Shown: positions 1 to 64,000 of the stretch, in pieces
Position numbering within the stretch: position 1 is the first letter of the stretch
How the letters are laid out: the number at the start of each line of letters is the position of its first letter
From: an uncultured Bacilli bacterium
GTDB lineage: Bacteria > Bacillota_I > Bacilli_A > RF39 > UBA660
DNA length: 64,000 bases
NCBI GenBank assembly: GCA_934130005.1
Contig: CAKOXD010000001.1
Span: 705 to 64,704 of the forward strand
Reading direction: 5' to 3'
The notes under the pieces: model-generated
The model's input: only the letters and a program-made list of their open reading frames with translations
What the model was told of the DNA's origin: nothing
The model's database searches: none
Program-made: the position numbers and the translations under genes

Positions 1-1
1 A

Positions 2-733
2 ATATTAAAGGGAAGAAAAATAGAAAACGAAGTAATAAAAGTAACAGAAGCAAATGACTATGTAAAAGAAACAATTGAATATTCAAAAAAAGAAAGAAAT
101 CAAATAATAAAAAACATTACATTAAACATAATAACTATAATTATAGTATTAATAGTAGCAATCCTAGCATTTTTAAATATAAGTCACATAATTTATTTAA
201 ATCAAACAGAAAACTATAATTTTGATAGTGAAATATCAAATAAAATAAAAGAAAATAAAGAAGAAGTATTTAAAAATATAAATGTAATTAGAACAAATAA
301 AAGCAAATTTAATAAAGAAGATAAAAATGAAATAGAAAATTATTTAAAAGAATTGGAAAATCAATATAATAATATGGATATAATCAACTACAAAGGAAAT
401 CATAAATATAACTTAAAAGATTTATTTGTATTTGATTTAAAATATCCATCTGTAATGCAAAATATAAAAATATATAATATATTAATAAAATATGATGAAA
501 CAATAACAAATTCTATGAAAGTATATGAAGCAACATTTCTAGCAAAAGGATTTTTAGGAATGAATGTAATGGAAGAGCCAAATTTGATGTATAAATATAA
601 TCTTCCATACAATGATCTAAATCTATCTGGAAATACTAGAATAGAAAAACGAATGTTTAATTATTATTATTTAACAACACACGATGTATATTTAACAAAT
701 TTAATTATGGAAGTAGGTGGTATAAATGAATAA
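2..733 (+). CDS. 5'-truncated membrane protein of unknown function. The reading frame is open from the window edge.
   Basis: The frame of track ORF 353..733 stays open back to nt 2. It has one hydrophobic helix (ITLNIITIIIVLIVAILAF) and I recognised no domain. Confidence 0.5.
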   Translation: MLKGRKIENEVIKVTEANDYVKETIEYSKKERNQIIKNITLNIITIIIVLIVAILAFLNISHIIYLNQTENYNFDSEISNKIKENKEEVFKNINVIRTNKSKFNKEDKNEIENYLKELENQYNNMDIINYKGNHKYNLKDLFVFDLKYPSVMQNIKIYNILIKYDETITNSMKVYEATFLAKGFLGMNVMEEPNLMYKYNLPYNDLNLSGNTRIEKRMFNYYYLTTHDVYLTNLIMEVGGINE

Positions 734-1418
734 AATATTAAATATAATAAAATACATATTTTTAATTATATCATTAATATTAACAACTATATATTTAAAA
801 GAATTTCATATAACAAGTATATATTTTCTTACATATTTAGTATTCATTTTGTTATTTACTTATATATCAATAAAAGATTTGCTAAAGAAAAATAAAACAA
901 GCAATAGATATAACATATTATGTATAATAGTATTATTACTAATAAGTTTTATATTCTATAGAACACTATATGATAATAGCTTAATATATAATTCTAGTTA
1001 TTATATGGATCTTATAAAACAAAATGTAACAAACTATAATGATATTAAAGATAACTTAAAATATCAAGTATCATGCTACTTAGAACAAAATACAATATGT
1101 TTTATAATACTTTTGTTAAGTTTAATTTTATATAGAAAAATAGATATAAATAAAAAAGAAAACTCAAAATATAGTTTAATAAGTTTAATATGCCTAATAT
1201 TGAGTGTAATATCGATAATTCCAACAATTAATATTCCAAGTAATAATAATATATATGAAATAATACTTTATTTATTATTTACAATAACATTAATTATTGT
1301 AGAAATAATTTCATTAATAAAAAATAATCATAAAAAAAGAGAATGGATTATATATATAAGTTTTATTTTTAATTTATTTGCTTTAATATTTATTTTAGCA
1401 GCGTTTAAAAATCTATAA
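726..1418 (+). CDS. Polytopic membrane protein, function unknown
   Basis: 230-aa ORF with several hydrophobic helices. Its start overlaps the upstream stop, and a terminator hairpin follows. Confidence 0.5.
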   Translation: MNKILNIIKYIFLIISLILTTIYLKEFHITSIYFLTYLVFILLFTYISIKDLLKKNKTSNRYNILCIIVLLLISFIFYRTLYDNSLIYNSSYYMDLIKQNVTNYNDIKDNLKYQVSCYLEQNTICFIILLLSLILYRKIDINKKENSKYSLISLICLILSVISIIPTINIPSNNNIYEIILYLLFTITLIIVEIISLIKNNHKKREWIIYISFIFNLFALIFILAAFKNL

Positions 1419-1421
1419 AAG

Positions 1422-1447
1422 TATAGCTTGAAAAAGCTATATTTTTA
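1422..1447 (+). terminator. Rho-independent terminator
   Basis: Perfect 8-bp stem TATAGCTT/AAGCTATA with a GAAA loop, followed by a T run. Confidence 0.7.
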
Positions 1448-1478
1448 TTATATAATTTTAAGAAGAAAGAATGATAAT

Positions 1479-2084
1479 ATGTATGAGTATGAAGAAGAAT
1501 TAATAAAAAAAGGAATTAAATATATAGCAGGAACAGATGAAGCTGGAAGAGGACCACTTATAGGTCCTGTAGTAGCAGCATGTGTTGTGTTACCACTAAA
1601 TTATAAAAATGAAGAAATAAATGATTCAAAGAAGCTAACAGAAAAAAAACGTGAAAAACTATACGACGTTATAATGAATGATGCCCTAGCAGTTGGAATA
1701 GGTATAGTAGATGCCGAAACAATTGACAAAATAAATATTTATGAAGCAAGTCGTCTTGCTATGATAAAAGCATATAAAGAAGCAAATAAAAAAATAAAAA
1801 TAGAACACTTACTTACTGATGCTATGCCTATAGATTTAGAAATACCTGTTACGAAAATAATAAAAGGAGATGCTAAAAGTATTACAATAGCCGCTTCATC
1901 AATAATCGCAAAAGTAACAAGAGATAGAATGCTAGTAGAATTAGATAAAAAATATCCAATGTATGGATTTAAAAATCATAAAGGATATCCGACAAAAAAA
2001 CATATAGAGGCAATGCATAAATATGGACTAATAGAAGGTTATAGAAAAAGTTATGGTCCAGTAAAAGAAATGATAGGTGATTAA
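1479..2084 (+). CDS. rnhB: Ribonuclease HII
   Basis: Contains GTDEAGRGPLIGPVV and the later KGDAKS and IIAKV motifs. I start it at ATG 1479 because the track's TTG 1428 lies inside the upstream terminator hairpin. Confidence 0.9.
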   Translation: MYEYEEELIKKGIKYIAGTDEAGRGPLIGPVVAACVVLPLNYKNEEINDSKKLTEKKREKLYDVIMNDALAVGIGIVDAETIDKINIYEASRLAMIKAYKEANKKIKIEHLLTDAMPIDLEIPVTKIIKGDAKSITIAASSIIAKVTRDRMLVELDKKYPMYGFKNHKGYPTKKHIEAMHKYGLIEGYRKSYGPVKEMIGD

Positions 2085-2085
2085 A

Positions 2086-3006
2086 ATGAAAGATTTGCTT
2101 ATTTCACATGTAGCAGATATAGATGGAGTTAGTCCTGTAATATTAATGAAGCTATGTAAGATAAATTTTGATTATGAATTAAAAGATATATACGAATTAG
2201 AAGAATATCTAGATAATTTACTAGAAGAAGATTTATCATTTTATAATAATATATATATTGTAGATTTAACTGTACCAGAAAATATATATGTAAAAATAAA
2301 TAATAGTATTTATAAAGAAAAATTTAAAGTGTTTGATCATCATAGAACACACATGTATGCTTTAAATAACATATATGTAACATTAGATATAAATGAATGT
2401 GGTACAAGCCTTTTTTATAAATATTTAAGTAAAAAGTATAAGTTTAGAAAAAATACAAAAAAATATATAGAACATGTAAAAAATATAGATCTTTGGCTAT
2501 GGAAAGAAAAAAATGATCCATTAGCAAAACAATTAAGTGATTTATTTTATATTTATGGAAAAACAAAATATATAGAAGAAATGTACAAAAAATTAAAAAA
2601 AAGAAAAAAATTCAAATTAAGTAAAATAGAAAATACAATATTAAAAATAGAACAAGAAAAAATAGATAGATATATTTTAAAAAAAGAGAAAGATATGATA
2701 ATTATAAATTATCAAAATTATAAAGCAGGAATAATATTTAATGAATTATATAAAAGTGAACTTGGAAATCAATTATCTATAAACAATCCAGATTTAGACT
2801 TTATTATAATGATAAATTTATCAGGAGGAATAAGTCTTAGAACAAATAAAGATATAGATTTATCCTTAATAGCAAGTACTTTAGGTGGTGGAGGTCATAA
2901 AAAAGCTTCTGGAGCACCTATACCTTTAGAATATAAAGAAAACTTAATAAATGAATTATTTAAAGGATGTGAAATAATTGGAAATAAAGAAAATAATAAC
3001 AGGTAG
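2086..3006 (+). CDS. DHH/DHHA1 family phosphoesterase (NrnA-like)
   Basis: Contains DIDG, FDHHRTH and GGGGHKKASG motifs. AGGTGAT precedes ATG 2086. Confidence 0.75.
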   Translation: MKDLLISHVADIDGVSPVILMKLCKINFDYELKDIYELEEYLDNLLEEDLSFYNNIYIVDLTVPENIYVKINNSIYKEKFKVFDHHRTHMYALNNIYVTLDINECGTSLFYKYLSKKYKFRKNTKKYIEHVKNIDLWLWKEKNDPLAKQLSDLFYIYGKTKYIEEMYKKLKKRKKFKLSKIENTILKIEQEKIDRYILKKEKDMIIINYQNYKAGIIFNELYKSELGNQLSINNPDLDFIIMINLSGGISLRTNKDIDLSLIASTLGGGGHKKASGAPIPLEYKENLINELFKGCEIIGNKENNNR

Positions 3007-3499
3007 TTTAGAAGAAAATTGTTATATATTAATAAATGATAATAATGCATTAGTAGTAGATCCAGGAGATAATATAGAAAAAATAATAGATAAATTAAAA
3101 GGATTGAATTTAATAGGTATATTAATTACACATTATCACTTTGATCATGTAGGTGCCCTAAATGATTTATTAGAATATAAAAATGTACCTATATACGACT
3201 ATAAAAGTGAAAAAAAAGAACATAAAATAGAAAAATTTGTATTTGATATAATAGAAACAAAAGGACATAAAGAAGATTCAGTAACATTTTATTTTAAAAA
3301 TGAACAAATAATGTTTACAGGAGATTTTATATTTAAAGGAACAATAGGTAGAACAGATCTTATTGGTGGGAATATGAAAGAAATGATGGAAAGCATAAAA
3401 AAAATCAAAAATTATGATAAAAATATAATTTTATATCCTGGACATGGAGATTCAACAACATTAAAAGAAGAAATACAAAATAATTATTTTTTCACATAA
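2978..3499 (+). CDS. MBL-fold metallo-hydrolase
   Basis: Contains THYHFDHVGA, a later GH and a PGHG motif. The TTG start overlaps the DHH gene. Confidence 0.8.
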   Translation: MEIKKIITGSLEENCYILINDNNALVVDPGDNIEKIIDKLKGLNLIGILITHYHFDHVGALNDLLEYKNVPIYDYKSEKKEHKIEKFVFDIIETKGHKEDSVTFYFKNEQIMFTGDFIFKGTIGRTDLIGGNMKEMMESIKKIKNYDKNIILYPGHGDSTTLKEEIQNNYFFT

Positions 3500-3532
3500 A
3501 ATTCACATAAACTTCATTTTTAATTCACATAA
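3491..3532 (+). repeat. Three direct copies of TTCACATAA
   Basis: Copies lie at 3491-3499, 3502-3510 and 3524-3532. Spacings are 11 and 22 bp, so all three face the same side of the helix. Confidence 0.5.
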
Positions 3533-3694
3533 CAATTATATACTTATATCAATGAATGAAGGTGATATAAGAATAAGAAAAAAACAAAACTCAAAATAAC
3601 TAAAACTAAAAATAAACAATATTAATATACACTCCTTAAAATTCAATATGAATTTTAAATACTAAATACTAAAAAATGTGAAACCTATCAATGA

Positions 3695-3721
3695 AAACTA
3701 GATTAAAATCTAGTTTTTTTT
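3695..3721 (+). terminator. Orphan rho-independent terminator about 195 nt after the nearest upstream stop codon
   Basis: Stem AAACTAGATT/AATCTAGTTT followed by a T8 run. Confidence 0.65.
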
Positions 3722-3748
3722 ATTAAAAACAACTTATAAAAAGAATAA

Positions 3749-3778
3749 TTGCTTTTTTTTACTATTTTAGAGTATAAT
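3749..3778 (+). promoter_or_regulatory. Putative sigma-A promoter of the rnf operon
   Basis: TTGCTT, an 18-nt spacer, then TATAAT, ending 17 nt before the rnfC ATG region. Confidence 0.4.
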
Positions 3779-3794
3779 TAAGAAGGGTGAAAAT

Positions 3795-5024
3795 ATGATA
3801 GGAATAAAACTTTCAAAGCATAAAAAAGAAACAATGGATAAAATAGAAGAATATTTAAATCCATCTGAAGTATATTTTAAAATTGATGATACTGACTCAT
3901 TATTAGTTAATCAAAATGATATTGTATTTAAAGGAGAAAAAATAATTAAAACCAAATACGATACCTATAAACATAGTAGTATAAGTGGAATAGTAAAAGA
4001 CATAGTAACAATGACTGATTATCAAAATAATGAATCAAAATTTATTAAAATAATAAATGATTTCAAAGAAGCAAATAAATTTAAAGAACAAGACTTAAAT
4101 AATATAACAAAAGAAGAATTTATAAATAACCTAAAAGAAAATGGAATAGTAGGACTTGGAGGAGCAGGATTTCCTACATATATTAAATACGATGTTGATA
4201 ATTTTAAAACACTTATAGTAAATGCTGTTGAATGTGAACCATATATAACATCAGACTATATCACATGCTTTAATAACATAGATAAAATAGTAGAAATACT
4301 AAATTTAATAGATAAAGTGTATAATTTGAAAGAAATATTTATAGCTATTAAAATAAAAAACAGAACATTAAAAGAAAAAATAATACCATATATAGCAAAA
4401 AATAAAAAAATAAAATTGATTGAAGTACCAAATTTATATCCAATGGGATGGGAAAAATCATTAGTAAGATATATAAAACACACTGATTATAATAAACTTC
4501 CTATCGAAAAAGAAATTATAGTAAGTAATGCATCTACAATTTATTCTATATATGAATCATTAAAATATAATAAACCATTAATAGAAAAAATAGTAACAGT
4601 TAGTGGTGATAATATAGAAAATAGTACTAATATAAAACTAAAAATCGGAACAAAATTTAGTGAACTAAAAAAAATATTTAAAAATTATAAAAATGAAGAA
4701 ATGACTTTAATAACAGGTGGACCAATGATGGGAACTAGTGTAAAAACTGATGAATTTATTATACCTAATAATTTAAATTCAGTAATAGCATTCAAAAATA
4801 TAAAAGAATTTAAATCTATAACATGTTTAAGATGTGGTAAATGTAGTGATCATTGTCCAGCTAAAATATGTCCAGTTTTAGTAAAAGATAATATAGAAAA
4901 TAAAGAAGAATTAAAAAGACTAAATGTTAATAGATGTATAGAATGCGGAATATGTTCATTTGTATGTCCATCAAGAATTAATTTAAGAGAATATGTAAAA
5001 GAAGCAAAGAAAAAGGTGAAATAA
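3795..5024 (+). CDS. rnfC: Rnf complex subunit C
   Basis: Contains GLGGAGFPT and two ferredoxin-type clusters: CLRCGKCSDHCP and CIECGICSFVCP. Confidence 0.9.
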   Translation: MIGIKLSKHKKETMDKIEEYLNPSEVYFKIDDTDSLLVNQNDIVFKGEKIIKTKYDTYKHSSISGIVKDIVTMTDYQNNESKFIKIINDFKEANKFKEQDLNNITKEEFINNLKENGIVGLGGAGFPTYIKYDVDNFKTLIVNAVECEPYITSDYITCFNNIDKIVEILNLIDKVYNLKEIFIAIKIKNRTLKEKIIPYIAKNKKIKLIEVPNLYPMGWEKSLVRYIKHTDYNKLPIEKEIIVSNASTIYSIYESLKYNKPLIEKIVTVSGDNIENSTNIKLKIGTKFSELKKIFKNYKNEEMTLITGGPMMGTSVKTDEFIIPNNLNSVIAFKNIKEFKSITCLRCGKCSDHCPAKICPVLVKDNIENKEELKRLNVNRCIECGICSFVCPSRINLREYVKEAKKKVK

Positions 5025-6442
5025 TGAAATTTAATGTAATAAAAGGACCATTTTTTAAAAGTAAAAACAACACAAATAAAATTATGATTAATTTACTTAT
5101 AGCACTTATACCAATCATATTATTTTCTTTTTATAAAAATGGTATAGTTTTATATCAAAATAATAAAACAGATATATTTGGAATGTTTTATCCTTTGATT
5201 TTTATATTAACAGGAGTAGTGTCAAGCTTTATAATCGAGACTATATATGCATATTTATTTTTACATTTAAAAAAAGATAAACTAAAAAAATATATAAAAA
5301 CTTCATTTAGTATATTTCCAGGATTATTTGTAAGTTTAGTATTACCGATAAATACACCGATAGAAATGGTTGTATTAGCGTCTATAATAGCTACAGTAAT
5401 AGGAAAAATGATTTATGGAGGATTTGGACATAATATATTTAATCCAGCCTTAATAGGATGCTTATTTGTTTTAACTGCATATTCAAGTGTTATATCTTTA
5501 AATGGAGGATATATAAATAAATATGAACTAGATACAATAGGAAGTGCAACTCCACTTACGAATAGTAAAATAGTAGAAAACATAAGTTATGATTCACTTG
5601 TAAAACCATATGGAAGTTTATCAGATTTCTTCTTTGGATTTATACCAGGATCGACAGGAGAAACATGCTCATTTTTAATTATTATTGCTTTAATATACTT
5701 AATAATAAAAAAAGTAATAAAATGGAAAATACCAATAATATATATAGGAACAGTTTTTATAATGACTTTAATAATTGGAAAAATAAATAATTTAGGTATA
5801 TGGTATCCAATATTTAGTATCTTAAGTGGTGGATTATTATTTGGAGCAACCTTTATGGCAACTGATCCAGTGACAAGTCCTGTAACAAGCTTAGGTCAAG
5901 TTATATATGCATTAATGCTTGGAATACTTACAGTAACATTCAGATATTTAACAAGTGCTCCAGAAGGAGTTTTAACATCAATATTAACCATGAATATGTT
6001 TGTACCATTACTAGATAGATTAGGTTCTAGTAGTAAATTTGCGTATAAAAAATCATTACTTCCTTTAGTAATAATATTTATTTTAACATTAGGACTTAGT
6101 ATAAATGTAGGAAACAAATTAAAGAAAAATAATGATGAAGATACAAATTTTAAAATAATAGAAAAAACAAATAGTTACTACATTGTAACAGAAAAAGGAA
6201 ATGGTGGACCTATAAAAGCCAAAATAACAATAAATGATAGTAAAATAACTAATATAGAAATACTTGAAAATAATGAAACAGAATCATATTACAAATTAAT
6301 TGAAGAACAAAATTATATTAATAAATTAATAAATAATCAAGAAAACATCAAGAATATAGACACTGTATCAGGAGCAACTATTTCATCAACTGCATTAAAA
6401 AGAATGGTTATAAATGTAATAAACGATAGGTGGGGAAAATAA
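5024..6442 (+). CDS. rnfD: Rnf subunit D fused to an RnfG-type FMN-binding domain
   Basis: The RnfD core has GSATPLT and MATDPVTSP. An extra TM helix follows, then an FMN_bind-like C-terminus ending in DTVSGATISS. At 472 aa it is clearly longer than the RnfD length I recall (about 310-350 aa). Confidence 0.85.
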   Translation: MKFNVIKGPFFKSKNNTNKIMINLLIALIPIILFSFYKNGIVLYQNNKTDIFGMFYPLIFILTGVVSSFIIETIYAYLFLHLKKDKLKKYIKTSFSIFPGLFVSLVLPINTPIEMVVLASIIATVIGKMIYGGFGHNIFNPALIGCLFVLTAYSSVISLNGGYINKYELDTIGSATPLTNSKIVENISYDSLVKPYGSLSDFFFGFIPGSTGETCSFLIIIALIYLIIKKVIKWKIPIIYIGTVFIMTLIIGKINNLGIWYPIFSILSGGLLFGATFMATDPVTSPVTSLGQVIYALMLGILTVTFRYLTSAPEGVLTSILTMNMFVPLLDRLGSSSKFAYKKSLLPLVIIFILTLGLSINVGNKLKKNNDEDTNFKIIEKTNSYYIVTEKGNGGPIKAKITINDSKITNIEILENNETESYYKLIEEQNYINKLINNQENIKNIDTVSGATISSTALKRMVINVINDRWGK

Positions 6443-6528
6443 TGAAAAAATTAAATGGAATAATTGTTTTAACATTAACCGCATTTATTTGTTCTTTGAT
6501 ACTTGTTATAGTAAGGACAGTGGTATAA
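6442..6528 (+). CDS. 28-aa single-TM micro-ORF (MKKLNGIIVLTLTAFICSLILVIVRTVV)
   Basis: TAATG overlaps occur at both ends, which suggests translational coupling. It is below the ORF-track cut-off. Confidence 0.4.
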   Translation: MKKLNGIIVLTLTAFICSLILVIVRTVV

Positions 6529-7109
6529 TGGATAATTTTTATTATAATTTATTAAATATTGGAAAAGAAAAACTAACAGATCAAAAATATTTTGATATTG
6601 TAAATAGAATAATAGAAGAAGAAACTAATAATTTAAAAACAGATAATTATGATTTAAAACAAATGTGTAAAATAATTTCAACTAATATAGATTTTAGATT
6701 ACATGAATTAAATATAAGTTCAAAAATCATTAATACAAAAATATTATTTGATGTATTTGAACATCAATTTATAATTTCATCTTATATAAATTTAGAAGGA
6801 AAAATAAACTACGTTTTAATAGATCCAACTTACGTACAATTTATAAATAAAAATGAATATGATTATAAAACAGTAACCCCAGTCGATATATTAAAAAAAG
6901 ATGAAAAAGGTAAAAAATTACTAGATAATTTACTATGTTTAGGTTTTTCTATTATAGATGATGATGATATAAGATTATATATTTCTTCAATTGTATATGG
7001 AACAGATATGTTTTATGAATTTATAGATAAAGAAATCAATGTTACAATTAATGACTTAATTATGAAAGGAAGATATAATGAAAACAATATTAAATGGAAT
7101 AATAAATGA
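6528..7109 (+). CDS. Cytoplasmic protein with a transglutaminase-like/papain-like Cys-His-Asp signature, inserted in the rnf operon
   Basis: ATG 6528 is preceded by AAGGA. The signature is C47 (QMCKII), H79 (FEHQF) and D99 (LIDPTY). The 3' end overlaps rnfE by 32 nt. Confidence 0.55.
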   Translation: MDNFYYNLLNIGKEKLTDQKYFDIVNRIIEEETNNLKTDNYDLKQMCKIISTNIDFRLHELNISSKIINTKILFDVFEHQFIISSYINLEGKINYVLIDPTYVQFINKNEYDYKTVTPVDILKKDEKGKKLLDNLLCLGFSIIDDDDIRLYISSIVYGTDMFYEFIDKEINVTINDLIMKGRYNENNIKWNNK

Positions 7110-7716
7110 AAATCCAATTTTAGTATTATTACTTGGTCTTTGTTCAACACTTGCAGTTACAACAAATTTTGAAAATGCCTATATAATGGGAATATGCGTA
7201 ATTATTATATTAACATTTTCAAATATAACTGTTTCATTAATAAGAAAATTAGTTCCTAAAAATGTAGAAGTACCAGTATATATATTAATAATTTCAACAT
7301 TTGTTACTATTCTTGAAATATTATTAGAACATTATACTCCTGCATTATATAAGGTATTAGGAATATATTTACCACTTATAGTAGTAAACTGTATAGTACT
7401 TGGTAGAGCATTATCAGTAGCATCTAAAACAAATGTAAGAACAAGTTTTCTTGATGCAGTAGGTATAGGTCTTGGTTATACATTAATTTTAATGTTAATA
7501 GCGGCATTTAGAGAAATATTTGGAAACAATACAATAACATTTATGAATTCTATCAGTAACATTACAGGATATAAATTAATATATAAAGTTTTTCCAGATA
7601 ATAATTTAATACCTTTTAATATATTAATAAAACCAGCAGGAGCATTTTTAACATTAGGATTTTTACTATTTTTATTTAATCTTATAAAAGGAGGCAAAAA
7701 AGATGAATCTAATTAA
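7078..7716 (+). CDS. rnfE: Rnf complex subunit E
   Basis: Contains NPILVLLLGLCSTLAVTT and is a polytopic membrane protein. Confidence 0.9.
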   Translation: MKTILNGIINENPILVLLLGLCSTLAVTTNFENAYIMGICVIIILTFSNITVSLIRKLVPKNVEVPVYILIISTFVTILEILLEHYTPALYKVLGIYLPLIVVNCIVLGRALSVASKTNVRTSFLDAVGIGLGYTLILMLIAAFREIFGNNTITFMNSISNITGYKLIYKVFPDNNLIPFNILIKPAGAFLTLGFLLFLFNLIKGGKKDESN

Positions 7717-8266
7717 TTTATTTATAACATCAATTTTAACCGAAAATATAGTATTAACTAAATTTTTAGGTATATGTCCATTTATAGGAACAAGTAAAAA
7801 AAGAAAAAATGCTATTAGTATGGGACTATCTGTAATGCTTGTTATAACACTATCATCAATTATCACATATCTTTTATACCATTATTTGTTAGTACCAACA
7901 AAAACAGAATATTTAAAAACAATTTTATTTGTACTTGTAATAGCTTCATTAGTACAATTGTTAGAAATAATATTAAAAAGATATATGAAACCAATTTATG
8001 ATATGCTTGGTATATATTTACCACTTATTACAACTAACTGTGCAGTACTTGGAATAGTTTTACTTAATATAACAAATGATTATAATTTTATAGAAATGAT
8101 AATTTATAGTATATCAAGTAGTTTAGGATTTACATTAGTAATATATTTATTCTCAAGTATGCGTGAAAAAATAGATAATGCACCTATATTAAAGCCACTT
8201 AAAGGATATCCAATAGCTCTAATAACTGCAGCTATTATGGCACTATTATTTTCTAGATACGTATGA
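7703..8266 (+). CDS. rnfA: Rnf complex subunit A
   Basis: Contains ENIVLTKFLGICPFIGTS and is a polytopic membrane protein. Confidence 0.9.
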   Translation: MNLINLFITSILTENIVLTKFLGICPFIGTSKKRKNAISMGLSVMLVITLSSIITYLLYHYLLVPTKTEYLKTILFVLVIASLVQLLEIILKRYMKPIYDMLGIYLPLITTNCAVLGIVLLNITNDYNFIEMIIYSISSSLGFTLVIYLFSSMREKIDNAPILKPLKGYPIALITAAIMALLFSRYV

Positions 8267-8394
8267 AAATTATACCATTTATATTAATAATATTGCTTTC
8301 AATTTTAACAATATATTTAACAAGTAAAAATAAATGCAAAAGAGATTGTACAAAATGTATGGGGTGCAAATTATATAAGGAGGATAGAAAATGA
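8263..8394 (+). CDS. 43-aa TM plus Cys-rich micro-protein (C-x3-C-x2-C-x2-C)
   Basis: Sequence is MKIIPFILIILLSILTIYLTSKNKCKRDCTKCMGCKLYKEDRK. ATGA overlaps link it to both the rnfA stop and the rnfB start. It is below the track cut-off. Confidence 0.5.
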   Translation: MKIIPFILIILLSILTIYLTSKNKCKRDCTKCMGCKLYKEDRK

Positions 8395-8657
8395 TAGCGG
8401 TTTTAATAATGACAGTAACTGCATTTATATTAGGGTTAGTTCTTGTTCTAACAGATTTATTTATAAATAAAAAGGATAAAAAAGAAGAAGAATATCTAAA
8501 AAGATTGCCAGGATATAATTGTGGAGCATGTGGATATGGATCTTGTAGTGGAATGGCAAAAGCAATGATTCAAAACATAGAAGCATATAAAAAATGTAGA
8601 CCTTTAAGAGGTGAAAAATTAAAAAATATGGAAGAATATTTAAAAGAAAAAAAATAG
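8391..8657 (+). CDS. rnfB: Miniature RnfB: membrane anchor plus the N-terminal Fe-S domain only
   Basis: Contains LPGYNCGACGYGSCSGMAKA. It has no CxxCxxCxxxCP ferredoxin repeats, and a terminator follows immediately. Confidence 0.75.
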   Translation: MIAVLIMTVTAFILGLVLVLTDLFINKKDKKEEEYLKRLPGYNCGACGYGSCSGMAKAMIQNIEAYKKCRPLRGEKLKNMEEYLKEKK

Positions 8658-8679
8658 TAGAAATTTCTACTATTTTTTG
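8655..8679 (+). terminator. Rho-independent terminator of the rnf operon
   Basis: 18-nt palindrome TAGTAGAAATTTCTACTA followed by T6. Confidence 0.7.
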
Positions 8680-8705
8680 CTAGAATAATAAAAGAGGTGG
8701 TATTA

Positions 8706-9551
8706 ATGTCTAAAATAATTATAATGCCAAAAAGTACTGAACAAATAGATAAACTAATAAATAAAATAGATGGAATTTTAATAGGACTAAAGGATTTAAG
8801 TGTTAATATGCCACATTATTTTAGTTTTTTTGAAATAAAAGAAATGATAGAAAAATATAAAAACAAAGAAATATTTGTAGCACTTAATAAAAATATGCAT
8901 AATAATGATTTAGAATACTTAAAAGAAGTATTAAAAGAATTAGAAAACAAAAATATTAAAATTTTATATTATGATATTTCACTTATTAATTTAAAACAAG
9001 AATTAAATTTAAATATAGAATTAGTATTTTCAGAAGAACACTCTGTAACAAATTATGCTACTATAAATTACTGGAATTCTATGGGAGCAAATTATGCATA
9101 CTTATCAAATGAAATAACATTAGAAGAAATACTAGAAATAAAAGAAAAATCAAAATCAAAATTACTTGTTAATGTATTAGGATATATTCCAATATTTGTA
9201 TCAGAAAGAAAATTAATAAATAATTATTTAACATACTTTAATTTAGATAAAAGTAATAACTATTATATGGAAAAAGAGGGTAAAAAATATTATATAGTAG
9301 AAAATAAATATGATACAGAAGTTTATTCTAATTATATATTAAATGCTATAGATGAAATAAAAATATATAAAGAAAGAAATATAGATTATCTAGTATTTAA
9401 TAGTTTTAATATAGAAGAAAATAATTTTAACAAAATCATAGAAAATATAGATGCAATAACAAGTGAAGAAGTAGAAAAACTATTAACTAATACAGATAAA
9501 GGATTTCTATATAAAGAAACAATATATAAGGTGAAGAATTATGAAAAATAA
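8706..9551 (+). CDS. Peptidase U32 family protein (YrrN-like partner)
   Basis: The layout resembles a U32 TIM barrel. It is adjacent to and overlaps the canonical U32 gene. GAGGTGG precedes ATG 8706. Confidence 0.6.
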   Translation: MSKIIIMPKSTEQIDKLINKIDGILIGLKDLSVNMPHYFSFFEIKEMIEKYKNKEIFVALNKNMHNNDLEYLKEVLKELENKNIKILYYDISLINLKQELNLNIELVFSEEHSVTNYATINYWNSMGANYAYLSNEITLEEILEIKEKSKSKLLVNVLGYIPIFVSERKLINNYLTYFNLDKSNNYYMEKEGKKYYIVENKYDTEVYSNYILNAIDEIKIYKERNIDYLVFNSFNIEENNFNKIIENIDAITSEEVEKLLTNTDKGFLYKETIYKVKNYEK

Positions 9552-10764
9552 AGTAGAATTATTATCTCCAGCAGGAGATTTAGAAAGATTAAAAATTGCA
9601 ATATTATATGGAGCAGATGCAGTATATATAGGAGGTCCTATGTTAGGACTTAGAGCAAATGCTAAAAACTTTACCTTTGAAGAAATAAAAGAAGGAGTTA
9701 TATTTGCTCATAACCATAATGCAAGAGTTCATGTTACAGTCAATATAGTACTTCATAATAAAGAAATAAAAGAAGTAATAGATTATTTAAGAAAATTAGA
9801 AGAATGTAATGTAGATGCAATTATCGTAAGTGATCCAGCTATAATAGAATTAGCAAAAAAATATACAAATTTAGAAATTCACCTTTCAACTCAACAATCG
9901 ACTTTAAATATAGAAGCATGTAAATTTTTTAAAAAAGAAGGTGTAAAAAGAATAGTATTAGGTCGTGAAGCAACAAGAAGTGACATAAAAGGTATAATAG
10001 ATAATGTAAATATAGATATCGAATGCTTTATTCATGGAGCAATGTGTGCTTCATTAAGTGGAAGATGTGTTTTATCAAATATATTTACAGGTCGCGATGC
10101 TAATCGTGGTGGCTGTGCTCAAATATGTAGATGGGATTTTAATCTTTTAGATGAAAATAATAATGAAATAAAAGGAGATAAACCATTTACATTTTGCTCA
10201 AAAGATCTAACAATGTTAAAATACATACCAGATATGATAGATATGGGAATAAAATCATTTAAAATTGAAGGAAGAATGCGTTCATCTTATTATATAGCAA
10301 CCGTAGTAAATATATATCGTAAAGTAATAGATAGTTATTTAAATGATAAAGAAAATTATAAATATAATATAGAATATGAAAATATTCTTAGAAACTGCGC
10401 AAATAGGGATGCAGTACCACAATTTTTTAATGGAATAAAAGATGTAACATGTAGTTATTATAATGGAAGAGAAGAAATTTCAAATCAAGATTTTATAGGA
10501 ATAGTTTTAGATTATGATAAAGAAACTAAATTAGCAACTATTGAACAAAGAAATTACTTCAAAAAAGGAGATAAAATAGAAATATTTGGTCCAAATATTA
10601 ATATAATAGATGTAACAATAGATGAAATAATAGATGAAGAAAACAATATAATAGATGTTGTAAGACATCCAAAACAAATAGTTAAAATAAAAATAGATGA
10701 AGAAGTATATAAATATGATATGCTAAGAAAAAAATTAAAACTTGACAAAAACTTAAATTCGTAG
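9541..10764 (+). CDS. Peptidase U32 family protein (YrrO/PrtC-like)
   Basis: Begins ELLSPAGDLERLKIAILYGADAVYIGG and contains HLSTQQS and the FKIEGRMRS motif. Confidence 0.85.
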   Translation: MKNKVELLSPAGDLERLKIAILYGADAVYIGGPMLGLRANAKNFTFEEIKEGVIFAHNHNARVHVTVNIVLHNKEIKEVIDYLRKLEECNVDAIIVSDPAIIELAKKYTNLEIHLSTQQSTLNIEACKFFKKEGVKRIVLGREATRSDIKGIIDNVNIDIECFIHGAMCASLSGRCVLSNIFTGRDANRGGCAQICRWDFNLLDENNNEIKGDKPFTFCSKDLTMLKYIPDMIDMGIKSFKIEGRMRSSYYIATVVNIYRKVIDSYLNDKENYKYNIEYENILRNCANRDAVPQFFNGIKDVTCSYYNGREEISNQDFIGIVLDYDKETKLATIEQRNYFKKGDKIEIFGPNINIIDVTIDEIIDEENNIIDVVRHPKQIVKIKIDEEVYKYDMLRKKLKLDKNLNS

Positions 10765-10807
10765 TATTATTTTGCAAGTATAAAAAAAGATTAGAAGAGG
10801 CGATAAT

Positions 10808-11278
10808 ATGTCAGATGCAAAAGAAGTATATTTAACTTTAGATGGACTTGAAAATATAAAAAAAGAGCTTGAATACTTAAAACATGAAAGAAGACCAGAA
10901 GTTATTCAACTTTTAAAAGAAGCAAGAGCTTTAGGAGATTTATCAGAAAATGCTGAATATGATGCAGCACGTGCAGCTCAAGCAGAAGTTGAAAACAAAA
11001 TAAATGAATTAGAAATGATGATAGAACATGCTGTAGTTATCAAAGAAAATACAACAGGAAAAGTTTCTATAGGTAGTACTGTAACAATAAAATATGTTGA
11101 TGATGATGAAACAGAAGAATATACTATTGTTGGAAGTAAAGAAGCAGATCCATTTAGTAATAAAATATCAAATGAATCTCCAATAGCAAAAGCTATTTTA
11201 AATAAAAGTGTAAATGAAGTAGTATCAGTAGATAGTCCAAATGGAAAATATGACATTGAAATATTAAAAATAAGCTAA
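10808..11278 (+). CDS. greA: Transcription elongation factor GreA
   Basis: Contains GDLSENAEYDAAR and the C-terminal ISNESPIAKAILNK motif. Confidence 0.93.
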   Translation: MSDAKEVYLTLDGLENIKKELEYLKHERRPEVIQLLKEARALGDLSENAEYDAARAAQAEVENKINELEMMIEHAVVIKENTTGKVSIGSTVTIKYVDDDETEEYTIVGSKEADPFSNKISNESPIAKAILNKSVNEVVSVDSPNGKYDIEILKIS

Positions 11279-11347
11279 TATTTAGCTTTTTTTCTTGTAA
11301 TAAATTAAAAAATATTATATACTATAGAAGTATTGAAGGAGGATTTT

Positions 11348-12604
11348 ATGGCAAATAAGAATGTACGTGAAATAACAATTAAAGTAGAAGGAAAAAAATG
11401 GACAGATGCAATAGAAAAAGCATTCCAAAAAGCAAATAAAGAAGCAAAAATAGATGGGTTTAGAAAAGGACATGCTCCAAAAGAATTATTTATAAAAAAA
11501 TATGGAGAAACTAATTTATGGTTAGATGCAGCTGATTTAGTATTAGAAGATGCATATAAAGAAATGATAGAAGAAAATAAAGACTTAGAAATAGTCGCAC
11601 AACCAGAAATGAATTTAAAATCAATTTCATCTGAATATGTAGAATTTAATTTTAAATTAACATTAAGACCAGAAGTTAAACTTGGAAAATATAAAAAATT
11701 AGGTATTAAAAAAGAAGATACTAAAGTAACAAAAGAAGAAGTAGAAAAAGCACTTGAAGATACAAGAAAAAAATATGCTGAAAATGTTACAAAAGATGGA
11801 AAAGTAGAAAAAGATGATACAGCTATTATCGATTTTGAAGGATTCAAAGATGGTGTAGCATTCGAAGGTGGAAAAGGAGAAAACTATTCACTTGTAATAG
11901 GATCTAATACATTTATTCCTGGTTTTGAAGATCAATTAATAGGAATGAAAAAAGGAGAAGAAAAAGATATTAAATTATCTTTTCCAGAAGATTATCATGT
12001 AGAAGAATTAAAAGGACAACCAGTAGTATTTAAAGTAAAAGTAAACGAAATTAAAACTACAGTTCTACCAGAATTAGATAAAGATTTCTTCCAAGATTTA
12101 GGTATGGAAGGAATAGATTCAAAAGAAGCATTAGAAAACCAATTAGAAGAAAATATAAAAGCACATAAAGAACATCATGCAGAAGATCATTTTATAGATG
12201 AATTATTAAATGCAGCTATAAAAAATATGACAGTTGAAATACCAGATGCTATGATTAATGAAGAAATTGATCGTATGTTAAGACAATATGAAGAAAACTT
12301 AAAAATGCAAGGTATTACATTAGAACAATTCTATCAATTTACAAATTCTGATGAATCATTATTAAAAGACCAAATGAAAGAAGAAGCAGAAAAAAGAGTT
12401 TCTTCAAGATTATTACTGGAAGAAATTAAAAAAGCAGAAAATATTGAAATTACTGAAGAAGAAGCTAAAAAAGAAGCAGAAGATTTAGCAAGTAAATATC
12501 AAATGGAAACAGAAGAATTTATTAAATTATTTGGTGGACTTGAAATGGTAAAATATGATCTTGCAATGCGTAAAGCAATTGAAGTATTAAAAGATAATAA
12601 TTAA
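11348..12604 (+). CDS. tig: Trigger factor
   Basis: Contains GFRKGHAPK and an FKBP-type FIPGFEDQLIGMKKGE segment. GAAGGAGG precedes ATG 11348. Confidence 0.93.
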   Translation: MANKNVREITIKVEGKKWTDAIEKAFQKANKEAKIDGFRKGHAPKELFIKKYGETNLWLDAADLVLEDAYKEMIEENKDLEIVAQPEMNLKSISSEYVEFNFKLTLRPEVKLGKYKKLGIKKEDTKVTKEEVEKALEDTRKKYAENVTKDGKVEKDDTAIIDFEGFKDGVAFEGGKGENYSLVIGSNTFIPGFEDQLIGMKKGEEKDIKLSFPEDYHVEELKGQPVVFKVKVNEIKTTVLPELDKDFFQDLGMEGIDSKEALENQLEENIKAHKEHHAEDHFIDELLNAAIKNMTVEIPDAMINEEIDRMLRQYEENLKMQGITLEQFYQFTNSDESLLKDQMKEEAEKRVSSRLLLEEIKKAENIEITEEEAKKEAEDLASKYQMETEEFIKLFGGLEMVKYDLAMRKAIEVLKDNN

Positions 12605-12609
12605 TTAAA

Positions 12610-12633
12610 ATAGCTTGAAAAAAGCTATTTTTT
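12610..12633 (+). terminator. Rho-independent terminator after tig
   Basis: Stem ATAGCTT/AAGCTAT with a GAAAA loop and a T run. Confidence 0.7.
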
Positions 12634-12676
12634 GTTGTATCATTAGTATAGATAAAATAGAAAGTAGGTAAGAAGT

Positions 12677-13914
12677 ATGTTAGCAAATAGGAAATTCGGG
12701 GGGGTTATTTAGATAACCTAAAGAAAGGATTTACACTTATAGAGTTACTTGCAGTTATAGTGATATTAGCAATCATTGCATTAATCGCAACTCCAGTAAT
12801 ATATAGAATAATAAGTAGTTCAAGAATAAGTGCATTTAAAAATAAAATATATGCAATAGATGAAGCCGCAAATACTTATTATGAAAATATAATACTAGAT
12901 GGAGATGAAGATTTATTTACAAAAGGTGCAGATGGAATGTATTCATTAACATTAGATTTAAGTAAAGAAAGTGATTTTGAAAAATTAAATATAAAAAAAT
13001 CAGTAGAAAAAGGATTAGTAGTTATAACAGATGAAGGAAATGTATCAATAACAGCTCTTGATAATAAATTATGTGGATCAAAATATTCAAGCAGTGAAGT
13101 TATAAATATGTTAAGTATAAAAGATGATTTTTCATGTTACTTGTTAGATTCATCAAGTGAAAATATAGGAACAAATGATATATTAAAAGCAATTCAAAAT
13201 CTAAGTAATGAAGTAGAAGAATTAAAAAAATCAAACGAAGAATTAAAAACTTCAAATAATGACTTAAAAATTACTCTAAGTAATATGAATAACAATAGTA
13301 TAGGAACAAAAAATGCTTTGAATAAAATATATCCAGTAGGAAGTATATATATATCAACAACTTTAAATACAACAGATAAAGTAAAAGAAGCTTTAGGTGG
13401 AACATGGGTAGCATATGGAAGTGGTAGAGTACTTAGAGGAACGACTGGTGAAGCGAATGTAACAGGTGGAACAACTGGAAATATCTCATTAACAGCTGAT
13501 AATCTTCCAAGTCATAGACACTCATATACACCAGCAGGAAGTGTTACAAGTACATTTACAGGAACTGCAGTAAATACAGGAAATCAATCGGCTGATCATG
13601 CACATTATTTCAGTGCTACAACAAGTTCAACGGGTATACAATATGCTATAGGAAATCTACAATATTTAGCAAATGGTAATACATACCCAGATTTTAGATA
13701 TACTGGTTCTGGGACAGCTGGAGGTCATACACATACAGTAAGTGGATGGACAGGAGGAGTAAACTCAAATCATACACATCAAGTAACAGCAAAAGGTACA
13801 GTATCAAGTTCATTTACAGGATCAGCTAGCAATACAGGATATGTAGGAAATAATACTTCATTTAGTGTATTAGATCCATATATAACAGTTTATATGTATA
13901 AAAGAACTGAATAG
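12677..13914 (+). CDS. Type IV prepilin fused to a coiled coil and a phage tail-collar/baseplate-fibre-like tip domain. As sequenced, it is frameshifted relative to its ATG.
   Basis: The in-frame sequence KKGFTLIELLAVIVILAIIALIATP lies upstream of the track start (GTG 12760). It has a Cys-Cys pilin loop and the coiled coil NEVEELKKSNEELKTSNNDLK. The tip domain has YPVGSIYIS..GGTW, four HxH motifs (SHRHS, DHAHY, GHTHT, NHTHQ) and ends PYITVYMYKRTE. Confidence 0.75.
12698..12704 (+). repeat. G7 homopolymer tract between the ATG and the prepilin motif
   Basis: It is the longest G or C run I saw in this AT-rich window. It sits 21 nt after ATG 12677. Confidence 0.9.
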
Positions 13915-13934
13915 GCAGATTAATCTGCTTTTTT
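13915..13934 (+). terminator. Rho-independent terminator
   Basis: Stem GCAGATT/AATCTGC followed by T6. Confidence 0.65.
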
Positions 13935-13976
13935 ATTTGAATTATTTATGATATAATTAATTCATTAGGTGATAAT

Positions 13977-15281
13977 ATGGAACAAAAAGTAAGTATAAAT
14001 AGTTTTTTATTGATAGGAATTTCATTAATTTTAATAGGAATATTTACACTAATAGGTAGTGTTAGTTTATTTAAAGACGTTGCTAATGTCATGTTTCTTA
14101 TAATGCTTATAATAAGTATTAAAAATTTAATAAGTTTTTTAGTAAAAAAACAAGAAGATAAATTCAAACTTTTAACAAAAATAACTATTGTAATATTATC
14201 ACTAATAGCATGTATATTCAAAGATTATTCCGTAGCAATCGTACCTATAATATTTGCTATTTATTTATTAATAAATAGTGTAGCTAACTTATTTAACTTT
14301 ATACTTTTAAAACTAAATAAATTAAGAGGTGGATATAGCAACTTATTAATTGGATTAATTTATTTAATATCAGGAATAATGATACTATTTGGGCCACTTA
14401 TTCATTTAAATATAGTTCTTAAAATATTAGGAGTATATTCATTATTACTTGGAATAAGTTCTGTATTTGATTATATAGATTTTAATAATTACATTAAAAT
14501 ACCAAGAATAAAAGTAAATATGCCATTTATTATAGAAGCATTTATACCTATATCGGTATTACAAAAAATAAATAAACAGTATAATATAGAAAATGATGTA
14601 TATGAAAAGATAAATAAAAAAGATAATATAGAACCAGATATAGAAATATTAATCCATGTAACAGAGGATGGATATGGAAAACTAGGACACATGGATATTT
14701 GTTATAAAGATGAAATAATATCATACGGAAATTATGATTATAATAATAATAAATTAAATGGTGTATTTGGAACTGGTGTAGTATTTATTGCTAAACAAAA
14801 ACTAAAATATATAAGATTTTGCATTGAAGATACTAAAAAAACTATATTTGTTTTTGGATTAAAATTAAAAGAAGAAGAAAAACTAGAAATAGAAAAAAGA
14901 ATAAAAAAACTAAAAGAAGAATTAAAAAAATGGGATCCACCATATAAAGAAGCAAGAAAAAAACATAAAAAAGTATCGAATATAAAAGATTATTCAAGTA
15001 GACTATATAAATATATGAAACCAGAATTTTATAAATTTAAATCTGGAAAAAATAAAGTATTCTTTATATTAAAAAACAACTGTGTATCACTTGCTAATAA
15101 AATAATTGGGCCAACACTAAATAAACATCAAAAAATGTATGGTATATTAACACCAGGTACATATTATGATTATTTAGAAAGAGAATATATGAAAAAAAAC
15201 AGTATAGTAATAACAAAAAAAATATATAATAAATATAATATAGATAATTATGACTTGAAAAATAAAAAAAATATGTTATAA
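13977..15281 (+). CDS. Membrane protein: N-terminal multi-TM (HdeD-like) region plus a C-terminal soluble domain with a His...Cys signature
   Basis: About six TM helices are followed by GKLGHMDICY and later FFILKNNCVSLANK. Confidence 0.55.
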   Translation: MEQKVSINSFLLIGISLILIGIFTLIGSVSLFKDVANVMFLIMLIISIKNLISFLVKKQEDKFKLLTKITIVILSLIACIFKDYSVAIVPIIFAIYLLINSVANLFNFILLKLNKLRGGYSNLLIGLIYLISGIMILFGPLIHLNIVLKILGVYSLLLGISSVFDYIDFNNYIKIPRIKVNMPFIIEAFIPISVLQKINKQYNIENDVYEKINKKDNIEPDIEILIHVTEDGYGKLGHMDICYKDEIISYGNYDYNNNKLNGVFGTGVVFIAKQKLKYIRFCIEDTKKTIFVFGLKLKEEEKLEIEKRIKKLKEELKKWDPPYKEARKKHKKVSNIKDYSSRLYKYMKPEFYKFKSGKNKVFFILKNNCVSLANKIIGPTLNKHQKMYGILTPGTYYDYLEREYMKKNSIVITKKIYNKYNIDNYDLKNKKNML

Positions 15282-15289
15282 TTATTTTG

Positions 15290-15498
15290 ATAAAGCTTTG
15301 ATGAAGAAGTAGTAATAAAATTAATTAATTGAAGAGAGCTTATGGTAGGTGTAAATAAGTATTAATATTTTATGAATTCGTCTTCTAGCAGTGTAAACAA
15401 AATTTATACCGGTAACGCGTTATAGTATTAAGGTAATTATATTACAAATTAAGGTGGTACCACGTAAATCACGTCCTTATATAGGATGTGATTTTTTA
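15290..15498 (+). promoter_or_regulatory. T-box leader (Phe specifier) with an intrinsic terminator
   Basis: It has a GA motif (TGATGA..AGTA), an AGAGAG bulge and a TGGTAGG distal loop. The UUC-G specifier candidate is at 15377-15380. The T-box sequence AATTAAGGTGGTACCACG lies at 15447-15464. The terminator is ATCACGTCC/GGATGTGAT plus T6. Confidence 0.85.
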
Positions 15499-15515
15499 TA
15501 TGAAAGGAAGATAAT

Positions 15516-16559
15516 ATGGATAATATATTAAAAGAAATAAAAGAAAAATTAGAAAATATAAAAGACTTAAAACAATTAAATGAATTAAAAATAGAATATT
15601 TAAGTAAAAAAGGAAAAATAAGTGAATTATCACTTAAAATGAAAGATTTAAATATAGAAGAAAAAAAAGAATATGGTATGAAATTAAATAATTTAAAATC
15701 AGAAGTTAATAACTTATTTGATAATTTAAAAGAAAAATTAGAACAAGAAGAATTAAATAAAAAATTAGAACAAGAAAAAATAGATATAACTTTACCTGCT
15801 ACAAAAATACCAGTTGGAGCACCTAATATTTTAGAACATGTTGTAGAAGAAGTAGAAGAATTAATGATATCACTAGGTTATGATGTAGTAGATGGACCTG
15901 AAATAGAAGAAGATAAATTTAATTTTGAAATGTTAAATATTCCAAAAGGGCACGCTGCAAGAGATGCACAAGATACATTCTATATAGAAGATGAGACTAT
16001 ACTACTTAGAAGTCAAACAAGTCCAGTACAAGCAAGAACAATGTTAAAAGGAGAAGGAAAAACACCAATTAGAATGATATGTCCTGGTAAAACATATAGA
16101 AGAGATGATGATGATGCAACTCATTCACATCAATTTACGCAAATTGAAGGATTACTTGTAGATAAAAAAGATAAAAATATTTCATTATCAGATTTAAAAG
16201 GAACATTTGATGTAATTGCCAAAAAACTATTTGGTAAAGATGTTGAAACACGTTTTAGACCAAGCTACTATCAATTCACAGAACCATCTGTAGAAACAGA
16301 TATAAGTTGTTTTAACTGTAAAGGAAAAGGATGTCCTATATGTAAAAATACAGGATGGATTACAATATCAGGAGCAGGTATAGTTCACCCTAATGTACTT
16401 AAAAATTGTGGATATGATCCAAATGAATGGACAGGATTTGCTTTTGGTTTTGGTGCAGAAAGATGTGCAATGTTAAAATATGGAATAAATGATATTAGAA
16501 CATTTTATCAAACAGATTTAAGGGAACAAACATTATTTGATAGAAAGGATGTAGATTAA
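15516..16559 (+). CDS. pheS: Phenylalanine-tRNA ligase alpha subunit
   Basis: Contains class II motifs: FRPSYYQFTEPS and GFAFGFGAERCAML. Confidence 0.95.
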   Translation: MDNILKEIKEKLENIKDLKQLNELKIEYLSKKGKISELSLKMKDLNIEEKKEYGMKLNNLKSEVNNLFDNLKEKLEQEELNKKLEQEKIDITLPATKIPVGAPNILEHVVEEVEELMISLGYDVVDGPEIEEDKFNFEMLNIPKGHAARDAQDTFYIEDETILLRSQTSPVQARTMLKGEGKTPIRMICPGKTYRRDDDDATHSHQFTQIEGLLVDKKDKNISLSDLKGTFDVIAKKLFGKDVETRFRPSYYQFTEPSVETDISCFNCKGKGCPICKNTGWITISGAGIVHPNVLKNCGYDPNEWTGFAFGFGAERCAMLKYGINDIRTFYQTDLREQTLFDRKDVD

Positions 16560-16560
16560 T

Positions 16561-18933
16561 ATGATAAGTTTAAATTGGATAAAAAATTATATTGATTTAG
16601 ATGGAGTTGATTTAATTAAACTTGCAGATGAAATTACTAAAACAGGTGTAAATATAGAAAAAGTTATATCTAATCATATTGATCATTTAGTAATAGGTGA
16701 AGTTGTAGAATGTACTATGCATCCTGATAGTGATCATTTACACGTATGTAAAGTTAATATTGGAAATGAAATAATTCAAATAGTATGTGGTGCTTCTAAT
16801 GTAAAAGAAAATATAAAAGTAATAGTTGCACTTCCAGGAGCAAAACTTCCAGGTGATTTTATAATTAAAGCAGGTAAAATTAGAGGAATAGAATCAAATG
16901 GAATGATATGTGCTTTATTTGAACTTGGATTAGAAGAAAAAACAGAAGAAACATATAATAAAGGCATTGAAATATTAGAAAATGATGCAATAGTTGGAAA
17001 AGATCCAATTGAATACTTAGGATTAGATGATACATTATATGAACTTGATATTCATAAAATAAGAAATAACGATTGTTATTATCATATAGGATTCGCATAT
17101 ATAATAGCTGCAATCTTAAATAAAAAAGTTAAATTGCCAAATTTAAATTATACTGAAATAGAAGATGATATTAATAACCATTTCAAACTAAATGTTGACA
17201 CAAATAAATGTCCTTATTACCTAGGAAAAATGGTCACTAATATAGAAATAAAAGAATCACCAGAATTTATAAAAAAAGCATTAAAAAGTGCAGGTATGAG
17301 ACCAATTAATAATGTTGTAGATATATCAAACTACGTAATGCTTGAATATGGACAACCAATGCATTTTTTTGATAAAGAAAAATTAGGAAATGAAATACTT
17401 GTAAGAGATGCTAAAGATAATGAAAAAATAATTACACTAGATAATAAAGAAAGAATATTAAATAGTAATGACATAGTAATAACTGATACAATTAAACCTG
17501 TATGTTTAGCTGGAGTTATGGGTGGACTAAATACTGAAGTAGATGAAAATACAAAGACAATTTTTATAGAATCAGCTATTTTTAATGGTCCAAGTATCAG
17601 AACAACAGCAAATAGACTAAACTTAAAATCAGAAGCATCAATTAGATATGGTAAAGGATTAAACTATGAATATACAGAAGATGCTTTAAACCGTGCATGT
17701 CATTTACTAGAAAAATATGCAAATGCTAAAATATTAAAAGGAATTGTAAAACATGATAAATTAAATAAAGAACCTAAAATAATAACATTTAATGCAGAAG
17801 AAATAAATAACATGCTTGGAATAACAATTAGTAGTGACGATATGGCTCATGAACTTGATAGATTAGATTTTAAATATGAAAGATTAGACTCAAAATTTGT
17901 AGTAACAATTCCAAATAGAAGAATAGATGTAGATCCAAATATAAATGATATAGCAGAAGAAATAGGAAAACTATATGGATATCATAATTTAAAATCAACA
18001 CTACCAGTAATAGAAGAAAAAAAAGGAGAATATATTGGTGATGTTAAATATAGAAAACAAATATCAAAAAGACTTAGAACACTAGGATTAAATGAATGTA
18101 AAACATATACATTAACAAGTCCTGATATGGCAAAATTATTTAAATATGAAAATAAAGAACAAGTAGTTTTACCAAATCCAATGAGTATAGATAAATCAAT
18201 TGTTAGAACATCAATTATTCCATCACTTTTAAATACATACGAATATAACAAAGCAAGAAAAGTACAAGATATATTGTTATATGAAATATCTAAAACATAT
18301 GATGAAAATTATATAGAAGATGTAAAAATTTCAATTTTAATGAAAGGAAATTATATTACAAATTCATGGATTAAAAAACAAAAAATAGATTTTTATTTAG
18401 TAAAAGGAATTCTAGAAAATCTACTTGATTATTTAGGATTTAAAAATAGATATTCATATGAAACAGATATTTTACCTGAAATGCATCCTGGTATTTCAGC
18501 AAGTATTTTATTAGATAGAGAAAAAATCGGTATAATAGGAAGAATTCATCCGAATATAGAAAAAGATGAAGTATATGTTATAGAACTTTCAATGACAAAA
18601 CTATTTGAAAAAAATATAAAACCTATTAAATATAAAGAGGCAAATAAATATCCAGAAATATCAAAAGATTTAGCATTCATAGTAGATAAAAATATAACAA
18701 GTAATGAAATAATGGCACAAATAAAAAAATCAGGAGGAAGACTTCTACAAAATATTGAAGTATTTGATGTGTATGTTGGAGAAAACGTTCTAGAAAATGA
18801 AAAATCTATCGCATTTAATCTAAAATTCAGTGATAGTACTAGAACATTAACAGATAATGAAGTAATGGAAGTATTTAACAAAATAATAAATGATGTAGAA
18901 AATAAATTAAATGCAAAATTAAGAGATAAGTAG
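16561..18933 (+). CDS. pheT: Phenylalanine-tRNA ligase beta subunit
   Basis: 790 aa with a tRNA-binding N-domain, B3/4 and B5 regions and a FDX-ACB C-terminus. It lies immediately after pheS. Confidence 0.95.
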   Translation: MISLNWIKNYIDLDGVDLIKLADEITKTGVNIEKVISNHIDHLVIGEVVECTMHPDSDHLHVCKVNIGNEIIQIVCGASNVKENIKVIVALPGAKLPGDFIIKAGKIRGIESNGMICALFELGLEEKTEETYNKGIEILENDAIVGKDPIEYLGLDDTLYELDIHKIRNNDCYYHIGFAYIIAAILNKKVKLPNLNYTEIEDDINNHFKLNVDTNKCPYYLGKMVTNIEIKESPEFIKKALKSAGMRPINNVVDISNYVMLEYGQPMHFFDKEKLGNEILVRDAKDNEKIITLDNKERILNSNDIVITDTIKPVCLAGVMGGLNTEVDENTKTIFIESAIFNGPSIRTTANRLNLKSEASIRYGKGLNYEYTEDALNRACHLLEKYANAKILKGIVKHDKLNKEPKIITFNAEEINNMLGITISSDDMAHELDRLDFKYERLDSKFVVTIPNRRIDVDPNINDIAEEIGKLYGYHNLKSTLPVIEEKKGEYIGDVKYRKQISKRLRTLGLNECKTYTLTSPDMAKLFKYENKEQVVLPNPMSIDKSIVRTSIIPSLLNTYEYNKARKVQDILLYEISKTYDENYIEDVKISILMKGNYITNSWIKKQKIDFYLVKGILENLLDYLGFKNRYSYETDILPEMHPGISASILLDREKIGIIGRIHPNIEKDEVYVIELSMTKLFEKNIKPIKYKEANKYPEISKDLAFIVDKNITSNEIMAQIKKSGGRLLQNIEVFDVYVGENVLENEKSIAFNLKFSDSTRTLTDNEVMEVFNKIINDVENKLNAKLRDK

Positions 18934-18940
18934 GTATATA

Positions 18941-19180
18941 ATGAAAGAATTAATACAAAATGAATATAAACCAATTACCATGTGGGGATATTTTGGATAT
19001 CAAATATTATTTTCAATACCAATTATTGGATTTATATTAATAATTATATTTTCACTTGGTGGAACATCAAATATAAATTTAAGAAATTTTGCAAGATCAT
19101 ATTTTTGCAAATATATAATTTTAGCTATAATTTTTCTAATAATATTTATATTATATATGATTTTAAACACTAATGTTTAA
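18941..19180 (+). CDS. Small two-TM membrane protein
   Basis: 79-aa hydrophobic ORF lying between pheT and mscL. Confidence 0.45.
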   Translation: MKELIQNEYKPITMWGYFGYQILFSIPIIGFILIIIFSLGGTSNINLRNFARSYFCKYIILAIIFLIIFILYMILNTNV

Positions 19181-19192
19181 GGAGAATAAAAT

Positions 19193-19576
19193 ATGAAGAA
19201 CATAATAATAGAATTTAAAAAATTTATATCAAGAGGAAATGTTATTGATCTTGCAGTCGGAGTATTAATAGGATCAGCATTTTCTAATCTTGTAACATCT
19301 CTAACAGATAATATAATCTCGCCAATTATTGGAATGTTTGGAAAAACAGATTTTAGAGGAATGATACTAAATATAGATGTAGCATTTATACATTTATCAC
19401 TAAAATATGGAGCATTTCTAACAGATGTATTAAATTTTCTTATAATGGCATTTATAGTATTTATAATGGTAAAAATAATGAATAAAATATTTCATAAAGA
19501 AGAAAAGAAAGAAAATAAAAATAAAGAAGAAGTATTATTACTAGAAGAAATAAGAGATTTATTAAAAAAACAATAA
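19193..19576 (+). CDS. mscL: Large-conductance mechanosensitive channel
   Basis: Begins FKKFISRGNVIDLAVGVLIGSAF. Confidence 0.92.
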   Translation: MKNIIIEFKKFISRGNVIDLAVGVLIGSAFSNLVTSLTDNIISPIIGMFGKTDFRGMILNIDVAFIHLSLKYGAFLTDVLNFLIMAFIVFIMVKIMNKIFHKEEKKENKNKEEVLLLEEIRDLLKKQ

Positions 19577-19635
19577 ATCTCTTTTTAATTTTTCAAAAAC
19601 TATAGAATATGTTATAATGATAAAGAGGTAATAAT

Positions 19636-20199
19636 ATGAAAGAATCAAAATTATATACAATTTCACTACCAATTATAAAAATATTAGTAAAAATAATTTT
19701 AAGACCAAAAATTATAAATAAAAAATATATAAATGATGAAAAAATAATTTTAGCCGGAACTCATACACATGATCTTGATTGTCTTCTTTTAATGTCATCA
19801 ACCAAAAGACACATTCATTTTTTAGCTAAAAAAGAGTTATTTGAAGGAAAATTTAAATTCATATTTAAAAATATGGATTTAATACCAGTAGATAGAAAAA
19901 ATAAAGATAAATCTGTAATACCTGCAGCTAAAAAATATTTAGAAGAAAATAAAATAGTTGGAATATTTCCAGAAGGTACATATTCAAAAAATCATGAATT
20001 ATTACCATTTAAAATAGGTACTGTTAAAATAGCTCATGATACAAATAGCAAAATAGTTCCATTTATAATAAAAGGAAATTATTTTAAAAATAATTTAAAA
20101 ATAGTATATGGGCCTCCATTTAAAATAGAAAGTGATAATTTAGAAGAAGAAAATAAAAAATTTAGAGAAAAAATAATTAAAATGTTAGAGGAGAATTAA
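19636..20199 (+). CDS. PlsC-family lysophospholipid acyltransferase
   Basis: Contains an HX4D motif (HTHDLD) and FPEGT. Confidence 0.8.
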   Translation: MKESKLYTISLPIIKILVKIILRPKIINKKYINDEKIILAGTHTHDLDCLLLMSSTKRHIHFLAKKELFEGKFKFIFKNMDLIPVDRKNKDKSVIPAAKKYLEENKIVGIFPEGTYSKNHELLPFKIGTVKIAHDTNSKIVPFIIKGNYFKNNLKIVYGPPFKIESDNLEEENKKFREKIIKMLEEN

Positions 20200-20200
20200 A

Positions 20201-21934
20201 ATGGGAATACTAGATATATTTAAAGGTAAAAAGAAATTTGATGAACCTTGGAGTAAATATTATACAGAAGAAGAATTAAATTTTAAAATACCAAATAAAA
20301 CAATGTATGAAATGTTGATGGATAGCAAAGAAAAATATCCAAATAATATAGCAATCAAATATTTTGACAAAAAAATAAAATATAAAACATTAGTAAAAAA
20401 AATAGAAAAAGCTAGTAAAGCATTTACATATTATGGAGTAAAAAAAGGTGATATAGTAACTATTTGTATGCCAAATACACCAGAAGTTTTGATAGCTTTA
20501 TATGCTTTAAATAAAATAGGGGCAATCGCACATATGACACATCCTCTATCAGCAGAAGAAGAAATAAAAGAAGCAGTAAATAATACAAATTCAAAAATAC
20601 TAATTATAATCGATATGAATTATGAAAAAATAAAAAATATAGTAAATAAAACAGAACTTGATAAAATAATATTTGTATCAGCAGCTAATGGGATGGATTT
20701 AATACATCATATTGGATATAATTTAACTAAAAAAAGAAAATATAAAAAATACCCTAGAACTAAAAAATATATATCATGGAACAATTTTATTTTAAAGAGT
20801 TATAAAATAAAAAGAATAAAAAAACCTCTTGTAGATAAAAATACACCAGCAGTTATATTACATAGTGGTGGTACAAGTGGTAAACCAAAATATGTAGTAT
20901 TAACTAATAAAGCATTTAATGTATCTGCAATCCAAGAAAAAATTGTCTTAAAAAAACTAGTACCAGGAGATTCTACAATTGCAATTATGCCTAACTTTCA
21001 TGGATTTGGACTAAGTGTTTGTATGCATACGCCACTTTGTTTTGGATTTCACACAATATTAATACCACAATTTGATTCAAAAAAATTTGATGTACTAATA
21101 AATAAAACAAAACCAACTACTATACTTGGTGTACCAACGCTTTATGAAGCATTAATAAATAGCCATAATATCAAAAATTTAGACTTATCATATATGAAAT
21201 ATGTAGTAAGTGGTGGAGATCAAATTGGAAAATCACTTGAAGAAAGAATAAATGAATATTTAAAAGAACATAATTGTAAAGCTAAAATTACTCAAGGATA
21301 TGGTCTTAGTGAAGGACTTGCAGCAGTATGTTTGTGTTATGATGATAAAAATAAAAATGGAAGTATAGGACTTCCATTACCTAGAAATCATATAAAAATA
21401 ATAGATCCAGTAACAAGAAAAACAGTGCCATATGGTGTTACAGGTGAAATTTGTATCAATGGACCTACTGTTATGAAAGGGTATTTAAATGACGAATCAG
21501 AAACAAATGATGCTCTTCAAGTACATAAAGACAATCATGTATGGCTTCATACAGGAGATATGGGACATATGGATAGCGATGGGTTCTTGTTTTACGACCA
21601 AAGAATCAAAAGAATGATAATAACATCTGGATATAATGTATATCCTTCACATATAGAAGAGGTAATAGAAAGACATCCAGATGTACTTCAATGTACAGTA
21701 GTCGCAATGGATCATCCATATAAAGTACAAGTACCAAAAGCATTTATAGTACTAAAAGATGGAAAAAATGCTAATATATTTAAAAAAATGGCAATAAAAG
21801 AATACTGTAAAAAAAATCTTGCTCACTATATGTGTCCATATAAATATGTATTTAGAAAAGCTTTACCAAAAACAAGACTTGGAAAAATAGATTTTAAGTC
21901 ATTACAAGCAGACGATGGAGATGATGATTATTAA
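20201..21934 (+). CDS. AMP-dependent acyl-CoA/acyl-ACP synthetase (long-chain fatty-acid ligase-like)
   Basis: Contains LHSGGTSGKPK, TQGYGLSE and HTGDMG motifs. Confidence 0.85.
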   Translation: MGILDIFKGKKKFDEPWSKYYTEEELNFKIPNKTMYEMLMDSKEKYPNNIAIKYFDKKIKYKTLVKKIEKASKAFTYYGVKKGDIVTICMPNTPEVLIALYALNKIGAIAHMTHPLSAEEEIKEAVNNTNSKILIIIDMNYEKIKNIVNKTELDKIIFVSAANGMDLIHHIGYNLTKKRKYKKYPRTKKYISWNNFILKSYKIKRIKKPLVDKNTPAVILHSGGTSGKPKYVVLTNKAFNVSAIQEKIVLKKLVPGDSTIAIMPNFHGFGLSVCMHTPLCFGFHTILIPQFDSKKFDVLINKTKPTTILGVPTLYEALINSHNIKNLDLSYMKYVVSGGDQIGKSLEERINEYLKEHNCKAKITQGYGLSEGLAAVCLCYDDKNKNGSIGLPLPRNHIKIIDPVTRKTVPYGVTGEICINGPTVMKGYLNDESETNDALQVHKDNHVWLHTGDMGHMDSDGFLFYDQRIKRMIITSGYNVYPSHIEEVIERHPDVLQCTVVAMDHPYKVQVPKAFIVLKDGKNANIFKKMAIKEYCKKNLAHYMCPYKYVFRKALPKTRLGKIDFKSLQADDGDDDY

Positions 21935-22511
21935 AACACCAATATTATATAAAATAGGAAGATTTATTCTAGGTCCAATATTTAAATTGTATTATAATCC
22001 AAAAATAATAAATAAAGAAGTGATACCTAAAGATGGCCCAATATTAATAGTAGGAAACCATAAACATGTTTACGATCAATGTCTAACTATAATCGCAACT
22101 AAAAGATTTATAAATTATATGGCTAAAAAAGAATATTTTGATTCTAAAATGGCATGGTTTTTTAAAGGCACAGGATGTATTAGTGTAGATAGAAGTAAAA
22201 AAGACGATAATGCTACTAATAAAGCATTAGAAATATTAAATAATAATGGAGCAGTTGGATTATTTCCAGAAGGAACAAGAAATAAAACAAAAGAATTCTT
22301 ACTTCCTTTTAAATTTGGAACAGTATCAATGGCAAAAAAAACAAATGCAACAATAGTACCATTTGGATTAACAGGAGATTATAAATTTAGAAGTAAGAAT
22401 TTAACTGTAAGATATGGAACACCATTCAAAGTAGATAATATGACACTAGAAGAAGCAAATAATAAATTATATAAAGAAGTAGAAAAATTAATGAAAGAAA
22501 ACTTAAAATAA
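21915..22511 (+). CDS. PlsC-family lysophospholipid acyltransferase
   Basis: Contains an HX4D motif (HKHVYD) and FPEGTRN. It overlaps the ligase gene by 20 nt. Confidence 0.8.
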   Translation: MEMMIIKTPILYKIGRFILGPIFKLYYNPKIINKEVIPKDGPILIVGNHKHVYDQCLTIIATKRFINYMAKKEYFDSKMAWFFKGTGCISVDRSKKDDNATNKALEILNNNGAVGLFPEGTRNKTKEFLLPFKFGTVSMAKKTNATIVPFGLTGDYKFRSKNLTVRYGTPFKVDNMTLEEANNKLYKEVEKLMKENLK

Positions 22512-22541
22512 GAAAATATGTTTGTATATTTTCTTATTTTT
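22510..22541 (+). terminator. Rho-independent terminator
   Basis: 10-bp stem AAGAAAATAT/ATATTTTCTT followed by a T-rich tail. Confidence 0.65.
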
Positions 22542-22586
22542 ATTGATTTAATTTAATATTTATTTTATAATAAATATGGTGATTAT

Positions 22587-23675
22587 ATGAAGTCAGTATA
22601 TATTCATATACCTTTTTGTAATAATATATGTTCATATTGTGATTTTACAAAAATGTTTTATAATGAAGATTTAGTAGAAAAATATTTAGATATACTAGAA
22701 AATGAAATAAAAGAAAACTATAAAAATGAAAAAATAAGTACAGTCTATATAGGTGGAGGAACACCAAGCTCATTAAATATTAAACAATTAAAAAAATTAC
22801 TAGAAATAACTAAAATCTTTAATTTAAATAAAAATTATGAATATACATTTGAAGCAAATATAGAATCACTTGATATAGAAAAAATAAAATTATTAAAAAA
22901 ATATAAAGTAAATAGATTAAGTATAGGAATAGAAACATTTAATGAAAAACATTTAAAATTTTTAAATAGATTTCATACAAATGAAGAAGTATATAAAAAA
23001 ATAAATTATGCTAAAAAATATTTTGATAACATTAATATAGATTTGATGTATGCTTTAAAAGACGAAACATTAGAAGAATTAAAAAAAGATATAGAATTAT
23101 TTTTAAAATTAGATATTAATCATATATCAACATATTCGCTTATAATTGAACCACATACAAAACTTTATATAAATAATATTAAAAATATAGATGAAGATTT
23201 AGATTATGAAATGTATGAATATATATGTAAAACCTTAAAAGAAAATAGTTTTAATCATTATGAAGTAAGCAATTTTGCTAAAAAAGGATATGAATCAAAA
23301 CATAATCTAACATATTGGAATAACTTAGAATACTATGGTTTTGGGCTTGGAGCAAGTGGATTTGTAAATAATATTAGGTATACAAACACTTCAAATATAA
23401 AAAACTATTTAAAAAAAATATACATAAAAGAAAAAATAGAAATGTCACAAATAGAAAATATGCAAAATGAAATGATATTAGGCCTTAGAAAATTAAAAGG
23501 TGTAAATATAAAAAAATTCGAAAAAAAATACAATATAGAAATCAAAGACGCATTTAAAATAGATGATTTATTAAAGAAAGGAAAGTTAATTATAAAAGAT
23601 AATTATATATTTATAAATCCTAAATATATATATTTATCTAATGATATATTAATTAATTTTATAGGTGAAGAATGA
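22587..23675 (+). CDS. hemW: Radical SAM heme chaperone HemW
   Basis: Contains YIHIPFCNNICSYCDF and a HemN_C-like tail. Confidence 0.85.
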   Translation: MKSVYIHIPFCNNICSYCDFTKMFYNEDLVEKYLDILENEIKENYKNEKISTVYIGGGTPSSLNIKQLKKLLEITKIFNLNKNYEYTFEANIESLDIEKIKLLKKYKVNRLSIGIETFNEKHLKFLNRFHTNEEVYKKINYAKKYFDNINIDLMYALKDETLEELKKDIELFLKLDINHISTYSLIIEPHTKLYINNIKNIDEDLDYEMYEYICKTLKENSFNHYEVSNFAKKGYESKHNLTYWNNLEYYGFGLGASGFVNNIRYTNTSNIKNYLKKIYIKEKIEMSQIENMQNEMILGLRKLKGVNIKKFEKKYNIEIKDAFKIDDLLKKGKLIIKDNYIFINPKYIYLSNDILINFIGEE

Positions 23676-24262
23676 TAAATTTAGAAATAAAAGAAGAAAC
23701 ATTTAATAAAGAATATACATATATAAAAAATAAAAAATATAGAGATAACTTAAAAATAATGGTTAATTTAATACCTGATTACTTTTTTAGTGTTCCAGCT
23801 TCTTCAACTGGTAAATACCATCCTTCCTTTTCACTAGGTGAAGGTGGTCTTGTTAGACATACAAAATTTGCTGTAAGAATAGCATATGAACTTTTTCAAG
23901 ATGAATCAATAACTGGTATATTTAATCAAAATGAAAAAGATTTAATGATATTTGCTCTTGTATTACATGATTCATTAAAATCGGGACTAATAAAAGAGGA
24001 ATATACAAGATTTGATCATCCCTTATTAGCAAGTAATTACATAAAAGAAAATAAAGATAAATTAACCTTAACAGATAATGAAATAAAATTTGTTTGTAGT
24101 GTTATAGAATCACATATGGGTCCATGGAACAAAGATTATAAAGGAAATGAAATATTACCACTTCCAAAAAATAAATATCAAAAATTTGTACATATGTGTG
24201 ATTTTTTAGCAAGTCGTAAATTTTTAGATACTAAATTTAATAATAATGAAATAGAAGATTAA
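23672..24262 (+). CDS. HD-domain phosphohydrolase
   Basis: Contains H...LHDSLK and later H and D residues typical of the HD fold. Confidence 0.65.
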   Translation: MINLEIKEETFNKEYTYIKNKKYRDNLKIMVNLIPDYFFSVPASSTGKYHPSFSLGEGGLVRHTKFAVRIAYELFQDESITGIFNQNEKDLMIFALVLHDSLKSGLIKEEYTRFDHPLLASNYIKENKDKLTLTDNEIKFVCSVIESHMGPWNKDYKGNEILPLPKNKYQKFVHMCDFLASRKFLDTKFNNNEIED

Positions 24263-24272
24263 AGGAGAAAAA

Positions 24273-24959
24273 ATGAGAGGAAAATTAATAGTAGTAGAGG
24301 GTACAGATTGTTCTGGTAAAGAAACACAAACAAAAATGTTAGTAGAAAAATTAACAGAAAACAATAGAAAAGTTAAAAGATATAGTTTTCCAATGTATGA
24401 TACACCAACAGGTAAAATAGTTGGAGGTCCATATTTAGGCAAAAAATATATCAGCGATGGCTGGTTTAGTGAAGGAGCACCCAATGTTCCATATAAAGTC
24501 GCATCTCTTTTATATGCTGCAGATAGACTTTATAATATAGATAAAATAAATAATGATTTAGAAAATGGTATCGATGTAATATTAGATAGATATGTCTATT
24601 CAAATATGGCACATCAAGGTGGTAAAATAATTGATAAAAAAGAAAGAATAGATTTATATAAATGGTTAGAAGAACTAGAATTTAATTTATTAAATTTACC
24701 AATTCCAGATATAAAAATATTTTTGCATATGCCAGTAGAATATACAAAAATTTTAAAGCAAAATAGATTAGAAGAAGCAGACCAACATGAAAAAGATAAA
24801 AATCATTTAATTAATGCAGAAAAAGCATATTTAGAAATAGCTAAAATGTATGATTTTAATCTAATAGAATGTATTAAAGATAATAATATAAAATCAATAG
24901 ATGACATAAATAAAGAATTATATGATATAGTAGAAAAACTTATCAATAAAAAATCCTAA
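24273..24959 (+). CDS. tmk: Thymidylate kinase
   Basis: Contains the P-loop VVEGTDCSGKETQ and a DRY motif. Confidence 0.85.
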   Translation: MRGKLIVVEGTDCSGKETQTKMLVEKLTENNRKVKRYSFPMYDTPTGKIVGGPYLGKKYISDGWFSEGAPNVPYKVASLLYAADRLYNIDKINNDLENGIDVILDRYVYSNMAHQGGKIIDKKERIDLYKWLEELEFNLLNLPIPDIKIFLHMPVEYTKILKQNRLEEADQHEKDKNHLINAEKAYLEIAKMYDFNLIECIKDNNIKSIDDINKELYDIVEKLINKKS

Positions 24960-25035
24960 TAAAAAGGATTTTTTTATTGATTTTTTAAGCAAATTTTGAT
25001 ATTATAGAAAACATTAAATAAGAGGGGGAAAATAT

Positions 25036-25347
25036 ATGAATAAAAAAGAACTATATAATTTAGAAAAAGAACAAAATATCTTACTATGTGCTAAATTATT
25101 TCTAGAAAATGATTATTATATTATAGATATTGCAAATATAATAAAAAAATCAACATCAACAGTTCAAAGATACTTAAACGATCCATATATAGAAATTAAA
25201 TTAGGAAAAGATATAAAAGAATTGATAGAATTAAAATTGAAAGCTAAAAAAACAGAAGGAAATCTAAAAGGTGGAATAATATCTACAATTAATAATGAAG
25301 CAACTAAAGATAGCAATGGAAAATTTACTGGTATGAAGAGGCGATAA
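25036..25347 (+). CDS. SpoIIID-like HTH transcriptional regulator
   Basis: About 100 aa with the HTH segment IIDIANIIKKSTSTVQRYLN and a basic C-terminal region with GG. Confidence 0.5.
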   Translation: MNKKELYNLEKEQNILLCAKLFLENDYYIIDIANIIKKSTSTVQRYLNDPYIEIKLGKDIKELIELKLKAKKTEGNLKGGIISTINNEATKDSNGKFTGMKRR

Positions 25348-25348
25348 T

Positions 25349-26227
25349 ATGACTAAGGAAATATATGAAGAAATATATAATTTTACATGTAAAATATATG
25401 ATGCATATCAAATAGAAGATAAAAATTTATTAAATAAAATAATAGAACTTGAAGAGCCATTATATGATAGAATATTTACTGAATTAGATGATTATAATTT
25501 AAATGTTTTTTTAGAATATGCAATTTTTAAATATAGTAGTATAAATCCTCATGATTATGATTTATATGAAGCAATATTATATGAAGATAAAAATAAATTT
25601 GTAATAAGAAGAATAAATAATAAATTATTAAAAAAATCAATTGAATATAACATAACTGATGAAAATAAACAAGCAATAACTTTAAATGATCAAATAACAT
25701 TAGTAAGCAGTAATATATACGATGCATCAATAGAATTAAACGAGAAAATAATTGCTAATATCGAAGCAAAATTTATTTATATGTTAGAAAAAGAAAATAT
25801 AATTAATAGAGATGAAATAATAAAAAAATTAACGTTTGTATCTGTATATTTAGAAGAAATAGTAAAAAATAAAGCAATAGAAGAAATTATAAAAGAAGAA
25901 GATAATTTATATAATAATTTATGGGAACATGTAAAAAATGATTACATGTATATGTTAAATGAATATGTAACAAAAACAATAGGAAAAAATATTATATTTA
26001 TGCATTCAAAAATAGATTTAAATAATCCAAATAATATAAAAGTAAGAGAGATATATCTTAGAACATTGTTTAATTATTTAGATATAAAGGAAATAGATTT
26101 AATAAAAAAACAATATGAAAAAGAAGATTTAGTTGTATATAATAAAGAAGGATATAAAGCAGTAATCGAATCATTTGAAAGTTATGATAAAGATAAAGAA
26201 TTAATAAAAAAAATAAAAACACATTAG
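25349..26227 (+). CDS. Hypothetical protein, tightly coupled to the SpoIIID-like gene
   Basis: 292-aa ORF that starts 1 nt after the upstream stop. I recognised no motif. Confidence 0.5.
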   Translation: MTKEIYEEIYNFTCKIYDAYQIEDKNLLNKIIELEEPLYDRIFTELDDYNLNVFLEYAIFKYSSINPHDYDLYEAILYEDKNKFVIRRINNKLLKKSIEYNITDENKQAITLNDQITLVSSNIYDASIELNEKIIANIEAKFIYMLEKENIINRDEIIKKLTFVSVYLEEIVKNKAIEEIIKEEDNLYNNLWEHVKNDYMYMLNEYVTKTIGKNIIFMHSKIDLNNPNNIKVREIYLRTLFNYLDIKEIDLIKKQYEKEDLVVYNKEGYKAVIESFESYDKDKELIKKIKTH

Positions 26228-26233
26228 TGTTTT

Positions 26234-26770
26234 TTATATATTATAAATATTTATACCATACTTTTCATTTTCAGTATCAAAAAATAAATGTGTTTTAATA
26301 GGTTTATAAGTTAAATAACCAAAAACAATATAAGTTATTATTATTAAAATAATTCCTATAATATTCGATGATTTAAATCCTTTTAACGAAATAAGTTTAT
26401 AATTTATAAAAGCTGCAATAATAATTACAATCAACATTAAACTAATCGATATAAACATTACTTCTCCAAATTTATAATAAAGAGGTAAAAATAATAATAA
26501 GTATATAGGAATAGATAATAAGGCTTCAAAAAATTTTGATAAAATATAATTATTTACTTTAATATTAAAACGAATTATTAAAAAATACTCAATGATACTA
26601 AACAATAAAATAGTTGTAAATAACATTTTCATATGTTCCCAAATACTTTCATTAACGGGAAAAAATATCGAAAATAAACTATTAGGAAAAATATCATATA
26701 AAAAATGAGTTAAAAAGCAAAGCAAAAAAGTACCGATAACACTAATGATTTTTATATTTTTTAAATTCAT
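26234..26770 (-). CDS. Polytopic membrane protein, function unknown
   Basis: AAAGGAG lies 6 nt before ATG 26770. It has five or six TM helices. Confidence 0.55.
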   Translation of the reverse strand: MNLKNIKIISVIGTFLLCFLTHFLYDIFPNSLFSIFFPVNESIWEHMKMLFTTILLFSIIEYFLIIRFNIKVNNYILSKFFEALLSIPIYLLLFLPLYYKFGEVMFISISLMLIVIIIAAFINYKLISLKGFKSSNIIGIILIIITYIVFGYLTYKPIKTHLFFDTENEKYGINIYNI

Positions 26771-26809
26771 AAAAAACTCCTTTCTAACCATATTATAAAT
26801 GGTGATAAT

Positions 26810-27748
26810 ATGAAAATAAGACTTGGATATGCATGTATAACAAATGCTTTAAATGTTACATCATCTAGTATGATGACATATAAACATTATAAAAACTTAG
26901 GAAATTTAAGAGGTCAAGAAAAATTAGACAAAATAATAAAATCAAATTTTGAAGCATTAAAAGAAATATTAAAATATAATATAAAAAATGAAATACACTT
27001 TTATAGAATGACTTCAAATTTAATACCTCTTGCTACACATCCAAATGTTTCGTTTGAAATATTTAATAGGTATAAAAATGAATTTATAGAAATAGGAAAT
27101 ATAATAAAAGAAAATAATTTAAGAGTAGATATGCATCCAGATCAATTTTGTGTTTTAAATAGCATAAATGATACAACTATAAATTCTACTATTAATATAC
27201 TCGAATTTTATCAAAATATGTTTAATGCTATGGAAATAAAATCAAAACTAGTATTACATATAGGAAGCAAAGCAAATGGTAAAAAAGAAAGTATGAAAAG
27301 ATTTATTAATAACTTTGATAAATTAAATGAAGAATTAAAAAAAATGATAATTTTAGAAAATGATGATAAAGTATATAATATAAAAAATACATTAAAACTT
27401 GCAACTACGCTTAATATACCAATGGTACTTGATTATCATCATTTTAAATGTAATCGTACAAACGAAAAAATAGAAGATTATATAGAAAAAATATTTAATA
27501 CTTGGGACAGCATACCAAAAATACATTTTTCAAGTCCTAAAAATAAAAAGGAAAAAAGAAGTCATAATGAATATATAGATGTAGATGAATTTATAAAATT
27601 CATAGAAAAAATAAAATTTATAGATAAAGATTTTGATATTATGATAGAAGCAAAAGCACATGATGATGCAATATTTAGATTAATTAGACAATTAAAATAC
27701 AAAACAAATTATAAATTTATAGATGAAACAACTTTTTTAGTAAAATAA
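26810..27748 (+). CDS. uvsE: UV damage endonuclease (UvdE/UvsE)
   Basis: Begins MKIRLGYACI, followed by a TIM-barrel pattern with HPDQF, HIGS, ENDD and HH motifs. Confidence 0.85.
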   Translation: MKIRLGYACITNALNVTSSSMMTYKHYKNLGNLRGQEKLDKIIKSNFEALKEILKYNIKNEIHFYRMTSNLIPLATHPNVSFEIFNRYKNEFIEIGNIIKENNLRVDMHPDQFCVLNSINDTTINSTINILEFYQNMFNAMEIKSKLVLHIGSKANGKKESMKRFINNFDKLNEELKKMIILENDDKVYNIKNTLKLATTLNIPMVLDYHHFKCNRTNEKIEDYIEKIFNTWDSIPKIHFSSPKNKKEKRSHNEYIDVDEFIKFIEKIKFIDKDFDIMIEAKAHDDAIFRLIRQLKYKTNYKFIDETTFLVK

Positions 27749-27798
27749 AAAGGATTTTTAATTTTTTTGTCGTATATTATTACTAGGGAGTGTTTTTT

Positions 27799-29559
27799 AT
27801 GAATGAAGTAAAGAAACTTGACTATGATACAATTAATAATATTAAAAACAGTGTTGATATAGTTGATATTATTTCATCTTATATTCCACTTGTAAGTAGA
27901 GGAAAAAACTTATTTGGTGTTTGTCCATTTCACGATGATAATCATCCAAGTATGAGTGTATCAAGAGAAAAACAAATATATACATGCTTCTCTTGTGGAG
28001 CAACAGGAACTGTATTTACTTTCTTAGAAGAATATGAACACATAAGTTTTATAGAAGCAGTAAAAATATGTGCTTCAAAAGCTGGCATACCATTAAATAT
28101 AAAAGGAATAAAAGAAACAAATAAAGATAATAAACTATATGACGTTTATTCTATTGCAACTAAATTATATCAAAACAACATAAATACAAATAATGGGATT
28201 GAAGCTAAGAACTATTTAAAAGAAAGACAGATAAATGATGATATAATAAAAGAATTTAAAATTGGACTAGCTTTAAATGATAATAAATTGTCAAAACTTT
28301 TACTAAAAAAAGAATACGATGAAAAATTACTCATAAAAAGTGGTTTAATTGGAAAAAATGGAATTAATATTTTTGATTCATTTTATGATAGAATAATATT
28401 TCCTATTGAAGATTCTAGTGGTAAAGTGGTAGGATTCAGTGGAAGAATATATAAAAAATATAATGGTGAAGCACCTTCAAAATATAAAAATACAAAAGAA
28501 ACAGAAATATTTAAAAAAGGAGAAATTTTATATAACTTTATAAGAGCAAAAGAAGAAGCAAGAAAAAAAGGCAAAATAATTATAATGGAAGGCTTTATGG
28601 ACTTATTTAGAGCATATAGTGTAGGCATTAAAAATGTTGTAGTAAGCATGGGAACAGCGGTAACAAAAGAACAAGCAATATTACTTAAAAGAATTGCTAA
28701 AGACGTAATATTATGTTTTGATGGAGATAAAGCTGGAGAAAAAGCAACATATTCTTGTAGTAATGAATTATTGAGTTTGGGTATTACTCCTAAAATAGTA
28801 AGACTAGAAGATAATTTAGATCCGGATGAATATATTTTAAAATATGGAAAAGACAAATTTTTAAACAAAATAAATAATCCAATAAATGTAATGGACTTTA
28901 AAATGCATTACTTAAAGGAAAATAAAGATTTAAATAATAGTATAGATATGTCAAACTATGTAAATGAAATAATAGAAGAATTAAATAAAATAGATGACGA
29001 TATTTTAAAAGAAATAACAATAAAAAAAATAAGTAATGAATCTGGATTAGATATTGGTTTTATAAAAAGTAAAATAGAAAACAAAGAAGCTAAACCTGTA
29101 TTTAAAGAACCTGTAAAAAAAATAGATGAAAAAGTAAACATGTATATAAAAGCTGAACAATATCTTTTATATTACATGTTAAACAACATAGAGGTTATAA
29201 AAATGTATCAAAATAAAATAGGATATATGCCAACAGATAAATATCGTAAATTAGCATTTGAAATAAGCTATTTTTACAAAAATAATAATTATATAAATAT
29301 ATCTGATTTAATGGTTTCTTTAAATGATAACGAAGAAATTATCAATGTAATAAAAGAGATAAATCTTCTTAATTTAAAAGATGAATATAATGAAGAACAA
29401 ATAAATGATTATATAAATACAATAAAAAAATACAACATTAAATTCGAAAGTAAAAGATTAAAAGAATTAATGAAAATGGAATTAGATCCAACTAAAAAAG
29501 CAGAATATGCAGAAAAAATATTAGAAATAAATAAATTAAATTGTGAGGTAGGGGAATAA
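27799..29559 (+). CDS. dnaG: DNA primase
   Basis: Zinc ribbon [19 protein letters not shown] and Toprim motifs MEGFMD and DGDKAG. Confidence 0.93.
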
Positions 29560-29560
29560 T

Positions 29561-30643
29561 ATGGTAAATGAAATAAAAACATTTGAACAAAGAAAAGAAG
29601 AACTATTAAAAAAAGGAAAAGAAAAGGGCACATTAACTTATGAAGAACTTGCTAATTCTTTAAAAGGATTAGAATTAACTAACGAAGAATTAGATGAACT
29701 TTATAACTTATTCAATGAAAATAATATTAAAATAGTATCAGATGATGAAGACGATGAAACAGACGATGGAAGTGAATTAATACTAGATGATAATATTTTA
29801 ACAAAAGATTTAACAATCAATGATCCAGTACGTATGTATCTAAAAGAAATAGGACAAATAAAATTACTTTCCATGGATGAAGAACTTAAATTAGCAGATA
29901 GAATTTTAGAAGGAGACGAAATGGCAAAAGCAGAACTTGCAGAAGCAAATTTACGTCTTGTAGTAAGTATTGCAAAAAGATATGTAGGACGTGGAATGTT
30001 ATTTCTAGATTTAATTCAAGAAGGAAATATAGGTCTTATGAAAGCAGTAGATAAATTTGATGTAACAAAAGGATATAAATTTTCTACATATGCTACATGG
30101 TGGATTAGACAAGCTATCACAAGAGCAATAGCAGACCAAGCAAGAACAATAAGAGTCCCTGTTCATATGGTAGAAACAATAAATAAATTAGCACGTATCC
30201 AAAGACAATTAACACTAGAATTAAATCGTGAACCATCAGAAGAAGAATTAGCAAAAAAAATGAATTTATCAGTAGATAAAATAAGAGATATCTATAAAAT
30301 AAGTCAAGAACCAGTTAGTTTAGATACACCAATTGGTGAAGAAGATGACTCTCATCTTGGAGATTTTATAAAAGATGAAAGAAATGTTAGTCCAGAAGAA
30401 TATGCTACAAATGAATTATTAAAAGATGAAATATCAGAAGTATTACAAACACTAACTGAAAGAGAAGAAAAGGTAATAAGACTTAGATTCGGTCTAGAAG
30501 ATGGTAAAAGTAGAACACTAGAAGAAGTTGGTCAAATGTTTGGCGTAACACGTGAAAGAATCAGACAAATAGAAGCAAAAGCCCTTAGAAAACTAAGACA
30601 TCCATCAAGATCAAGAAAATTAAAAGATTATATGGGTGATTAA
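29561..30643 (+). CDS. rpoD: Primary sigma factor (sigma-70/SigA)
   Basis: Contains region 2 ([16 protein letters not shown]) and region 4 ([20 protein letters not shown]). Confidence 0.95.
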
Positions 30644-31287
30644 TGAAGATTTCTAAAAGATTAGAAAAAATAATAACATTAGTAGAAGAAGATACTAATG
30701 TTATTGATGTTGGATGCGATCATGCATTAATTGATATATATTTAACTTTAAATAAAAAAAATACTTGTATAGCAACAGATATTAATAAAAACGCCTTAGA
30801 TATAGCAAAACAAAATATAAAAAAATATAAATTAGAAAATAAAATCAAAACCTATCTAACAGATGGATTAAAAAATATAAAAATTCCAGATAATAATACG
30901 ATTATTATATCTGGAATGGGTACAAACACAATATTAAAAATAGTTAAAGGCTATGAAAAACAAATAGATAATTTAATTATAGAATCAAATAATGATCACT
31001 ATTTATTAAGAAAAGAAATAGTAAAATTAGGTTTTTATATTGATGAAGAATTAATAGTGAAAGATAGAAAAAAATACTATGTTATAATCAGATTTAAAAA
31101 AAGTTATAAAAAATATAAAAAATTTGAATATCTATTTGGAACTAAGTTAGATAATTTAGAATATATAGAATATTTAATTAATAAAAACAAAACTATAATT
31201 AATAAATTACCTAAAAAAAATATAATACAAAAATTAAAACTAAAAAGTGAAATAAATTATTTAAAAAAATTTATAAAAAGAAAGTAG
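30643..31287 (+). CDS. trmK: tRNA (adenine22-N1)-methyltransferase
   Basis: Contains VIDVGCDHALIDIYL. It lies after dnaG-rpoD, as in Bacillus. Confidence 0.8.
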   Translation: MKISKRLEKIITLVEEDTNVIDVGCDHALIDIYLTLNKKNTCIATDINKNALDIAKQNIKKYKLENKIKTYLTDGLKNIKIPDNNTIIISGMGTNTILKIVKGYEKQIDNLIIESNNDHYLLRKEIVKLGFYIDEELIVKDRKKYYVIIRFKKSYKKYKKFEYLFGTKLDNLEYIEYLINKNKTIINKLPKKNIIQKLKLKSEINYLKKFIKRK

Positions 31288-31630
31288 GGCCATTATTTAA
31301 ATTATATGATTGTTTTACTTCTTCAACTTCATTTTCTAAAGAAGAAACTTTACTATTTACAGTATTGTTTTTTTTATTTGGTTTGCTATCTACACGTTTA
31401 AATTCGTTCATAACTTTAAACATTGTTTTAGCATTTTTTACAATAGGAGTTGCTTGTTTAACAAGTGGAATAGTTTGATTTACAATACCAAGTGTTTTTT
31501 GAGTTCCAGATAAAATTGATCCAAAATTAATACCTCTAACACCACCTAATAATCTTGCAAAAATTCCAGGTTTAGCAACTTGACTTGTCATGTAAGGATA
31601 CATTCCAAAATAAGGGTTATAATAATTCAT
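31271..31630 (-). CDS. YqfQ/VrrA-like small protein
   Basis: Has a Y/P-rich N-terminus, then GINFGSILSGTQKTLGIVNQTIPLVKQ. Confidence 0.5.
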   Translation of the reverse strand: MNYYNPYFGMYPYMTSQVAKPGIFARLLGGVRGINFGSILSGTQKTLGIVNQTIPLVKQATPIVKNAKTMFKVMNEFKRVDSKPNKKNNTVNSKVSSLENEVEEVKQSYNLNNGPTFFL

Positions 31631-31677
31631 ATAAAGTACTCCTTTCTAAAATATTATATGTTTTTATCTAAAATTGT

Positions 31678-31705
31678 TTTACATTTAAAAAAAATATGTT
31701 ATAAT
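31678..31705 (+). promoter_or_regulatory. Putative sigma-A promoter with an extended -10, upstream of the pilC-pilD-pilin operon
   Basis: TTTACA, a 16-nt spacer, then TGtTATAAT. Confidence 0.45.
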
Positions 31706-31736
31706 TTATTATAGTAATAATAATAAGGGAGAATGG

Positions 31737-33725
31737 ATGGTGTTTTACATGAAAAATGAAAATAAAAATAAATCTAATTTTTCAATTGTAAAATTATTTT
31801 TCTATCCAATTAAAGGTCTTTACTTTATATTATATTTAATATATTCATTCTTTAAATACTCATTTAAAGGACTAGAATGCTTATTAAGTATTAACTTTTC
31901 AATTATAAAGAAAGCTTTATATGGAATACTATTTATATGTGTTTGTATATTTGATATATTTAAATTAATAGGTAAAACTATATTAAAACCTTTTAAGAAA
32001 AAGAAAGTAAAAAATAAAAAAACGGTTAAAATAGAAAAAGATACAAAACAAGAAAGTAAAAAAGAAAAAGTAAAAAAAATAAAAAAGAAAAAAGAAGAAA
32101 ATAAAGATGTAATTAATAAAAAAGAATTAAAAAAACAACAAATAGAAGAATTAGCTAAAAATTTTATAGAGCAAAAAGAAAAAGAAAAACAAGAAAAAGA
32201 AAGATTACTTGAAATTAAAAATAAGAAAAAACAAGAAGAGCAAAAAGAAAAGAAAGAAAGATTACGTAAGAAAAAAATAAATGAAGAAGCATATGTTAAT
32301 GAAAATGTTAAAATAGAAAAACCAACTATAAGTATGCAAATAAAAAATCTATTCAAAAAAATAGGTATGGTATTTGTATCAATTGGTTCTAAAATAACAA
32401 ATAACTCTTTTTCTAAAAATAGAAGAAATAAAAAAGATATGAAGCGTCAAGCATTACTTATAGATTTTGAAGGTGAAGACGCTAAAAAATCCGAAAAAAA
32501 ATTATTATATGAATATGTAGCAAAAGATAAAAATGGAAAAATAATAAAAGATTACTTTAATGCTTATTCTAAAGTAGAAGTTCATTCTTATTTACTTAGC
32601 GAAGGTTATGAAGTATATAGTATAAAAACTAATAAATTTATTCAATTTTTCCATAAAAATAGTAATACAAATAAAACAAGATTTAAAAACAAAGATCTTA
32701 TATTCTTTTTAACACAATTGTCAACTTATATTAAAGCAGGTATTCCATTAGTTGAATCACTTAGAATAATATCAAGACAATATAAGAAAAAAGCATATCA
32801 AAAAATATTTAGATCAGTAATTTATGAATTAACTATAGGAGAAAACTTTAGTTCAGCTATGGAAAAACAAAACGTTGCTTTTCCTAAATTACTTATAAAC
32901 ATGGTTAAAACAGCTGAAATGACAGGTTCGCTTCCAGAAGTATTAGATGATATGGCAAATTATTATACAGAAGCCGAAGAAACCAGAAAACAAATGGTAA
33001 CAGCTATGACATATCCTACAATTGTATTTTTATTTGCTATTGCTGTTATGATTTTCATAATGGTATATGTAGTACCACAATTTGTTGAAATATTTGAAAC
33101 AATGGATACAAAATTACCTGGTATTACACTTATGATATTAAATTTAAGTTCATTCTTAACACATTATTATATTTTCATAATAATAGCTGTCGTAGCATTC
33201 GTTACATTATTTATCGTTAGCTATAAAAAAATAAGAGGATTTAGAACAATGTGTCAATGGATAATGATGCATATACCAATTATAAATAACACTATCATTT
33301 ATAATGAAGTTACAATGTTTACAAAAACATTCTCATCATTATTAGCTCATAATGTTCCAATAACTGATTGTATGGAAATATTAAATAAAATAACAAATAA
33401 TGAAATTTATAAAATGCTTATTTTAGATACTATTACTAACTTAGCAAGAGGTGGTAAAATATCTGATGCATTTAAAGATCATTGGGCTTTTCCAGTTCCA
33501 GCTTATGAAATGATTGTAACTGGAGAAATGACTGGTGAATTAGCAGAAATGATGGGTAAAGTATCATCATATTATCAAAATTTACATAAAAACTCAGTTA
33601 CAAGAATTAAAACATTTATTGAACCAGCACTTACTATTTTCTTAACATTTGGAGTTGGTGTAATCTTATTATCAATTATTGTACCAATGTTTAGTATGTA
33701 TTCTGCAGTTCAAGAAATGGGATAG
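31737..33725 (+). CDS. pilC: Type IV pilus / T2SS platform protein (GspF/PilC family) with an N-terminal extension of about 250 aa
   Basis: The two GspF repeats start near LYEYVAKDKNGK. The N-terminal extension has two TM helices and a long K/E-rich tract. Confidence 0.85.
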   Translation: MVFYMKNENKNKSNFSIVKLFFYPIKGLYFILYLIYSFFKYSFKGLECLLSINFSIIKKALYGILFICVCIFDIFKLIGKTILKPFKKKKVKNKKTVKIEKDTKQESKKEKVKKIKKKKEENKDVINKKELKKQQIEELAKNFIEQKEKEKQEKERLLEIKNKKKQEEQKEKKERLRKKKINEEAYVNENVKIEKPTISMQIKNLFKKIGMVFVSIGSKITNNSFSKNRRNKKDMKRQALLIDFEGEDAKKSEKKLLYEYVAKDKNGKIIKDYFNAYSKVEVHSYLLSEGYEVYSIKTNKFIQFFHKNSNTNKTRFKNKDLIFFLTQLSTYIKAGIPLVESLRIISRQYKKKAYQKIFRSVIYELTIGENFSSAMEKQNVAFPKLLINMVKTAEMTGSLPEVLDDMANYYTEAEETRKQMVTAMTYPTIVFLFAIAVMIFIMVYVVPQFVEIFETMDTKLPGITLMILNLSSFLTHYYIFIIIAVVAFVTLFIVSYKKIRGFRTMCQWIMMHIPIINNTIIYNEVTMFTKTFSSLLAHNVPITDCMEILNKITNNEIYKMLILDTITNLARGGKISDAFKDHWAFPVPAYEMIVTGEMTGELAEMMGKVSSYYQNLHKNSVTRIKTFIEPALTIFLTFGVGVILLSIIVPMFSMYSAVQEMG

Positions 33726-33734
33726 GAGAGAAGT

Positions 33735-34502
33735 ATGGAAATATATTATGCAATTGTTTTCTTCATTTTTGGCACAATTTTAGGTTCATTTTATAATGTA
33801 GTTGGTTATAGACTTCCAAGAGGAGAATCAATTGCCTTTCCAGCTAGCCACTGTACCAAATGTGGACATAAACTTACACCATTTGAACTAATTCCAATAA
33901 TATCTTTTTTACTACAAAAAGGTAGATGTACTAAATGTGGCGATAAAATATCATGGTTTTATACAATATTTGAATTTGCAACAGGAATTCTTTTTGCTAT
34001 TTCATATTTAGTATTTGGAATATCAATAGATTTATTAATAGTACTAACATTTATATCTATGCTTTTAATAGTAATAATAAGCGATTATCAAACTATGATT
34101 ATTCCTGATGAATTATTAATTACTACAGTTATATTATTGATGATAGAAATATTTTTAAAAAGTGGTATAACCGGATTATTAACATCACTACTAAACGGAT
34201 TAATAATGTTTACTATTATGTTTTTAATAAAAAAAATAGGTGATTTTATATTTAAAAAAGAATCAATGGGTGGTGGAGACATAAAACTTATGTTTATATA
34301 TGGTATGGTCTTAGGGTGGCCTACATCATGTATATCTATTTGCTTCGCATCATTTATAGGATTACCTGTATCATTAATATTAATAAAAAAATTAAAAAAT
34401 CACGAAATACCATTTGGACCATTTTTAGCAATTTCAGCAATTATAATGGTACTATTTAAAATAGATTTCAATTGGGTTTTAAATTTACTAAGTGAAATAT
34501 AA
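33735..34502 (+). CDS. pilD: Prepilin peptidase (A24 family)
   Basis: Contains the zinc-finger pairs CTKCGH and CTKCGD and the catalytic-Asp contexts IISDYQ and GGGDIKLM. Confidence 0.9.
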   Translation: MEIYYAIVFFIFGTILGSFYNVVGYRLPRGESIAFPASHCTKCGHKLTPFELIPIISFLLQKGRCTKCGDKISWFYTIFEFATGILFAISYLVFGISIDLLIVLTFISMLLIVIISDYQTMIIPDELLITTVILLMIEIFLKSGITGLLTSLLNGLIMFTIMFLIKKIGDFIFKKESMGGGDIKLMFIYGMVLGWPTSCISICFASFIGLPVSLILIKKLKNHEIPFGPFLAISAIIMVLFKIDFNWVLNLLSEI

Positions 34503-34538
34503 ATCTTAAATTTATATTTTTTTAAAGGAGAGAATATT

Positions 34539-34988
34539 ATGAAGAAAAATTTCAAAATTATAATGACCATTATAATAACTGCTATTATTTGTACAAGTGG
34601 AACAGTATATGCTGTATCATACATGGCTAAAGATATTAAGTATAAAGATAAAACTGTAGAAGATGCTCTAAATGAATTATATAGTAATTCAAATAATTCT
34701 ATCAGTAATGAAGATTTAGCAAAAATACTAAATGAAAAAGAGTTTAAGGGAATAAGTTCTGCTAATTCAACAATGACTGTAACTAAAGGAAAATATTATA
34801 TTATTTCATATGCTAGAATAAATAGTAATAGTGAAACAACAATTACATCAGGTGCTGAAGTATTAAAGCAAAGCGATTCATTTACTGGCGGTAGTAATTC
34901 TTTACGTATATATTTAGTAAAAGCTACTGATTCAAAAATTACATTTTCAGTAAAAACTGGGAATATTGTAACATATATCGAATTATAA
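34539..34988 (+). CDS. Secreted protein with a conserved N-terminal KDIKYKDKTVEDALNELYS module and a variable beta-rich C-terminus
   Basis: It has a Sec-type signal peptide ending TVYA. Its first ~50 residues are paralogous to those of 35508..35948. Confidence 0.6.
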   Translation: MKKNFKIIMTIIITAIICTSGTVYAVSYMAKDIKYKDKTVEDALNELYSNSNNSISNEDLAKILNEKEFKGISSANSTMTVTKGKYYIISYARINSNSETTITSGAEVLKQSDSFTGGSNSLRIYLVKATDSKITFSVKTGNIVTYIEL

Positions 34989-35007
34989 TCTTTAAGGAGA
35001 GAATATT

Positions 35008-35499
35008 ATGAAAAAAAGAGGTTTTACATTAATAGAACTATTAGCAGTTATAGTGATATTAGCAATTATCGCATTAATCGCAACACCAATAATATTAAAC
35101 ATGATAAATAATGCAAGAAAAAGTGCAGCAGTAGATAGTGCATACGGATATATAGAAGCAGTTGAATATAATAATTCAATGAATATGATAAACAAAGATA
35201 AATATCCATTAATAGAAGATGGAGAAGATATTGATATAAGTACAATAACAAATATAAATATTAAAGGAACAAAACCTGATAGTGGTAAAATATCAATAAG
35301 TAAAAAAAGAGTAGTTAGTGCATCATTATGTATAAGTGGATATACTGTAGAATATGACTCTAAAAAAGCAGAAGCCATAGGTAAATGTAATGAAACAAGT
35401 GATAAAATTGATTCCTCAAACGTATCATTTACTCCAAGTGATTCTAGTTGGAATGTAAATACAGTCGAAGAAGCACTTAATTATTTATATGAGAATTAG
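35008..35499 (+). CDS. Type IV pilin (class III signal peptide), probably the major pilin
   Basis: Begins MKKRGFTLIELLAVIVILAIIALIATP. It has a C-terminal Cys pair and ends NVNTVEEALNYLYEN. Confidence 0.88.
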   Translation: MKKRGFTLIELLAVIVILAIIALIATPIILNMINNARKSAAVDSAYGYIEAVEYNNSMNMINKDKYPLIEDGEDIDISTITNINIKGTKPDSGKISISKKRVVSASLCISGYTVEYDSKKAEAIGKCNETSDKIDSSNVSFTPSDSSWNVNTVEEALNYLYEN

Positions 35500-35507
35500 G
35501 TGATATA

Positions 35508-35948
35508 ATGAAAAAAATAAACAAAAACTTCATATTTGGAATATTAATTGGATTATTATTAAGTACAGTCACTGTATATGCTGCAAATACTTACTTAGCA
35601 AGTAATATAAAATATAAAAACACAAACGTAGAAGATGCTTTAAATGAATTATACAGTAGTAATTGTATAAATGGATCTTTTGAGCATATATCAAATACAC
35701 AAATTAATTATAAATTTAAATTTGTACCAAGCAAATTAATAGCAACATTTAATTTATCTGGTGGTAAAGTTATAATATTTTATTCTAAAGAATATGATGG
35801 TACACTTCGTAGTATTTCTACATATAATCCAAGCATAATATCTGAATCTGGAATATTTATAGAAAATGATACTATTAAAAGTGAAATTTCAAATACATAT
35901 ATCACTTATAAAGAACAATATAATGTTAATTATACAATTTGCAAATAA
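35508..35948 (+). CDS. Secreted protein with a conserved N-terminal SNIKYKNTNVEDALNELYS module and a variable C-terminus
   Basis: It has a signal peptide ending TVYA. Its N-terminal module matches that of 34539..34988. Confidence 0.6.
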   Translation: MKKINKNFIFGILIGLLLSTVTVYAANTYLASNIKYKNTNVEDALNELYSSNCINGSFEHISNTQINYKFKFVPSKLIATFNLSGGKVIIFYSKEYDGTLRSISTYNPSIISESGIFIENDTIKSEISNTYITYKEQYNVNYTICK

Positions 35949-35976
35949 CAAAAAAGAGCTACTTATGTAACTCTTT

Positions 35977-37185
35977 TTATAATATTTCATCTATTCTTTC
36001 ATATATACTTTTTAAACTTCTTTCATATTTGCTTGTTTCTTTAGGTATATAATATTTTTTACCTTTTAAGTTATTTGGCAAATACTGTTGTTTTACAATG
36101 CTATTTGGATAATCATGAGGGTATTTATAATCTGGAGAATTTGTTTTAATATGATCAGGTATATTACCAATATTACCTTTATAAATATCATTTAAAGCAT
36201 TATCTAAAGCAACGTGACCACTATTTGATTTAGGAGATAAAGCCATCTCTATTATCATATCACCTAAAGGAATTCTTGCTTCTGGAAGTCCCAATCTTTC
36301 ACAGGCGTTAATACATGCATCAACTTTAGGTCCAATAGATGGATTAGCAAGTCCAATATCTTCATATGCAATAACAGTCATTCTTCTATATATGATATCC
36401 AAATCACCAGCATCTATAAGTCTAGCTAAATAGTGAAGTGATGCATTAACATCACTACCTCTAATAGATTTTTGAAAAGCACTAATATTATCATAATGTC
36501 CACTCTCATCATTGTCATAAAAAGATACAGGCCTATTATTAATATTTTTTATAACATCTAAAGTAATATGAAAATCGTTAGTAGAATAATAAGCAACTTC
36601 AATTAAATTATATGCATATCTAACATCACCATTTGATAATTTAGCAATATATTCTATAACATTCTCATCAATTTTAAGATTTTCTAAATAATTTCCTTTA
36701 ATAACCTTATTAATAGCTTTAATAACTTCATCATTGCTTAAAGATTTAAGTTCAAAAATTTGACATCTACTTCTAATAGCAGGATTAATTTTGTGATATG
36801 GATTAGAGGTAGTCATACCAATTAAAGTTATTAAACCACTTTCTAAATAAGGAAGTAATAAATCTTGTTTATCTTTATTTAATCTATGAATTTCATCCAT
36901 TAAAACAACTAAACCATTATACATTTTAGCTTCTTCAATTACGATATCAAAATCTTTTTTATTATTAATAACAGCATTAAGCATCCTATATCTTAAATTT
37001 AATTCATTTACAATAGCAAGAGCTAATGTAGTTTTACCAATACCAGGATTTCCATATAAAATCATAGAAAATATTTTTTTATTATTAACCAGATTTCTAA
37101 TCACTTTATTTTCACCAATTAAATGACTTTGTCCAATAACATCATCTAATTTTTCAGGTCTTAATTTAATTGCTAAAGGTTTCAT
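35977..37185 (-). CDS. rarA: Replication-associated recombination protein A (AAA+)
   Basis: Contains MKPLAIKLRP, Walker A (GNPGIGKTT) and the MgsA C-terminal domain. Confidence 0.92.
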   Translation of the reverse strand: MKPLAIKLRPEKLDDVIGQSHLIGENKVIRNLVNNKKIFSMILYGNPGIGKTTLALAIVNELNLRYRMLNAVINNKKDFDIVIEEAKMYNGLVVLMDEIHRLNKDKQDLLLPYLESGLITLIGMTTSNPYHKINPAIRSRCQIFELKSLSNDEVIKAINKVIKGNYLENLKIDENVIEYIAKLSNGDVRYAYNLIEVAYYSTNDFHITLDVIKNINNRPVSFYDNDESGHYDNISAFQKSIRGSDVNASLHYLARLIDAGDLDIIYRRMTVIAYEDIGLANPSIGPKVDACINACERLGLPEARIPLGDMIIEMALSPKSNSGHVALDNALNDIYKGNIGNIPDHIKTNSPDYKYPHDYPNSIVKQQYLPNNLKGKKYYIPKETSKYERSLKSIYERIDEIL

Positions 37186-37282
37186 AACATCACCTATACA
37201 TATTTTAACATAATTAATAAAAAAAACATAAAAAAAGAAGCAAAAACTTTAAATATTTGATATAATTAAAAGGGTAGATAAT

Positions 37283-38146
37283 ATGGAATATATAGAAGAA
37301 TATATAAAATATTTACTTATAGATAAAAAATATAGTGATAACACAATTAAATCATATAAAAATGATTTATGCGAATTATATAATTTTTATAAAAATAAGG
37401 ATATAACTAAATTAGAAAAAAAACATTTACTAAAGTTTATAGAAGATGCTAAAAAAACAAGAAATGAAAAAACAATATCCCATTTTATTACAGTATTTAG
37501 AGGATTTTATAAATATTTAGTAATAGAAGAAGTAATAAAAGAAAGTAAAGCAGATAATTTAATACTTCCAAAGATAAAAAAAACACTTCCTAGAGTATTA
37601 TCTGTTGAAGAAGTAGATAACCTATTAAATATACCATTAAACAATAAATATGATTATAGAAATAAAGCAATGTTAGAACTTATGTATTCAACAGGAATCA
37701 GAATAAGTGAACTAATTAATATTAAAATTCATGATTTAAATATTAATAACTGTACTTTAAAAATAATGGGTAAAGGAAATAAAGAAAGAATAATACCAGT
37801 AGGAGATTATGCTTTAAAATATTTAACAATCTATATAGAAAACTATAGAAAAGAATTTATCAAAAAAAATACAGATTATTTATTCTTATCAACACACGGT
37901 ACATTAATGACAAGACAAGCATTTTTTAGAATTGTAAAAAAAATAGCAAAAGAGAAAAATATAAAAACAGAATTCTCACCACATACATTAAGACATAGTT
38001 TTGCTACTCATATGTTAGAAAATGGAGCAGATTTAAGAAGTATACAAGAGTTACTTGGACACTCAAGTCTTTCAACAACACAAATATATACAAATGTATC
38101 AAATAAATTTATAAAAGAAAATTATAAAAAACACCCACATAGTTAA
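37283..38146 (+). CDS. xerD: Tyrosine recombinase XerD
   Basis: Contains the R...HTLRHSFATHML...LGHSSLSTTQIYT catalytic signature. Its size and synteny with deoB match Bacillus ripX. Confidence 0.88.
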   Translation: MEYIEEYIKYLLIDKKYSDNTIKSYKNDLCELYNFYKNKDITKLEKKHLLKFIEDAKKTRNEKTISHFITVFRGFYKYLVIEEVIKESKADNLILPKIKKTLPRVLSVEEVDNLLNIPLNNKYDYRNKAMLELMYSTGIRISELINIKIHDLNINNCTLKIMGKGNKERIIPVGDYALKYLTIYIENYRKEFIKKNTDYLFLSTHGTLMTRQAFFRIVKKIAKEKNIKTEFSPHTLRHSFATHMLENGADLRSIQELLGHSSLSTTQIYTNVSNKFIKENYKKHPHS

Positions 38147-38158
38147 AGGAGGAATAAA

Positions 38159-40687
38159 ATGGAAGAATTGTTTAATTTGAAACTAGTAGATTATATAAAA
38201 AAAATACAATCAATGAATGAAGAAGAACTAAAAAAATTGATTTTATCTGAAAAATTTTTAAATACTTCAAATCAAATAATCAATAGTACGTTTAATTTTC
38301 TAAATAAAGATTTAAAAAATATATTTATATTGGATAATAACTTACTATTAAAACTTTTGAAATCAATACAAACTCAAAAAATAAAATTTAATGTAATTGA
38401 TATTGAAACACAATATGAAGTTATAAAAAACATAGAACCATTTTTAAGACTAAACGATGTAGAACTTTATAATTTAATAAAATCTATGAATAAAGATGTA
38501 TATGAAAAATTTATAAATAACTTAAATAATTATATATATGATAATGATGTAACATCCAAAAATTCATTAATAGTTAATATAAATAATTTGTATAATGATT
38601 ATAAAAATGGTGAAAAAGATAGTTATTATATAAATAGTTTAAAACAAAAAATAATGAATGAATATAACATAAAAAATAATGAATTAATAAATCAAATAAC
38701 ATATAATTTTTTACTTAAAAATAGAAATATATTTGAATTATATAGAATCAAGTCAGAAATAGTACTATATATATATAACAAATTTAATATTGTTGTAAGT
38801 GAAAATTTATTTAATGATGAAAATCAAAATAAATATAATATATCATTAGAATTACTTGAGATGTTAAATAATAAGCACGTTATAAAAATAATAGAAAAAT
38901 TAAAGTTAATTGGAGAAGATAATGATAAAATATTTGTAACAGCAATTAAACTTTATTGTTTATTTGGTATAGATAATGCATTAAAAATATTAAATAATAA
39001 CTTTACATATTCTACAAGTAGAAGTTTAGAAAAAGCTGCTAATTTTAACTTTTTATATGAAAGACGTAATTATAGAATAAACCATCAAGATGAATTCTAT
39101 AGCTATGAAACCGTTGAAAAACTAAAAAAAGCTTTACAGAATAATGAAAAAGGATTTATAAAAAAAATAAGTAGAAATGGTGATACTGTATATGTAAATT
39201 CATTATTTTTACAACTTAAAGAAGATTATACATTATATAAAAATGATGATAAAATGCTTAACTATTTAAATGAAACAATAAAAAATGAAATAAATGAAAG
39301 AGAAAAAAATGTAAAATCATTTTATACAGCAAATTATTATCAAAATAATAGTTCAAATAGGAAACCATTAACACTTGATGAATTATTCAATATATTTTCA
39401 GATTATGATTGTTTTTTAACAATTTTCGACCAAAATAAAAATGTCATAATGAATCCAAAAATTAAAGATTTATTATTAGACAATGAAAAAAAAGATAATG
39501 ATTGTTTACTTAGAATGTTTTTTAATAAACAAGTATTAGATTATAATATTGAACTTATTAATATAATCAATGAATTTGATAAGATAGATAATATATTAAA
39601 CTTATGTGGTAATAATAGAAAAACATTTAGTGAAAAAGAGCTTTTAAATATATTAGATGTACATAAAATATTGAAATTTAATCTTGAAGTAGATGAAAAA
39701 GAAATACCACTAAGTGCATTATCGAAAACTCTTATATCAAAAACACATCTAACAACAAATGAAAACGAAGCATTAAAAGAATTTAAAAAAATATTTAAAG
39801 AGAGTAGAAAAAAAGTTTCATCTACAATTCCTAAAGTAAAAGGAATAACAAAAAATAATTTTAGATATAAAGTATTAGATAAAAATGATTTAGAATTATT
39901 AACTTGCGGAATTGATGTTGGTAGTTGTTTTAAACCAGGAGCCCCAGGAGAAGACTTTTATAAATATGCTTTAACAAGTAAATATTCCGATGTAATAGGA
40001 ATATGGGATGAAGATAATAACTTTTATATGTGTCCTATAATAAGAAATGGAAATGTTGTATATGGAAATGGAATAGATCCTGATAAAATTGATAAAGAAA
40101 CATTGCCAAAAGTAATAGAAGCACTAAAAAAATGTTATTCAGAAATTATAAAAAAAAGTAATAACTCAGAAAAAATAGATTTTTGTACAGTAACAGATTT
40201 GCATGATTATATAAAAGAAGAAGATGTATATGAAAAAATAGAAATTACCAAAGTACCTATGATAGATGAAAATTTCTATTGTGATTTAACTAAAAATGAT
40301 ATGGTAAGTTATATAATAGCAGGTAATAAAACAAATATAAAAGAATATAAACCTCAAATAGAATATTTAATACCAAGGCAAAAAAATTATGTTTATTCTA
40401 AAGAACAAATAGAAGATAAATTGATTATAGAAGAAAGAATTAATGAAATTGAATACAATAATTCTAAGATAAATAAAGAAGAATATAAAAACATAAATAT
40501 AGATGACTATATTTATGTTGTATGTAATGAAGACTGGTATATAGCACTTAGAAGTGATTTTTCATTAAAAACAGCATGTTTGTCATATGATAAAAGAGCA
40601 AAAGATGAATATCTAAGAGAATTTACTAAAATAAGATTCAACTACGAATTATACGATGCATTAGATAATAAAAAAAATAGGAGATGA
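38159..40687 (+). CDS. Large hypothetical protein (842 aa), no recognised domain
   Basis: Uninterrupted ORF with AAGGAGG upstream. The N-terminal two-thirds is helical and N/K-rich. A Cys-containing block lies at aa 565-640. Confidence 0.6.
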   Translation: MEELFNLKLVDYIKKIQSMNEEELKKLILSEKFLNTSNQIINSTFNFLNKDLKNIFILDNNLLLKLLKSIQTQKIKFNVIDIETQYEVIKNIEPFLRLNDVELYNLIKSMNKDVYEKFINNLNNYIYDNDVTSKNSLIVNINNLYNDYKNGEKDSYYINSLKQKIMNEYNIKNNELINQITYNFLLKNRNIFELYRIKSEIVLYIYNKFNIVVSENLFNDENQNKYNISLELLEMLNNKHVIKIIEKLKLIGEDNDKIFVTAIKLYCLFGIDNALKILNNNFTYSTSRSLEKAANFNFLYERRNYRINHQDEFYSYETVEKLKKALQNNEKGFIKKISRNGDTVYVNSLFLQLKEDYTLYKNDDKMLNYLNETIKNEINEREKNVKSFYTANYYQNNSSNRKPLTLDELFNIFSDYDCFLTIFDQNKNVIMNPKIKDLLLDNEKKDNDCLLRMFFNKQVLDYNIELINIINEFDKIDNILNLCGNNRKTFSEKELLNILDVHKILKFNLEVDEKEIPLSALSKTLISKTHLTTNENEALKEFKKIFKESRKKVSSTIPKVKGITKNNFRYKVLDKNDLELLTCGIDVGSCFKPGAPGEDFYKYALTSKYSDVIGIWDEDNNFYMCPIIRNGNVVYGNGIDPDKIDKETLPKVIEALKKCYSEIIKKSNNSEKIDFCTVTDLHDYIKEEDVYEKIEITKVPMIDENFYCDLTKNDMVSYIIAGNKTNIKEYKPQIEYLIPRQKNYVYSKEQIEDKLIIEERINEIEYNNSKINKEEYKNINIDDYIYVVCNEDWYIALRSDFSLKTACLSYDKRAKDEYLREFTKIRFNYELYDALDNKKNRR

Positions 40688-40691
40688 TATA

Positions 40692-41840
40692 ATGTTTAAA
40701 AGAGTATTTTTAATAGTATTAGATTCAGTAGGAATAGGAGAAAAAGAAGATTCAAAACTATATAATGATATAGGTGTAAACACATTTATGCATGCTATAG
40801 ATGGAATAGATTATACATATCCAAATTTTAGAAAAATGGGAATGTTTAATTTAACATTAGATAAAAATGAAGAAGCAATTGCATATCATTTAAAACTAGA
40901 TGAAGTAAGTAATGGAAAAGACACATTAACAGGACACTTAGAAATGATGGATGTTATAACTACTAAACCATTTAAAACATTTATGAATGGGTTTCCTGAT
41001 GAAATAATAAAAAAAATAGAAGAAATAAGTGGTAGAAAAGTAATAGGAAACTGTGTAGCAAGTGGGACTGAAATAATAAAAGAACTTGGTGACAGACAAA
41101 TGAAAACAGGAGAATTAATTGTTTATACATCTGCAGATTCTGTTTTACAAATAGCTGCACATGAAGATGTAATTCCACTTGATGAATTATATAGAATTTG
41201 TAGTGAAATAAGAGAATTTACTAAAAAAGAAGAATATAAAGTTGGTAGAATTATAGCACGTCCTTATATAGGAAGTAATGGTAACTTTACAAGAACACCT
41301 AATAGACATGATTATGCATTAAATCCAGCACATGAAACAGTATTAGACAAACTTAAAAAAAATAATTATGATGTAATCGCACTTGGAAAAATCGCAGATG
41401 TATTTAATAACTGTGGTATTACAAAAAGTACTAAAACAAAAGATAATTTAGATGGAATACTAAAAATAATAGAAACAGAAAAACAAGATTTTACAGGACT
41501 TTGTTTTGCTAACTTAAATGATTTTGACTCAAAATATGGTCATAGAAGAAATAAAATAGGATATGGGAATGCATTAAAAGAATTTGATAACTACCTAGAT
41601 GAAATAATAAATAATTTAAAAGATGATGACTTACTTATGATAACAGCTGATCATGGAAATGATCCAACATACATAGGAACAGATCATACAAGAGAATATA
41701 CACCACTTATAATTTATTCAAAGCAATTTAAAGAACCTAAAAAATTAGATACAATAAAATGCTTTAATGTAATAGGAAATACAATACTAGATAATTTTAA
41801 AATAGAACATGAAAATAGTATTTTAGATAAATTAAAATAA
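40692..41840 (+). CDS. deoB: Phosphopentomutase
   Basis: Begins RVFLIVLDSVGIGE and contains TADHGNDPT. Confidence 0.93.
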   Translation: MFKRVFLIVLDSVGIGEKEDSKLYNDIGVNTFMHAIDGIDYTYPNFRKMGMFNLTLDKNEEAIAYHLKLDEVSNGKDTLTGHLEMMDVITTKPFKTFMNGFPDEIIKKIEEISGRKVIGNCVASGTEIIKELGDRQMKTGELIVYTSADSVLQIAAHEDVIPLDELYRICSEIREFTKKEEYKVGRIIARPYIGSNGNFTRTPNRHDYALNPAHETVLDKLKKNNYDVIALGKIADVFNNCGITKSTKTKDNLDGILKIIETEKQDFTGLCFANLNDFDSKYGHRRNKIGYGNALKEFDNYLDEIINNLKDDDLLMITADHGNDPTYIGTDHTREYTPLIIYSKQFKEPKKLDTIKCFNVIGNTILDNFKIEHENSILDKLK

Positions 41841-41862
41841 AAGACTAATTATAGTCTTTTTT
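41841..41862 (+). terminator. Rho-independent terminator after deoB
   Basis: Stem AAGACTA/TAGTCTT with an ATTA loop and a T run. Confidence 0.65.
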
Positions 41863-41906
41863 GTTACATATAACTATCTATTTCATATTATAAAATAGGT
41901 GATTTT

Positions 41907-42338
41907 ATGAAAGAAATAGATATATTAAATGAATATATGTGTAATTTGAAAGTTTTCAATAATAATTTATATAATTTACATTTCAATGTTGTAGGAGAAA
42001 GCTTTATGGGATTGCATAAAAAATTAGAAGAATATTATAATAATATTGCTATAATGTACGATGATATAGCTGAATCAATTAAAATAATAGGAGGATATCC
42101 AATAACATCATTAAAAAAAATAGAAGAAATATCAAGTATAAAATCAATGATTAGTCAAGATTATAATAGCAATCAAATACTAGAAATATTAGATAATGAT
42201 ATGTCTTTTTTAACAGAATATACAAAAGATTTAATAAACTATTTTAAAGATAAAAATGATTATATAACAAACATTTTAAACAATAATTTAATGTTCTTTA
42301 CAAAAAATCTTTGGATGATTAAATCTAGCTTAAAATAA
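41907..42338 (+). CDS. dps: Dps-family ferritin-like protein
   Basis: Contains LYNLHFNVVGESFMGLHKKLEEYY and DDIAESI. Confidence 0.8.
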   Translation: MKEIDILNEYMCNLKVFNNNLYNLHFNVVGESFMGLHKKLEEYYNNIAIMYDDIAESIKIIGGYPITSLKKIEEISSIKSMISQDYNSNQILEILDNDMSFLTEYTKDLINYFKDKNDYITNILNNNLMFFTKNLWMIKSSLK

Positions 42339-42394
42339 TATTGATTTTTTTTCTAAATATTGTATAATTACTATGATAGTAGGTGTATACATAT

Positions 42395-43528
42395 ATGAAA
42401 AAAATAAAAACAATTTTAATTTTAATATTTATAATTTTAATTATATTAATATCTTTATTATTTATATATAATAAAAATAATAAATTAATATATAAAGAAG
42501 AAATAACTATTAATGTTGGTGATAAACTACCTAGTATAAATGATTATGTAGATAAAAAAGACTTAGATAAAGTTAAAAACATAAATATAAATTTTAAAGA
42601 TATAAATATAGAACAAAATAAAATATATTATTCAGGAATATACAATGGATCATTTAGTTTTAATAATAAAATATATAACGTTAAATTAAATGTACTAGAT
42701 AATATATCTCCTACAATAGAAAATCTAAAAGATATAACTATATATGAAGGTGAAAAAATAGACTTAATGAAAGATATTAAAGTAACAGATAATAGTCATG
42801 AACAAATAGATATACAAATAGATGGAACTTATAATATTTCAAAAAAAGGTGAGTATAATTTAAAATATATAGCAACTGATAAGAGTAAAAATAAAACTAT
42901 TAAAGAATTTAAACTTATAGTTAAAGAAAAAATAAAAAATAATACAAATTCCAATATTACAAGAGAGATAGGAAAAACAAAAGAAGGATATAAAATAGAA
43001 CAAAAAAATGGAATATATTATATAAATGGAATATTAATAGCAAACAAAACTTATAATCTTCCAAGTAACTATAATCCAGGAGCTCTTTTAAATACTTTTA
43101 CAAGTAATTTTAATAAAATGAAAAATGACGCTAAAAATAATAATATTAATTTATATATTAGAAGTGGTTTTAGATCATATAATACCCAAGTGTCTTTATA
43201 TAATAATTATGTAAAAAGAGATGGTAAAGCAGCAGCAGATACATATTCAGCACGAGCAGGTCATTCAGAACACCAAACTGGTCTTGCAGCTGATATTAAT
43301 AGTTTAGATCAATCATTTATAAACACTAAAGAAGGAAAATGGTTAAATGATAATTGCTATAAATATGGTTTTATCATAAGATATCCTAAAGGAAAAGAAT
43401 CAATTACAGGTTATATCTATGAACCATGGCATATAAGATATGTAGGAACAGATATATCAAGTAAACTATATAATAATGGTAATTGGATAACATTAGAAGA
43501 ATATTTAGGAATAGATAGTAAATATTAA
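42395..43528 (+). CDS. M15B (VanY-like) D-alanyl-D-alanine carboxypeptidase with an N-terminal anchor and an Ig-like domain
   Basis: Contains SGFRSY, HSEHQTGLAADI and EPWHIRYVG motifs. The segment DNISPTI..YNLKYIATD resembles an Ig-like domain. Confidence 0.85.
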   Translation: MKKIKTILILIFIILIILISLLFIYNKNNKLIYKEEITINVGDKLPSINDYVDKKDLDKVKNININFKDINIEQNKIYYSGIYNGSFSFNNKIYNVKLNVLDNISPTIENLKDITIYEGEKIDLMKDIKVTDNSHEQIDIQIDGTYNISKKGEYNLKYIATDKSKNKTIKEFKLIVKEKIKNNTNSNITREIGKTKEGYKIEQKNGIYYINGILIANKTYNLPSNYNPGALLNTFTSNFNKMKNDAKNNNINLYIRSGFRSYNTQVSLYNNYVKRDGKAAADTYSARAGHSEHQTGLAADINSLDQSFINTKEGKWLNDNCYKYGFIIRYPKGKESITGYIYEPWHIRYVGTDISSKLYNNGNWITLEEYLGIDSKY

Positions 43529-43581
43529 AAAATAAAAGTTTATTCTTTTATTTTTTTTCATATAGTTAAATAGGTGATTTT

Positions 43582-44325
43582 ATGAATTCTACTTTCATTT
43601 CTTTTTTACTTACTATAATAGCAGGTCTTTCTACATTAATAGGAAGCATAGTAATATTTATAAAAAATAATAATAAAGAAAAAATAATAATATCTTCTTT
43701 AGCATTTGCATCATCTGTAATGTTTTTTATTTCAATAACTGATCTTATTCCAGAATCCTATAACATGTTTAAAAATACCTTTAAAACATTTCCACTTATA
43801 ATGATTATTTTAATTAATATTAACATTGGAATAATACTGTCATTTTATATAAAAAAATATATACCTGAAAAAGAGGATAATTTATATAAAGTAGGATTAA
43901 TATCAATGCTTGCTATTATAATACATAATATACCAGAAGGTATGGCAACCTTTATGGCAAGTAACACAAATATAAACCTTGGAATATCACTTACAATAGC
44001 TATAGCACTTCATAATATACCAGAAGGTATAAGTATAGCTGTACCTATATATTATTCAACAAACAGCAAAACAAAAGCAATTTTGTATACATTTATATCA
44101 GGACTATCAGAAGTATTCGGAGCACTAATAACATACCTATTTTTAAAACCATTTATAAATGATTTTACTATGGGAATATTATTTTCTTTAATAGCTGGCA
44201 TAATGATGCATATATCAATATTTGAACTTTTAAAAACATCATTAAGTTATAATAAAAAAAATATAGTAAAAATCTCATTTTTATTTGGAACTATATTTGT
44301 TATATTAAGTAAATTTATATTTTAA
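43582..44325 (+). CDS. zupT: ZIP-family zinc transporter
   Basis: Contains two HNIPEG motifs and is a polytopic membrane protein. Confidence 0.88.
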   Translation: MNSTFISFLLTIIAGLSTLIGSIVIFIKNNNKEKIIISSLAFASSVMFFISITDLIPESYNMFKNTFKTFPLIMIILININIGIILSFYIKKYIPEKEDNLYKVGLISMLAIIIHNIPEGMATFMASNTNINLGISLTIAIALHNIPEGISIAVPIYYSTNSKTKAILYTFISGLSEVFGALITYLFLKPFINDFTMGILFSLIAGIMMHISIFELLKTSLSYNKKNIVKISFLFGTIFVILSKFIF

Positions 44326-44342
44326 TTAAAATAGGGTACAAT

Positions 44343-44366
44343 AAAAAGAGATTTATATCTCTTTTT
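44343..44366. terminator. Bidirectional terminator hairpin
   Basis: Stem AAAGAGAT/ATCTCTTT flanked by A and T runs, lying between convergent genes. Confidence 0.6.
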
Positions 44367-44376
44367 ACTTGGGTTA

Positions 44377-44565
44377 TTATCTTAATTCAAAAGAATGATC
44401 ATCATTGTCATCTAATTTAAAAGATTTAGATTCATTTTTAAAACCAATGTTTTCTTTATCTGTTACTTTATTATTAGATTTATTAGAAACATTTTTTGAA
44501 TTACAATCAGTTATATTATTATTACTTTTATTAGTAATATTTGATTGTTTTTTATTCTTTTTCAT
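44377..44565 (-). CDS. Small Asn/Lys/Ser-rich hydrophilic protein (62 aa)
   Basis: GGGTGATATAA precedes the ATG, matching the SD and spacing used by many genes in this window. Confidence 0.45.
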   Translation of the reverse strand: MKKNKKQSNITNKSNNNITDCNSKNVSNKSNNKVTDKENIGFKNESKSFKLDDNDDHSFELR

Positions 44566-44677
44566 TTATATCACCCATTATTTATTATGAAACTAAATTA
44601 TTAAAATATAATTGGAAAATAATGTATTTTTTTTAGTAATTATATGTTATAATTATTAAGAATGGGAGAGTATATTA

Positions 44678-46606
44678 ATGAATAAAAATGGAAATAATAA
44701 AAAGATACTACTTATTTTTATTATTTTTATATTAATATTTTTATCTATTATTTTAACCTATAATTTAGTTTTTAAAGAAAAAAAAATAACAAGAACAATT
44801 ATGATTTATATGGTAGGAGCTGATTTAGAAAGTAAATCAGGACTTGCTACTACCGATTTAAAAGGTATTAGTTATAATAAAATGGATAATAAAAATATTA
44901 ATGTAATATTAATAGCTGGTGGTACAGAAAAATGGGATAATTCATTTATAAATGAAAATGAAACTTCAATATTTGAACTAAAAGAAAATGGGTTTGAAAA
45001 AGTAAAAACTCAAAATCTAAAAAACATGGGTGATGAAACAGTATTTAAAGATTACCTAAATTATGTATATGATAATTATAAAACAGATAAATATGATTTA
45101 ATTTTTTGGAATCATGGTGGAGCAATTTATGGTAGTCAAATGGATGAAATAAGCAATGATGTTTTATCATTAGATGAAATGAAAAATGGATTAAAAAAAT
45201 CAAGATTTAATAATAAGAAATTAGAAACCATCATTTTTAGAACGTGCTTAAATGGAACATTAGAAGTTGCTAATACATTAGAAGATTATTCTAAATATTT
45301 AGTCGCATCAGAAGAAATAACTTATGGTACTCCATTTACAAATGTGCTTAATTTTATCAATAAAATAAATACAAATGATACAGGCTATGATATAGGATAT
45401 AAATTTATAGAATCATATAAAGAACATATAAAAACATTAAAAAGTACATACTCACAAGATAGTAATATCTATTCTACATATTCAATAGTAAACTTAAATA
45501 AAATTAAAAATTTAACTCAATCATTAAATGAATTTATAAAAAATATAGATTTAAAAAATAATTACAATGAAATATCACGTATAAGAAGTAATTTATACCA
45601 ATATGCATATACACAAAGTGATAGTGCTGAATATGATATGGTAGATTTATACAATTTAATAAATAAACTTAAAAAATACGATGAAAAATCCGCAAAAAAG
45701 GTACTTAGCAACATAGAAAGTGCTGTAGAATATAACTGGGCTACGAATAATAATTCAAGAGGAATAAGTATATATTTTCCATATAATGCAGATAAAAATG
45801 TAAAAAAATTATTTTTAAATATATATAGTAACTTTAAAAATCTAGATGATTATTATAATTTTATAAAAGAATTTTATTCAATTCAAAATAATAATAACTA
45901 TTCTTATTCATTTAGTAGTAATAAATTAAATATATCATCTAATAAAAATGAAGCTGATTTTAAGTTAGAATTAACAGACGAGCAAAAAGAAGGATTTGCA
46001 AATGCAAAATATATTGTATTTAAAGATAATAAAGATGGGTATTACCAGCCAGTATACATAGGACAGCAGACAACTTTAAATGGCAATATATTAAGTGCTA
46101 ATATAAAAGATAGACAATTAAAAGTAGTAGATAAAACAGATAAGAGTTTTAAAGGATATATTTTAACACTAATAGAATCTGAAGTTACAGATCAATATAT
46201 AAAATATAATACAAATGTAATTTTGCAAAACTTTAAAGACATTAAAAATTATAAAATGGATAATGCTCAAATGAATTTAATATTAAATAAAAAAAATAAT
46301 AAAATTTCAATTAATAACGTTATTTTAAATAATAAAAATAATTTAAAACCAAATATAGCAAGTGTAAATTTAAGCGAATATAAGAACATAGCATTTGGAA
46401 GTTTTAAATATAAAATATTAGATAGTAATGGTAATTATAAAACAGATTGGAACAGCAATGGTATATATGAAGGCGTAGAAATAGATGTAAAAGATATAGA
46501 TTTTGAAATACAAAACTTTGAAAATGATTATGATTATTATACAGTGTTTATGATAAAAGATACAAATAACAAAACATATTATTCAAAATTAATAAAAATG
46601 AATTAG
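44678..46606 (+). CDS. Clostripain-like (C11) cysteine peptidase with an N-terminal membrane anchor
   Basis: Contains IMIYMVGADLES, the His context FWNHGGA and the Cys context FRTCLNG. Confidence 0.75.
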   Translation: MNKNGNNKKILLIFIIFILIFLSIILTYNLVFKEKKITRTIMIYMVGADLESKSGLATTDLKGISYNKMDNKNINVILIAGGTEKWDNSFINENETSIFELKENGFEKVKTQNLKNMGDETVFKDYLNYVYDNYKTDKYDLIFWNHGGAIYGSQMDEISNDVLSLDEMKNGLKKSRFNNKKLETIIFRTCLNGTLEVANTLEDYSKYLVASEEITYGTPFTNVLNFINKINTNDTGYDIGYKFIESYKEHIKTLKSTYSQDSNIYSTYSIVNLNKIKNLTQSLNEFIKNIDLKNNYNEISRIRSNLYQYAYTQSDSAEYDMVDLYNLINKLKKYDEKSAKKVLSNIESAVEYNWATNNNSRGISIYFPYNADKNVKKLFLNIYSNFKNLDDYYNFIKEFYSIQNNNNYSYSFSSNKLNISSNKNEADFKLELTDEQKEGFANAKYIVFKDNKDGYYQPVYIGQQTTLNGNILSANIKDRQLKVVDKTDKSFKGYILTLIESEVTDQYIKYNTNVILQNFKDIKNYKMDNAQMNLILNKKNNKISINNVILNNKNNLKPNIASVNLSEYKNIAFGSFKYKILDSNGNYKTDWNSNGIYEGVEIDVKDIDFEIQNFENDYDYYTVFMIKDTNNKTYYSKLIKMN

Positions 46607-46620
46607 GAGTGTGATATATA

Positions 46621-47535
46621 ATGAATAATTGTAAAAAATGTGGTACAAATATAAATCCAGGAGAAAAATTTTGTAGAAACTGTGGTGAACCAACAGGACT
46701 AATAAAAACAGACAATTTAGAAGAGAGTAGGGTAGTAGTTAATGAATCCCCTATCACTAATAATCAAGACAATATAAATAATAATAATTTAAATAATTAT
46801 AATCAACAAAATATTCAAAATCCAACAATAAATAGTAATATAAATAACGCCAATAATAATAAAACAAATAAGAACTATAATCTAATAGCATATATAATAT
46901 TAGCTGGAATAGTTGTTTTACTTGTTGTTGTAATAGGTGTTTTGCTAGTCCTAAATGTTAATAAAGATGATGACAAATCAAATAAACATAGTAATACTAA
47001 TGATTATGAAGAAAAAATTGACAACACAAATGATAATACAACAAACAATACAACAAACAATACAACAAATACAACAGATTCAACTGACAGTGTAACATAT
47101 AAAGGATTTAAATTTTATAAAAAAGCTGGATATACATATCAATCAAATACAAATTCTTTAATTATTACTAGTTCAGGTTATTTTACAGGTATAACAATAT
47201 CATCTGCAACATTTAGTAATATAAAAGCAAATTTAGCTGAATTAGAAGCTCAATATCAAAAAAGTGGTGTTAATATATCAAATTTACAATTAAAAACAAT
47301 AAATAATACAGAAGTTGTTGTGGGTGATAGTACAATTAATGGTTATAAAGGAACTTGGTTTATTATAGAAGCATCTAAAACTGGATATATATATCAAGGA
47401 TATGTAACTAATAAATCATACACAACAAATTACAATGATGTAAGTATACCATTAGAACTTGTAAAAAATGCTGAATATGTAGGAAACTACAATAGTTATT
47501 CATCATCATCAGATATAAGTAATATTGCAAAATAA
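46621..47535 (+). CDS. Zinc-ribbon membrane protein with an N-rich low-complexity linker
   Basis: Begins CKKCGTNINPGEKFCRNCG. It has one TM helix and an extracellular C-terminal domain. Confidence 0.65.
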   Translation: MNNCKKCGTNINPGEKFCRNCGEPTGLIKTDNLEESRVVVNESPITNNQDNINNNNLNNYNQQNIQNPTINSNINNANNNKTNKNYNLIAYIILAGIVVLLVVVIGVLLVLNVNKDDDKSNKHSNTNDYEEKIDNTNDNTTNNTTNNTTNTTDSTDSVTYKGFKFYKKAGYTYQSNTNSLIITSSGYFTGITISSATFSNIKANLAELEAQYQKSGVNISNLQLKTINNTEVVVGDSTINGYKGTWFIIEASKTGYIYQGYVTNKSYTTNYNDVSIPLELVKNAEYVGNYNSYSSSSDISNIAK

Positions 47536-47537
47536 AA

Positions 47538-47562
47538 GCGTATAAATCATATACGTTTTTTT
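47538..47562 (+). terminator. Rho-independent terminator
   Basis: Stem CGTATA/TATACG followed by T7. Confidence 0.6.
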
Positions 47563-47578
47563 ATTTCAAATTTTAAAA

Positions 47579-47606
47579 AGTTAACATAATATATATTATA
47601 GGAACT
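47579..47606 (-). other. dif: dif-like XerC/XerD chromosome dimer resolution site
   Basis: The minus strand reads AGTTCCTATAA-TATATA-TTATGTTAACT. This matches the B. subtilis dif sequence as I recall it (ACTTCCTAGAA-TATATA-TTATGTAAACT) at 25 of 28 positions. It is intergenic and lies at the gene-strand switch. Confidence 0.7.
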
Positions 47607-47622
47607 AATTAAAACAATATAC

Positions 47623-47730
47623 TTAATATATCATATATTGCTTTATCTTACTGAACATAACTAATAAAGTTATAAATGCAAATATCACTATAACTATCAT
47701 ACCAATTGGTGTAGATACTTTATTATTCAT
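47623..47730 (-). CDS. 35-aa hydrophobic micro-protein (MNNKVSTPIGMIVIVIFAFITLLVMFSKIKQYMIY)
   Basis: AAAGGAGAAAAG lies directly before the ATG. It starts 11 nt after the stop of the HTH gene. It is below the track cut-off. Confidence 0.5.
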   Translation of the reverse strand: MNNKVSTPIGMIVIVIFAFITLLVMFSKIKQYMIY

Positions 47731-47741
47731 CTTTTCTCCTT

Positions 47742-48518
47742 TTAAGATAATTTTCTTGATTCTATCTCAGCTATTTTTTCAAACACTTCTGCAGCATTAC
47801 TATCTGTTATTTCAGTATATCCTAATTCTTTCAATGCTTGTACTTTAATTGAATTAAGTTCTAATGTTCTACCAATTTTTTCTTCCATACGTTGTTCTAT
47901 CTTATTTACAAATCTTTTATGGGCCTCTGCAATCTTATTACTAGAAACACTACCACCATCATATAATGTCATTGCAGAAAACATAATACTTTCAAAAACA
48001 AATTGTTCTTCTTCATTAAATACAAATTCTAATGGTTTTGTAAAACCTGCTGATTTAGATACATATGCTAAAATATATTTAAGTTCTTTAGTACTATTCA
48101 TTGCTTGTAAAAAATGATATAAATATAATAGTTCATTATATGTTTTCTCAGAATCATCATCTTCTATATTTTCTTTTATTAAATTAATGATATTAGATAA
48201 TAAATCTTTATTTTTTTCATTTAATCCATTATATATCTCATCAACATTAATATTACTTTTATTATTATTTTCAAATAAAGTTTCAATTCTAGATTCAACT
48301 TCTACTATATAATCAGTATCAACTTTTATATTTTCTAATTCTTCAGCAGATTTTATTCCTAATAAATTTAATAATAAAACTTTTTTGTCTTTAGGCCATT
48401 TATTTAAATCATCAAGTTCTAAATAATTATATATCATTTGTCTAGATACACCTAAAAATTTAGCTAATTTAACTTTTGAAATTCCAAGTTCATGAAGTAT
48501 TTCATTTAATCTTTCCAT
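47742..48518 (-). CDS. XRE-like HTH protein with an uncharacterised C-terminal domain
   Basis: Has the N-terminal HTH segment LGISKVKLAKFLGVSRQMIYNYL. Confidence 0.6.
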   Translation of the reverse strand: MERLNEILHELGISKVKLAKFLGVSRQMIYNYLELDDLNKWPKDKKVLLLNLLGIKSAEELENIKVDTDYIVEVESRIETLFENNNKSNINVDEIYNGLNEKNKDLLSNIINLIKENIEDDDSEKTYNELLYLYHFLQAMNSTKELKYILAYVSKSAGFTKPLEFVFNEEEQFVFESIMFSAMTLYDGGSVSSNKIAEAHKRFVNKIEQRMEEKIGRTLELNSIKVQALKELGYTEITDSNAAEVFEKIAEIESRKLS

Positions 48519-48538
48519 TACTAAGACCTCCTATAATA

Positions 48539-48566
48539 ATTTTACCATTTGTATGTCAAATGTCAA
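48539..48566 (-). promoter_or_regulatory. Putative sigma-A promoter with a tandem TTGACAT repeat
   Basis: The minus strand reads TTGACATTTGACAT, then TAAAAT 16 nt after the first TTGACA. It is just upstream of the HTH gene. Confidence 0.45.
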
Positions 48567-48587
48567 GTGTAAAGTAAAAGTATAGTA

Positions 48588-49694
48588 TTATAAATACCAT
48601 ACTTTTTCATTGTTTTTTCTTACCTCTTTTATTATTCCCCCACCTAAACATTCTTCACCTAGATAAAGGACGCATGCTTGTCCTGGCGTTACAGATTTAA
48701 CTTTATTTGGATATTTAACAAGTATTTCATTATTATCTAAATATTCTAATATTACATCATTATCTTTTTGTCTATATCTGAATTTAGCACTACACTTTTC
48801 AGGTCTTTCATCACTAATAAAATTAACATTATCGATTATACATGAATCTGAATATAAATATTCATTTTCGTCGCCAAATGCTACATATAAAATATTTTCT
48901 TTTAAATTTTTTCCAACGACAAACATTCTAGATGAATTTCCACCAATATTTAATCCTTTTCTTTGTCCTATTGTATAATACATAAGGCCAATATGCTCAC
49001 CTATTTTTTCATTTGTTTCTATATCTATAATATCTCCTGGAATATTTGGTAAATAATTCTCTAAAAATTTAGAAAAATTTCTTTCACCTATAAAACATAT
49101 ACCAGTAGAATCTTTTTTATTATAAGTAATAAGCCCATTTTCCTTTGCAATATCTCTTATTTCACTTTTAGTAAGATTACCTACCGGAAATATCACATTT
49201 TCTAATTGTTTTTCCGTTACTTGAGATAAAAAATATGTTTGATCTTTATTATTGTCTATGCCTCTTAATAATTTTCCATTTTCTAATCTAGCAAAATGCC
49301 CAGTTGCTATATAATCAGCACCTAATTCTTTTGCTTTATTTAAAAACATATCAAATTTAATATACTTGTTACACATTATATCAGGATTAGGAGTTCTCCC
49401 TTTTTTTAATTCATCTAAAAAATACGTAAAAACATAATCCCAATATTCTTTTACAAAATCAACTCTTTTAAGCGGTATTCCTATTTTTTCACAAATCATA
49501 AGTGCATCATTGTAATCTTGTTCTTGAGGACAAATATTTTCACCTAATGTAGGGTTACCTAATGTATCATTATTTAAATTAGCGTCCCAATTTCTCATGA
49601 AAAGCCCTATTACATCATAACCTTGCTTTTTTAGTAAAAGAGCTGATACACTACTATCCACTCCCCCACTTATACCTACTACAACTTTTTTCAC
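48588..49694 (-). CDS. mnmA: tRNA 2-thiouridine(34) synthase
   Basis: Contains VVVGISGGVDSSV (PP-loop). GGTGATATA precedes GTG 49694. The track start further upstream is less likely. Confidence 0.9.
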   Translation of the reverse strand: MKKVVVGISGGVDSSVSALLLKKQGYDVIGLFMRNWDANLNNDTLGNPTLGENICPQEQDYNDALMICEKIGIPLKRVDFVKEYWDYVFTYFLDELKKGRTPNPDIMCNKYIKFDMFLNKAKELGADYIATGHFARLENGKLLRGIDNNKDQTYFLSQVTEKQLENVIFPVGNLTKSEIRDIAKENGLITYNKKDSTGICFIGERNFSKFLENYLPNIPGDIIDIETNEKIGEHIGLMYYTIGQRKGLNIGGNSSRMFVVGKNLKENILYVAFGDENEYLYSDSCIIDNVNFISDERPEKCSAKFRYRQKDNDVILEYLDNNEILVKYPNKVKSVTPGQACVLYLGEECLGGGIIKEVRKNNEKVWYL

Positions 49695-49748
49695 TATATC
49701 ACCAACTTCTACATATATTTTATCATATTTTAACAAAAAAAGTTATTA

Positions 49749-50354
49749 TTAAAATAACTTTATTAAATTTGGAACTATAAAAGTTTCATAAATTGTTGTT
49801 ATTAAAATTACTGCTAATGAAATAAATAATATATTTATATATTTATTCATCATAGTTTTAAAATTAAGATTTTTTTTCTTAAAAATAGCATATATAAGTG
49901 TTAAAGAAAAATTAATTGTAAAATATATTAATATAGTGTATATAATTAAATTAATTAAATTATGGGGAACAATATATATAAACGCATATAAACATCCCTT
50001 TATTTTATAAGTTAAAATAAATGATGAAATTGAAAAACCCATAATAAAAGACTTTATAAAATAATAAAATATATTAATTGGTATACCAATTACAGACATT
50101 CCAAGTAGCCATACAATTATGATGAATGATAAATTTTCTAAAAATATATTTTTAAATGAATCAAAATAACTAATTTTATCAATATTATTTAAATATGATG
50201 TTATATAGTTTTTTACAAGAGCTTGGTCACTTTTTGATATTACAGTAATAAATATAACCCCTGAAATAAAACCAAATAGCGTAATTCCTAGTAAAAATAA
50301 TAATCCATTTTTATTAATTTTTAATTTTTTTCTTACTTTTTCTATTATATTCAT
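49749..50354 (-). CDS. spoIIM: Stage II sporulation protein M
   Basis: About 200-aa polytopic protein with the SpoIIM-like central FLENLSFIIIVWLLGMSVIGIPINIFYYFIKSF segment. Confidence 0.7.
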   Translation of the reverse strand: MNIIEKVRKKLKINKNGLLFLLGITLFGFISGVIFITVISKSDQALVKNYITSYLNNIDKISYFDSFKNIFLENLSFIIIVWLLGMSVIGIPINIFYYFIKSFIMGFSISSFILTYKIKGCLYAFIYIVPHNLINLIIYTILIYFTINFSLTLIYAIFKKKNLNFKTMMNKYINILFISLAVILITTIYETFIVPNLIKLF

Positions 50355-50447
50355 GGTTTCACCTCAATAAATTATATTTAATTAAAAATAAAATATTCCA
50401 TTTTTATCAAAAATATATTATAATTTATTTATGTATGAGGTGATATA

Positions 50448-50555
50448 ATGAGTAAGAAGAAAAAAACAAGTAATAGTCAAAAAATATTAGCAATAGCTAT
50501 GTTATTAGCTATTACAATTTCTATATTAGCTTCTATATTTGCATATATGTTATAA
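50448..50555 (+). CDS. 35-aa tail-anchored micro-protein (MSKKKKTSNSQKILAIAMLLAITISILASIFAYML)
   Basis: GAGGTGATATA precedes the ATG. It is below the track cut-off. Confidence 0.45.
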   Translation: MSKKKKTSNSQKILAIAMLLAITISILASIFAYML

Positions 50556-50568
50556 TACATATATTTTT

Positions 50569-51603
50569 TTATATATTGTCAACTTTGTCATGTAAAGATC
50601 TATTAATACTTCCACCAATTATATCAGCTAATTTTTCTATTACAAAATCTATTTCTTTAGGCGTTACCATTAAATTGTATCCAATAGGATTTAATACTTC
50701 AAAAACTAATTCTTTTATTTCTAAATCATTAAAATTACCAAGTAATCCTAATAACTCTTTTTTATCATTATCAGTTACTTCTAAATCTTTTTTTAAATAA
50801 TTAACACTGCTGCTAAGTGTTAATTTACTCATAGGGTTATTTTGAAATTTTTTATTAAATACATAATGTTTTTGCATATATTTTATAGTATCACTAACTA
50901 TTATAGTAGCATCTACAACAGTTGGCACTCCAATTGCTATTACGGGAACTTTTATAGTATCATAACTTATTTCTTTTCTTTTGTTTCCTACCCCACTTCC
51001 AGGATGTATTCCAGTATCTGTTATTTGTATTGTTTTATTTAATCTATCAATAGAACCACTAGCAAGTGAATCTATACATATTAAAAAATTAGGTTTTATA
51101 AGATTTACAATACTTTTTATAAGTTCACTTGTTTCAATTCCTGTAACTCCAGTCACATTAGGGGAAATAGCAGCCACTGGTCTAAATCCCTCTTCTAATT
51201 CATCTATTTCATATAAATGATTAGTTACAATTATATTTTTTATAGATATTGGTCCTAATGAATCAGGAGTTGACTTTTCATTTCCAAGACCAATAATTAA
51301 ACAAGAATCATCTTTTTTTATATCTAGTTTTTTTAGGAATTTATCTAATTCATCTTTCAAAACTTTCTTTACTTTTTCTTTATTATTATAATCTGTTATA
51401 TCATCAAATTTTATCGTTACATACATACCTTTCTTTTTATTTAATAATTTACTATCATTTTCATTTAAATTTACTGTAGTAACTACTATATCATCTTCTT
51501 GTTTTACTTTAGAGTCAATATTATTTATGTTATTATTTTCTATTACTTCATCAATTAAATCAGTTCTAAATTCATATTTATTTAAATCAATTTCATGATT
51601 CAT
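50569..51603 (-). CDS. gpr: Germination protease GPR (A25)
   Basis: Contains IIGLGNEKSTPDSLGP and IDSLA motifs. It is divergent from rpsT, as in Bacillus. Confidence 0.85.
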   Translation of the reverse strand: MNHEIDLNKYEFRTDLIDEVIENNNINNIDSKVKQEDDIVVTTVNLNENDSKLLNKKKGMYVTIKFDDITDYNNKEKVKKVLKDELDKFLKKLDIKKDDSCLIIGLGNEKSTPDSLGPISIKNIIVTNHLYEIDELEEGFRPVAAISPNVTGVTGIETSELIKSIVNLIKPNFLICIDSLASGSIDRLNKTIQITDTGIHPGSGVGNKRKEISYDTIKVPVIAIGVPTVVDATIIVSDTIKYMQKHYVFNKKFQNNPMSKLTLSSSVNYLKKDLEVTDNDKKELLGLLGNFNDLEIKELVFEVLNPIGYNLMVTPKEIDFVIEKLADIIGGSINRSLHDKVDNI

Positions 51604-51702
51604 ATTATCACCTTTAATATTTTTACCAAATTAATACATTTTATTTGCATTTTTATTATTTTTTTGATAAAATGTATATGTTGATGACTTGGAGGTGAAA
51701 TT

Positions 51703-51966
51703 ATGCCAAATATGAAAAATGCTAAAAAAGCAGTAAAAACTATTGAAAAGAAAAGAATAATTAATAATAACTACAAAGCTAGTATGAAAACAGCTATTAA
51801 AAATGTAGAAAAAGCAATTTTATCTAAAGATAAAACTTCAGCAACTGAAGCTTTAAAAACAGCTATAGTAAGACTTGATAAAGCAGGATCTGCTAAAGTT
51901 GTTACAAGTAACTATGTAGCTCGTAATAAATCAAGATTAACTAAAAAAGTAAACGAAATGAAATAA
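51703..51966 (+). CDS. rpsT: 30S ribosomal protein S20
   Basis: Begins PNMKNAKKAVKT; basic protein of 87 aa. Confidence 0.93.
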   Translation: MPNMKNAKKAVKTIEKKRIINNNYKASMKTAIKNVEKAILSKDKTSATEALKTAIVRLDKAGSAKVVTSNYVARNKSRLTKKVNEMK

Positions 51967-52025
51967 AATGCTATAAAGCATTTTTATTTTTTTTTATTTT
52001 TGTTATAATTATTCTAGGTGATAAT

Positions 52026-52940
52026 ATGAAAAAAGTAATTAGCTTTTTATTTTGTCTTATGCTTTTAGGAATAGTTTATTATTATAGAACTGATATTACA
52101 AAATACATTATTGATAATTATATTTATAAAAAAGAAATAGACCTTCCAGATTCTAATGAATATAGAAGAAATTATGATTTTTCATTTGTACAAGAAACAA
52201 GTAATTTTTATCCAAATAATAAACAAGAATTATATAATGTATTTTATACTATCTTAAATAATGGATATGATTCTTTTACATTCTATTGTGGTGATGAATA
52301 TACAAATTGTGAAAAAGATATAAAAGAATTAACACAAGAAAACAATCAAATACTATCTACAATAAATAACTATGTTCATCCATATAATAGTTATAGTTCA
52401 ATTAATGTCAATATGAATTCACTTGGTAGAATTAATGTCAATATTACAAAACTATATAGTAGTGATGATATATATACGTTAAACAATTATATTAATACTA
52501 ATTATAGTAAGATAATAAATGATAAAATGACAGATAGTGAAAAAATAAAAGCAGCACACGACTTTATTATAAATAATTCAACATATGATAAAACATGGAA
52601 AGAAACAAAATCTGAAAATAGAATTCATAAATCAAATATTGCATATGGGCCTTTAATTGAAAAAATAGGATTATGTGGTGGATATACAGATGCAATGGAA
52701 TTATTTTTAGAAAAAATGGGTATTAAGAGTTATAAAATTGCTAGTGATAATCATATATGGAATTACGTATATATCAATAATAGTTGGAAACATTTAGATT
52801 TAACATGGGATGATCCAGTAACTAATACTGGTAAAGAAATATTACAATATGATTATTATCTTCTTGATACAAAAACGCTCGAAAATAAAAAAGATAATGA
52901 ACATAATTATCCAAAAGAATACTATATAGAAGCAAAATAA
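52026..52940 (+). CDS. Transglutaminase-like domain protein (membrane anchored)
   Basis: Contains the core GLCGGYTDAMELFLEKMGIKSY...HIWNYVY...LDLTWDDP. Confidence 0.75.
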   Translation: MKKVISFLFCLMLLGIVYYYRTDITKYIIDNYIYKKEIDLPDSNEYRRNYDFSFVQETSNFYPNNKQELYNVFYTILNNGYDSFTFYCGDEYTNCEKDIKELTQENNQILSTINNYVHPYNSYSSINVNMNSLGRINVNITKLYSSDDIYTLNNYINTNYSKIINDKMTDSEKIKAAHDFIINNSTYDKTWKETKSENRIHKSNIAYGPLIEKIGLCGGYTDAMELFLEKMGIKSYKIASDNHIWNYVYINNSWKHLDLTWDDPVTNTGKEILQYDYYLLDTKTLENKKDNEHNYPKEYYIEAK

Positions 52941-52960
52941 GTGATTAATCACTTATTTTT

Positions 52961-53932
52961 TTACATATTTTTTAAATAATTTACTGCATCATCAAAAGTT
53001 TTAACTTCTACTATTTTAATATTATATTTATTTTGTTTTTTATATTTTAATGCTTCTTTATAATTACCACTTGGAACTAAAAATACATCTGCTTTTTCTT
53101 TAACAGCACCTCTCAATTTATATTTTATTCCATCAATTTCCCCTACTGTTCCATCAATTTCTATAGTACCAGTTCCAGCTATTTTTAAACCTTTAGTTAT
53201 ATCAAATTTTGTTAATTTATTATATATCAATAAAGTTGTCATTAATCCACCAGATGAACCATATTCATTTTTTTTATCTACAACTTTAATTTTAGGATAT
53301 GTTTCAATATCTCTATCATATGTTACTATCACTCCTATTTTACCATCTTTTATAGTAGCATATCTTTCATACTCTTTATTATCATTTATTACCTTTATTT
53401 TTATTTTATTTTTATTTTTTATCAATTCTTTTATTTCTTCTTTTGAATTAACTATGATATTATCAATACTTATAATTTTGTCTTTTATCTTTAAATCGGT
53501 ATCAGAATCATTATATATATAAGTTATATACATATCTGAACTTTTAATTTTTACTAGTTTATCTGCTTTTAAATAACTAATTATTATAGCATTATCACTT
53601 GCTTCCTTCAGCATCATTTTTCCTCTAAAATTTACTTCTTCTTCTGTCTCATTTTCATATACAACTTCTTCTTTTTTTATAATATCCATATTTTTATTTA
53701 ATTTAGCTATTAAAAGGGTTGGAATTGTTCCTTTATACTCAGATACATAAGTCATATTTATACTTCCTTTAGAATTATAACTTTTATCAATTATATATCT
53801 ATCATTTATATTTATAAGCCCACCAGATGTTTCTATATAATAAGGAAGTTTTATATTAAACAATAAAAATATAACAATTAATGTAATAATAAAAAATATA
53901 TTTCTTTTTATTAAATCAAATATTTTTTTCAT
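52961..53932 (-). CDS. YlbL/SdrC-like PDZ plus Lon-type S16 protease
   Basis: Has an N-terminal anchor, a PDZ-like middle region, and the Lon_C contexts GSSGGLMTTLLIY and GTVGEIDGIKYK. Confidence 0.8.
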   Translation of the reverse strand: MKKIFDLIKRNIFFIITLIVIFLLFNIKLPYYIETSGGLININDRYIIDKSYNSKGSINMTYVSEYKGTIPTLLIAKLNKNMDIIKKEEVVYENETEEEVNFRGKMMLKEASDNAIIISYLKADKLVKIKSSDMYITYIYNDSDTDLKIKDKIISIDNIIVNSKEEIKELIKNKNKIKIKVINDNKEYERYATIKDGKIGVIVTYDRDIETYPKIKVVDKKNEYGSSGGLMTTLLIYNKLTKFDITKGLKIAGTGTIEIDGTVGEIDGIKYKLRGAVKEKADVFLVPSGNYKEALKYKKQNKYNIKIVEVKTFDDAVNYLKNM

Positions 53933-54008
53933 ACCTTTTCTCCTTATGTTATTATATGTTTGATAAGATAATTATAACATAATTACATATAATTAATAAG
54001 GTGAATTT

Positions 54009-54929
54009 ATGAAAAAATTAATTATGTATCTATTAGTTATAATAATGTTTTTAATTTTAAAAAATTCTAGTATTATAATAAATACAGTTATATATTCTGT
54101 TAACCTATTTAAAGCAAGCATTTTTCCATCTTTATTTCCATTCTTTATTATTTCTGAATTATTAATTAATTATGGATTTATTGATTATTTATCTAATATT
54201 TTTAAATCATTAATGCTAAAAATATTTAAAATTAATCCAAATTGTTCTTTTATCTTATTTATGAGTATGATTTCTGGCTTTCCAAGTAATTCAAAATATA
54301 CAAAAGATTTATATTTAAAAGGTGAAATAAATGAAATGGAAGCATCTAAAATACTTATGTATACTCATTTTTCAAATCCATTATTTATAATGGGAGCTAT
54401 TTCAATTACATTCTTGCATGATAAAAAAGCTGGATTTATAATTTTATTAATTCATTATTTATCTAACTTTATAATTGGTATACTAAGTAGAAATTTTATA
54501 AAAACACCTATTAGTGATAAAATTGTAAAAAAAAATACAACTAATAATTTTTCCTATATATTAAGTAAAGCTATAATTAATAGTTTTAATACTCTTTTTT
54601 TAATATTAGGAACCATAATTATATTCCAGATTATAACTAACTTAACAAGTGAAATACTGCCTTTAAATGACTATTTTAAAGCTATAATTAGTGGTATTTT
54701 AGAAATGAGTAGTGGAATCTATAATATTAGTTTATTAAATATTCCACTAAAAAATAAATGTACTTTAATTGGTATGATTTTATCATTTGGAGGAATAAGT
54801 GTACATATGCAAATAAAAAGTATCCTATCAGATACTAAAATTAAATACTATCCTTTCTTTATAGCTCGTTTAATTCATAGTGCTATAACAGGACTACTTA
54901 TGTTTTATTTATTTGATTTTATTTATTAA
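54009..54929 (+). CDS. ylbJ: Sporulation integral membrane protein YlbJ (nucleoside-recognition Gate domains)
   Basis: Polytopic protein with the FPSLFPFFIISELL motif. It is adjacent to the ylbL homologue, as in Bacillus. Confidence 0.75.
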   Translation: MKKLIMYLLVIIMFLILKNSSIIINTVIYSVNLFKASIFPSLFPFFIISELLINYGFIDYLSNIFKSLMLKIFKINPNCSFILFMSMISGFPSNSKYTKDLYLKGEINEMEASKILMYTHFSNPLFIMGAISITFLHDKKAGFIILLIHYLSNFIIGILSRNFIKTPISDKIVKKNTTNNFSYILSKAIINSFNTLFLILGTIIIFQIITNLTSEILPLNDYFKAIISGILEMSSGIYNISLLNIPLKNKCTLIGMILSFGGISVHMQIKSILSDTKIKYYPFFIARLIHSAITGLLMFYLFDFIY

Positions 54930-55419
54930 AAGTAGTTAAAATAGTATTATCAAATGTTATAGTGTCATTTATCTGACTAACAATACTAATACCATAATCT
55001 CCTTTTAATAATTTATTTTTAATAGAAACATTTATTTTTATAATACTTCCTATATCAAAATCATCTTTATTAATATAGATATCTTCAAATGAACTTGAAT
55101 CACTTAATTTTATAGAATAATTATCATATGTAATTATTTTTTTTGTTTTATCTACCTTTAAGTTTTTACTTCCAGTATCATAAGTAAAAGTAATACAGTT
55201 ATCTCCACATGATTTTATTTCACTTAATACTTTATTATTTAAATCGTTTTTTATTTTATCAGTCAATGTACCTTGTTTTGTAAGTAAAACAGTTCTCATA
55301 TCACCACTAATATATAATTCTTTTAAAGAGATAGTTAATTTTATTAAAAGAGTTGCTATTACAGATATTAACACAAAAGTTGTCATTAATTCAACTACAG
55401 TAAAACCTCTATTTTTCAT
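54919..55419 (-). CDS. Minor pilin / pseudopilin
   Basis: Has the class III signal MKNRGFTVVELMTTFVLISV. Confidence 0.75.
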   Translation of the reverse strand: MKNRGFTVVELMTTFVLISVIATLLIKLTISLKELYISGDMRTVLLTKQGTLTDKIKNDLNNKVLSEIKSCGDNCITFTYDTGSKNLKVDKTKKIITYDNYSIKLSDSSSFEDIYINKDDFDIGSIIKINVSIKNKLLKGDYGISIVSQINDTITFDNTILTTFNK

Positions 55420-55943
55420 TATTCTACCTCCTCTTTTTCTATTTTTATATTAGAAAAAGTATTATCATTATATTCAACAATTAAAAGGTATGTATTTAAA
55501 TTAGTTGTATTATTTATATTTTTAACATATAAATATAAATTATTTGAATAAGGATTTTTATCCTTGAGTGTATTTTTTAGTGTTGTTAAATCACTTTTTG
55601 AAAGTAATATTGTTTTAGCGTCTATATCGCTTATTAACTTTTCACAATAATTTTGGTATTTAGAAAAATAAGTTATATTACATTCACCATTATATAATTC
55701 AATATATCCTTTACTAATCATATCAGAATTATTTATAAATTCAGCATATCCATAGTTATTATTAATAAATTTATCCACCTCTTTTATATTATAAAGGCCA
55801 GTTATAGTATCATATCTAAAACTTATATCATAACTTTTTTTTAGATTTATAAATTGAATATATAAATACACTAATGTACTAATAATAAATGTAGATACAA
55901 CAAGTGTTTCAACTAACATAAATCCTCTATTCTTTTTTTTCAT
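55419..55943 (-). CDS. Minor pilin / pseudopilin
   Basis: Has the class III signal MKKKNRGFMLVETLVVSTFII. Its stop overlaps the start of the next gene. Confidence 0.75.
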   Translation of the reverse strand: MKKKNRGFMLVETLVVSTFIISTLVYLYIQFINLKKSYDISFRYDTITGLYNIKEVDKFINNNYGYAEFINNSDMISKGYIELYNGECNITYFSKYQNYCEKLISDIDAKTILLSKSDLTTLKNTLKDKNPYSNNLYLYVKNINNTTNLNTYLLIVEYNDNTFSNIKIEKEEVE

Positions 55944-55975
55944 AAATTTAACTCCTTTTTATTGTCTTTAAACTA

Positions 55976-55995
55976 AATATATTATATAATATATT
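55976..55995. promoter_or_regulatory. 20-bp perfect palindrome in the divergent pilB / minor-pilin control region
   Basis: AATATATTATATAATATATT is its own reverse complement. It carries a TATAAT hexamer on each strand. Confidence 0.45.
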
Positions 55996-56045
55996 CAGGA
56001 TAAAAGCTAGTCCTAAATTAAGAATAAAGAGGAGTTGAATTTTTT

Positions 56046-57536
56046 ATGTTAAAAAAATTTGATTTTGACAAAGTCCCTGTAGTTGAAATTGTCAATGATA
56101 TATTAGTTGACAGTAGTAAAAGAGGTGCAAGTGATATTCACTTCGATCCTCATGAAGATTTCATGCTTATTAGAATACGTATAGATGGTTCTTTAATTGA
56201 TTATGCTGAAGTACCAAATGGTATAAAAAAGAATCTTATAACTCGTATTAAAATTATATCTGGTATGAATATAACTGAATCAAGATTACCACAAGATGGT
56301 GCTATAAAGCAAACACTTCAAGGTATTGATTTAGACCTTCGTGTTTCTTGCTTACCTACCTTAGAAGGTGAAAAAATAGTTATTCGTATTCTTGACTATT
56401 CAATGAGCCAAGCAGGTCTTGAAACATTAGGTTTTAGTGAAGAAAATTATGAAAAAGTTATGAGAATGATAACAGCTCCAAATGGTATTATTTTAGTTAC
56501 AGGTGCTACTGGTAGTGGTAAATCAACTACTGTATACTCTATTTTACAAAGACTAAATAAAGAAGATACAAATATAATTACAGTTGAGGATCCAATAGAA
56601 ATGAATATTGAAGGTGTTAACCAAGTTCAAACAAACAGTGAAATTGGTCTTACATTTGCTAATGCATTACGTTCTATTTTACGTCAAGACCCTAATATAA
56701 TAATGATTGGAGAAATTCGTGATACTGAAACTGCTAAAATAGCTGTCCGTGCCTCTATTACTGGTCACTTAGTATTATCTACAATCCACACAAATAACTC
56801 ACTTAATACAATTGAACGTTTACTTGATATGGATGTTGAAAGATACTTACTTGCAAGTGCTTTAACAGGTATAATTTCTCAAAAATTAGCTCGCCGCTTA
56901 TGTCCAAAATGTTCTAAGAAAAGACCTACTAATGATTATGAAAAAGATTTATTTAAAAAAGTTCTTAACCGTGATATAGAAGAAGTATATACTGTAGAAG
57001 GTTGTGAAGAATGCGGTAATGGATATAAGGGACGTATCGCAATTCATGAAGTCTTACTTGTTAATCAAGAGATAAAAGATGCGATTAGTAGTAATTTAAG
57101 AAAGGATAAATTAAGAGAACTAGTATATAGAAATGATGTTACTACTCTACTTCAAGATGGTCTTGAAAAAGTTGTAGAAGGAAAAACAACTGTAGAAGAA
57201 ATATTAAAAATAATAGAACTTGATAATGATGATAAAGCAACTGAAGGTGAATATGATTTAAAAGATGCATTAGATTTAACTAATATTTCTAAAACCGGTC
57301 ATAAAGAAAAACATGAAACAGAACTAGAACAAACAGAAGACTTCTTAAAAGAATTAAAAGCTGACGAAATGAAAACTGACGAAGTAAAAGATAATAAAAA
57401 TGTCACAAAAGATACTTCTACTGATATAAAAGATAATTTAGATAACATAAATAATTTACTTAAAGATATAAATAGTAATACTAAAAAAGAAACAAAAAAA
57501 GATCCATTAGATGATCTATTAGATATACAATTTTAG
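56046..57536 (+). CDS. pilB: Type IV pilus / T2SS assembly ATPase (GspE/PilB family) with a long charged C-terminal tail
   Basis: Contains Walker A (GATGSGKST), Walker B (IIMIGEIRD) and the His box (GHLVLSTIHTN). It has the tetracysteine CPKC...CEEC and about 100 aa of D/E/K-rich tail. Confidence 0.9.
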   Translation: MLKKFDFDKVPVVEIVNDILVDSSKRGASDIHFDPHEDFMLIRIRIDGSLIDYAEVPNGIKKNLITRIKIISGMNITESRLPQDGAIKQTLQGIDLDLRVSCLPTLEGEKIVIRILDYSMSQAGLETLGFSEENYEKVMRMITAPNGIILVTGATGSGKSTTVYSILQRLNKEDTNIITVEDPIEMNIEGVNQVQTNSEIGLTFANALRSILRQDPNIIMIGEIRDTETAKIAVRASITGHLVLSTIHTNNSLNTIERLLDMDVERYLLASALTGIISQKLARRLCPKCSKKRPTNDYEKDLFKKVLNRDIEEVYTVEGCEECGNGYKGRIAIHEVLLVNQEIKDAISSNLRKDKLRELVYRNDVTTLLQDGLEKVVEGKTTVEEILKIIELDNDDKATEGEYDLKDALDLTNISKTGHKEKHETELEQTEDFLKELKADEMKTDEVKDNKNVTKDTSTDIKDNLDNINNLLKDINSNTKKETKKDPLDDLLDIQF

Positions 57537-57558
57537 ACACATTAATATGTGTCTTTTA
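57535..57558. terminator. Bidirectional terminator between pilB and holA
   Basis: Stem AGACACAT/ATGTGTCT with a TAAT loop and a T run. Confidence 0.65.
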
Positions 57559-58497
57559 TATTTCCATTATAAATAATTCTAAACCAATATTTTTATCAAT
57601 TTTACCACTTTTTATATCAATATCTAAATTAGCTAATTTCATTAAACATTTAAGTAAAAATTTATCATCATAATTTCTACTACTTTCTAAGCATTTTTTT
57701 ATAGCGTAATAATTACTTCCTAACATATTTGAAATATCTTTTTCTGAGTATCCTTTTTTATATAAATTTTTAGCTTGATAAATTAATCTAAACTTATTAG
57801 CAAGTACAACTATAATTTTTATAGGTTCTTCTCCATCTTTTATTATTTCATAATAGCTTTCCATAGCTTTATTTTTATTTCTTGCTACAATATTTTCAAT
57901 CAAATTAAAAAAATTAGTATCAATATTTTTAGTAGTTAAATTAATAATATCTTCTTTTGTTATATTAAAATCATTATCTTTATATATTTTAATTTTATTT
58001 ATTTCTTGACTTAAAACTTCTAAATTGTTACCTACTCTATTAACTAAGAAATTAATATTTTCATTATTAATTTTATATTCTCCAAACATATCTAATACAT
58101 ATTTATTAATATTAGAAAATGTATTAAAATCTTTTACAATACCTTTTTCTTTTATAATTTTTACTATTTTTTTTCTTTCATCTAATTTTTCTTTTAATAT
58201 ATTAAAAATAACTATATTATCACAACTGTTATTTTTTAAAAATTTTTCTAATATATCCGTATTTTGTTCAAGTAATTTTTTATTTGTAGTACCAGTAAAT
58301 ATATATGCATTATCTACAATAATTAGTTTTTTCTCTCCAAATAAAGAAACACTAGATAAATCTTCTATAATATCTTCTATTTTAGTATTTTCTAAATCAT
58401 AATGTACAATATTTATGTCGTCAATCTTATTATCTAAAATTACTTTTTTTATTTCTTTATCTATTAAATATTGTTCTAATCCATAAAATAAATACAT
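57556..58497 (-). CDS. holA: DNA polymerase III delta subunit
   Basis: 313 aa, begins LFYGLEQYLIDKE. It lies near rpsT and gpr, as in Bacillus. Confidence 0.8.
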   Translation of the reverse strand: MYLFYGLEQYLIDKEIKKVILDNKIDDINIVHYDLENTKIEDIIEDLSSVSLFGEKKLIIVDNAYIFTGTTNKKLLEQNTDILEKFLKNNSCDNIVIFNILKEKLDERKKIVKIIKEKGIVKDFNTFSNINKYVLDMFGEYKINNENINFLVNRVGNNLEVLSQEINKIKIYKDNDFNITKEDIINLTTKNIDTNFFNLIENIVARNKNKAMESYYEIIKDGEEPIKIIVVLANKFRLIYQAKNLYKKGYSEKDISNMLGSNYYAIKKCLESSRNYDDKFLLKCLMKLANLDIDIKSGKIDKNIGLELFIMEI

Positions 58498-58542
58498 ATT
58501 ATCACCTCTTTAATTATATCAAATTTAAAAAAAAATAAAAGA

Positions 58543-59934
58543 CTAATTATCTTTTGTTTCAAAATAAAATGTAGTACCTTTGTTTTTTATAGAATCAACT
58601 CCATAAGTAAATTTATGTTTTTCTAAAATGTTTTTAACTATAGATAAACCAAGTCCTGTGCCAATATTATTTCTTTTATATTTTTTATCTATTTTATAGT
58701 ATTTATCCCATATTAAGTCAATTTTATCCTTATCTATTCCTTTTCCATTATCTTTTACTAGTACTTTTACCCTTTTATTACTTTTGATAACTTCAATTAT
58801 AACTTTTTTATCATTTCCAACATAATTTATAGCATTTCCTACTAAATTATATATTACTTGTTCCATTTTCTTTTTATCAGCTTTAATCAATAAATTTTTT
58901 ACTTCTTTATATTCAAAAATATAATTATCAGTTTCCTTTAAGTAATCAAATCTTCTAATAATCGATTTAATCATTTCATTTAAATCAAATTCTTCTATTT
59001 TAAGTTCATCTACATTAGATTGTACTTTTGATAGTTCTAATATATCATTTACAAGTAAATTAAGTCTTTCAGTTTCATCAATGATTGTATTTAAATTGGA
59101 ATTTCTTTTTTCTTCATTATCATAAGTTAAATCTCTTACCATTTCTGCATATGCTTTTATCATTGTAAGTGGTGTTTTTAAATCATGTGATACATTAGCA
59201 AGCAATTCCCTTCTTAATTCATCTGTTTTTGATAACTCATCTTTAGCTCTATTTAATGTTTTAGCTAATTCATTTATTTCTTCTATATTATTTTCTACAT
59301 CAAACTCTATATTATAGTTTCCTTTAGACATTTCACGAGCTTTTTTAGTTATATTACTAATTGGTTTTGATATTGATTTTGATATAAAATATGATATAAA
59401 AAATGAAAGAGCTAAAACTATAAAAGTTACATAAAGTAATTGGTTACTTAATATTTTAATTGTTGAATCAAGTGGTTGTAAAGATACATTTACAAATGCA
59501 TATAAATTATCATCTAATTTAGTAGCACTTAATAAAGTTTTATTTTTAAATTTTATATTTCTTATTCTATAATTTTTATTAGTTTTATTACTATTAATAA
59601 AGTCTTTTTTTATAGAATCTAATTCATATTTATTACTATTATATGCACAACCTCTAGAATAGCTAGTTGAAGAATATGTATTAGTATTTTCATCTATTAT
59701 TTCTATACATACCCCTTTATCAAAAGTAATATCATCTAAAATATCTTCAAAAGTTTCTTCTTTATAATTACTTTTAATTTTATTTACTATTTTTACCATA
59801 TCTTTTGTTTTAATATATTCATAGTAAGAATTTAAAAATAACACTTGAAAAAACCATAAAAAGCATAAAATAATTATTGAAAATATAATTAAATTAAACC
59901 ATATTTTATTTCTAAGATTTTTACTTGATTTCAA
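58543..59934 (-). CDS. Sensor histidine kinase (HAMP-HisKA-HATPase)
   Basis: Contains the H-box LANVSHDLKTPL, an N-box, and the G-boxes DNGKGI and GTGLGLSIV. Confidence 0.9.
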   Translation of the reverse strand: MKSSKNLRNKIWFNLIIFSIIILCFLWFFQVLFLNSYYEYIKTKDMVKIVNKIKSNYKEETFEDILDDITFDKGVCIEIIDENTNTYSSTSYSRGCAYNSNKYELDSIKKDFINSNKTNKNYRIRNIKFKNKTLLSATKLDDNLYAFVNVSLQPLDSTIKILSNQLLYVTFIVLALSFFISYFISKSISKPISNITKKAREMSKGNYNIEFDVENNIEEINELAKTLNRAKDELSKTDELRRELLANVSHDLKTPLTMIKAYAEMVRDLTYDNEEKRNSNLNTIIDETERLNLLVNDILELSKVQSNVDELKIEEFDLNEMIKSIIRRFDYLKETDNYIFEYKEVKNLLIKADKKKMEQVIYNLVGNAINYVGNDKKVIIEVIKSNKRVKVLVKDNGKGIDKDKIDLIWDKYYKIDKKYKRNNIGTGLGLSIVKNILEKHKFTYGVDSIKNKGTTFYFETKDN

Positions 59935-60589
59935 ATTTATATCCTACCGATCTTACTGTTGTAATTAAATCTCTATATTTTCCTAAATTATTTCTAAGCA
60001 TTTTTATATGTGTATCAATTGTTCTATAATCACCAAAATAATCATATCCCCATATTTTAGATAAAAGTGTTTCACGAGAAAGGGCAATGTTTTTATTCTT
60101 TATAAAATATGTAAGTAATTCATATTCTTTAGGCGTTAATTTAACTTCTTCATTTTCTATATAAACAGAATGAGCTTTATAATCAATTTTTAAATCTTCA
60201 TATTCAAATATTTCTAAATTATTACTGCTTCTTTTAATAATTGCTTTTATTCTTGCGATTAATTCTTTTGGACTAAATGGTTTAGTCATATAATCATCAA
60301 TCCCAAGATCAAATCCATTTAATTTATCCATTTCCGTATCACGGGCACTAAGCATTATTATTGGAGCATTACTATATTTTCTAATTTCACGACTTGCTTC
60401 AAATCCATTTACATCAGGCATCATTATATCCATAATAATAACGTCTATATCATTTGTTTTAATCTTGTCAATAGCTTCTTTTCCGTTTTCGGCTTCTATA
60501 TAGTCAAAAGAAGATGCTTTTAAATATTCAATTATTACTTCTCTTATTAGTTTTTCATCATCTACAACCAATACTCTCAATCTTACCAC
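59921..60589 (-). CDS. OmpR-family response regulator
   Basis: Has the receiver contexts VVDDE and DVIIMDIMMP plus a winged-helix C-terminus (TVRSVGYKF). Confidence 0.9.
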   Translation of the reverse strand: MVRLRVLVVDDEKLIREVIIEYLKASSFDYIEAENGKEAIDKIKTNDIDVIIMDIMMPDVNGFEASREIRKYSNAPIIMLSARDTEMDKLNGFDLGIDDYMTKPFSPKELIARIKAIIKRSSNNLEIFEYEDLKIDYKAHSVYIENEEVKLTPKEYELLTYFIKNKNIALSRETLLSKIWGYDYFGDYRTIDTHIKMLRNNLGKYRDLITTVRSVGYKFEIK

Positions 60590-60627
60590 CTCATAAATAT
60601 ATTATAACAAATATATGAATTTTTTGT

Positions 60628-60655
60628 GAAAAAAAATAAAGTATTATACTTTATT
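60628..60655 (-). terminator. Rho-independent terminator of the apbE cluster
   Basis: Stem AATAAAGTA/TACTTTATT with a T8 run on the minus strand. Confidence 0.6.
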
Positions 60656-61124
60656 TTGCTTGCTTTAAAGCGTTATCAATTGCTTTGATATATGAATCAG
60701 CACTTATTGTTACCCCGCTCACAGAATCTAATTTAGTATTATCTTCTGTTTTCCATTTTACCCAATCAATTCCTTGATTTTCAATTACTTTATCTTCTAT
60801 TACTTTTACTTGTTCATACCATTCTGCTCCGCCAGGAATAGTCCCAATATTTTTAGATGTTTCTTTCATTCCATAATCATCTTTTAATACTTTTTTAGTA
60901 GTGTTAACATTATTTTTTACATATGTTGAATCAATAAAGCATGACTTTATAAGTCCATCTTTATCTACATATATTATAGCTGTTGTAACATATTTTTTTC
61001 CGTATGATTCAAATTCTGAACTTCCCATATACGTTCCTTCTTTATAAGAACCTTCAGTTATTCTTTCACAACCTGATAAAATAAACATTGTTAATAAAAA
61101 TAAACATATAACTATTTTTTTCAT
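60651..61124 (-). CDS. FMN-binding domain lipoprotein
   Basis: Has the lipobox FILSGC and the flavinylation context DSVSGVTISADS. AGGAGGG precedes ATG 61124. Confidence 0.8.
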   Translation of the reverse strand: MKKIVICLFLLTMFILSGCERITEGSYKEGTYMGSSEFESYGKKYVTTAIIYVDKDGLIKSCFIDSTYVKNNVNTTKKVLKDDYGMKETSKNIGTIPGGAEWYEQVKVIEDKVIENQGIDWVKWKTEDNTKLDSVSGVTISADSYIKAIDNALKQAK

Positions 61125-61165
61125 ATATACCCTCCTACTTTTCTTAATTATATTATAAATTACTA

Positions 61166-61672
61166 TCAATTACAATAATTTGGTATTTTTTTTATAAGTT
61201 CTTTACTTATATTTCCAATAATTGATCCCGTTATTATAGAAAATATAAATAAATATGGTAAATAATAAATTAAATTAAAACTATTAAGTAAAATAACAGC
61301 CATAAATATTTGCCCAACAGAATGTGATATAGCTCCTATTATAGATACACCTATAATTGATAATTTTGTCTTTTTAGCTAAGTACATCATAAAGATACTT
61401 AAAACTCCTCCTGAAAGGCTTAAAAAGAATCCAATACTGAATATTCCAGTTCTTAATATACCAACTAATAATACCCTTAAAATAGCCAAAAATATTGTAT
61501 CTTTAAATCCATATACATAAAGTGAATAAACAATTAATATATTAGCTAGTCCAATTTTCATTCCAGGTATTATTCCATTAAAAATCGGTATAAAGCTTTC
61601 TATAATACTTAATACAACACTGAGTGCTAAAAGCATTGATAAGATAACTGTTTTTCTTATTTCCATAAACAC
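61166..61672 (-). CDS. Gx transporter / heptaprenyl diphosphate synthase component I family membrane protein
   Basis: Contains GMKIGLANILIV and five TM helices. Confidence 0.7.
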   Translation of the reverse strand: MFMEIRKTVILSMLLALSVVLSIIESFIPIFNGIIPGMKIGLANILIVYSLYVYGFKDTIFLAILRVLLVGILRTGIFSIGFFLSLSGGVLSIFMMYLAKKTKLSIIGVSIIGAISHSVGQIFMAVILLNSFNLIYYLPYLFIFSIITGSIIGNISKELIKKIPNYCN

Positions 61673-62053
61673 CTACTTTACTATTGTATCTATATCATTA
61701 CCATCTATTTCAATTACGATTTTATTAGGTAAGCATACTATTGTTTCATAACTTTTACTTATATAACCATATTTAGAGCATAAATGAAGAGGACTCTTTT
61801 CTTCTATAACTCTTATTTTATTATTTTTTACTTCTAATTTAACTGTTCCATTATAACCTTTTACTTCATATGTATTATTTTTATTCAAATTAATTTTTTT
61901 TATTAATTTATTATCATAATAAACTTTAGCTATATTATCTTTTTTATTTTTACTATTCAGTATTAATATAAAGAAAAGTGATATAAATAATATACATATG
62001 ATTAAAATCACATCATTTTTATTTAGTTTTATATTCATATTTATCAAATCCAT
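61673..62053 (-). CDS. NusG domain II-containing membrane-anchored protein
   Basis: Has a TM anchor, a beta-rich domain, and a CSKYGYISKSYETIVCLPNK Cys pair. Confidence 0.65.
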   Translation of the reverse strand: MDLINMNIKLNKNDVILIICILFISLFFILILNSKNKKDNIAKVYYDNKLIKKINLNKNNTYEVKGYNGTVKLEVKNNKIRVIEEKSPLHLCSKYGYISKSYETIVCLPNKIVIEIDGNDIDTIVK

Positions 62054-63032
62054 CTGATTTTATTATTTTATCATCATTTGTATACCATACAGCTTCTACA
62101 TTTTCTAGACTATTAACATATTTTAATCCATCGTCTATATTTAATAAAAATAAATATGTAGATAAAATATCAGCTAGTGCACTATCACTTGTTACTACTG
62201 TAACACTTTTCATATTGTCTGTTGGATATAATGTTTTGGGATTTATTATATGATGATATTTTTTTTCATTATATTCGTAATATCTTTCATATCCACCGCT
62301 TGTTACAACAGCAATATTACTTCCCTTTACTATATCGAATATATCATCTTTACTATTAGGATCTTCTATTCCAATTAAATAATCCTTTTTATTTTTATCT
62401 CCAACTAATACATTTCCGCCAGCATTTATTAAAAATTTATTTATATTCTGTTTTTTTAAATATTCTCCAACTACTTTCGTTGTATATCCTTTAGCAATAC
62501 TTCCTAAATCAATATTAGGATGATTATTTTTTATTTTTCCATCTTTTAATTCTATTTTTATATTATTATTTGCTTTTTCTAATTCTTCAATGCTTGGTAC
62601 TCCATTTTTATTATCTCTATATTTTTTCCATACATCTATAACATTTCCCATACTTATATCTACTAATCCATTTGTTTTATCATAATAGTCAATTCCATAG
62701 GAAATTATATCATATAATTCCTTATCTATTTTTATATATTCTTCTTCACTTTTATTATTTTTAATATAATATATATTTTTAATATTGTCATATTCATTAT
62801 ATCTATCTGTTAATTTATGATATTTTTTATAAATATTTTCTATTTCATCTAAATATTTATCTGCATCTTTTTTATTTATATCATAAAGCTTTACATATAT
62901 ATAAGTATCCATATAGAAAAATTTTCTTGTATAATCTTTTTTTCTATTATTATTATATATAAATAAAAAAATAAAAATAAGTATCAATATCGGTATTATA
63001 CTCCATATAATTTTATTGATTTTATCTTGCAT
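62019..63032 (-). CDS. apbE: FAD:protein FMN transferase
   Basis: Has an N-terminal anchor and an ApbE-like core: DLGSIAKGY, INAGGN, TSGGYERY, HHIINPKT. Confidence 0.88.
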   Translation of the reverse strand: MQDKINKIIWSIIPILILIFIFLFIYNNNRKKDYTRKFFYMDTYIYVKLYDINKKDADKYLDEIENIYKKYHKLTDRYNEYDNIKNIYYIKNNKSEEEYIKIDKELYDIISYGIDYYDKTNGLVDISMGNVIDVWKKYRDNKNGVPSIEELEKANNNIKIELKDGKIKNNHPNIDLGSIAKGYTTKVVGEYLKKQNINKFLINAGGNVLVGDKNKKDYLIGIEDPNSKDDIFDIVKGSNIAVVTSGGYERYYEYNEKKYHHIINPKTLYPTDNMKSVTVVTSDSALADILSTYLFLLNIDDGLKYVNSLENVEAVWYTNDDKIIKSDGFDKYEYKTK

Positions 63033-63081
63033 ATCATCACCATATTAATTATATCATTTAATTTAAAAAGAAAAAAGAAGT

Positions 63082-64000
63082 TTATTCTTCTTTCATAACA
63101 TTTTCGTATACTTTTATCAATTCTTTTCCTACTTTTTTTACATCACGAGAAAGTGCTACTTCATAAGCTTTTTCTGTTAAATCTGGTAATTCGTTATTAA
63201 GTATTTTTTTTATTTTAATTTCAAACTCATCAACATTCTTTGCTTTATAAACATTAACAGAATCTTCTAGCCATTCACTAAACACAGGAATATCTCTTAT
63301 TAAAGCTTTTTGTCTACAAGCACATGCTTCCATTATAGGAATTCCTTCTGTTTCTTCTAATGTTGGAAATATATATAAATCTGCTCCACTTAAAGCACTT
63401 TTTATCATAATAGGCTCTACATATCCAGCAAATTTAAGATTAGGAAGTTTTGTTGTAACTGCTTCTTTTATTTTTTTAGGTACAAGTTTTAAATCAGTAT
63501 AACCAAACCAAATAAATTTATATTCAGGTAACCTTTTAGCTAATTCAACAAAATCTAATATGCCTTTTCTTTCTAAATATAAGCCAATTGCCATTACAAC
63601 CTTATCATTTTTTGTATAACCATATTTTTTTCTAAATTCTTCACCTAATTTTTCATCTTTTTGAAAAAATTTTGTATCAATACCATTTGATATTGCAGTT
63701 ATGTTAGAAAGTCCATATCCTTCAAGTAATTTTTTAGAATAAGGAGTTGGAGTTATTATATGATTTCCTAATCTATAACACTTACAAATCCACCATTTAA
63801 AAAGAGGCGCTAATTGATTAGAAAATTTAAATGAATTTCTAAAGTCTTCTTCTGTTGAATGTGCATGATAAACTATCTTTTTACCCATTTTTTTTGCTTT
63901 ACGAGCAACCATATATGATTTTAACATATACCAATTAATATGTGCGATATCATAATCATCTTTTGGGTTTGTTGTATATTCTATGTTATTATCCTCAAGT
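63082..64000 (-). CDS. GT4-family glycosyltransferase, N-terminus outside the window
   Basis: The reading frame stays open to nt 64000. It contains the EGIPIMEA (E-x7-E region) motif. Confidence 0.8.
   Translation of the reverse strand, partial: LEDNNIEYTTNPKDDYDIAHINWYMLKSYMVARKAKKMGKKIVYHAHSTEEDFRNSFKFSNQLAPLFKWWICKCYRLGNHIITPTPYSKKLLEGYGLSNITAISNGIDTKFFQKDEKLGEEFRKKYGYTKNDKVVMAIGLYLERKGILDFVELAKRLPEYKFIWFGYTDLKLVPKKIKEAVTTKLPNLKFAGYVEPIMIKSALSGADLYIFPTLEETEGIPIMEACACRQKALIRDIPVFSEWLEDSVNVYKAKNVDEFEIKIKKILNNELPDLTEKAYEVALSRDVKKVGKELIKVYENVMKEE

Follow-up and report, generated by a model that had tools for sequence, protein, structure and literature searches.

The gene at positions 12677-13914 of the window, by which we mean the whole 64,000-nt stretch of DNA that was analysed, joins poly-G switching of the kind seen in Neisseria PilC to an architecture that is new among modular type IV pilins. 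A prepilin module is followed in one frame by a linker, a coiled coil and a baseplate/tail-fibre tip of phage type, and a run of seven G residues in the leader coding sequence separates this frame from its start codon. On balance, this chromosomal gene probably encodes a minor type IV pilin of modular build that displays a domesticated phage tip and is expressed phase-variably. Judged from its sequence, the product is most likely a switchable, exchangeable adhesin.

A preliminary description of this DNA had treated 12677-13914 as one ORF. It consists instead of two frames split by the G7 run, which one additional G would join; the start codon had been taken as in frame, so that both the tract and the phase-variation mechanism were missed. 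The pilin motif and the fibre domain, which that description allowed might belong to separate frames, share a single one. The Cys and HxH positions below are numbered on the repaired precursor, the AF2 models start at KKG or at the C-domain, and the features are collected in Table 1.

Table 1 Features of the pilin-fibre gene, its neighbours and the pilus genes in the window
Feature	Position	Strand	Remarks
tig	11333-12604		Upstream neighbour
Candidate sigma-70-like promoter, TTGAAA-17-TATCAT	12615..12643	+	3' of tig terminator hairpin; 10/12 matches
RBS AGGT (12666-12669), then leader-peptide ATG (12677-12679)	12666..12679	+	Direct sequence reading
Poly-G tract (G7) in leader-peptide coding sequence	12698..12704	+	Frame switch; G7 = OFF
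Hairpin GGTTAT-TTAG-ATAACC	12703..12718	+	Overlaps 3' end of tract; direct sequence reading
Premature TAG	12710..12712	+	Ends frame of ATG 12677 in G7 state (MLANRKFGGVI*)
Class III signal end and cleavage site KKG|F, then hydrophobic alpha1-N	12721..12795	+	N_methyl PF07963 and TIGR02532 above cut-offs
Globular pilin module: rest of alpha1, beta-sheet, Cys pair C133/C154	12796..13161	+	AF2 model
Ser-rich linker (SSSEN), NIGTNDILKAIQNL motif, ~40-residue heptad helix (coiled coil)	13150..13293	+	AF2 and sequence reading
Gp10_C-type baseplate/tail-fibre domain	13309..13911	+	Pfam, profile, phage-homologue and BFVD matches
Four HxH motifs	13513..13779	+	SHRHS 13510-13524, DHAHY 13594-13608, GHTHT 13723-13737, NHTHQ 13768-13782
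Hypervariable tip cassette	13634..13768	+	Replaced between alleles of same locus
Intrinsic terminator	13913..13940	+	Sole terminator-like site in region; shuffle mean 0.2
DUF308 membrane protein	13977-15281		Downstream neighbour, with pheS/pheT
Platform protein PilC/T2SSF	31737..33725	+	Pfam T2SSF, E 8e-53; Lys-rich N-terminal extension of ~300 aa
Prepilin peptidase PilD	33735..34502	+	Pfam A24_N_bact and Peptidase_A24; expected processing enzyme
Putative major pilin	35008..35499	+	5' end near-identical in nucleotides to that of the fusion gene
Divergent minor pilin	54919-55419	-	N_methyl match
Divergent minor pilin	55419-55943	-	RGFMLVETL motif
Assembly ATPase PilB/T2SSE	56046..57536	+	Pfam T2SSE, E 1e-124

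Pilin module and assembly machinery

The class III signal and pilin helix of the preliminary description (KKG|FTLIELLAVIVILAIIALIATP) are present in the frame open from 12691, with cleavage-site residues F+1 at 12730 and E+5 at 12742. The N_methyl model PF07963 matches with 33.5 bits (E 2.6e-8; Pfam cut-off 21.2) and TIGR02532 with 33.6 bits (cut-off 16.3), while G18, F19, T20, L21 and E23 are invariant across 32 family members. In the AF2 model a helix at residues 6-60 is followed by strands to residue 131 (pLDDT about 86-95); by profile, alpha1 alone matches S. sanguinis PilE1 (8pfb, E 4e-8). The pilin-type Cys pair, C133 and C154, is indeed present and is kept in most family members. By prediction only, the module would adopt an alpha-beta pilin fold, with a long alpha1 on a beta-sheet carrying the Cys pair.

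A cognate prepilin peptidase and assembly genes are encoded in the window, and the pilin gene at 35008 does share stretches of 23 nt and 14 nt with the fusion gene, each without mismatch. The filament may be a short fibre of Com or pseudopilus type, since no PilT or PilMNO genes were recognised within the 64-kb window. The prepilin signal might accordingly serve only for export and for anchoring in the membrane or in a short pseudopilus, giving a cell-proximal fibre and not the tip of a long pilus. Such a protein would resemble the T2SS/Com pseudopilins or the archaeal sugar-binding proteins with class III signals, and could act, for example, in cell-cell recognition or in the capture of DNA or ligands. 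The gene content of the window, with PilB, PilC, PilD and pilins, would agree with this, as would the finding that in the same clade, outside phage contexts, the same fibre domain is joined to simple membrane anchors at the N-terminus (P0038, P0046, P0089), which suggests that surface display itself, not pilus display, may matter. We nevertheless regard this alternative as unlikely: the pilin module is complete (alpha1, beta-sheet, Cys pair) and conserved across the family, the near-identity of its alpha1-N in nucleotides to that of the putative major pilin suggests co-assembly in the same filament, and the negative result for PilT and PilMNO covers the 64-kb window only.

Reading frame and poly-G tract

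The pilin-fibre gene is a monocistronic unit. Its candidate promoter is the best promoter-like site within 12500-14050, a region where such sites are no commoner than in shuffles, and two relatives (L002 and L003) have TTGAAA-17-TATAAT at the homologous position. ATG 12677 is the only start codon able to yield a prepilin leader, and the intact homologues P0008 and P0009 begin at its equivalent, as MLANSKIG.... In the window it is out of frame with the pilin, and translation from it stops after 11 codons. The pilin frame, preceded by an in-frame TAG at 12688-12690, opens at 12691, ends with the TAG at 13912-13914 and contains no ATG, GTG or TTG 5' of GTG 12760, which falls within the hydrophobic helix. 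Because the G7 tract puts the start codon out of frame, no prepilin can be made from the gene in its sequenced form; a complete ORF that starts 5' of the leader is absent from the window and present in relatives with a G11 or an interrupted tract. The in-frame ATT 12694 was considered as an alternative start and rejected, as the sole purine-rich stretch abuts it with zero spacing.

Apart from the tract, the 64-kb window (22.6% GC) has no G/C run of at least 6; the expectation for it is 0.023 runs of G7 or longer. The tract has the features by which homopolymeric contingency genes are recognised: at least 7 residues, in the 5' coding region, and far above compositional expectation. Tract lengths of 3n+2 (G8, G11) would give MLANRKFGGGYLDNLKKG|FTLIELL..., the ON state. 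G7 was found again in L001, which represents a different strain from the window (9 mismatches in 9155 nt), and G9 in three samples at a bacA-linked paralogue (L087-L089). L002 has G11, in frame, and encodes full-length P0009; the same scaffold from another sample, L086, has G9 (scaffolds of 104876 and 104878 nt). Over 3837 aligned nt, L086 and L002 differ by 1 mismatch and one 2-nt gap, which lies inside the tract, their sole length difference in the 3.8 kb compared. L003 has an interrupted, in-frame tract, GGGAGAGG. Length polymorphism of the tract between near-identical assemblies thus flips the frame between ON (G11) and OFF (G9), and the pattern fits a putative slipped-strand, phase-variable gene that is OFF in the window. 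Six of the seven uninterrupted tracts are OFF in the consensus assemblies, which is also the pattern expected from decay. Since length variants are seen at the DNA level, programmed slippage at G7, whether of the ribosome or in transcription, need not be invoked and was set aside.

Decay has been weighed as an explanation in its own right, with the frameshift merely disabling a dispensable accessory gene. The OFF tracts of the window and L001 (G7) and of L086-L089 (G9) would agree with it, and so would a truncated remnant in L093, where the locus copy is rearranged and the pilin module missing, and the degenerate pilin signal of P0024. A pseudogene is still quite improbable here, considering that the 1.2-kb frame 3' of the tract is free of stop codons and other lesions, that the gene is 99.9% conserved between strains, and that all lesions observed sit in one hypermutable tract. 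In-frame states exist as well (G11 and the interrupted tract), one scaffold is G9 or G11 depending on the sample, and a G7-G11 run in a genome of 22.6% GC would not last without selection. It is also very unlikely, in our judgement, that the tract length is a homopolymer sequencing or assembly error and that the gene is truly intact (G8) and constitutively expressed. G homopolymers are error-prone, and the tract length in a metagenome consensus is a majority call; yet separate samples agree in length, with G7 seen twice and G9 three times (the latter at the bacA-linked paralogue), the lengths occupy all three frames, and such a tract is a contingency-locus hallmark regardless of the exact count.

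The leader, a long one by prepilin standards, comprises 18 residues. Its 5' part (ATGTTAGCAAATAG...Gn) is also found in other MAGs, 145-150 nt upstream of a pilin ATG (L035, L052), and because of this recurrence may be derived from, or still work as, a regulatory leader element; the 5' region matches no Rfam family. Palindromes comparable to the hairpin of Table 1 lie 3' of the tract in L002, L003, L081, L025 and L030. The exact DNA pattern across leader and tract had zero matches in JGI metagenome contigs, the lineage being found only in ENA, NCBI and Logan assemblies. Gene callers predict the OFF alleles P0002, P0018 and P0028 from internal starts, with loss of the pilin signal, and by truncating such alleles they cause genes of this kind to be systematically mis-annotated in MAG catalogues.

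Phage fibre tip, family and cassette exchange

Downstream of the pilin module, the NIGTNDILKAIQNL module and the heptad helix are both present, as had been reported. The AF2 helix spans residues 151-191 (pLDDT 84-92), hydrophobic or Asn residues occur in it at 3-4 spacing by sequence reading, and the region gives weak matches to ZapB, DivIC and bZIP. The YPVGSIYIS...GGTW segment, the four HxH motifs and the PYITVYMYKRTE ending were likewise all located in frame; two head/collar halves (YPVGSIY...LPSHRH and ...PYITVYMYKRTE) enclose the HxH beta-strands and the tip. Profile searches of the C-terminal domain bear out the assignment to a fibre/collar family, namely Pfam Gp10_C (PF21939; 51.5 bits, E 2.6e-13, cut-off 27), of which model positions 2-139 of 139 correspond to residues 215-411. 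PHROG 6465 'tail protein' matched at 3e-12 and the T4 gp10 structure 2fkk at E 2.7e-11. Both end modules of the proposed architecture of prepilin, coiled coil and phage fibre/baseplate tip pass curated HMM thresholds.

The HxH motifs lie at residues 280 (HRH), 308 (HAH), 351 (HTH) and 366 (HTH). All family members keep H280 and H282, and conservation of H351, H353, H366 and H368 is 90% or higher. A full-length family profile matched the gp37 tip (2xgf) at E 3.3e-6 with HxH aligned to HxH; the profile of the C-terminal part did so at E 0.012, again HxH on HxH, with high compositional bias. A single-sequence search for a gp37-type needle gave zero matches, and the Pfam Phage_fiber repeat matched under threshold. 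In phages, tips with the gp10/gp37-type fold are obligate trimers. Modelled by AF2 as a monomer, the fibre domain reached moderate confidence only. With full-length and C-domain AF2 monomers, Foldseek returned zero significant matches in the PDB; gp10 (2fl8) ranked 3 at E 0.14, monomer models of intertwined trimers being unreliable. Beta-pore toxins as top Foldseek matches were set aside as an artefact of long isolated hairpins. All 13 BFVD matches at E <=1e-3 were baseplate or tail-fibre proteins, with TM-scores of only 0.2-0.3, and phmmer with the C-terminal 136 residues against the PDB yielded noise only, mainly ice-binding proteins.

Homologues of the fibre domain annotated as tail or tail-fibre proteins occur in 175 phage records, and among the matches listed phage tail proteins share 29-34% identity over 94-100% of the domain. 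Over the full-length domain, viral relatives reach at most about 36% identity and cellular relatives 45-63%. Baseplate and tail-fibre proteins of phages make up the bulk of the family to which the C-terminal domain belongs. It is nevertheless scarcely credible that the gene is not cellular but a prophage remnant, or a phage gene for a receptor-binding protein: the window holds no phage genes, the preliminary description having already noted none nearby; the gene lies between tig and pheST in several strains at a housekeeping, syntenic locus; its N-terminus is that of a prepilin; and even the nearest viral relatives share only about 29-36% identity over the full-length domain.

Both Pfam domains occur in 38 of the 120 best clusters at 90% identity, and for 48 of the 150 best representatives at 50% identity the match begins at the pilin N-terminus and extends into the fibre domain. 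The fusion is therefore present in at least 48 clusters at 50% identity, all from metagenome assemblies, and those with a taxon label are uncultured Bacilli-type gut MAGs. This search for the combined architecture revealed a conserved family, not a one-off. The pilin-tip device is less unusual than the preliminary description had rated it. Family invariants include G-1, F1, E5, YPxGSxY and HxH. A generic pilin-motif scan of GTDB representatives returned mostly ordinary pilins, with zero close orthologues among the matches listed. At the tig-pheS locus of L084 the flanks are 98-99% identical to the window, yet there is no alignment across the tip cassette, the stretch to which protein alignments also confine the indel-rich divergence. 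A 5' cassette is likewise swapped between alleles at the same locus.

Proposed mechanism and comparison with known systems

Under the favoured reading of a phase-variable modular pilin, slipped-strand mispairing would toggle the gene. In the ON state PilD would cleave after Gly-1, and the pilin module would join a pilus that the PilB/PilC machinery assembles. The coiled coil would link three copies, which by analogy with CofB would probably be those placed first at the tip, and these would fold into a trimeric collar, an HxH metal needle and a variable tip, as in T4 gp10/gp37. The tip may then bind a glycan or protein at the surface of host mucus or of other cells, and paralogues with other tips would, together with the switch, provide the population with a stochastic, exchangeable repertoire of adhesion specificities. 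Since the phage tip normally works only as a trimer, the structural question is how three tip pilins fold one fibre; the three-fold symmetry must be squared with the helical stagger of pilins.

Modular pilins are a route by which simple pili acquire new functions, and here a cell-surface recognition device would have been borrowed from phages. With its ON/OFF switch and swappable tips, in abundant uncultured gut Bacilli whose surface biology is scarcely known, the gene is a candidate for strain-level variation in colonisation, aggregation and phage/IgA evasion. A broader proposal, which we put forward tentatively and consider rather doubtful, is that uncultured low-GC gut Bacilli possess a poly-G-controlled 'phasome' of surface fibres, with phage tips on pilins or membrane anchors and recombined cassettes. 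If so, G tracts in coding leaders, promoter spacers or the conserved 5' leader element would toggle expression, the pilus would be a retargetable phage-like device for cell or glycan recognition, possibly directed against other bacteria, and a three-pilin tip cluster nucleated by a coiled coil would be a structurally new pilus tip.

We did not find a pilin-Gp10_C fusion or poly-G-controlled pilins in Bacillota described in the literature. A search of the accessible text and supplements of the modular-pilin survey yielded no mention of the Gp10_C Pfam model, and its accessible supplement text none of the terms phage, tail or fibre (PMC8179133). The survey already includes one phage-derived module, the S74 tailspike chaperone domain (PMC8179133). 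Read from its sequence, the predicted fusion protein is a modular pilin as defined there, with a pilin module joined to a domain not specific to type IV pilus biology (PMC8179133).

The established modular pilins are Streptococcus sanguinis PilB (pilin and vWA) and PilC (pilin and lectin) (PMC8179133, PMC9934059). As in these, a pilin module with a class III signal is followed by a short linker and a grafted ligand-binding module, the host is monoderm, and the minor pilin stands beside a separate major pilin. Unlike in S. sanguinis, the module is a Gp10_C/gp37-like fibre tip behind a coiled coil, and the gene appears phase-variable, with cassette-like tip replacement.

A precedent for three pilins joined via C-terminal modules is CofB of ETEC, a large minor pilin with extra C-terminal beta-domains and a homotrimer predicted at the pilus tip (PMC8179133). 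CofB differs in belonging to the type IVb pili of diderms, in its unrelated extra domains (beta-repeat, beta-sandwich) and in having no coiled coil, HxH motifs or poly-G switch. TcpB of Vibrio cholerae is grouped with CofB as a trimeric tip minor pilin.

For the tip itself, the closest likeness is to T4 gp10 (2fkk) in the YPxGxIY...GxW...LP pattern and the C-terminal PYITVY strand, by profile homology, and to T4 gp37 (2xgf) in the HxH strands running up and down around the distal tip; the HxH motifs of gp37 bind iron ions (PMC11705849). Unlike these, the domain described here is attached to a pilin and not to a baseplate or fibre shaft, and is much shorter.

The switch resembles that of Neisseria PilC1/PilC2, in which poly-G in the signal-peptide coding sequence turns a pilus-associated adhesin ON and OFF by frameshift (PMC13017665); the tract of the window gene also lies in leader coding sequence. 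Neisseria PilC/PilY1 differs in being a non-pilin with a beta-propeller domain, from a diderm beta-proteobacterium.

Conjugative thin pili of IncI type, for example those of TP114 (PMC9045228), offer a counterpart to the exchange of the tip in their minor pilin adhesin PilV. As in PilV, the C-terminal part of a minor pilin is exchangeable, and in PilV this part sets which cells the pilus binds. In the R64 shufflon, PilV variation arises via site-specific DNA inversion by Rci. Unlike the PilV genes, which are plasmid-borne and occur in diderms, the gene described here varies through a homopolymer tract and allelic cassettes.

Reading frame and domain composition

The gene at 12677-13914, located between tig and pheST, had been described from its sequence as a single open reading frame joining a type IV pilin to a phage tail-fibre tip. 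Pilin motif and fibre domain do share one frame, so the pilin N-terminus is not a separate frame that cannot be joined to the rest; the start codon, however, is out of frame. Translation from the ATG at 12677 gives MLANRKFGGVI followed by a stop at 12710-12712. The pilin frame carries an in-frame TAG at 12688-12690 and contains no ATG, GTG or TTG before a GTG at 12760, itself within the hydrophobic helix. Seven G's (12698-12704) part the two frames, and an eighth would give MLANRKFGGGYLDNLKKG followed by FTLIELL... As sequenced in the window, the gene cannot yield a prepilin. All protein features listed in the preliminary description are nevertheless encoded in its open frame (see table), and the 23-nt and 14-nt stretches shared with the pilin gene at 35008 match without a single difference. 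A candidate promoter, ribosome-binding site and terminator together define a monocistronic unit.

The repaired protein, translated with a G8 tract, was compared with several profile collections. It matched Pfam N_methyl (E 2.6e-8, 33.5 bits, cut-off 21.2) and Gp10_C (PF21939; E 2.6e-13, 51.5 bits, cut-off 27, model positions 2-139 of 139), the latter being the domain at the C-terminus of gp10, a T4 baseplate protein; the proposed phage-fibre similarity is thereby borne out. PHROGs returned phrog_6465 'tail protein' (3e-12), and NCBIfam a prepilin cleavage/methylation domain. When a profile built from 44 family members was run against every PDB sequence, it matched T4 gp10 in the fibre domain (2fkk, E 2.7e-11), the long-tail-fibre tip of T4 gp37 in the region of the His-x-His (HxH) motifs (2xgf, E 3.3e-6) and Streptococcus sanguinis pilin PilE1 over alpha1 only (8pfb, E 4e-8). 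With a profile of the C-terminal part, 2xgf ranked first, HxH on HxH, though only at E 0.012 and with strong compositional bias. The HxH motifs of gp37 hold iron ions within its trimeric needle (PMC11705849). The fibre domain was matched by tblastn in 175 records from 50,697 phage genomes; those listed, including Blautia, Faecalimonas, Dorea and Streptococcus phages and Felixounavirus, align over 94-100% of the domain with 29-34% identity and carry tail or tail-fibre annotations. At least 457 stretches in IMG/VR code for relatives, full-length matches being ~27-36% identical.

AF2 confidently modelled the pilin module as a helix (6-60) plus beta-sheet (pLDDT ~86-95), and also predicted a 40-residue helix and, for the fibre domain, long beta-hairpins. 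Foldseek found no significant match to these models in the PDB. All 13 BFVD matches at E ≤1e-3 were baseplate or tail-fibre proteins, with low TM-scores, and T4 gp37 came next (E 3.9e-3). Sequence comparison therefore supports the fusion of pilin and phage fibre tip well, while the structural support is suggestive only.

Features of the window and G tracts at related loci in other assemblies (L numbers); P numbers are homologous proteins, and ON and OFF denote in and out of frame with the start ATG
Feature	Position	Detail
Candidate promoter	12615-12643	TTGAAA-17-TATCAT
Ribosome-binding site	7 nt before ATG	AGGT
Pilin signal and helix	frame open from 12691	KKG, then FTLIELLAVIVILAIIALIATP
Cys pair	C133 and C154	numbering of repaired precursor
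NIGTNDILKAIQNL module, then heptad-like helix		same frame as pilin motif
Fibre head motif		YPVGSIYIS...GGTW, same frame as pilin motif
Four HxH motifs		SHRHS, DHAHY, GHTHT, NHTHQ
C-terminal ending	TAG at 13912-13914	PYITVYMYKRTE
Terminator	13913-13940	
PilC-type platform protein (PilC/T2SSF)	31737-33725	
Prepilin peptidase	33735-34502	
Putative major pilin	35008-35499	
Two minor pilins	54919-55419 and 55419-55943	minus strand
PilB-type ATPase	56046-57536	
Tract, window		G7, OFF
Tract, L001 (other sample)		G7, OFF; 9 mismatches in 9155 nt
Tract, L087, L088, L089 (three samples)		G9, OFF; paralogous gene adjoining bacA, different tip
Tract, L002		G11, ON; full-length P0009, leader MLANSKIGGGGYLNNLKKG
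Tract, L086 (L002's scaffold, different sample)		G9, OFF
Tract, L003		GGGAGAGG, interrupted, 8 nt, ON; full-length P0008
Example poly-G tracts upstream of pilin or membrane-anchored Gp10_C genes	L041 5955-5965, L069 3572-3583, L010 1960-1968, L022 3837-3843, L017 5867-5875, L067 10488-10497	
5' element, MAG MGYG-HGUT-02248	L025 5935-5995, L030 5940-5995, L081 5845-5900	
5' element, other loci	L006 1848-1890, L014 1312-1355	

Pilus machinery and proposed assembly

Genes for pilin processing and assembly are present in the window (see table); neither PilT nor PilMNO genes were identified there. The platform protein is unusual in its N-terminal extension of ~300 residues, rich in Lys and Glu, ahead of which lie two hydrophobic segments. 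The putative major pilin is flanked by two paralogous plus-strand ORFs (34539-34988 and 35508-35948; E 4e-11 to each other), which have no Pfam match and in which an N-terminal membrane anchor comes before the motif (K)YK(D/N)..VEDALNELY; the major pilin itself ends in this motif, as VEEALNYLY (35440-35496). Related motifs precede the coiled coil of the fibre-tip pilin (DILKAIQNL) and follow the anchor of P0038-type fibre proteins (VQDAIDG); the similarity of the ORFs to P0038 reaches only E 0.064. Also near the pilin cluster, downstream of a xerD-like recombinase gene, is an 842-aa ORF without Pfam match (38159-40687).

In the ON state, PilD would cut after Gly-1 and the pilin module would join the filament. 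Since the domain's phage homologues are obligately trimeric and it is preceded here by a coiled coil, three neighbouring copies would join C-terminally, most simply at the pilus tip, with the Ser-rich linker taking up the helical stagger; the variable tip may then bind a surface ligand. A precedent is CofB, whose trimer has been proposed to lie at the pilus tip (PMC8179133). Instead of belonging to a long pilus, the protein might form a pseudopilus or membrane fibre close to the cell; of the alternatives we give this one most weight, while still considering it improbable.

Tract variation and allelic cassettes

The G7 run is the only G or C homopolymer of six or more in the 64-kb window (22.6% GC), for which 0.023 runs of G7 or longer are expected. 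A tract of 3n+2 places the gene ON, and the lengths observed cover all three frames. L086 and L002, on contigs of 104876 and 104878 nt, differ over 3837 aligned nt by one mismatch and a lone 2-nt gap, which falls in the tract; the L086 gene call begins at an internal Met, giving P0028. We interpret this pattern as the signature of slipped-strand phase variation, in which replication slippage would toggle the gene. It is doubtful that the gene is a decaying pseudogene, as its lesions are limited to the tract (no others were seen in the ~1.2-kb frame), some of the observed states are in frame, and the G run has been kept although the genome is AT-rich. An assembly error in the homopolymer is less probable again, since identical lengths recur across independent samples.

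The poly-G modular pilin adjoining bacA (in L088, gene 607-1596, tract 411-419) has a 5' cassette identical to that of the window and a different tip (P0018). It comes from the same sample series as those two loci, L001 and L084, which makes it probable that the species carries at least two independently switched copies; phase variation of paralogues with different tips could provide a stochastic adhesion repertoire. For the OFF alleles P0002, P0018 and P0028, gene callers start at an internal GTG or ATG, and the database entries consequently lack the pilin signal and show Gp10_C only, an artefact by which phase-variable genes are systematically misannotated in MAG catalogues.

Cassettes are also exchanged. 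In L084 and L085, from two strains that share the tig-pilin-DUF308-pheST locus and are 98-99% identical in its flanks, the 5' cassette (window 12641-12719) is swapped for a short one with leader MKKNG and no G tract. The segment matching window 13634-13768, between the second and third HxH motifs, fails to align at all in L084, and nearly all indel-rich divergence in the family protein alignments sits there; by analogy with gp37, it would be the distal tip. One strain (L093) retains a degraded remnant, the fibre domain alone (2501-3205), because the pilin module was deleted; the gene upstream encodes an ABC transporter and is not tig.

Poly-G runs were counted in 93 cellular loci (829 kb) fetched by pilin or fibre similarity. 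All 23 runs of at least G7 lie on the strand of the pilin-like gene (~3 expected from composition), and no C runs occur in these loci; 80 viral loci showed no enrichment (5 G runs observed, 22 expected). Most cellular tracts (G7-G12) lie just upstream of pilin or membrane-anchored Gp10_C genes. The first of three classes is a promoter spacer against the -10 box, for example TTGACA-n8-G11-CATAAT in L041 and TTGACA-n10-G9-TATAAT in L010 (TTGACAaaagtcat-G11-CATAAT and TTGACAatacccatcc-G9-TATAAT). The second is a conserved 5' element, without Rfam match, located 60-150 nt upstream of pilin start codons and consisting of a GTTTGC-n5-GCAAAC hairpin, G9-10, and a terminator-like GGTATTT..AAATACC hairpin with T-run. 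The third comprises coding leaders, as in the window, whose MLAN... leader (ATGTTAGCAAATAG..Gn) seems to derive from the 5' element; in L035 and L052, ATGTTAGCAAATAG-G9 makes only a short upstream ORF. The excess and placement of these runs suggest clade-wide poly-G control of surface-fibre genes.

Protein family and comparison with known systems

Among the best 120 clusters formed at 90% identity, 38 contain both Pfam domains (31-95% identical to the query). In a library of 50%-identity representatives, 429 proteins reach E ≤1e-30, and in 48 of the 150 best the profile match runs from the N-terminus of the pilin through to the fibre domain. The sources are gut-sample metagenome assemblies (ENA, NCBI, Logan), with taxon labels, where present, of 'Bacilli bacterium', 'Tenericutes', 'Mycoplasmatota' or 'Erysipelotrichaceae' MAGs, and 'type II secretion system protein' as the sole functional name. 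Unchanging residues are G-1, F1, T2, L3, E5, the YPxGSxY...GxW head, LP-H-x-H and the terminal VYxxKR. P0024 is a degraded relative with a degenerate signal (KSKFTLLVT, without Gly-1 or Glu5), sharing a 51,204-nt contig with P0010. In L003, a 597-aa pilin with N_methyl and LRR_5 (leucine-rich repeats; 150-1943) lies directly 5' of the P0008 homologue, so these genomes hold several kinds of modular pilin.

The same clade also has chromosomal, non-phage loci in which the fibre domain is joined to a plain N-terminal membrane anchor (P0038, P0046, P0089). Cellular copies share 45-63% identity with the domain in the window, and viral copies at most ~36% over the full-length domain. We regard the domain as a long-domesticated module; a prophage remnant is excluded by the genomic context and we give it almost no credence.

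Exchangeable adhesin C-termini on pilins are known from the IncI PilV shufflon. That pilins can carry grafted functional modules is already established: a published survey lists >1,200 proteins, spread over 264 architectures, and among the modules is the S74 module of a phage tailspike (PMC8179133). Neisseria likewise offers an established case of a pilus adhesin switched by poly-G; the pilC tract lies in the signal-peptide coding region and is formally the same device as that of the window (PMC13017665). Literature searches found no paper describing a pilin-coiled coil-Gp10_C architecture with a homopolymer switch. What appears to be new is this specific architecture of pilin, coiled coil and Gp10_C/gp37-like trimeric tip, the way it is combined with a homopolymer switch and with tip cassettes, and the fact that fibre-tip pilins form a diversified family among uncultured gut Bacilli.

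Follow-up and report, generated by a model that had tools for sequence, protein, structure and literature searches.

A G7 tract in the leader-coding region of a modular type IV pilin gene: a candidate slipped-strand switch in an uncultured gut Bacilli bacterium

The pilin gene and its two reading frames

The window, i.e. the whole 64-kb stretch of DNA that was analysed, has a GC content of 22.6% and contains an open frame for a modular prepilin at 12691..13914 on the plus strand (407 codons and a stop codon). This frame opens immediately after a TAG triplet at 12688-12690, starts with EIRGGYLDNLKKGFTLIELLAVIV… and ends with its stop codon at 13914. As the preliminary description had pointed out, it contains no ATG, GTG or TTG before the G|FTLIE cleavage motif. 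The earliest such codon is GTG 12760, which is situated 11 codons past the G|F site (GGA 12727, TTT 12730) and is the start chosen by gene callers. Other in-frame starts were considered and rejected, since the stretch from 12691 to the cleavage site contains none, and GTG 12760 lies within the hydrophobic alpha-1N segment and is not accompanied by a ribosome-binding site (RBS).

A start codon with an RBS-like site is present in a different frame. ATG 12677-12679 is preceded by the RBS-like stretch AGGTAAGAAGT (the whole element covers 12666..12679, plus strand), and a comparison of loci reveals that the segment AGAAAGTAGGTA…ATG is kept in L001, L002, L003 and L007. The short frame that begins at this ATG (12677..12712, plus strand) reads MLANRKFGGVI and then runs into a TAG stop codon at 12710-12712, just as originally described. 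Both frames overlap across GGGGGGG at 12698..12704 (plus strand), and this G7 homopolymer, the proposed slipped-strand switch, is located within the region coding for the leader peptide. Tract lengths of 5, 8, 11 and so on are in frame; the length found here is an OFF length. It had been proposed that either adding one G or removing two would fuse the frames into the same leader. One added G indeed yields MLANRKFGGGYLDNLKKG|FTLIEL; with two G residues removed, the frames are fused too, but the leader is one Gly shorter (…FGGYL…).

G7 is the longest G or C run of the window, as had been noted, and the only one of six or more residues; the next longest has five. The number of such runs expected per window is 0.02-0.08 under a mononucleotide or first-order model. 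One mark of a contingency locus is a homopolymer of about seven or more G or C residues, long enough to slip, that is situated in an ORF or promoter and is unusual for the genome, and the G7 tract has all of these properties.

The long frame encodes a class III signal peptide whose core (12727..12795, plus strand) comprises Gly-1 (12727-12729), Phe+1, Glu+5 and the hydrophobic alpha-1N segment (G|FTLIELLAVIVILAIIALIATP). The sequence …LKKG|FTLIELLAVIVILAIIALIATP has the hydrophilic leader ending in Gly, the stretch of about 21 hydrophobic residues and the Glu at +5 that characterise a type IV pilin signal. It scores 33.5 bits with Pfam N_methyl (cutoff 21.2) and 33.6 bits with TIGR02532 (cutoff 16.3), and it is matched by the NCBIfam model IV_pilin_GFxxxE. 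The pilin module (12730..13155, plus strand) consists of an alpha-1 helix followed by a beta-sheet head, as judged from an AlphaFold2 model and a profile search. In the model, which is a prediction, the helix spans residues 16-70 and the strands residues 84-141, with pLDDT values of 82-93. A PDB search with a profile built from 28 homologues matched the N-termini of the pilins MshA and PilE1.

The pilin module is joined to a fibre module by a long, coiled-coil-like helix (13165..13296, plus strand; model helix 159-202, 44 residues), a region that gives weak matches to ZapB, DivIC and bZIP proteins. The fibre module (13318..13908, plus strand) is related to the C-terminal domain of T4 gp10 and to the tip of gp37. 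Pfam Gp10_C is matched with 51.6 bits (cutoff 27) over amino acids 210-406 and profile positions 2-139 of 139, and the PDB profile search returns gp10 (2fkk, E=5e-10) and gp37 (2xgf, E=2e-4). HxH motifs occur in this module, and strains differ in its hypervariable central part. The C-terminal beta-rich part of the AlphaFold2 monomer model is of low confidence. A Foldseek search of the PDB with the whole model gave no meaningful match; the sequence-profile search was informative instead.

The combination of N_methyl and Gp10_C in one frame makes this a modular pilin as the term is used in PMC8179133, and the same architecture recurs in dozens of homologues in the protein database. The expression "fibre-tipped pilin", used in the preliminary description, is therefore a fair account of the sequence; location at the tip and binding go beyond it. 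In its ON state, the gene is predicted to yield a subunit that is presented on the pilus, probably at its tip, with a phage gp10/gp37-like binding module. We infer that the modular pilin is incorporated into the pilus and serves as an adhesin.

The surroundings of the gene are chromosomal and of a housekeeping nature (greA, tig, pheST), with no phage tail module, and Pfam annotation of the ORFs shows that the housekeeping genes are intact under standard code 11. A weak terminator-like hairpin (12610..12633, plus strand; ATAGCTT-gaaaa-AAGCTAT and a T run) is situated 3' of the trigger factor gene. It forms the 5' edge of a conserved pilin cassette: the homology of L007, a copy at the bacA locus, to the window starts at 12607, and equivalent hairpins are present in L002 and L003. 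The loop of the hairpin holds the -35 hexamer of a predicted sigma-70-like promoter (12615..12643, plus strand; TTGAAA, 17-nt spacer, TATCAT), which was assigned from its consensus match and, with 10/12 positions, is the best promoter-like match of the region. In L002 and L003, TTGAAA-17-TATAAT is found at the aligned position. Directly 3' of the pilin stop codon follows an intrinsic-terminator-like hairpin with a T run (13913..13940, hairpin 13913-13930, plus strand), and the gene looks like an independent, monocistronic transcription unit.

A search for promoter pairs found no acceptable -35/-10 pair bracketing the tract at any of the window-type loci. We therefore rejected a reading in which G7 acts as a promoter spacer (TTAGCA … G7 … TATTTA); moreover, a better promoter lies upstream of the ATG. 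A transcript begun 3' of the tract was likewise rejected, as it would have no start codon before G|F. With a promoter-like site 5' of the ATG, a terminator 3' of the stop codon and no hexamer pair around the tract, the tract affects the translation frame and not promoter spacing.

Genes for a pilus machinery are found elsewhere in the window. In the block at 31737..35499 (plus strand), the gene for a PilC-like T2SSF protein (31737-33725) is followed by that for a prepilin peptidase (Peptidase A24; 33735-34502) and by a pilin gene (35008-35499) whose product has the short leader MKKRG|FTLIEL. A second block at 54919..57536 has a minor pilin-like gene on the minus strand (54919-55419) and, on the plus strand, the gene for a PilB-like T2SSE ATPase (56046-57536). 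With the peptidase, PilC-like and PilB-like genes, machinery for processing and assembly of the product is thus present.

Tract length, selection and recombination among relatives

We compared nine loci around the tract, all of which have the identical flanks ATGTTAGCAAATAGNAAANTC-[tract]-TTATTTARATAACCTAAAGAAAGGATTTAC. At the tig locus, both the window and L001, which stems from another sample, have G7 and are out of frame. The bacA-adjacent locus was recovered from three samples (L007, L089 and L090), and all three contigs carry an out-of-frame G9. Four loci adjacent to mutL belong to a relative: L002 has G11 and is in frame, L006 (G9) and L088 (G12) are out of frame, and L003 has an interrupted 8-mer, GGGAGAGG, that is in frame. 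Taken from consensus assemblies, which hide heterogeneity within a population, the tally over the nine loci is G7 twice, G9 four times and G11, G12 and GGGAGAGG once each. Every one of the three frames occurs, G11 and the interrupted 8-mer are the only in-frame tracts, and G7 is the shortest of the series.

The fused leader that had been predicted from the window does occur in relatives. In frame, L002 encodes the leader MLANSKIGGGGYLNNLKKG|FTLIEL (protein P0009) and L003 encodes MLANSKIGRGYLNNLKKG|FTLIEL (P0008). For both alleles, the gene callers report full-length N_methyl and Gp10_C proteins, which share 68-69% amino-acid identity with the window protein. Three close homologues (P0002, P0018 and P0028) are called N-terminally truncated, from internal start codons, and most homologues of this architecture in the protein database begin with MKKKG|FTLIEL.

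Within the relative, L002, L006 and L088 were obtained in one study from three samples. Over 3.8-6.8 kb their sequences are the same apart from the tract (11, 9 and 12 G residues, respectively) and SNPs at two positions of the pilin gene, +341 and +720. They thus represent essentially one strain, which appears ON in the sample of L002 and OFF, at two unequal tract lengths, in the samples of L006 and L088. ON examples come from the relative only, and no ON long-leader allele of the window's own species was found.

Searches for further variants added little. A DNA pattern scan for the leader module gave 0 matches in JGI metagenome contigs and 0 matches in IMG/VR viral contigs. A protein-database search with the N-terminal 176 amino acids was dominated by generic pilins and yielded no further long-leader variants, and a look-up of P0121, the window's own truncated product, returned no record.

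Past the cleavage site, all alleles, including every OFF allele, stay open for 384-406 codons, and this in genomes of about 23% GC, in which stop codons are very frequent. The promoter, RBS, ATG and terminator of the OFF alleles are intact as well. The dN/dS ratio of the pilin module is 0.11-0.22 (window versus three conspecific alleles); codon comparisons with L002 and L003, which indels made invalid and which for L003 involved a wrong pilin, do not enter this range. Intact ORFs and this ratio indicate that the pilin gene is not a decaying pseudogene. The preliminary description had named two findings that would speak against phase variation, a fixed in-frame tract in relatives and additional disabling mutations. 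The relatives have no fixed in-frame tract, since lengths vary (7, 9, 11, 12 and interrupted) in and out of frame, and the OFF alleles carry no additional disabling mutations.

The window and L001 differ at nine positions, all of which fall within a 62-nt patch (12843..12904, plus strand; ENIILDGDEDLF versus ENLMLNGNEDLF), and the remainder of 7.2 kb is identical. Such a mosaic pattern points to recombination between copies. Moreover, strains with flanks that are 99.2-99.4% identical carry a tract-free 5' module with the short leader MKKNG|FTLIEL at the tig locus (TTGAAA-17-TATACT, AGGTGAT, ATG AAA AAG AAT GGA). Given this alternative 5' end in other strains, the long-leader alleles could be silent over long periods.

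The proposed switch and its rivals

We consider it likely that G7 is a contingency tract, subject to slipped-strand mispairing, within the prepilin-leader coding sequence of a monocistronic modular type IV pilin gene. In this model, transcription would start from TTGAAA-17-TATCAT, 5' of the tract, and translation would start at ATG 12677. The tract length modulo 3 would then decide whether the ribosome gets to the G|FTLIEL class III signal. G5, G8 or G11 would give the leader MLANRKF-(G)n-YLDNLKKG followed by the full-length prepilin, and G7, G9, G10 or G12 would lead to termination after 11-13 codons. Addition or removal of G residues by replication slippage would toggle expression on and off, and the prepilin peptidase (33735-34502) would cut off the Gly-bearing leader. 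Since the tract codes for Gly only, and does so in the removed leader, in-frame length changes would leave the mature protein the same.

The preliminary description had suggested slipped-strand phase variation with the gene OFF in this sequence. The OFF state agrees with the frame arithmetic, as G7 is out of frame and the ATG 12677 frame stops after 11 codons. The mechanism itself is supported by the G11, G9 and G12 tracts of near-identical contigs, together with the intact ORFs and the dN/dS values. The rate and reversibility of switching at G7 are presumed parts of the model. Slippage falls steeply with shorter tracts. Since G7 is alike in both assemblies that carry it, the window's allele may be in a slow or effectively locked OFF state.

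The shortness of G7, the agreement of the two G7 assemblies, the lack of a conspecific ON allele and the tract-free 5' module make a silent copy the main rival. The long-leader allele would then be stably silenced by a fixed frameshift, as an incipient pseudogene or as a pilS-like donor cassette from which expressed short-leader pilin genes receive sequence by recombination. All long-leader alleles recovered from the window's species are indeed OFF (G7 at tig in two assemblies, G9 at bacA on three contigs), P0018 and its cluster mates, on six contigs, are called truncated in every case, and the same locus has an expressed short-leader 5' module in strains with near-identical flanks. The 62-nt patch within the gene would also fit recombination between copies. 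However, a silent copy would hardly be expected to keep its promoter, RBS, ATG, full ORF and terminator together with a dN/dS of 0.11-0.22. A G-rich run kept in a genome of 22.6% GC, and this at three loci and in two species, is difficult to understand without selection for the tract, and the relative has ON and OFF lengths among near-identical strains. We therefore regard a silent copy as unlikely.

Two further explanations concern the reading of the tract, by the sequencer or by the cell, and both appear considerably less probable than a silent copy. Indels in reads and assemblies classically arise at homopolymers, so the true tract might be G8 (or G5) and the gene intact. A run of seven bases is usually called reliably from short-read data, and names with k141_ and NODE_ point to contigs from short-read assemblers. 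Moreover, G7 was found independently in the assembly of another sample that is nine SNPs away from the window, and G9 was found at the bacA locus in three assemblies independent of each other, which together make a consensus error unlikely for the window. In addition, out-of-frame lengths occur in both wrong frames, unlike what a systematic one-base bias would produce. We thus give a miscalled G7 little weight. For the longer tracts a consensus error is possible: homopolymers of 9-12 are error-prone under any sequencing chemistry, and the G9, G11 and G12 differences among near-identical contigs could include miscalls. The slimmest chance is left for recoding, by which programmed ribosomal frameshifting or RNA-polymerase slippage would produce full-length prepilin from G7 and expression would be constitutive or leaky. 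Homopolymer runs can give transcriptional slippage, by which some reduced genomes rescue frameshifted genes, and leakiness at a low level is conceivable, though not required. Yet the window tract does not have the features of a programmed -1 frameshift site, as the zero frame TTC GGG GGG GTT contains no canonical X XXY YYZ heptamer. A -1 shift would be needed for G7 and a +1 shift for G9 and G12, so that one programmed signal cannot account for all OFF alleles, and the existence of in-frame alleles would make a dedicated recoding site superfluous.

Comparison with known systems and the pattern in the lineage

For the slipped-strand model, pilC of Neisseria gonorrhoeae and Neisseria meningitidis is the closest precedent: PMC5953494, citing Jonsson et al. 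(1991), describes a G tract inside the ORF that switches the gene ON and OFF by frameshift and gives a range of G 9-20 among strains. The window gene is alike in having a G tract in the reading frame of a type IV pilus gene that codes for a removable leader. In Neisseria, the tract reportedly lies within the signal-peptide coding region, so that in-frame changes spare the mature protein. The two systems differ in that Neisseria PilC/PilY1 is not a pilin and has a Sec signal peptide, whereas the tract of the window is situated in the class III leader of the pilin itself. The window tract is also shorter (seven residues), and its host is an uncultured, very low-GC, monoderm-type gut bacterium.

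The encoded protein resembles PilB and PilC of Streptococcus sanguinis, modular type IV pilins for which exposure at the pilus tip and ligand binding have been proposed (PMC8179133), in that a pilin module with a class III signal is combined with a bulky functional module. In contrast to these pilins, for which PMC8179133 reports no switching by repeat tracts, the module of the window protein is gp10/gp37-like and attached via a long helix. Amino acids ~190-393 share profile homology and repeated HxH motifs with T4 gp10 (2fkk/5hx2) and gp37 (2xgf), but here, unlike in phage T4, a prepilin carries the domain as a fusion, and the gene lies among chromosomal housekeeping genes. In the literature searched, we found no description of pilin-Gp10_C fusions, nor, for the pilins of gut Bacilli or Mycoplasmatota-like bacteria, of switching by poly-G tracts. 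The mechanism of the switch is of a known kind; the lineage and the target gene appear to be new.

When species-representative genomes were scanned for the N-terminal part of the pilin (the generic GFTLIELLA motif), at least 80 loci were identified in metagenome-assembled genomes (MAGs) of uncultured gut "Bacilli", "Tenericutes" and "Mycoplasmatota". Among the matches listed are distant pilins only, with at most 74% identity over short N-terminal segments. The closest labelled relatives among them are MAGs of a Bacilli bacterium, of uncultured Tenericutes and of Candidatus Fimihabitans, a taxon listed by NCBI under Mycoplasmatota incertae sedis. We surveyed G and C runs in 482 kb from 87 loci (the 80 listed and seven others). 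All G runs of seven or more are on the sense strand, just 5' of a pilin or Gp10_C gene, and the survey adds 13 further tract loci with G7-G12; no C run of seven or more is present in the surveyed sequence.

At some of these loci, the tract is placed differently. The poly-C tract of Neisseria opc is a homopolymer switch in a promoter spacer (PMC3960869). L017, L018, L038 and L069 are similar to opc, with the G tract between hexamers that match TTGACA/TATAAT at 11/12 positions and are spaced by 18-19 nt, and L021, L023 and L076 have weaker bracketing pairs. The window tract differs from opc, since it lies 3' of the start codon, is not bracketed by hexamers and affects the reading frame. From the surveyed sequences, poly-G switches on pilus genes appear to be a lineage-wide feature with transcriptional and translational modes.

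A broader reading joins these observations and is offered tentatively, as we think it may well not hold in full. The locus of the window would be one example of a system shared by a lineage of reduced-genome, very low-GC gut Bacilli/Mycoplasmatota-like bacteria. The lineage would have pili with interchangeable, phage-derived receptor-binding tips (gp10/gp37-like, with a hypervariable HxH core), each gated by poly-G in the leader or promoter spacer, and cassettes that run from the hairpin and promoter to the terminator would be shuffled between loci. If so, pilus binding to host glycans, other bacteria or phage decoys would vary in a combinatorial and heritable manner.

Phase variation by homopolymers is textbook knowledge in Neisseria, Haemophilus, Campylobacter and Helicobacter. 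To our knowledge, there are hardly any descriptions of it from uncultured gut commensals or from type IV pili of the Gram-positive type. If the proposed switch is real, gene callers would systematically truncate or miss such pilins in MAGs, as in the cases of P0002, P0018 and P0028, and G counts in existing metagenome reads would provide a gauge of phase variation in situ in the human gut. A phage fibre domain would have been recruited as a pilus-borne binding module, and the specificity of the pilus tip would be under stochastic on/off control in this lineage.

Poly-G tracts upstream of pilin and fibre genes

Sense-strand poly-G tracts of 7–12 nt lie just upstream of pilin or Gp10_C fibre-module genes in at least 13 loci from related gut Bacilli and Mycoplasmatota-like metagenome-assembled genomes, among the matches listed (L008, L014, L017, L018, L021, L023, L034, L037, L038, L047, L062, L069 and L076). 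No C run of 7 nt or longer occurs in the 482 kb examined.

In four of these loci (L017, L018, L038 and L069), the tract is flanked by near-consensus −35 and −10 hexamers with spacers of 18–19 nt. Because the tract sits between the two hexamers, the arrangement suggests phase variation through the length of the promoter spacer.

Two further features were observed. L021, L023, L076, L008 and L037 carry a tattttaaataCCTCTTCttttttg-like sequence directly 3′ of the tract. Base pairing between the G run and CCTCTTC would give a candidate hairpin with a T run after it, much as in a terminator or attenuator. L034 (approximately 2834–2870) and L062 (approximately 2835–2870) contain a module of the same type as the window, ATGTTAGCAAATAGNAAA-G9-(C)ATTTAG, some 150 nt upstream of pilin genes with a ribosome-binding site and ATG of their own. 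This module may be a relic or may have another regulatory role, for example as a short upstream open reading frame.

Genomic sites, alternative 5′ ends and neighbours of the fibre-pilin

The complete fibre-pilin unit, which extends from a hairpin containing the −35 element through the leader and pilin to the gene end (window 12607–13930), is found at further chromosomal sites, namely beside bacA (L007, 384–1660) and, in a relative, beside DUF5698/mutL. The unit behaves like a cassette that transposes or has been duplicated.

Downstream of tig, members of one species carry either of two 5′ modules. One is a long leader containing the G tract (window 12641–12719); the other is a short leader, MKKNG|FTLIEL, with a −10 box and ribosome-binding site of its own (2978–3005 in the tig-locus contigs L004 and L005). 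On both sides of the alternative modules, the flanks of the window and these contigs are 99.2–99.4% identical.

The 434-residue open reading frame downstream of the window's pilin (13977–15281) is conserved in its place beside the pilin in the tig-locus contigs L001, L004 and L005; its sole match is a DUF308 repeat (3.9e-07; 30.7 bits, cutoff 25). At the mutL locus (L003, 150–1943), a 597-residue modular pilin with N_methyl and LRR_5 modules lies directly upstream of the relative's fibre-pilin, and several kinds of module-bearing pilin are therefore clustered. Two paralogous homologs, P0010 and P0024, share one contig of 51,204 nt. P0024 has a degenerate signal (MKKSKFTLLVTIVALS) lacking Gly−1 and Glu+5 and a shortened pilin module with the fibre module intact, which makes it a possible silent or decaying copy.

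Possible exchange and variability within the pilin gene

The window and its tig-locus counterpart L001 differ at nine positions in 7155 nt, all of them inside 62 nt of the pilin gene (window 12843–12904), which read ENIILDGDEDLF in the window versus ENLMLNGNEDLF in L001. The L001 version is also present in the other copies, and the patch looks like gene conversion between pilin copies.

The HxH-rich central part of the fibre module (window approximately 13560–13800; residues ∼ 290–370 of the frame) is swapped or resized between alleles P0001 and P0003–P0007. Outside this part, the alleles are 90–99% identical, and the final ∼ 45 residues of the fibre module are constant. Residues ∼ 290–370 of the fibre-pilin are a hypervariable region that probably faces the ligand.

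Follow-up and report, generated by a model that had tools for sequence, protein, structure and literature searches.

Among described systems, the modular type IV pilins of Streptococcus sanguinis come closest to the locus reported here; in that species, PilB carries a vWA module and PilC a lectin module (PMC8179133, PMC9934059). Common to both is a binding module that gives, or in our case would give, the pilus its adhesive specificity, with lectin-type heads, and covalent counterparts of the S. sanguinis type are found in a fusion gene at 12.7 kb of the sequence analyzed here, in protein P0038, and in the second pilin of a related locus (L098). Unlike in S. sanguinis, however, the head considered here is a separate protein that is predicted to be Sec-exported, is not a prepilin-peptidase substrate, and would attach non-covalently. 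Head and pilin share just a motif of ~25 residues, hereafter the module, and alignments indicate that heads are exchanged as gene cassettes. The TANB77 pilin paper proved unrelated.

A second point of comparison is offered by the junctions between fibers and receptor-binding proteins in phage tails, such as gp67/gp68 of the C. difficile myophage phiCD508 (PMC11948020) and proteins of PHROG 2137. What appears to be the same sequence repeat occurs there, marking either the proximal fiber end (phiMMP04 gp22) or the start of the distal binding protein (FP_Taranis gp68), and a conserved proximal part is likewise combined with variable distal heads. In contrast to these junctions, the present locus encodes a type IV pilus among core chromosomal genes (rpoD, trmK, rarA, and xerD) rather than a virion, and each of its module proteins holds one module copy, where phage fibers have many.

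Two further systems are more distant. The cohesin-dockerin pairs of cellulosomes are alike in concept only, in that a short module docks varied secreted proteins on a scaffold; the two are unrelated in sequence, and in the present system one and the same module would be found on both partners. The PilY1/PilC tip adhesins of Gram-negatives and the cargo of type II secretion also are Sec-exported non-pilins that join, or are moved by, a pilin-based filament, but they show no homology to the proteins described here and bind minor-pilin tip complexes by large domains, not by a motif shared with the pilin. New relative to known pilus-presented adhesive modules would be the combination of a separate Sec-substrate head, a ~25-residue fiber repeat shared by head and pilin, and cassette turnover.

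If the heads do dock onto the pilus as proposed below, this would represent a new way to give a type IV pilus adhesive specificity, with separate, exchangeable heads on a tiny shared connector. It would also open a way to study how members of a prevalent, uncultured gut clade with reduced genomes attach to hosts or glycans, and provide a role for an abundant, uncatalogued tail-fiber repeat present in thousands of protein clusters. A 25-residue connector of this kind could be useful for phage host-range engineering or protein display.

Organization of the pilin locus

The analyzed sequence, referred to as the window, is a stretch of 64,000 nucleotides (22.6% G+C) from an uncultured Bacilli bacterium. 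As the initial annotation had described, it contains a type IV pilin gene with a small gene on either side (ORF1 and ORF3; Table 1). These three genes are co-directional and lie directly 3' of the genes for a PilC-type platform protein, which has a lysine/glutamate-rich N-terminal extension of ~300 residues, and for the prepilin peptidase PilD. The three are separate genes, each with its own ribosome-binding site and stop codon. The candidate operon promoter is the best sigma-70-like match upstream of pilC, in a region where such matches are no more numerous than in shuffled sequences. At the other end, ORF3 and rarA converge on a hairpin that is likely a bidirectional terminator; it was called on the minus strand and has a T-run on both sides. 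Together, the promoter-like site and the hairpin fit a single pilC-pilD-ORF1-pilin-ORF3 unit.

Table 1. Features of the window, with positions counted from its first nucleotide
Feature	Position	Strand	Basis
Pilin-fiber fusion (modular pilin): pilin alpha1, coiled coil, phage Gp10_C/tail-protein domain	12709..13914	+	Gp10_C 2e-13; phrog_6465 tail protein 2.4e-12
G7 tract in leader-coding region of the fusion gene	12698-12704	+	sequence
Candidate operon promoter 5' of pilC, sigma-70-like: TTTACA-16-TATAAT with TG	31678..31705	+	consensus match
PilC-type platform protein (T2SSF)	31737..33725	+	Pfam T2SSF 8e-53
Prepilin peptidase (PilD)	33735..34502	+	Pfam A24_N_bact 2e-33; Peptidase_A24 1.6e-16
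ORF1, 149 aa: Sec-type signal peptide, module, ~98-aa head	34539..34988	+	profile match
Predicted ORF1 signal peptide	34539-34613	+	inspection
ORF1 module	34620-34688	+	profile
Type IV pilin, 163 aa	35008..35499	+	N_methyl (PF07963) 1.5e-8; TIGR02532 5.5e-9
Pilin module (last ~29 residues)	35407-35496	+	module profile, E 4e-15
ORF3, 146 aa: Sec-type signal peptide, module, ~95-aa beta-rich head	35508..35948	+	profile match
Predicted ORF3 signal peptide	35508-35582	+	inspection
ORF3 module	35592-35660	+	profile
12-bp hairpin between convergent ORF3 and rarA, likely terminator	35951..35978	.	called on minus strand; T-run on both sides
PilB/GspE-type assembly ATPase candidate	56046..57536	+	motif scan: Walker A GSGK[ST]T, N-terminal ...ASDIHFDP...

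The pilin carries the cleavage motif MKKRG/FTLIELL, which identifies it as a type IV pilin with a class III signal peptide. Its AlphaFold2 model, built from 38 module-ended pilins (pLDDT 84.8), displays a lollipop fold consisting of an alpha1 helix (residues 8-59), a beta-sheet (72-126), and a terminal helix (153-162); a Foldseek search of this model against the PDB returned nothing below E=1. The segment 127-152 and the module, which follow the last strand of the sheet, are modeled with lower confidence than the core, as would fit an exposed appendage, and in the model the module is an appendix after the pilin fold. Homologs of the pilin number in the thousands, and in at least 36 of the 120 best the module (domain E<=0.01) lies no more than 6 residues from the C-terminal end. 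These module-ended pilins form a family of ~155-180 residues from metagenome-assembled genomes (MAGs) of gut Bacilli and Mycoplasmatota.

A basic n-region, an h-region of 10-15 residues, and small residues at -3 and -1 (AXA-like) are characteristic of Sec and signal peptidase I (SPase I) substrates. By inspection, ORF1 begins with MKKNFK-IIMTIIITAIIC-TSGTVYA/V and ORF3 with MKKINKN-FIFGILIGLLL-STVTVYA/A, both in this n/h/c layout and both ending in TVYA as originally reported; cleavage would take place after VYA. Past this N-terminus, ORF1 goes on with VSYMAKDIKYKDKTVEDALNELYS and ORF3 with ANTYLASNIKYKNTNVEDALNELYS. The (S/T)VYA motif is kept in paralogs, and its spacing of 3-4 residues to the module is constant in all of them. 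Neither protein has a G-F-T-L-x-E motif or an N_methyl match at E<=1; hence, they are not pilins. One could nevertheless imagine that ORF1 and ORF3 stay unprocessed as pilin-like membrane subunits, with the uncleaved N-terminal helix inserting at the filament's base or tip and the module serving as a spacer. Their hydrophobic N-terminal stretch of ~20 residues is indeed near the length of pilin alpha1-N, and a low-confidence AlphaFold2 model of ORF3 (pLDDT 54, all-beta head) places a helix at residues 6-32. Given the lack of the G-1/F+1/E+5 prepilin motif in both proteins, and the canonical n/h/c layout with (S/T)VYA at a constant distance from the module in all paralogs, which is typical of SPase I substrates, we consider this arrangement very improbable.

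The module and its occurrence in phage tail fibers

ORF1 reads MKKNFKIIMTIIITAIICTSGTVYA followed by VSYMAKDIKYKDKTVEDALNELYSNS, and ORF3 reads MKKINKNFIFGILIGLLLSTVTVYA followed by ANTYLASNIKYKNTNVEDALNELYSSN. Likeness between the two is confined to the signal peptide and the module (BLASTP 4e-11, an alignment that stops around residue 94), and no significant BLASTP similarity is seen between the heads themselves. This agrees with the near-identical mature N-termini and unrelated C-terminal parts noted at the outset, as does the extreme C-terminus of the pilin (...SSNVSFTPSDSSWNVNTVEEALNYLYEN) with the proposal that the pilin ends in the same module. In a set of ~12,000 ORFs, profiles built from the three copies score these with E values of 1e-10 to 1e-15, and a six-frame scan of all 64 kb finds the V[EQK][EDGQSN]A[LI][NDE]x L-type core in ORF1, the pilin, and ORF3 only. 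Between ORF1 and the pilin, 4 of the 12 core codons differ synonymously, so it is the peptide that is conserved and under selection, rather than a stretch of DNA that was recently copied.

The initial annotation had counted a fourth copy, ENIGTNDILKAIQNL (13150-13206), at the junction between the pilin body and the coiled coil of the 12.7 kb fusion. Two module profiles found no module in this protein, even with the search space set to that one sequence, and the segment reads as the start of the coiled coil; of the four copies claimed, those in ORF1, the pilin, and ORF3 stand.

As read from alignments, the module runs in ~25 residues from a short strand through a loop into a helix and has the pattern (D/N)(V/I)x(Y/F)...(T/N)VxxA(L/I)(D/N)xL(Y). 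Its loop varies freely in length from 2 to 12 residues, and variants with intermediate loops bridge the short-loop form of the window and a long-loop form found in phages, typically xDVTYDNTTSGLxATNVQDAIDEL. The phage fiber repeat is a unit of ~25-30 residues, xDVxYDNxxSGLxATNVQxAIDEL, and most fiber proteins have several copies. A profile search confined to candidates that share words with the query gave just fragments of 48-79 residues. When a profile of the window's three copies together with database fragments and intermediates was run against 1.84 billion representative proteins, it matched 6178 clusters at a threshold of E<=1e-3, of which 896 also pass E<=1e-10, including fiber proteins at E values down to 1e-292. 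Such a spread in the databases, set beside a core that occurs only three times in the 64 kb of the window, indicates that the module is a conserved peptide and not a chance motif of AT-rich DNA.

The top matches are multi-copy proteins, with 54 copies in a protein of 5298 residues and 25 in one of 2706 residues; a tandem-repeat phage protein, P0226, has three copies of 29 residues each. The best 150 proteins together contain 883 copies, most commonly spaced by 34 or 39 residues (median 59). PHROG 2137 ("tail fiber protein") is matched by 39 of the 62 multi-copy proteins, and others match further fiber or baseplate PHROGs; the window proteins, with one copy each, do not match phrog_2137 directly. 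In a tblastn search of 50,697 phage genomes with the long-loop consensus, 29 records were matched, 19 of them annotated as tail fiber or tail protein; the remainder are mostly hypothetical or unannotated, and several represent the same or closely related phages again. The long-loop consensus is needed for this search, as a short-peptide tblastn with the window's own motif returned chance Vibrio matches only. Collectively, these profile and alignment results suggest that the module belongs to a widespread repeat of phage tail fibers that the family catalogs lack. The statement in the initial annotation that similar segments occur in phage fibers thus held in substance, except that the position is not specifically N-terminal: copies are internal, C-terminal, or N-terminal. 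For example, in the 261-aa "tail fiber protein" gp22 of C. difficile phage phiMMP04 the module lies at the C-terminal end, just before the next gene, and in gp68 of Faecalibacterium phage Taranis, a DUF6273 protein targeted by a diversity-generating retroelement (DGR), it lies at the N-terminus. [quoted passage not shown]

No Pfam-A or NCBIfam model covers the module in scans of these collections, nothing meaningful came from searching PDB sequences with ORF1, ORF3, phiMMP04 gp22, and two profiles of the module, and a literature text search for VQDAIDEL and its variants found no paper on the motif. Several candidate identities were considered and rejected. BppL_N (Pfam PF18338), a 25-residue model of the helix by which receptor-binding proteins of lactococcal phages dock at their N-terminus, does not match the window proteins at E<=1; its one match to a multi-copy phage protein, at 23 bits, stays below the cut-off of 25.8. 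Dockerin (PF00404), a duplicated Ca-binding loop-helix, likewise has no match in the window proteins, and Dockerin_1 gave a weak, sub-threshold composite match in one phage protein (P0168). A resemblance of the module to EF-hands is also below threshold. A strict DNA pattern run on viral contigs gave 8 matches, of which one is a fiber protein and the rest read as helical look-alikes, among them a tape-measure-like protein and an amidase-like lysin.

The generic character of the repeat in phages brings up an alternative view of the pilin locus, namely that the module is a shared cap or linker that does not bind other copies. As an autonomous folding or junction element derived from fiber-like ancestors, it would stabilize the domain that it flanks, and the secreted lectin-like proteins would merely be co-regulated with the pilus as free or wall-associated adhesins. 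The occurrence of the phage repeat at any position and with the spacings given above points this way, as do the freely variable loop and the gene that follows phiMMP04 gp22, whose product does not start with a module, implying that pairing of modules is not the rule in phages. A shared cap leaves unexplained why the module closes the pilin and opens the mature partner, and, as detailed below, why the two genes lie side by side in 10 of 11 loci with differing genomic contexts and why the same head is fused to a pilin elsewhere. On balance, we regard it as unlikely.

Linkage of module-ended pilins to partner genes and exchange of heads

With prepilin peptidase as anchor, 80 related loci were retrieved from uncultured gut MAGs labeled Bacilli, Tenericutes, or Mollicutes. 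They include Candidatus Faecisoma (Mycoplasmatota at NCBI) and one complete chromosome of 1.54 Mb, and we would guess the clade to be RF39-like. The closest, L010, comes from a water-deer rectum MAG and is 93% identical. Many matches were truncated, and genetic code 4 was rejected as the reason, as reading with table 4 does not rejoin the split genes, which are thus frameshifts.

Module-ended pilins were found at 11 loci: the window, L010, L011, L020, L092, L097-L100, L184, and L185. A partner gene, encoding a signal peptide, a module, and a head, adjoins the pilin in 10 of these. The number of partner genes is two in the window, L010, and L184, three in L011, and one each in L092/L094, L097, L098, L099, L100, and L185; such a range of 1 to 3 per locus does not point to a fixed stoichiometry. 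At all six loci that were picked on the pilin alone and on a long contig (L097-L100, L184, and L185), the partner is present, in differing genomic neighborhoods. By comparison, none of 108 pilins lacking the module has a partner as neighbor (0 of 13 in the related PilD loci and 0 of 95 in 80 environmental metagenome loci, where none of the 95 pilin-like ORFs has a module). A Fisher test computed on an earlier count of 8/9 gives p ~1e-11 or lower, a value that overstates independence because the loci are phylogenetically related. The two expectations attached to the docking idea from the start, that motif hits would be found preferentially next to pilin genes (10/11 module-ended against 0/108 other pilins) and that the flanking genes would recur at the pilin loci of relatives, were therefore both borne out.

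The exception, L020, has no partner next to its pilin; its partner genes are found at distances of 3.6 and 9 kb, around pilC-pilD, so that this locus also has genes for signal peptide, module, and head beside the assembly genes. At L078 and L183, a long-loop gene of the same layout with a DUF6273-like head is found just upstream of pilC-pilD, and at L090 a signal-peptide and module gene has no pilus gene within 10 kb. Placement by pilC-pilD even without an adjacent pilin (L078 and L183) would be compatible with a common third partner to which the modules of both pilin and head protein bind, such as a cell-wall polymer, a protein of the pilus machinery, a chaperone, or a modifying enzyme. In that case, the motif would serve as a tag for sorting, anchoring, or recognition. 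Gram-positive surface proteins often have a short anchoring module at the N- or C-terminus, and the modules do differ systematically by side, with ALD(Y)LY in pilins and ALN(E/D)LY in partners. However, no candidate partner gene beyond pilC and pilD is conserved in the loci, a single module of ~25 residues is small for wall anchoring, and the many copies per phage fiber point to self-association, which together render a third partner decidedly unlikely.

Several of the heads could be assigned: a Phage Tail Collar head in L099 (2.8e-18), a Laminin_G_3 head in L011 (2.5e-7), an F5/8 type C (discoidin) head in L184 (from precomputed Pfam hits), and DUF6273-like heads in L098, L078, and L183. DUF6273 has a C-type-lectin fold that is used by phage receptor-binding proteins (PMC10743442). 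Judged by these domain matches, the recognizable heads are binding domains. Both heads of the window are orphans in Pfam and PDB sequence searches; that of ORF1 has no Pfam, NCBIfam, or PDB relative, and a homolog search with ORF3 in 5.8 billion proteins returned itself alone. The model of ORF3 was kept out of the fold search in view of its low pLDDT.

Comparison of the window with L010 reveals where these heads change. At the DNA level, the two are 88-100% identical over pilD and over the part of ORF1 that encodes its signal peptide and module. No alignment is possible between 34692 and the beginning of the pilin gene, beyond which identity returns to 70-85%. The break falls exactly at the end of the ORF1 module, so the ORF1 head was swapped for an unrelated one. 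Between the ORF3 genes, identity is ~75-80% in the signal peptide and module and ~45-55% in the head. The alignments thus indicate that heads are exchanged as cassettes at the module boundary, in keeping with the conserved adaptor and swappable distal domains that the initial annotation had envisaged.

Proposed docking of heads and the pilin-head fusions

Linkage of the genes, the motif shared by their products, and the fusion of pilin and head in other organisms make up the genomic basis for reading the module as a dock, and on these grounds the heads may be docked onto the pilus through it. In this scheme, the operon would yield a module-ended pilin and two Sec-exported head proteins that start with the module. 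Export and signal-peptidase cleavage would expose the N-terminal module of the head protein, which would pair, in parallel orientation, with the module that the pilin exposes at its C-terminus. The pairing would restore the order of pilin body, module, and head that other organisms have in one chain, and the pilus would display exchangeable lectin-like or receptor-binding heads. The module is a single copy of a repeat that probably makes up shafts and junctions in phage tail fibers. These fibers are generally described as trimers, from which we infer that the module packs side by side with copies from other chains; by analogy, the module may form trimers and bind other modules in a certain stoichiometry, and the heads may be displayed on the filament. 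We tentatively favor a non-covalent, split version of a modular type IV pilin, a reading to which we would give a little less than an even chance. A broader formulation strikes us as doubtful, although attractive: the fiber repeat would be a universal self-associating joint that also links phage fibers to receptor-binding proteins, co-opted as a plug-and-play connector in gut Bacilli and Mycoplasmatota (the RF39-like clade of our guess), with the pilus as display scaffold and the heads replaced as cassettes.

Modular type IV pilins have a pilin part and a functional domain in one polypeptide, as found for P0038 and for the 12.7 kb gene of the window (pilin alpha1 plus Gp10_C); in the pilin and ORF1/ORF3 they are divided between separate polypeptides. 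P0038 combines a pilin of the same family, a Gly/Ser linker, and a head in one chain, and its head shares 41% identity (E 8e-13) with the partner head that has its own gene in L098. In L098 itself, a second pilin-like gene runs on into a DUF6273-like domain. Taken together with the 12.7 kb fusion, these genes show that the same kinds of head occur both covalently attached to pilins and, beside module-ended pilins, as separate module proteins. By BLASTP, the head of the 12.7 kb fusion has no similarity to the Collar head of L099.

The 12.7 kb fusion gene has no in-frame ATG, GTG, or TTG 5' of its GFTLIELL motif. In its leader-coding region, a G8 in place of the G7 tract would bring an ATG at 12677 into the pilin frame, and the orthologous tract in the closest relative (L101) is G9.

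Reading frame of the pilin–fibre fusion gene

The pilin–fibre fusion gene of the window contains no in-frame ATG, GTG, or TTG ahead of its GFTLIELL motif (window 12677–12760). An ATG is present upstream of a G7 tract, out of frame with the pilin portion of the fusion, and the tract itself is the sole G/C run of six or more within the 64-kb window. With G8 instead of G7, this region would read MLANRKFGGGYLDNLKKG|FTLIELL. At the orthologous site in L101, the locus from the closest relative MAG, the tract is a G9, which is likewise out of frame. The G tract is a candidate switch for phase variation by a slipped-strand mechanism, unless it reflects a homopolymer error in the assembly.

In L101, the pilin orthologous to the N-terminal part of the fusion is only 161 aa long and is followed by a separate glycine-rich protein of 586 aa (PF12810, ALK_LTK_GRD), whereas the window fusion carries its coiled-coil/Gp10_C part in that place.

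Disrupted and variant pilin cassettes

In the related loci L092 and L094, a frameshift splits the pilin bearing the C-terminal module (the strand–loop–helix motif shared with predicted secreted partners), and the partner gene has an in-frame stop immediately past the VYATY end of its signal peptide. The disrupted sequence recurs without change in an NCBI MAG and at least in L094, a Logan assembly from an independent sample, and L093 has the same P0022 protein. This pair could represent a pseudogenised cassette or, alternatively, recoding.

Downstream of its pilin and partner pair, L185 encodes a second pilin of 125 aa that lacks the module, together with a protein exceeding 1450 aa that includes a glycan-binding domain, NPCBM. 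One subfamily of pilin homologues (P0125, P0137, and P0145) has two cysteines within the module (…NNC(T/E)xVxCALNELY), suggesting a disulfide that would staple the loop to the helix.

Pilus machinery and start contexts in the window

The candidate PilB/GspE-like ATPase lies 20 kb from pilC-pilD, and the pilus genes are therefore dispersed in the window. PilC has an N-terminal extension of ~300 aa ahead of its T2SSF domains, combining hydrophobic segments with a stretch very rich in lysine/glutamate; extensions in L020 and L078 are comparable in length and similar in composition. The same 19-nt sequence, AAGGAGAGAATATTATGAA, forms the ribosome-binding-site/start context of both ORF1, a gene for a predicted secreted partner, and the pilin gene.

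Positions of the features described
Feature	Locus	Position	Remark
Out-of-frame ATG	window	12677	
G7 tract	window	12698–12704	
Site of the G9 tract	L101	~3990–4030	
Pilin and glycine-rich protein	L101	4001–6332	
Disrupted pair	L092	9880–10771	
Module-less pilin, NPCBM protein	L185	5112–8501	
PilC N-terminal extension	window	31737–32650	
ORF1 start context	window	34522–34541	
Pilin start context	window	34993–35012	
Candidate PilB/GspE-like ATPase	window	56046–57536	Walker A motif, ASDIHFDP N-domain

Follow-up and report, generated by a model that had tools for sequence, protein, structure and literature searches.

The Xer systems of streptococci and lactococci (XerS/difSL) and of epsilon-proteobacteria (XerH/difH) each combine one recombinase with an atypical site, which is 31 bp long in the case of difSL. 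Sites of the dif type are also exploited by foreign DNA. For example, CTX phage, TLC and the gonococcal genetic island are Xer-exploiting integrated elements (IMEX) that integrate at dif. The two described sites closest to the one considered here are those of Bacillus subtilis (ACTTCCTAGAATATATATTATGTAAACT) and Escherichia coli (GGTGCGCATAATGTATATTATGTTAAAT) (Kono et al. 2011, PMC3025954).

Here, a site of this kind is described from an uncultured member of the Bacilli whose genome is small, has a GC content of 23%, and includes sporulation genes. The analysis started from a window, i.e., the whole stretch of 64,000 nt covering positions 705–64704 of contig C1; coordinates without a contig name are those of the window. 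A 28-mer on the minus strand at 47579–47606 (C1:48283–48310) is very probably the organism's chromosome dimer resolution site (dif), to judge from its sequence and surroundings. Support for this call comes from every usual computational criterion, namely the architecture of the site, its similarity to known dif sequences, its presence as a single copy, its intergenic position at a long-range GC-skew switch, the conserved copy at the same place in relatives, and the genes for XerC, XerD and an FtsK with a gamma domain. The site belongs to a thoroughly known kind, and is an ordinary, expected landmark.

Sequence and immediate setting of the site

On the minus strand, the 28-mer reads AGTTCCTATAA, TATATA and TTATGTTAACT in succession (plus-strand letters at 47579–47606: AGTTAACATAATATATATTATAGGAACT). 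This is the 11-6-11 layout with a TATATA centre that the original prediction had claimed: two 11-bp arms, partly palindromic through their inner ATAA and TTAT, on either side of a 6-bp centre. Like B. subtilis dif, the site of CodV (XerC) and RipX (XerD), it is 28 bp long with an 11-6-11 layout, and it is identical to that sequence at 25 of 28 positions, including the entire TATATA. The B. subtilis sequence behind the original prediction agrees with the one given in PMC3025954, and the count of 25/28 holds. It departs from the B. subtilis site at three bases, two of them in the XerC arm (C2G, G9T) and one in the XerD arm (A24T). Owing to A24T, this XerD arm resembles its E. coli counterpart more than the B. 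subtilis arm does. Indeed, a single base separates the right arm, TTATGTTAACT, from the XerD arm in E. coli (TTATGTTAAAT), again as predicted. The architecture is likewise that of E. coli dif, whereas the XerC arm is largely different, giving an overall identity of 22/28.

By analogy with the B. subtilis and E. coli sites (PMC3025954), the position of AGTTCCTATAA (47596–47606, minus strand) makes it the putative XerC-binding arm; it points to the side of the genome that carries a micro-ORF and a gene for a helix-turn-helix (HTH) protein. The putative XerD-binding arm, TTATGTTAACT (47579–47589, minus strand), is near-invariant in relatives and points to the side with the genes for a zinc-ribbon protein and a C11 peptidase.

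The site was predicted to be intergenic, between a terminator and a micro-ORF, and it does lie in an 87-bp gap with convergent ORFs from the ORF list on either side. It starts 44 nt past the stop of a plus-strand ORF of 304 aa (46621–47535) and ends 16 nt short of the stop of a minus-strand ORF of 35 aa (47623–47730). A plus-strand hairpin followed by a U run (47534–47566, with the hairpin at ~47534–47560) folds at −8.7 kcal/mol, with z = −5.7 relative to shuffles, and is a probable intrinsic terminator of the gene for the 304-aa zinc-ribbon protein. A consensus terminator scanner called no terminator in 47300–47900; it misses this hairpin because the stem has fewer than three G-C pairs and the scanner requires three. 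The 35-aa micro-ORF encodes a hydrophobic peptide, has a GGAG ribosome-binding site, and begins 11 nt past the stop of the HTH-protein gene. A search of Pfam gave no family match for it, and no equivalent ORF was seen in the same-genus genome inspected (G001); it is at most a candidate gene.

Could such a sequence have arisen by chance? The genome is 77% A+T, and the central 14 bases of the site (ATAATATATATTAT) are palindromic and of low complexity, which are the features expected if the 28-mer were a functionless, AT-rich near-palindrome. Against this, the site has three mismatches to B. subtilis dif, as compared with seven for the next-best match in the whole assembly. Among 30 genomes of equal size simulated with an order-3 Markov model, the best match had five mismatches in 3, six in 14 and seven in 13, and never three; likewise, no match at ≤3 mismatches turned up in 100 shuffled versions of the window. 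Moreover, the C, the G and the other discriminating outer bases are kept in relatives, at the same syntenic position at a skew switch, and a reversed control pattern found no match in any of the 41 genomes searched for relatives of the site (0/41). A chance origin is thus vanishingly improbable, being effectively refuted by the simulations and the relatives' sites. The original prediction had named the AT-rich background as a possible source of spurious similarity; the match to dif is significant against that background.

The assembly scanned comprises 1,070,315 bp, and the 28-mer is present once, a count that refers to the assembled part of a genome represented by 23 unordered contigs at 81% completeness. 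When the site's own sequence is used for the scan, the closest other match (six mismatches) is the reverse strand of dif itself, followed by matches with seven. The dif scan also met two positions, G000:C17:3828 and G000:C19:4195, with an identical 28-mer, which suggests a repeated sequence common to contigs C17 and C19.

The replichore junction and the terminus region

GC skew on C1 is about +0.2 across the 48 kb to the left of dif and about −0.28 across the 129 kb to the right, and on the scale of the window it goes from about +0.2 to about −0.3 at dif. The maximum of the cumulative GC skew is at C1:47448, ~0.8 kb left of dif, and lies on a plateau that reaches to about C1:48500 and takes in dif. 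Gene orientation also switches at the site. In agreement with the counts in the original prediction, the ORF list shows that minus-strand genes take up ~2 kb to the left of dif and ~12 kb to its right, where plus-strand genes take up 3.6 kb. There is one other long-range skew switch in the assembly, from minus to plus at ~3.7 kb on contig C6, just before dnaA (C6:4389–5747); the gene after dnaA (C6:5872–7005) is a putative dnaN, named by its size and position. The switch on C6 is the replication origin. The dif site is at the replichore junction and marks the terminus region. Examination of skew and gene orientation, the check proposed with the original prediction, places the plus-to-minus switch at dif on the contigs, and no better dif match was found elsewhere in the 81%-complete assembly.

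A second terminus, on C12 or C13, was considered and rejected. The skew segments in question are short, lie at contig ends, and are without dif-like sequence. The odd skew at C12:1–7400 coincides with two head-on genes for BspA-type LRR proteins, and that at C13:1–4200 with an integrase island (a phage-type integrase and unknown genes).

The distance between origin and dif was measured in three complete, dif-bearing chromosomes of relatives, the organism's own assembly being unordered. The site is 49.6% of the chromosome away from dnaA in G034 (1,966,006 bp), 50.3% in G038 (2,431,147 bp) and 48.6% in G041 (circular MAG OZ006970.1; 1,517,539 bp). It is in these three chromosomes, at 48.6–50.3% from dnaA, that dif can be said to lie opposite the origin.

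Does a dif at the terminus also mark the point at which the replication forks meet? It is quite possible, if somewhat short of an even chance, that the site is a true dif and the forks nevertheless meet elsewhere, at a place that is fixed in another way or is not fixed at all, such that “terminus” applies to the region only. Replication termination has been placed near dif rather than at dif (Kono et al. 2011, PMC3025954), and the maximum of the cumulative skew is, as noted, slightly off the site. A search for RTP (PF02334) found no homologue in the 81%-complete assembly, although it matched the B. subtilis control; this is a difference from B. subtilis, and it means that a Ter/RTP fork trap cannot be placed. 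Set against these points is the sharpness of the skew switch. It is less than ~1 kb from dif here, and a plus-to-minus switch falls in the same 4-kb bin as the dif copy in all eight relatives whose flanks were examined. Any offset of the fork-meeting point should therefore be small. The predicted “replication terminus” stands as a terminus region with its skew switch at dif, and does not imply the exact point of fork meeting.

Polar words that might orient FtsK were tried as further support and rejected. Both GAGAAGGG and GGGNAGGG are absent from C1, and the absence of the latter, the E. coli KOPS, is a difference from the E. coli system. The word GAAGAAG occurs on C1 35 times on the plus strand and 3 times on the minus strand to the left of dif, and 4 and 92 times, respectively, to the right. 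This strand flip adds nothing, because the base composition on the two sides of dif would by itself give a ratio of ~14 to 1.

Recombinases and conservation in relatives

A XerD-like tyrosine recombinase of 287 aa, with Pfam Phage_integrase and SAM-like N-terminal domains, is encoded on the plus strand at 37283–38146. Its gene is 9.4 kb (gene end) to 10.3 kb (gene start) from dif, in line with the predicted 10 kb. Among the NCBIfam models, the protein scores 320.4 bits with XerD (TIGR02225; cut-off 329.6) and 296.8 with XerC, and its score of 308.5 with the subfamily model NF001399 exceeds the cut-off of 279. Among solved structures, E. coli XerD is its best match (1A0P; E = 1.5e-54). The comparison of catalytic motifs covered this recombinase alone: those with the R, K, H-x-x-R, H and Y are identical in an alignment to E. 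coli XerD. A second recombinase, a XerC-like paralogue of 295 aa, is encoded on the minus strand at C1 ~140.5 kb (L014:1450–2337), 92 kb from dif. It scores 345.3 with the XerC equivalog model TIGR02224 (cut-off 335.15) and 325.1 with the XerD model. The names XerC and XerD are thus putative assignments of the two paralogues, made from relative profile scores. There is a single FtsK/SpoIIIE of 736 aa, encoded on contig C9, with FtsK_4TM, FtsK_alpha, FtsK_SpoIIIE (motor) and FtsK_gamma domains.

How does this set of components compare with the known systems? With B. subtilis, the organism shares two paralogous tyrosine recombinases, a site at the terminus, and a Bacilli genome with sporulation genes; unlike in B. 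subtilis, the genome is ~4 times smaller and xerD is just 10 kb from dif. An FtsK with a gamma domain is a feature in common with E. coli, as are the catalytic motifs of XerD. Linkage of a recombinase gene to the site is reminiscent of XerS/difSL and XerH/difH. Unlike those systems, however, both XerC and XerD are encoded and the site is a canonical 28-bp dif, and the score with the XerS equivalog model is far under its cut-off.

The closeness of xerD and dif differs from the arrangement reported by Kono et al. 2011 (PMC3025954), in which xerD is mostly near the origin and xerC is near dif. A xerD-like gene is found near dif across the class, at 1.4–11 kb in 6/6 relatives, and at ~0.6–5 kb in 37 of 131 loci fetched by dif sequence. 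A further observation concerns contig C4 of the same assembly, where a phage-integrase-family frame of 406 aa with one in-frame TGA (G000:C4:43076–43600; L016) could represent a gene that is broken or frameshifted.

The likely mode of action can be inferred, step by step, by analogy with E. coli and B. subtilis. XerC (CodV-like; C1 ~140.5 kb) would bind the arm AGTTCCTATAA, and XerD (RipX-like; 37283–38146) would bind the arm TTATGTTAACT. Where homologous recombination joins sister chromosomes into a dimer, septum-anchored FtsK/SpoIIIE (C9) would pump DNA until the two copies of dif meet at the closing septum, and would probably also activate XerD. The dimer would then be resolved into monomers by two pairs of strand exchanges, one after the other, across the 6-bp TATATA. 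In its pairing of proteins and arms, in the succession of strand exchanges and in its reliance on FtsK, the system would follow those of E. coli and B. subtilis; nothing new is implied about the mechanism.

Relatives of the site were sought, at ≤3 mismatches, in 41 genomes, namely the organism's own and others from its genus, family, order and class. A match was found in 27 of them (own genome included), with exactly one copy in each. The commonest base has a share per column of 0.95 within the 28-mer, a value that is partly a product of how the matches were selected, and of 0.52 and 0.49 in the two 40-bp flanks. Conservation ends sharply at the edges of the 28-mer, and dif therefore does not belong to any conserved gene or element of greater length. 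The most variable columns are the outer bases of the XerC arm and the first bases of the centre, and the XerD arm is nearly invariant. Variation is usually distributed in this way in dif sites. Gene order around the site is also conserved, with MgsA, xerD and ZIP on one side and the gene for the 258-aa HTH protein, mnmA, spoIIM and gpr on the other. This order applies to the same-genus genomes G001 and G003 and, in part, to G015 and G017 from the family.

The distribution of the sequence is wider than the class. At least 119 other species have a 26-base core of the site, present once at each locus; most of these are uncultured Bacilli, Izemoplasmatales or relatives of Bacillus, with some from other phyla. 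The exact 28-mer, including the G at position 2, is present once in Candidatus Velamenicoccus archaeovorus LiM (G042, NZ_CP019384.1), at 797592–797619. The presence of the exact sequence in an Omnitrophota chromosome indicates that the Firmicutes-type dif consensus is shared between phyla.

Certain genomes have dif in inverted orientation with respect to the conserved flanks on both sides. They include G017 (L009) and a clade of ~56% identity (L059, L093, L095 and others), and the same is seen at L127 and L131, among other loci. In the inverted-dif genomes, the HTH-protein gene faces the XerD arm rather than the XerC arm, and xerD remains on the far side. The site alone has thus flipped in the evolution of the lineage. 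A separate peculiarity is seen in G038 (C1 ~1181686; L008), where the XerD arm is half of a larger inverted repeat, with a second AGTTAACATAAT 24 bp away across a palindromic spacer.

Genes on either side of dif

The original prediction flagged the flanking genes as candidates for elements that exploit Xer. If so, dif would be the junction of an IMEX, or genes beside it would have arrived by Xer-mediated integration. As at IMEX sites, gene content beside dif does vary, and it does so within the genus on the side of the XerD arm. The genes for the C11 (clostripain-family) peptidase (642 aa) and the zinc-ribbon protein (304 aa), which together occupy 44678–47535, are present in this genome (G000) and in G003; G001 has instead ~0.9 kb without convincing genes, and the pair is found in only 2–3 of the 131 dif loci. 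However, this locus differs from IMEX sites in having neither a second dif, whether duplicated or degenerate, nor genes of an element. No second dif-like site was found between ZIP and dif (44000–47579, ≤8 mismatches), the flanks contain no integrase, replication or phage genes, and their base composition is unremarkable. The neighbours of dif are genes for a ZIP transporter, the C11 peptidase, the zinc-ribbon protein, the HTH protein and MnmA, none of which belongs to a mobile element. Insertions and deletions near the terminus are, in addition, common without any involvement of Xer. Xer-mediated integration is therefore highly unlikely, and the variation beside the XerD arm is ordinary terminus plasticity rather than evidence for such integration.

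The genome search for a degenerate second copy, which was to reveal an IMEX, likewise gave only chance-level matches, all of which have seven or more mismatches once the reverse strand of dif itself is set aside. The nearest match on C1 at ≤8 mismatches has eight, is 3.6 kb to the right of dif, and is at chance level. The best other candidates, with seven mismatches, are on other contigs, are within the range expected by chance, and were rejected. One of them, at C2:9415, has a good XerC arm and spacer and a poor XerD arm.

The last sizeable gene before dif on the other side, at 47742–48518 on the minus strand, follows mnmA (48588–49736) and encodes an uncharacterised protein of 258 aa with an N-terminal HTH of the XRE type. 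The protein has a weak Pfam match to HTH_7 only and no match in NCBIfam, and there is no informative name among the best 120 of its 5,130 homologues. A structure model (pLDDT 77, pTM 0.33) has an XRE-like N-terminal domain and a helical C-terminal domain. In a fold search with this model, the matches are to XRE-type HTH domains at the N-terminus only, all with E >0.3, and the helical C-terminal domain had no match.

This gene is the commonest neighbour of dif, being present at 50 of the 131 loci fetched by dif sequence. Its 3' end is always directed at dif, in some cases from a distance of just 6–100 bp; for this genome, and for the linked genomes and loci overall, the distance is given by a range of 30–1200 bp. 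The protein is single-copy in 20/20 sampled genomes of the family, and is also found in two other families at 33–49% identity. Among 24 homologue-bearing genomes from three families, at least 14 have a dif-like site (≤5 mismatches) within 1.2 kb downstream of the gene. The sets used to establish this linkage are loci L162–L185 and many of L042–L160, and the linkage also holds in the clade with dif inverted relative to both flanks. What might the linkage mean? The protein could, instead of being an ordinary regulator, be a factor that acts on dif or on the region of the terminus, but this seems very unlikely. Conserved gene order is the most likely explanation, and is simpler than a role at dif. 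The HTH-protein gene directly follows mnmA in 22 of the 24 genomes, so that these two genes form the conserved unit, with dif downstream.

Beyond mnmA are spoIIM (49749–50354) and gpr, which encodes the germination protease (50569–51603). With these genes in a genome of ~1.1–1.3 Mb and 23% GC, the host would be an unusually small putative spore-former.

What does the site mean for the biology of this lineage? First, the Firmicutes-type dif consensus is nearly unchanged in it. Second, dif and the dnaA gene on C6 together fix both replichore boundaries. Third, dif can serve as a dependable landmark of the terminus in a gut Bacilli lineage that is uncultured, has a reduced genome, and is known only from fragmented metagenome bins. 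Such a landmark is of use for scaffolding, for metagenomic peak-to-trough estimates of replication rate, and for the interpretation of strand bias.
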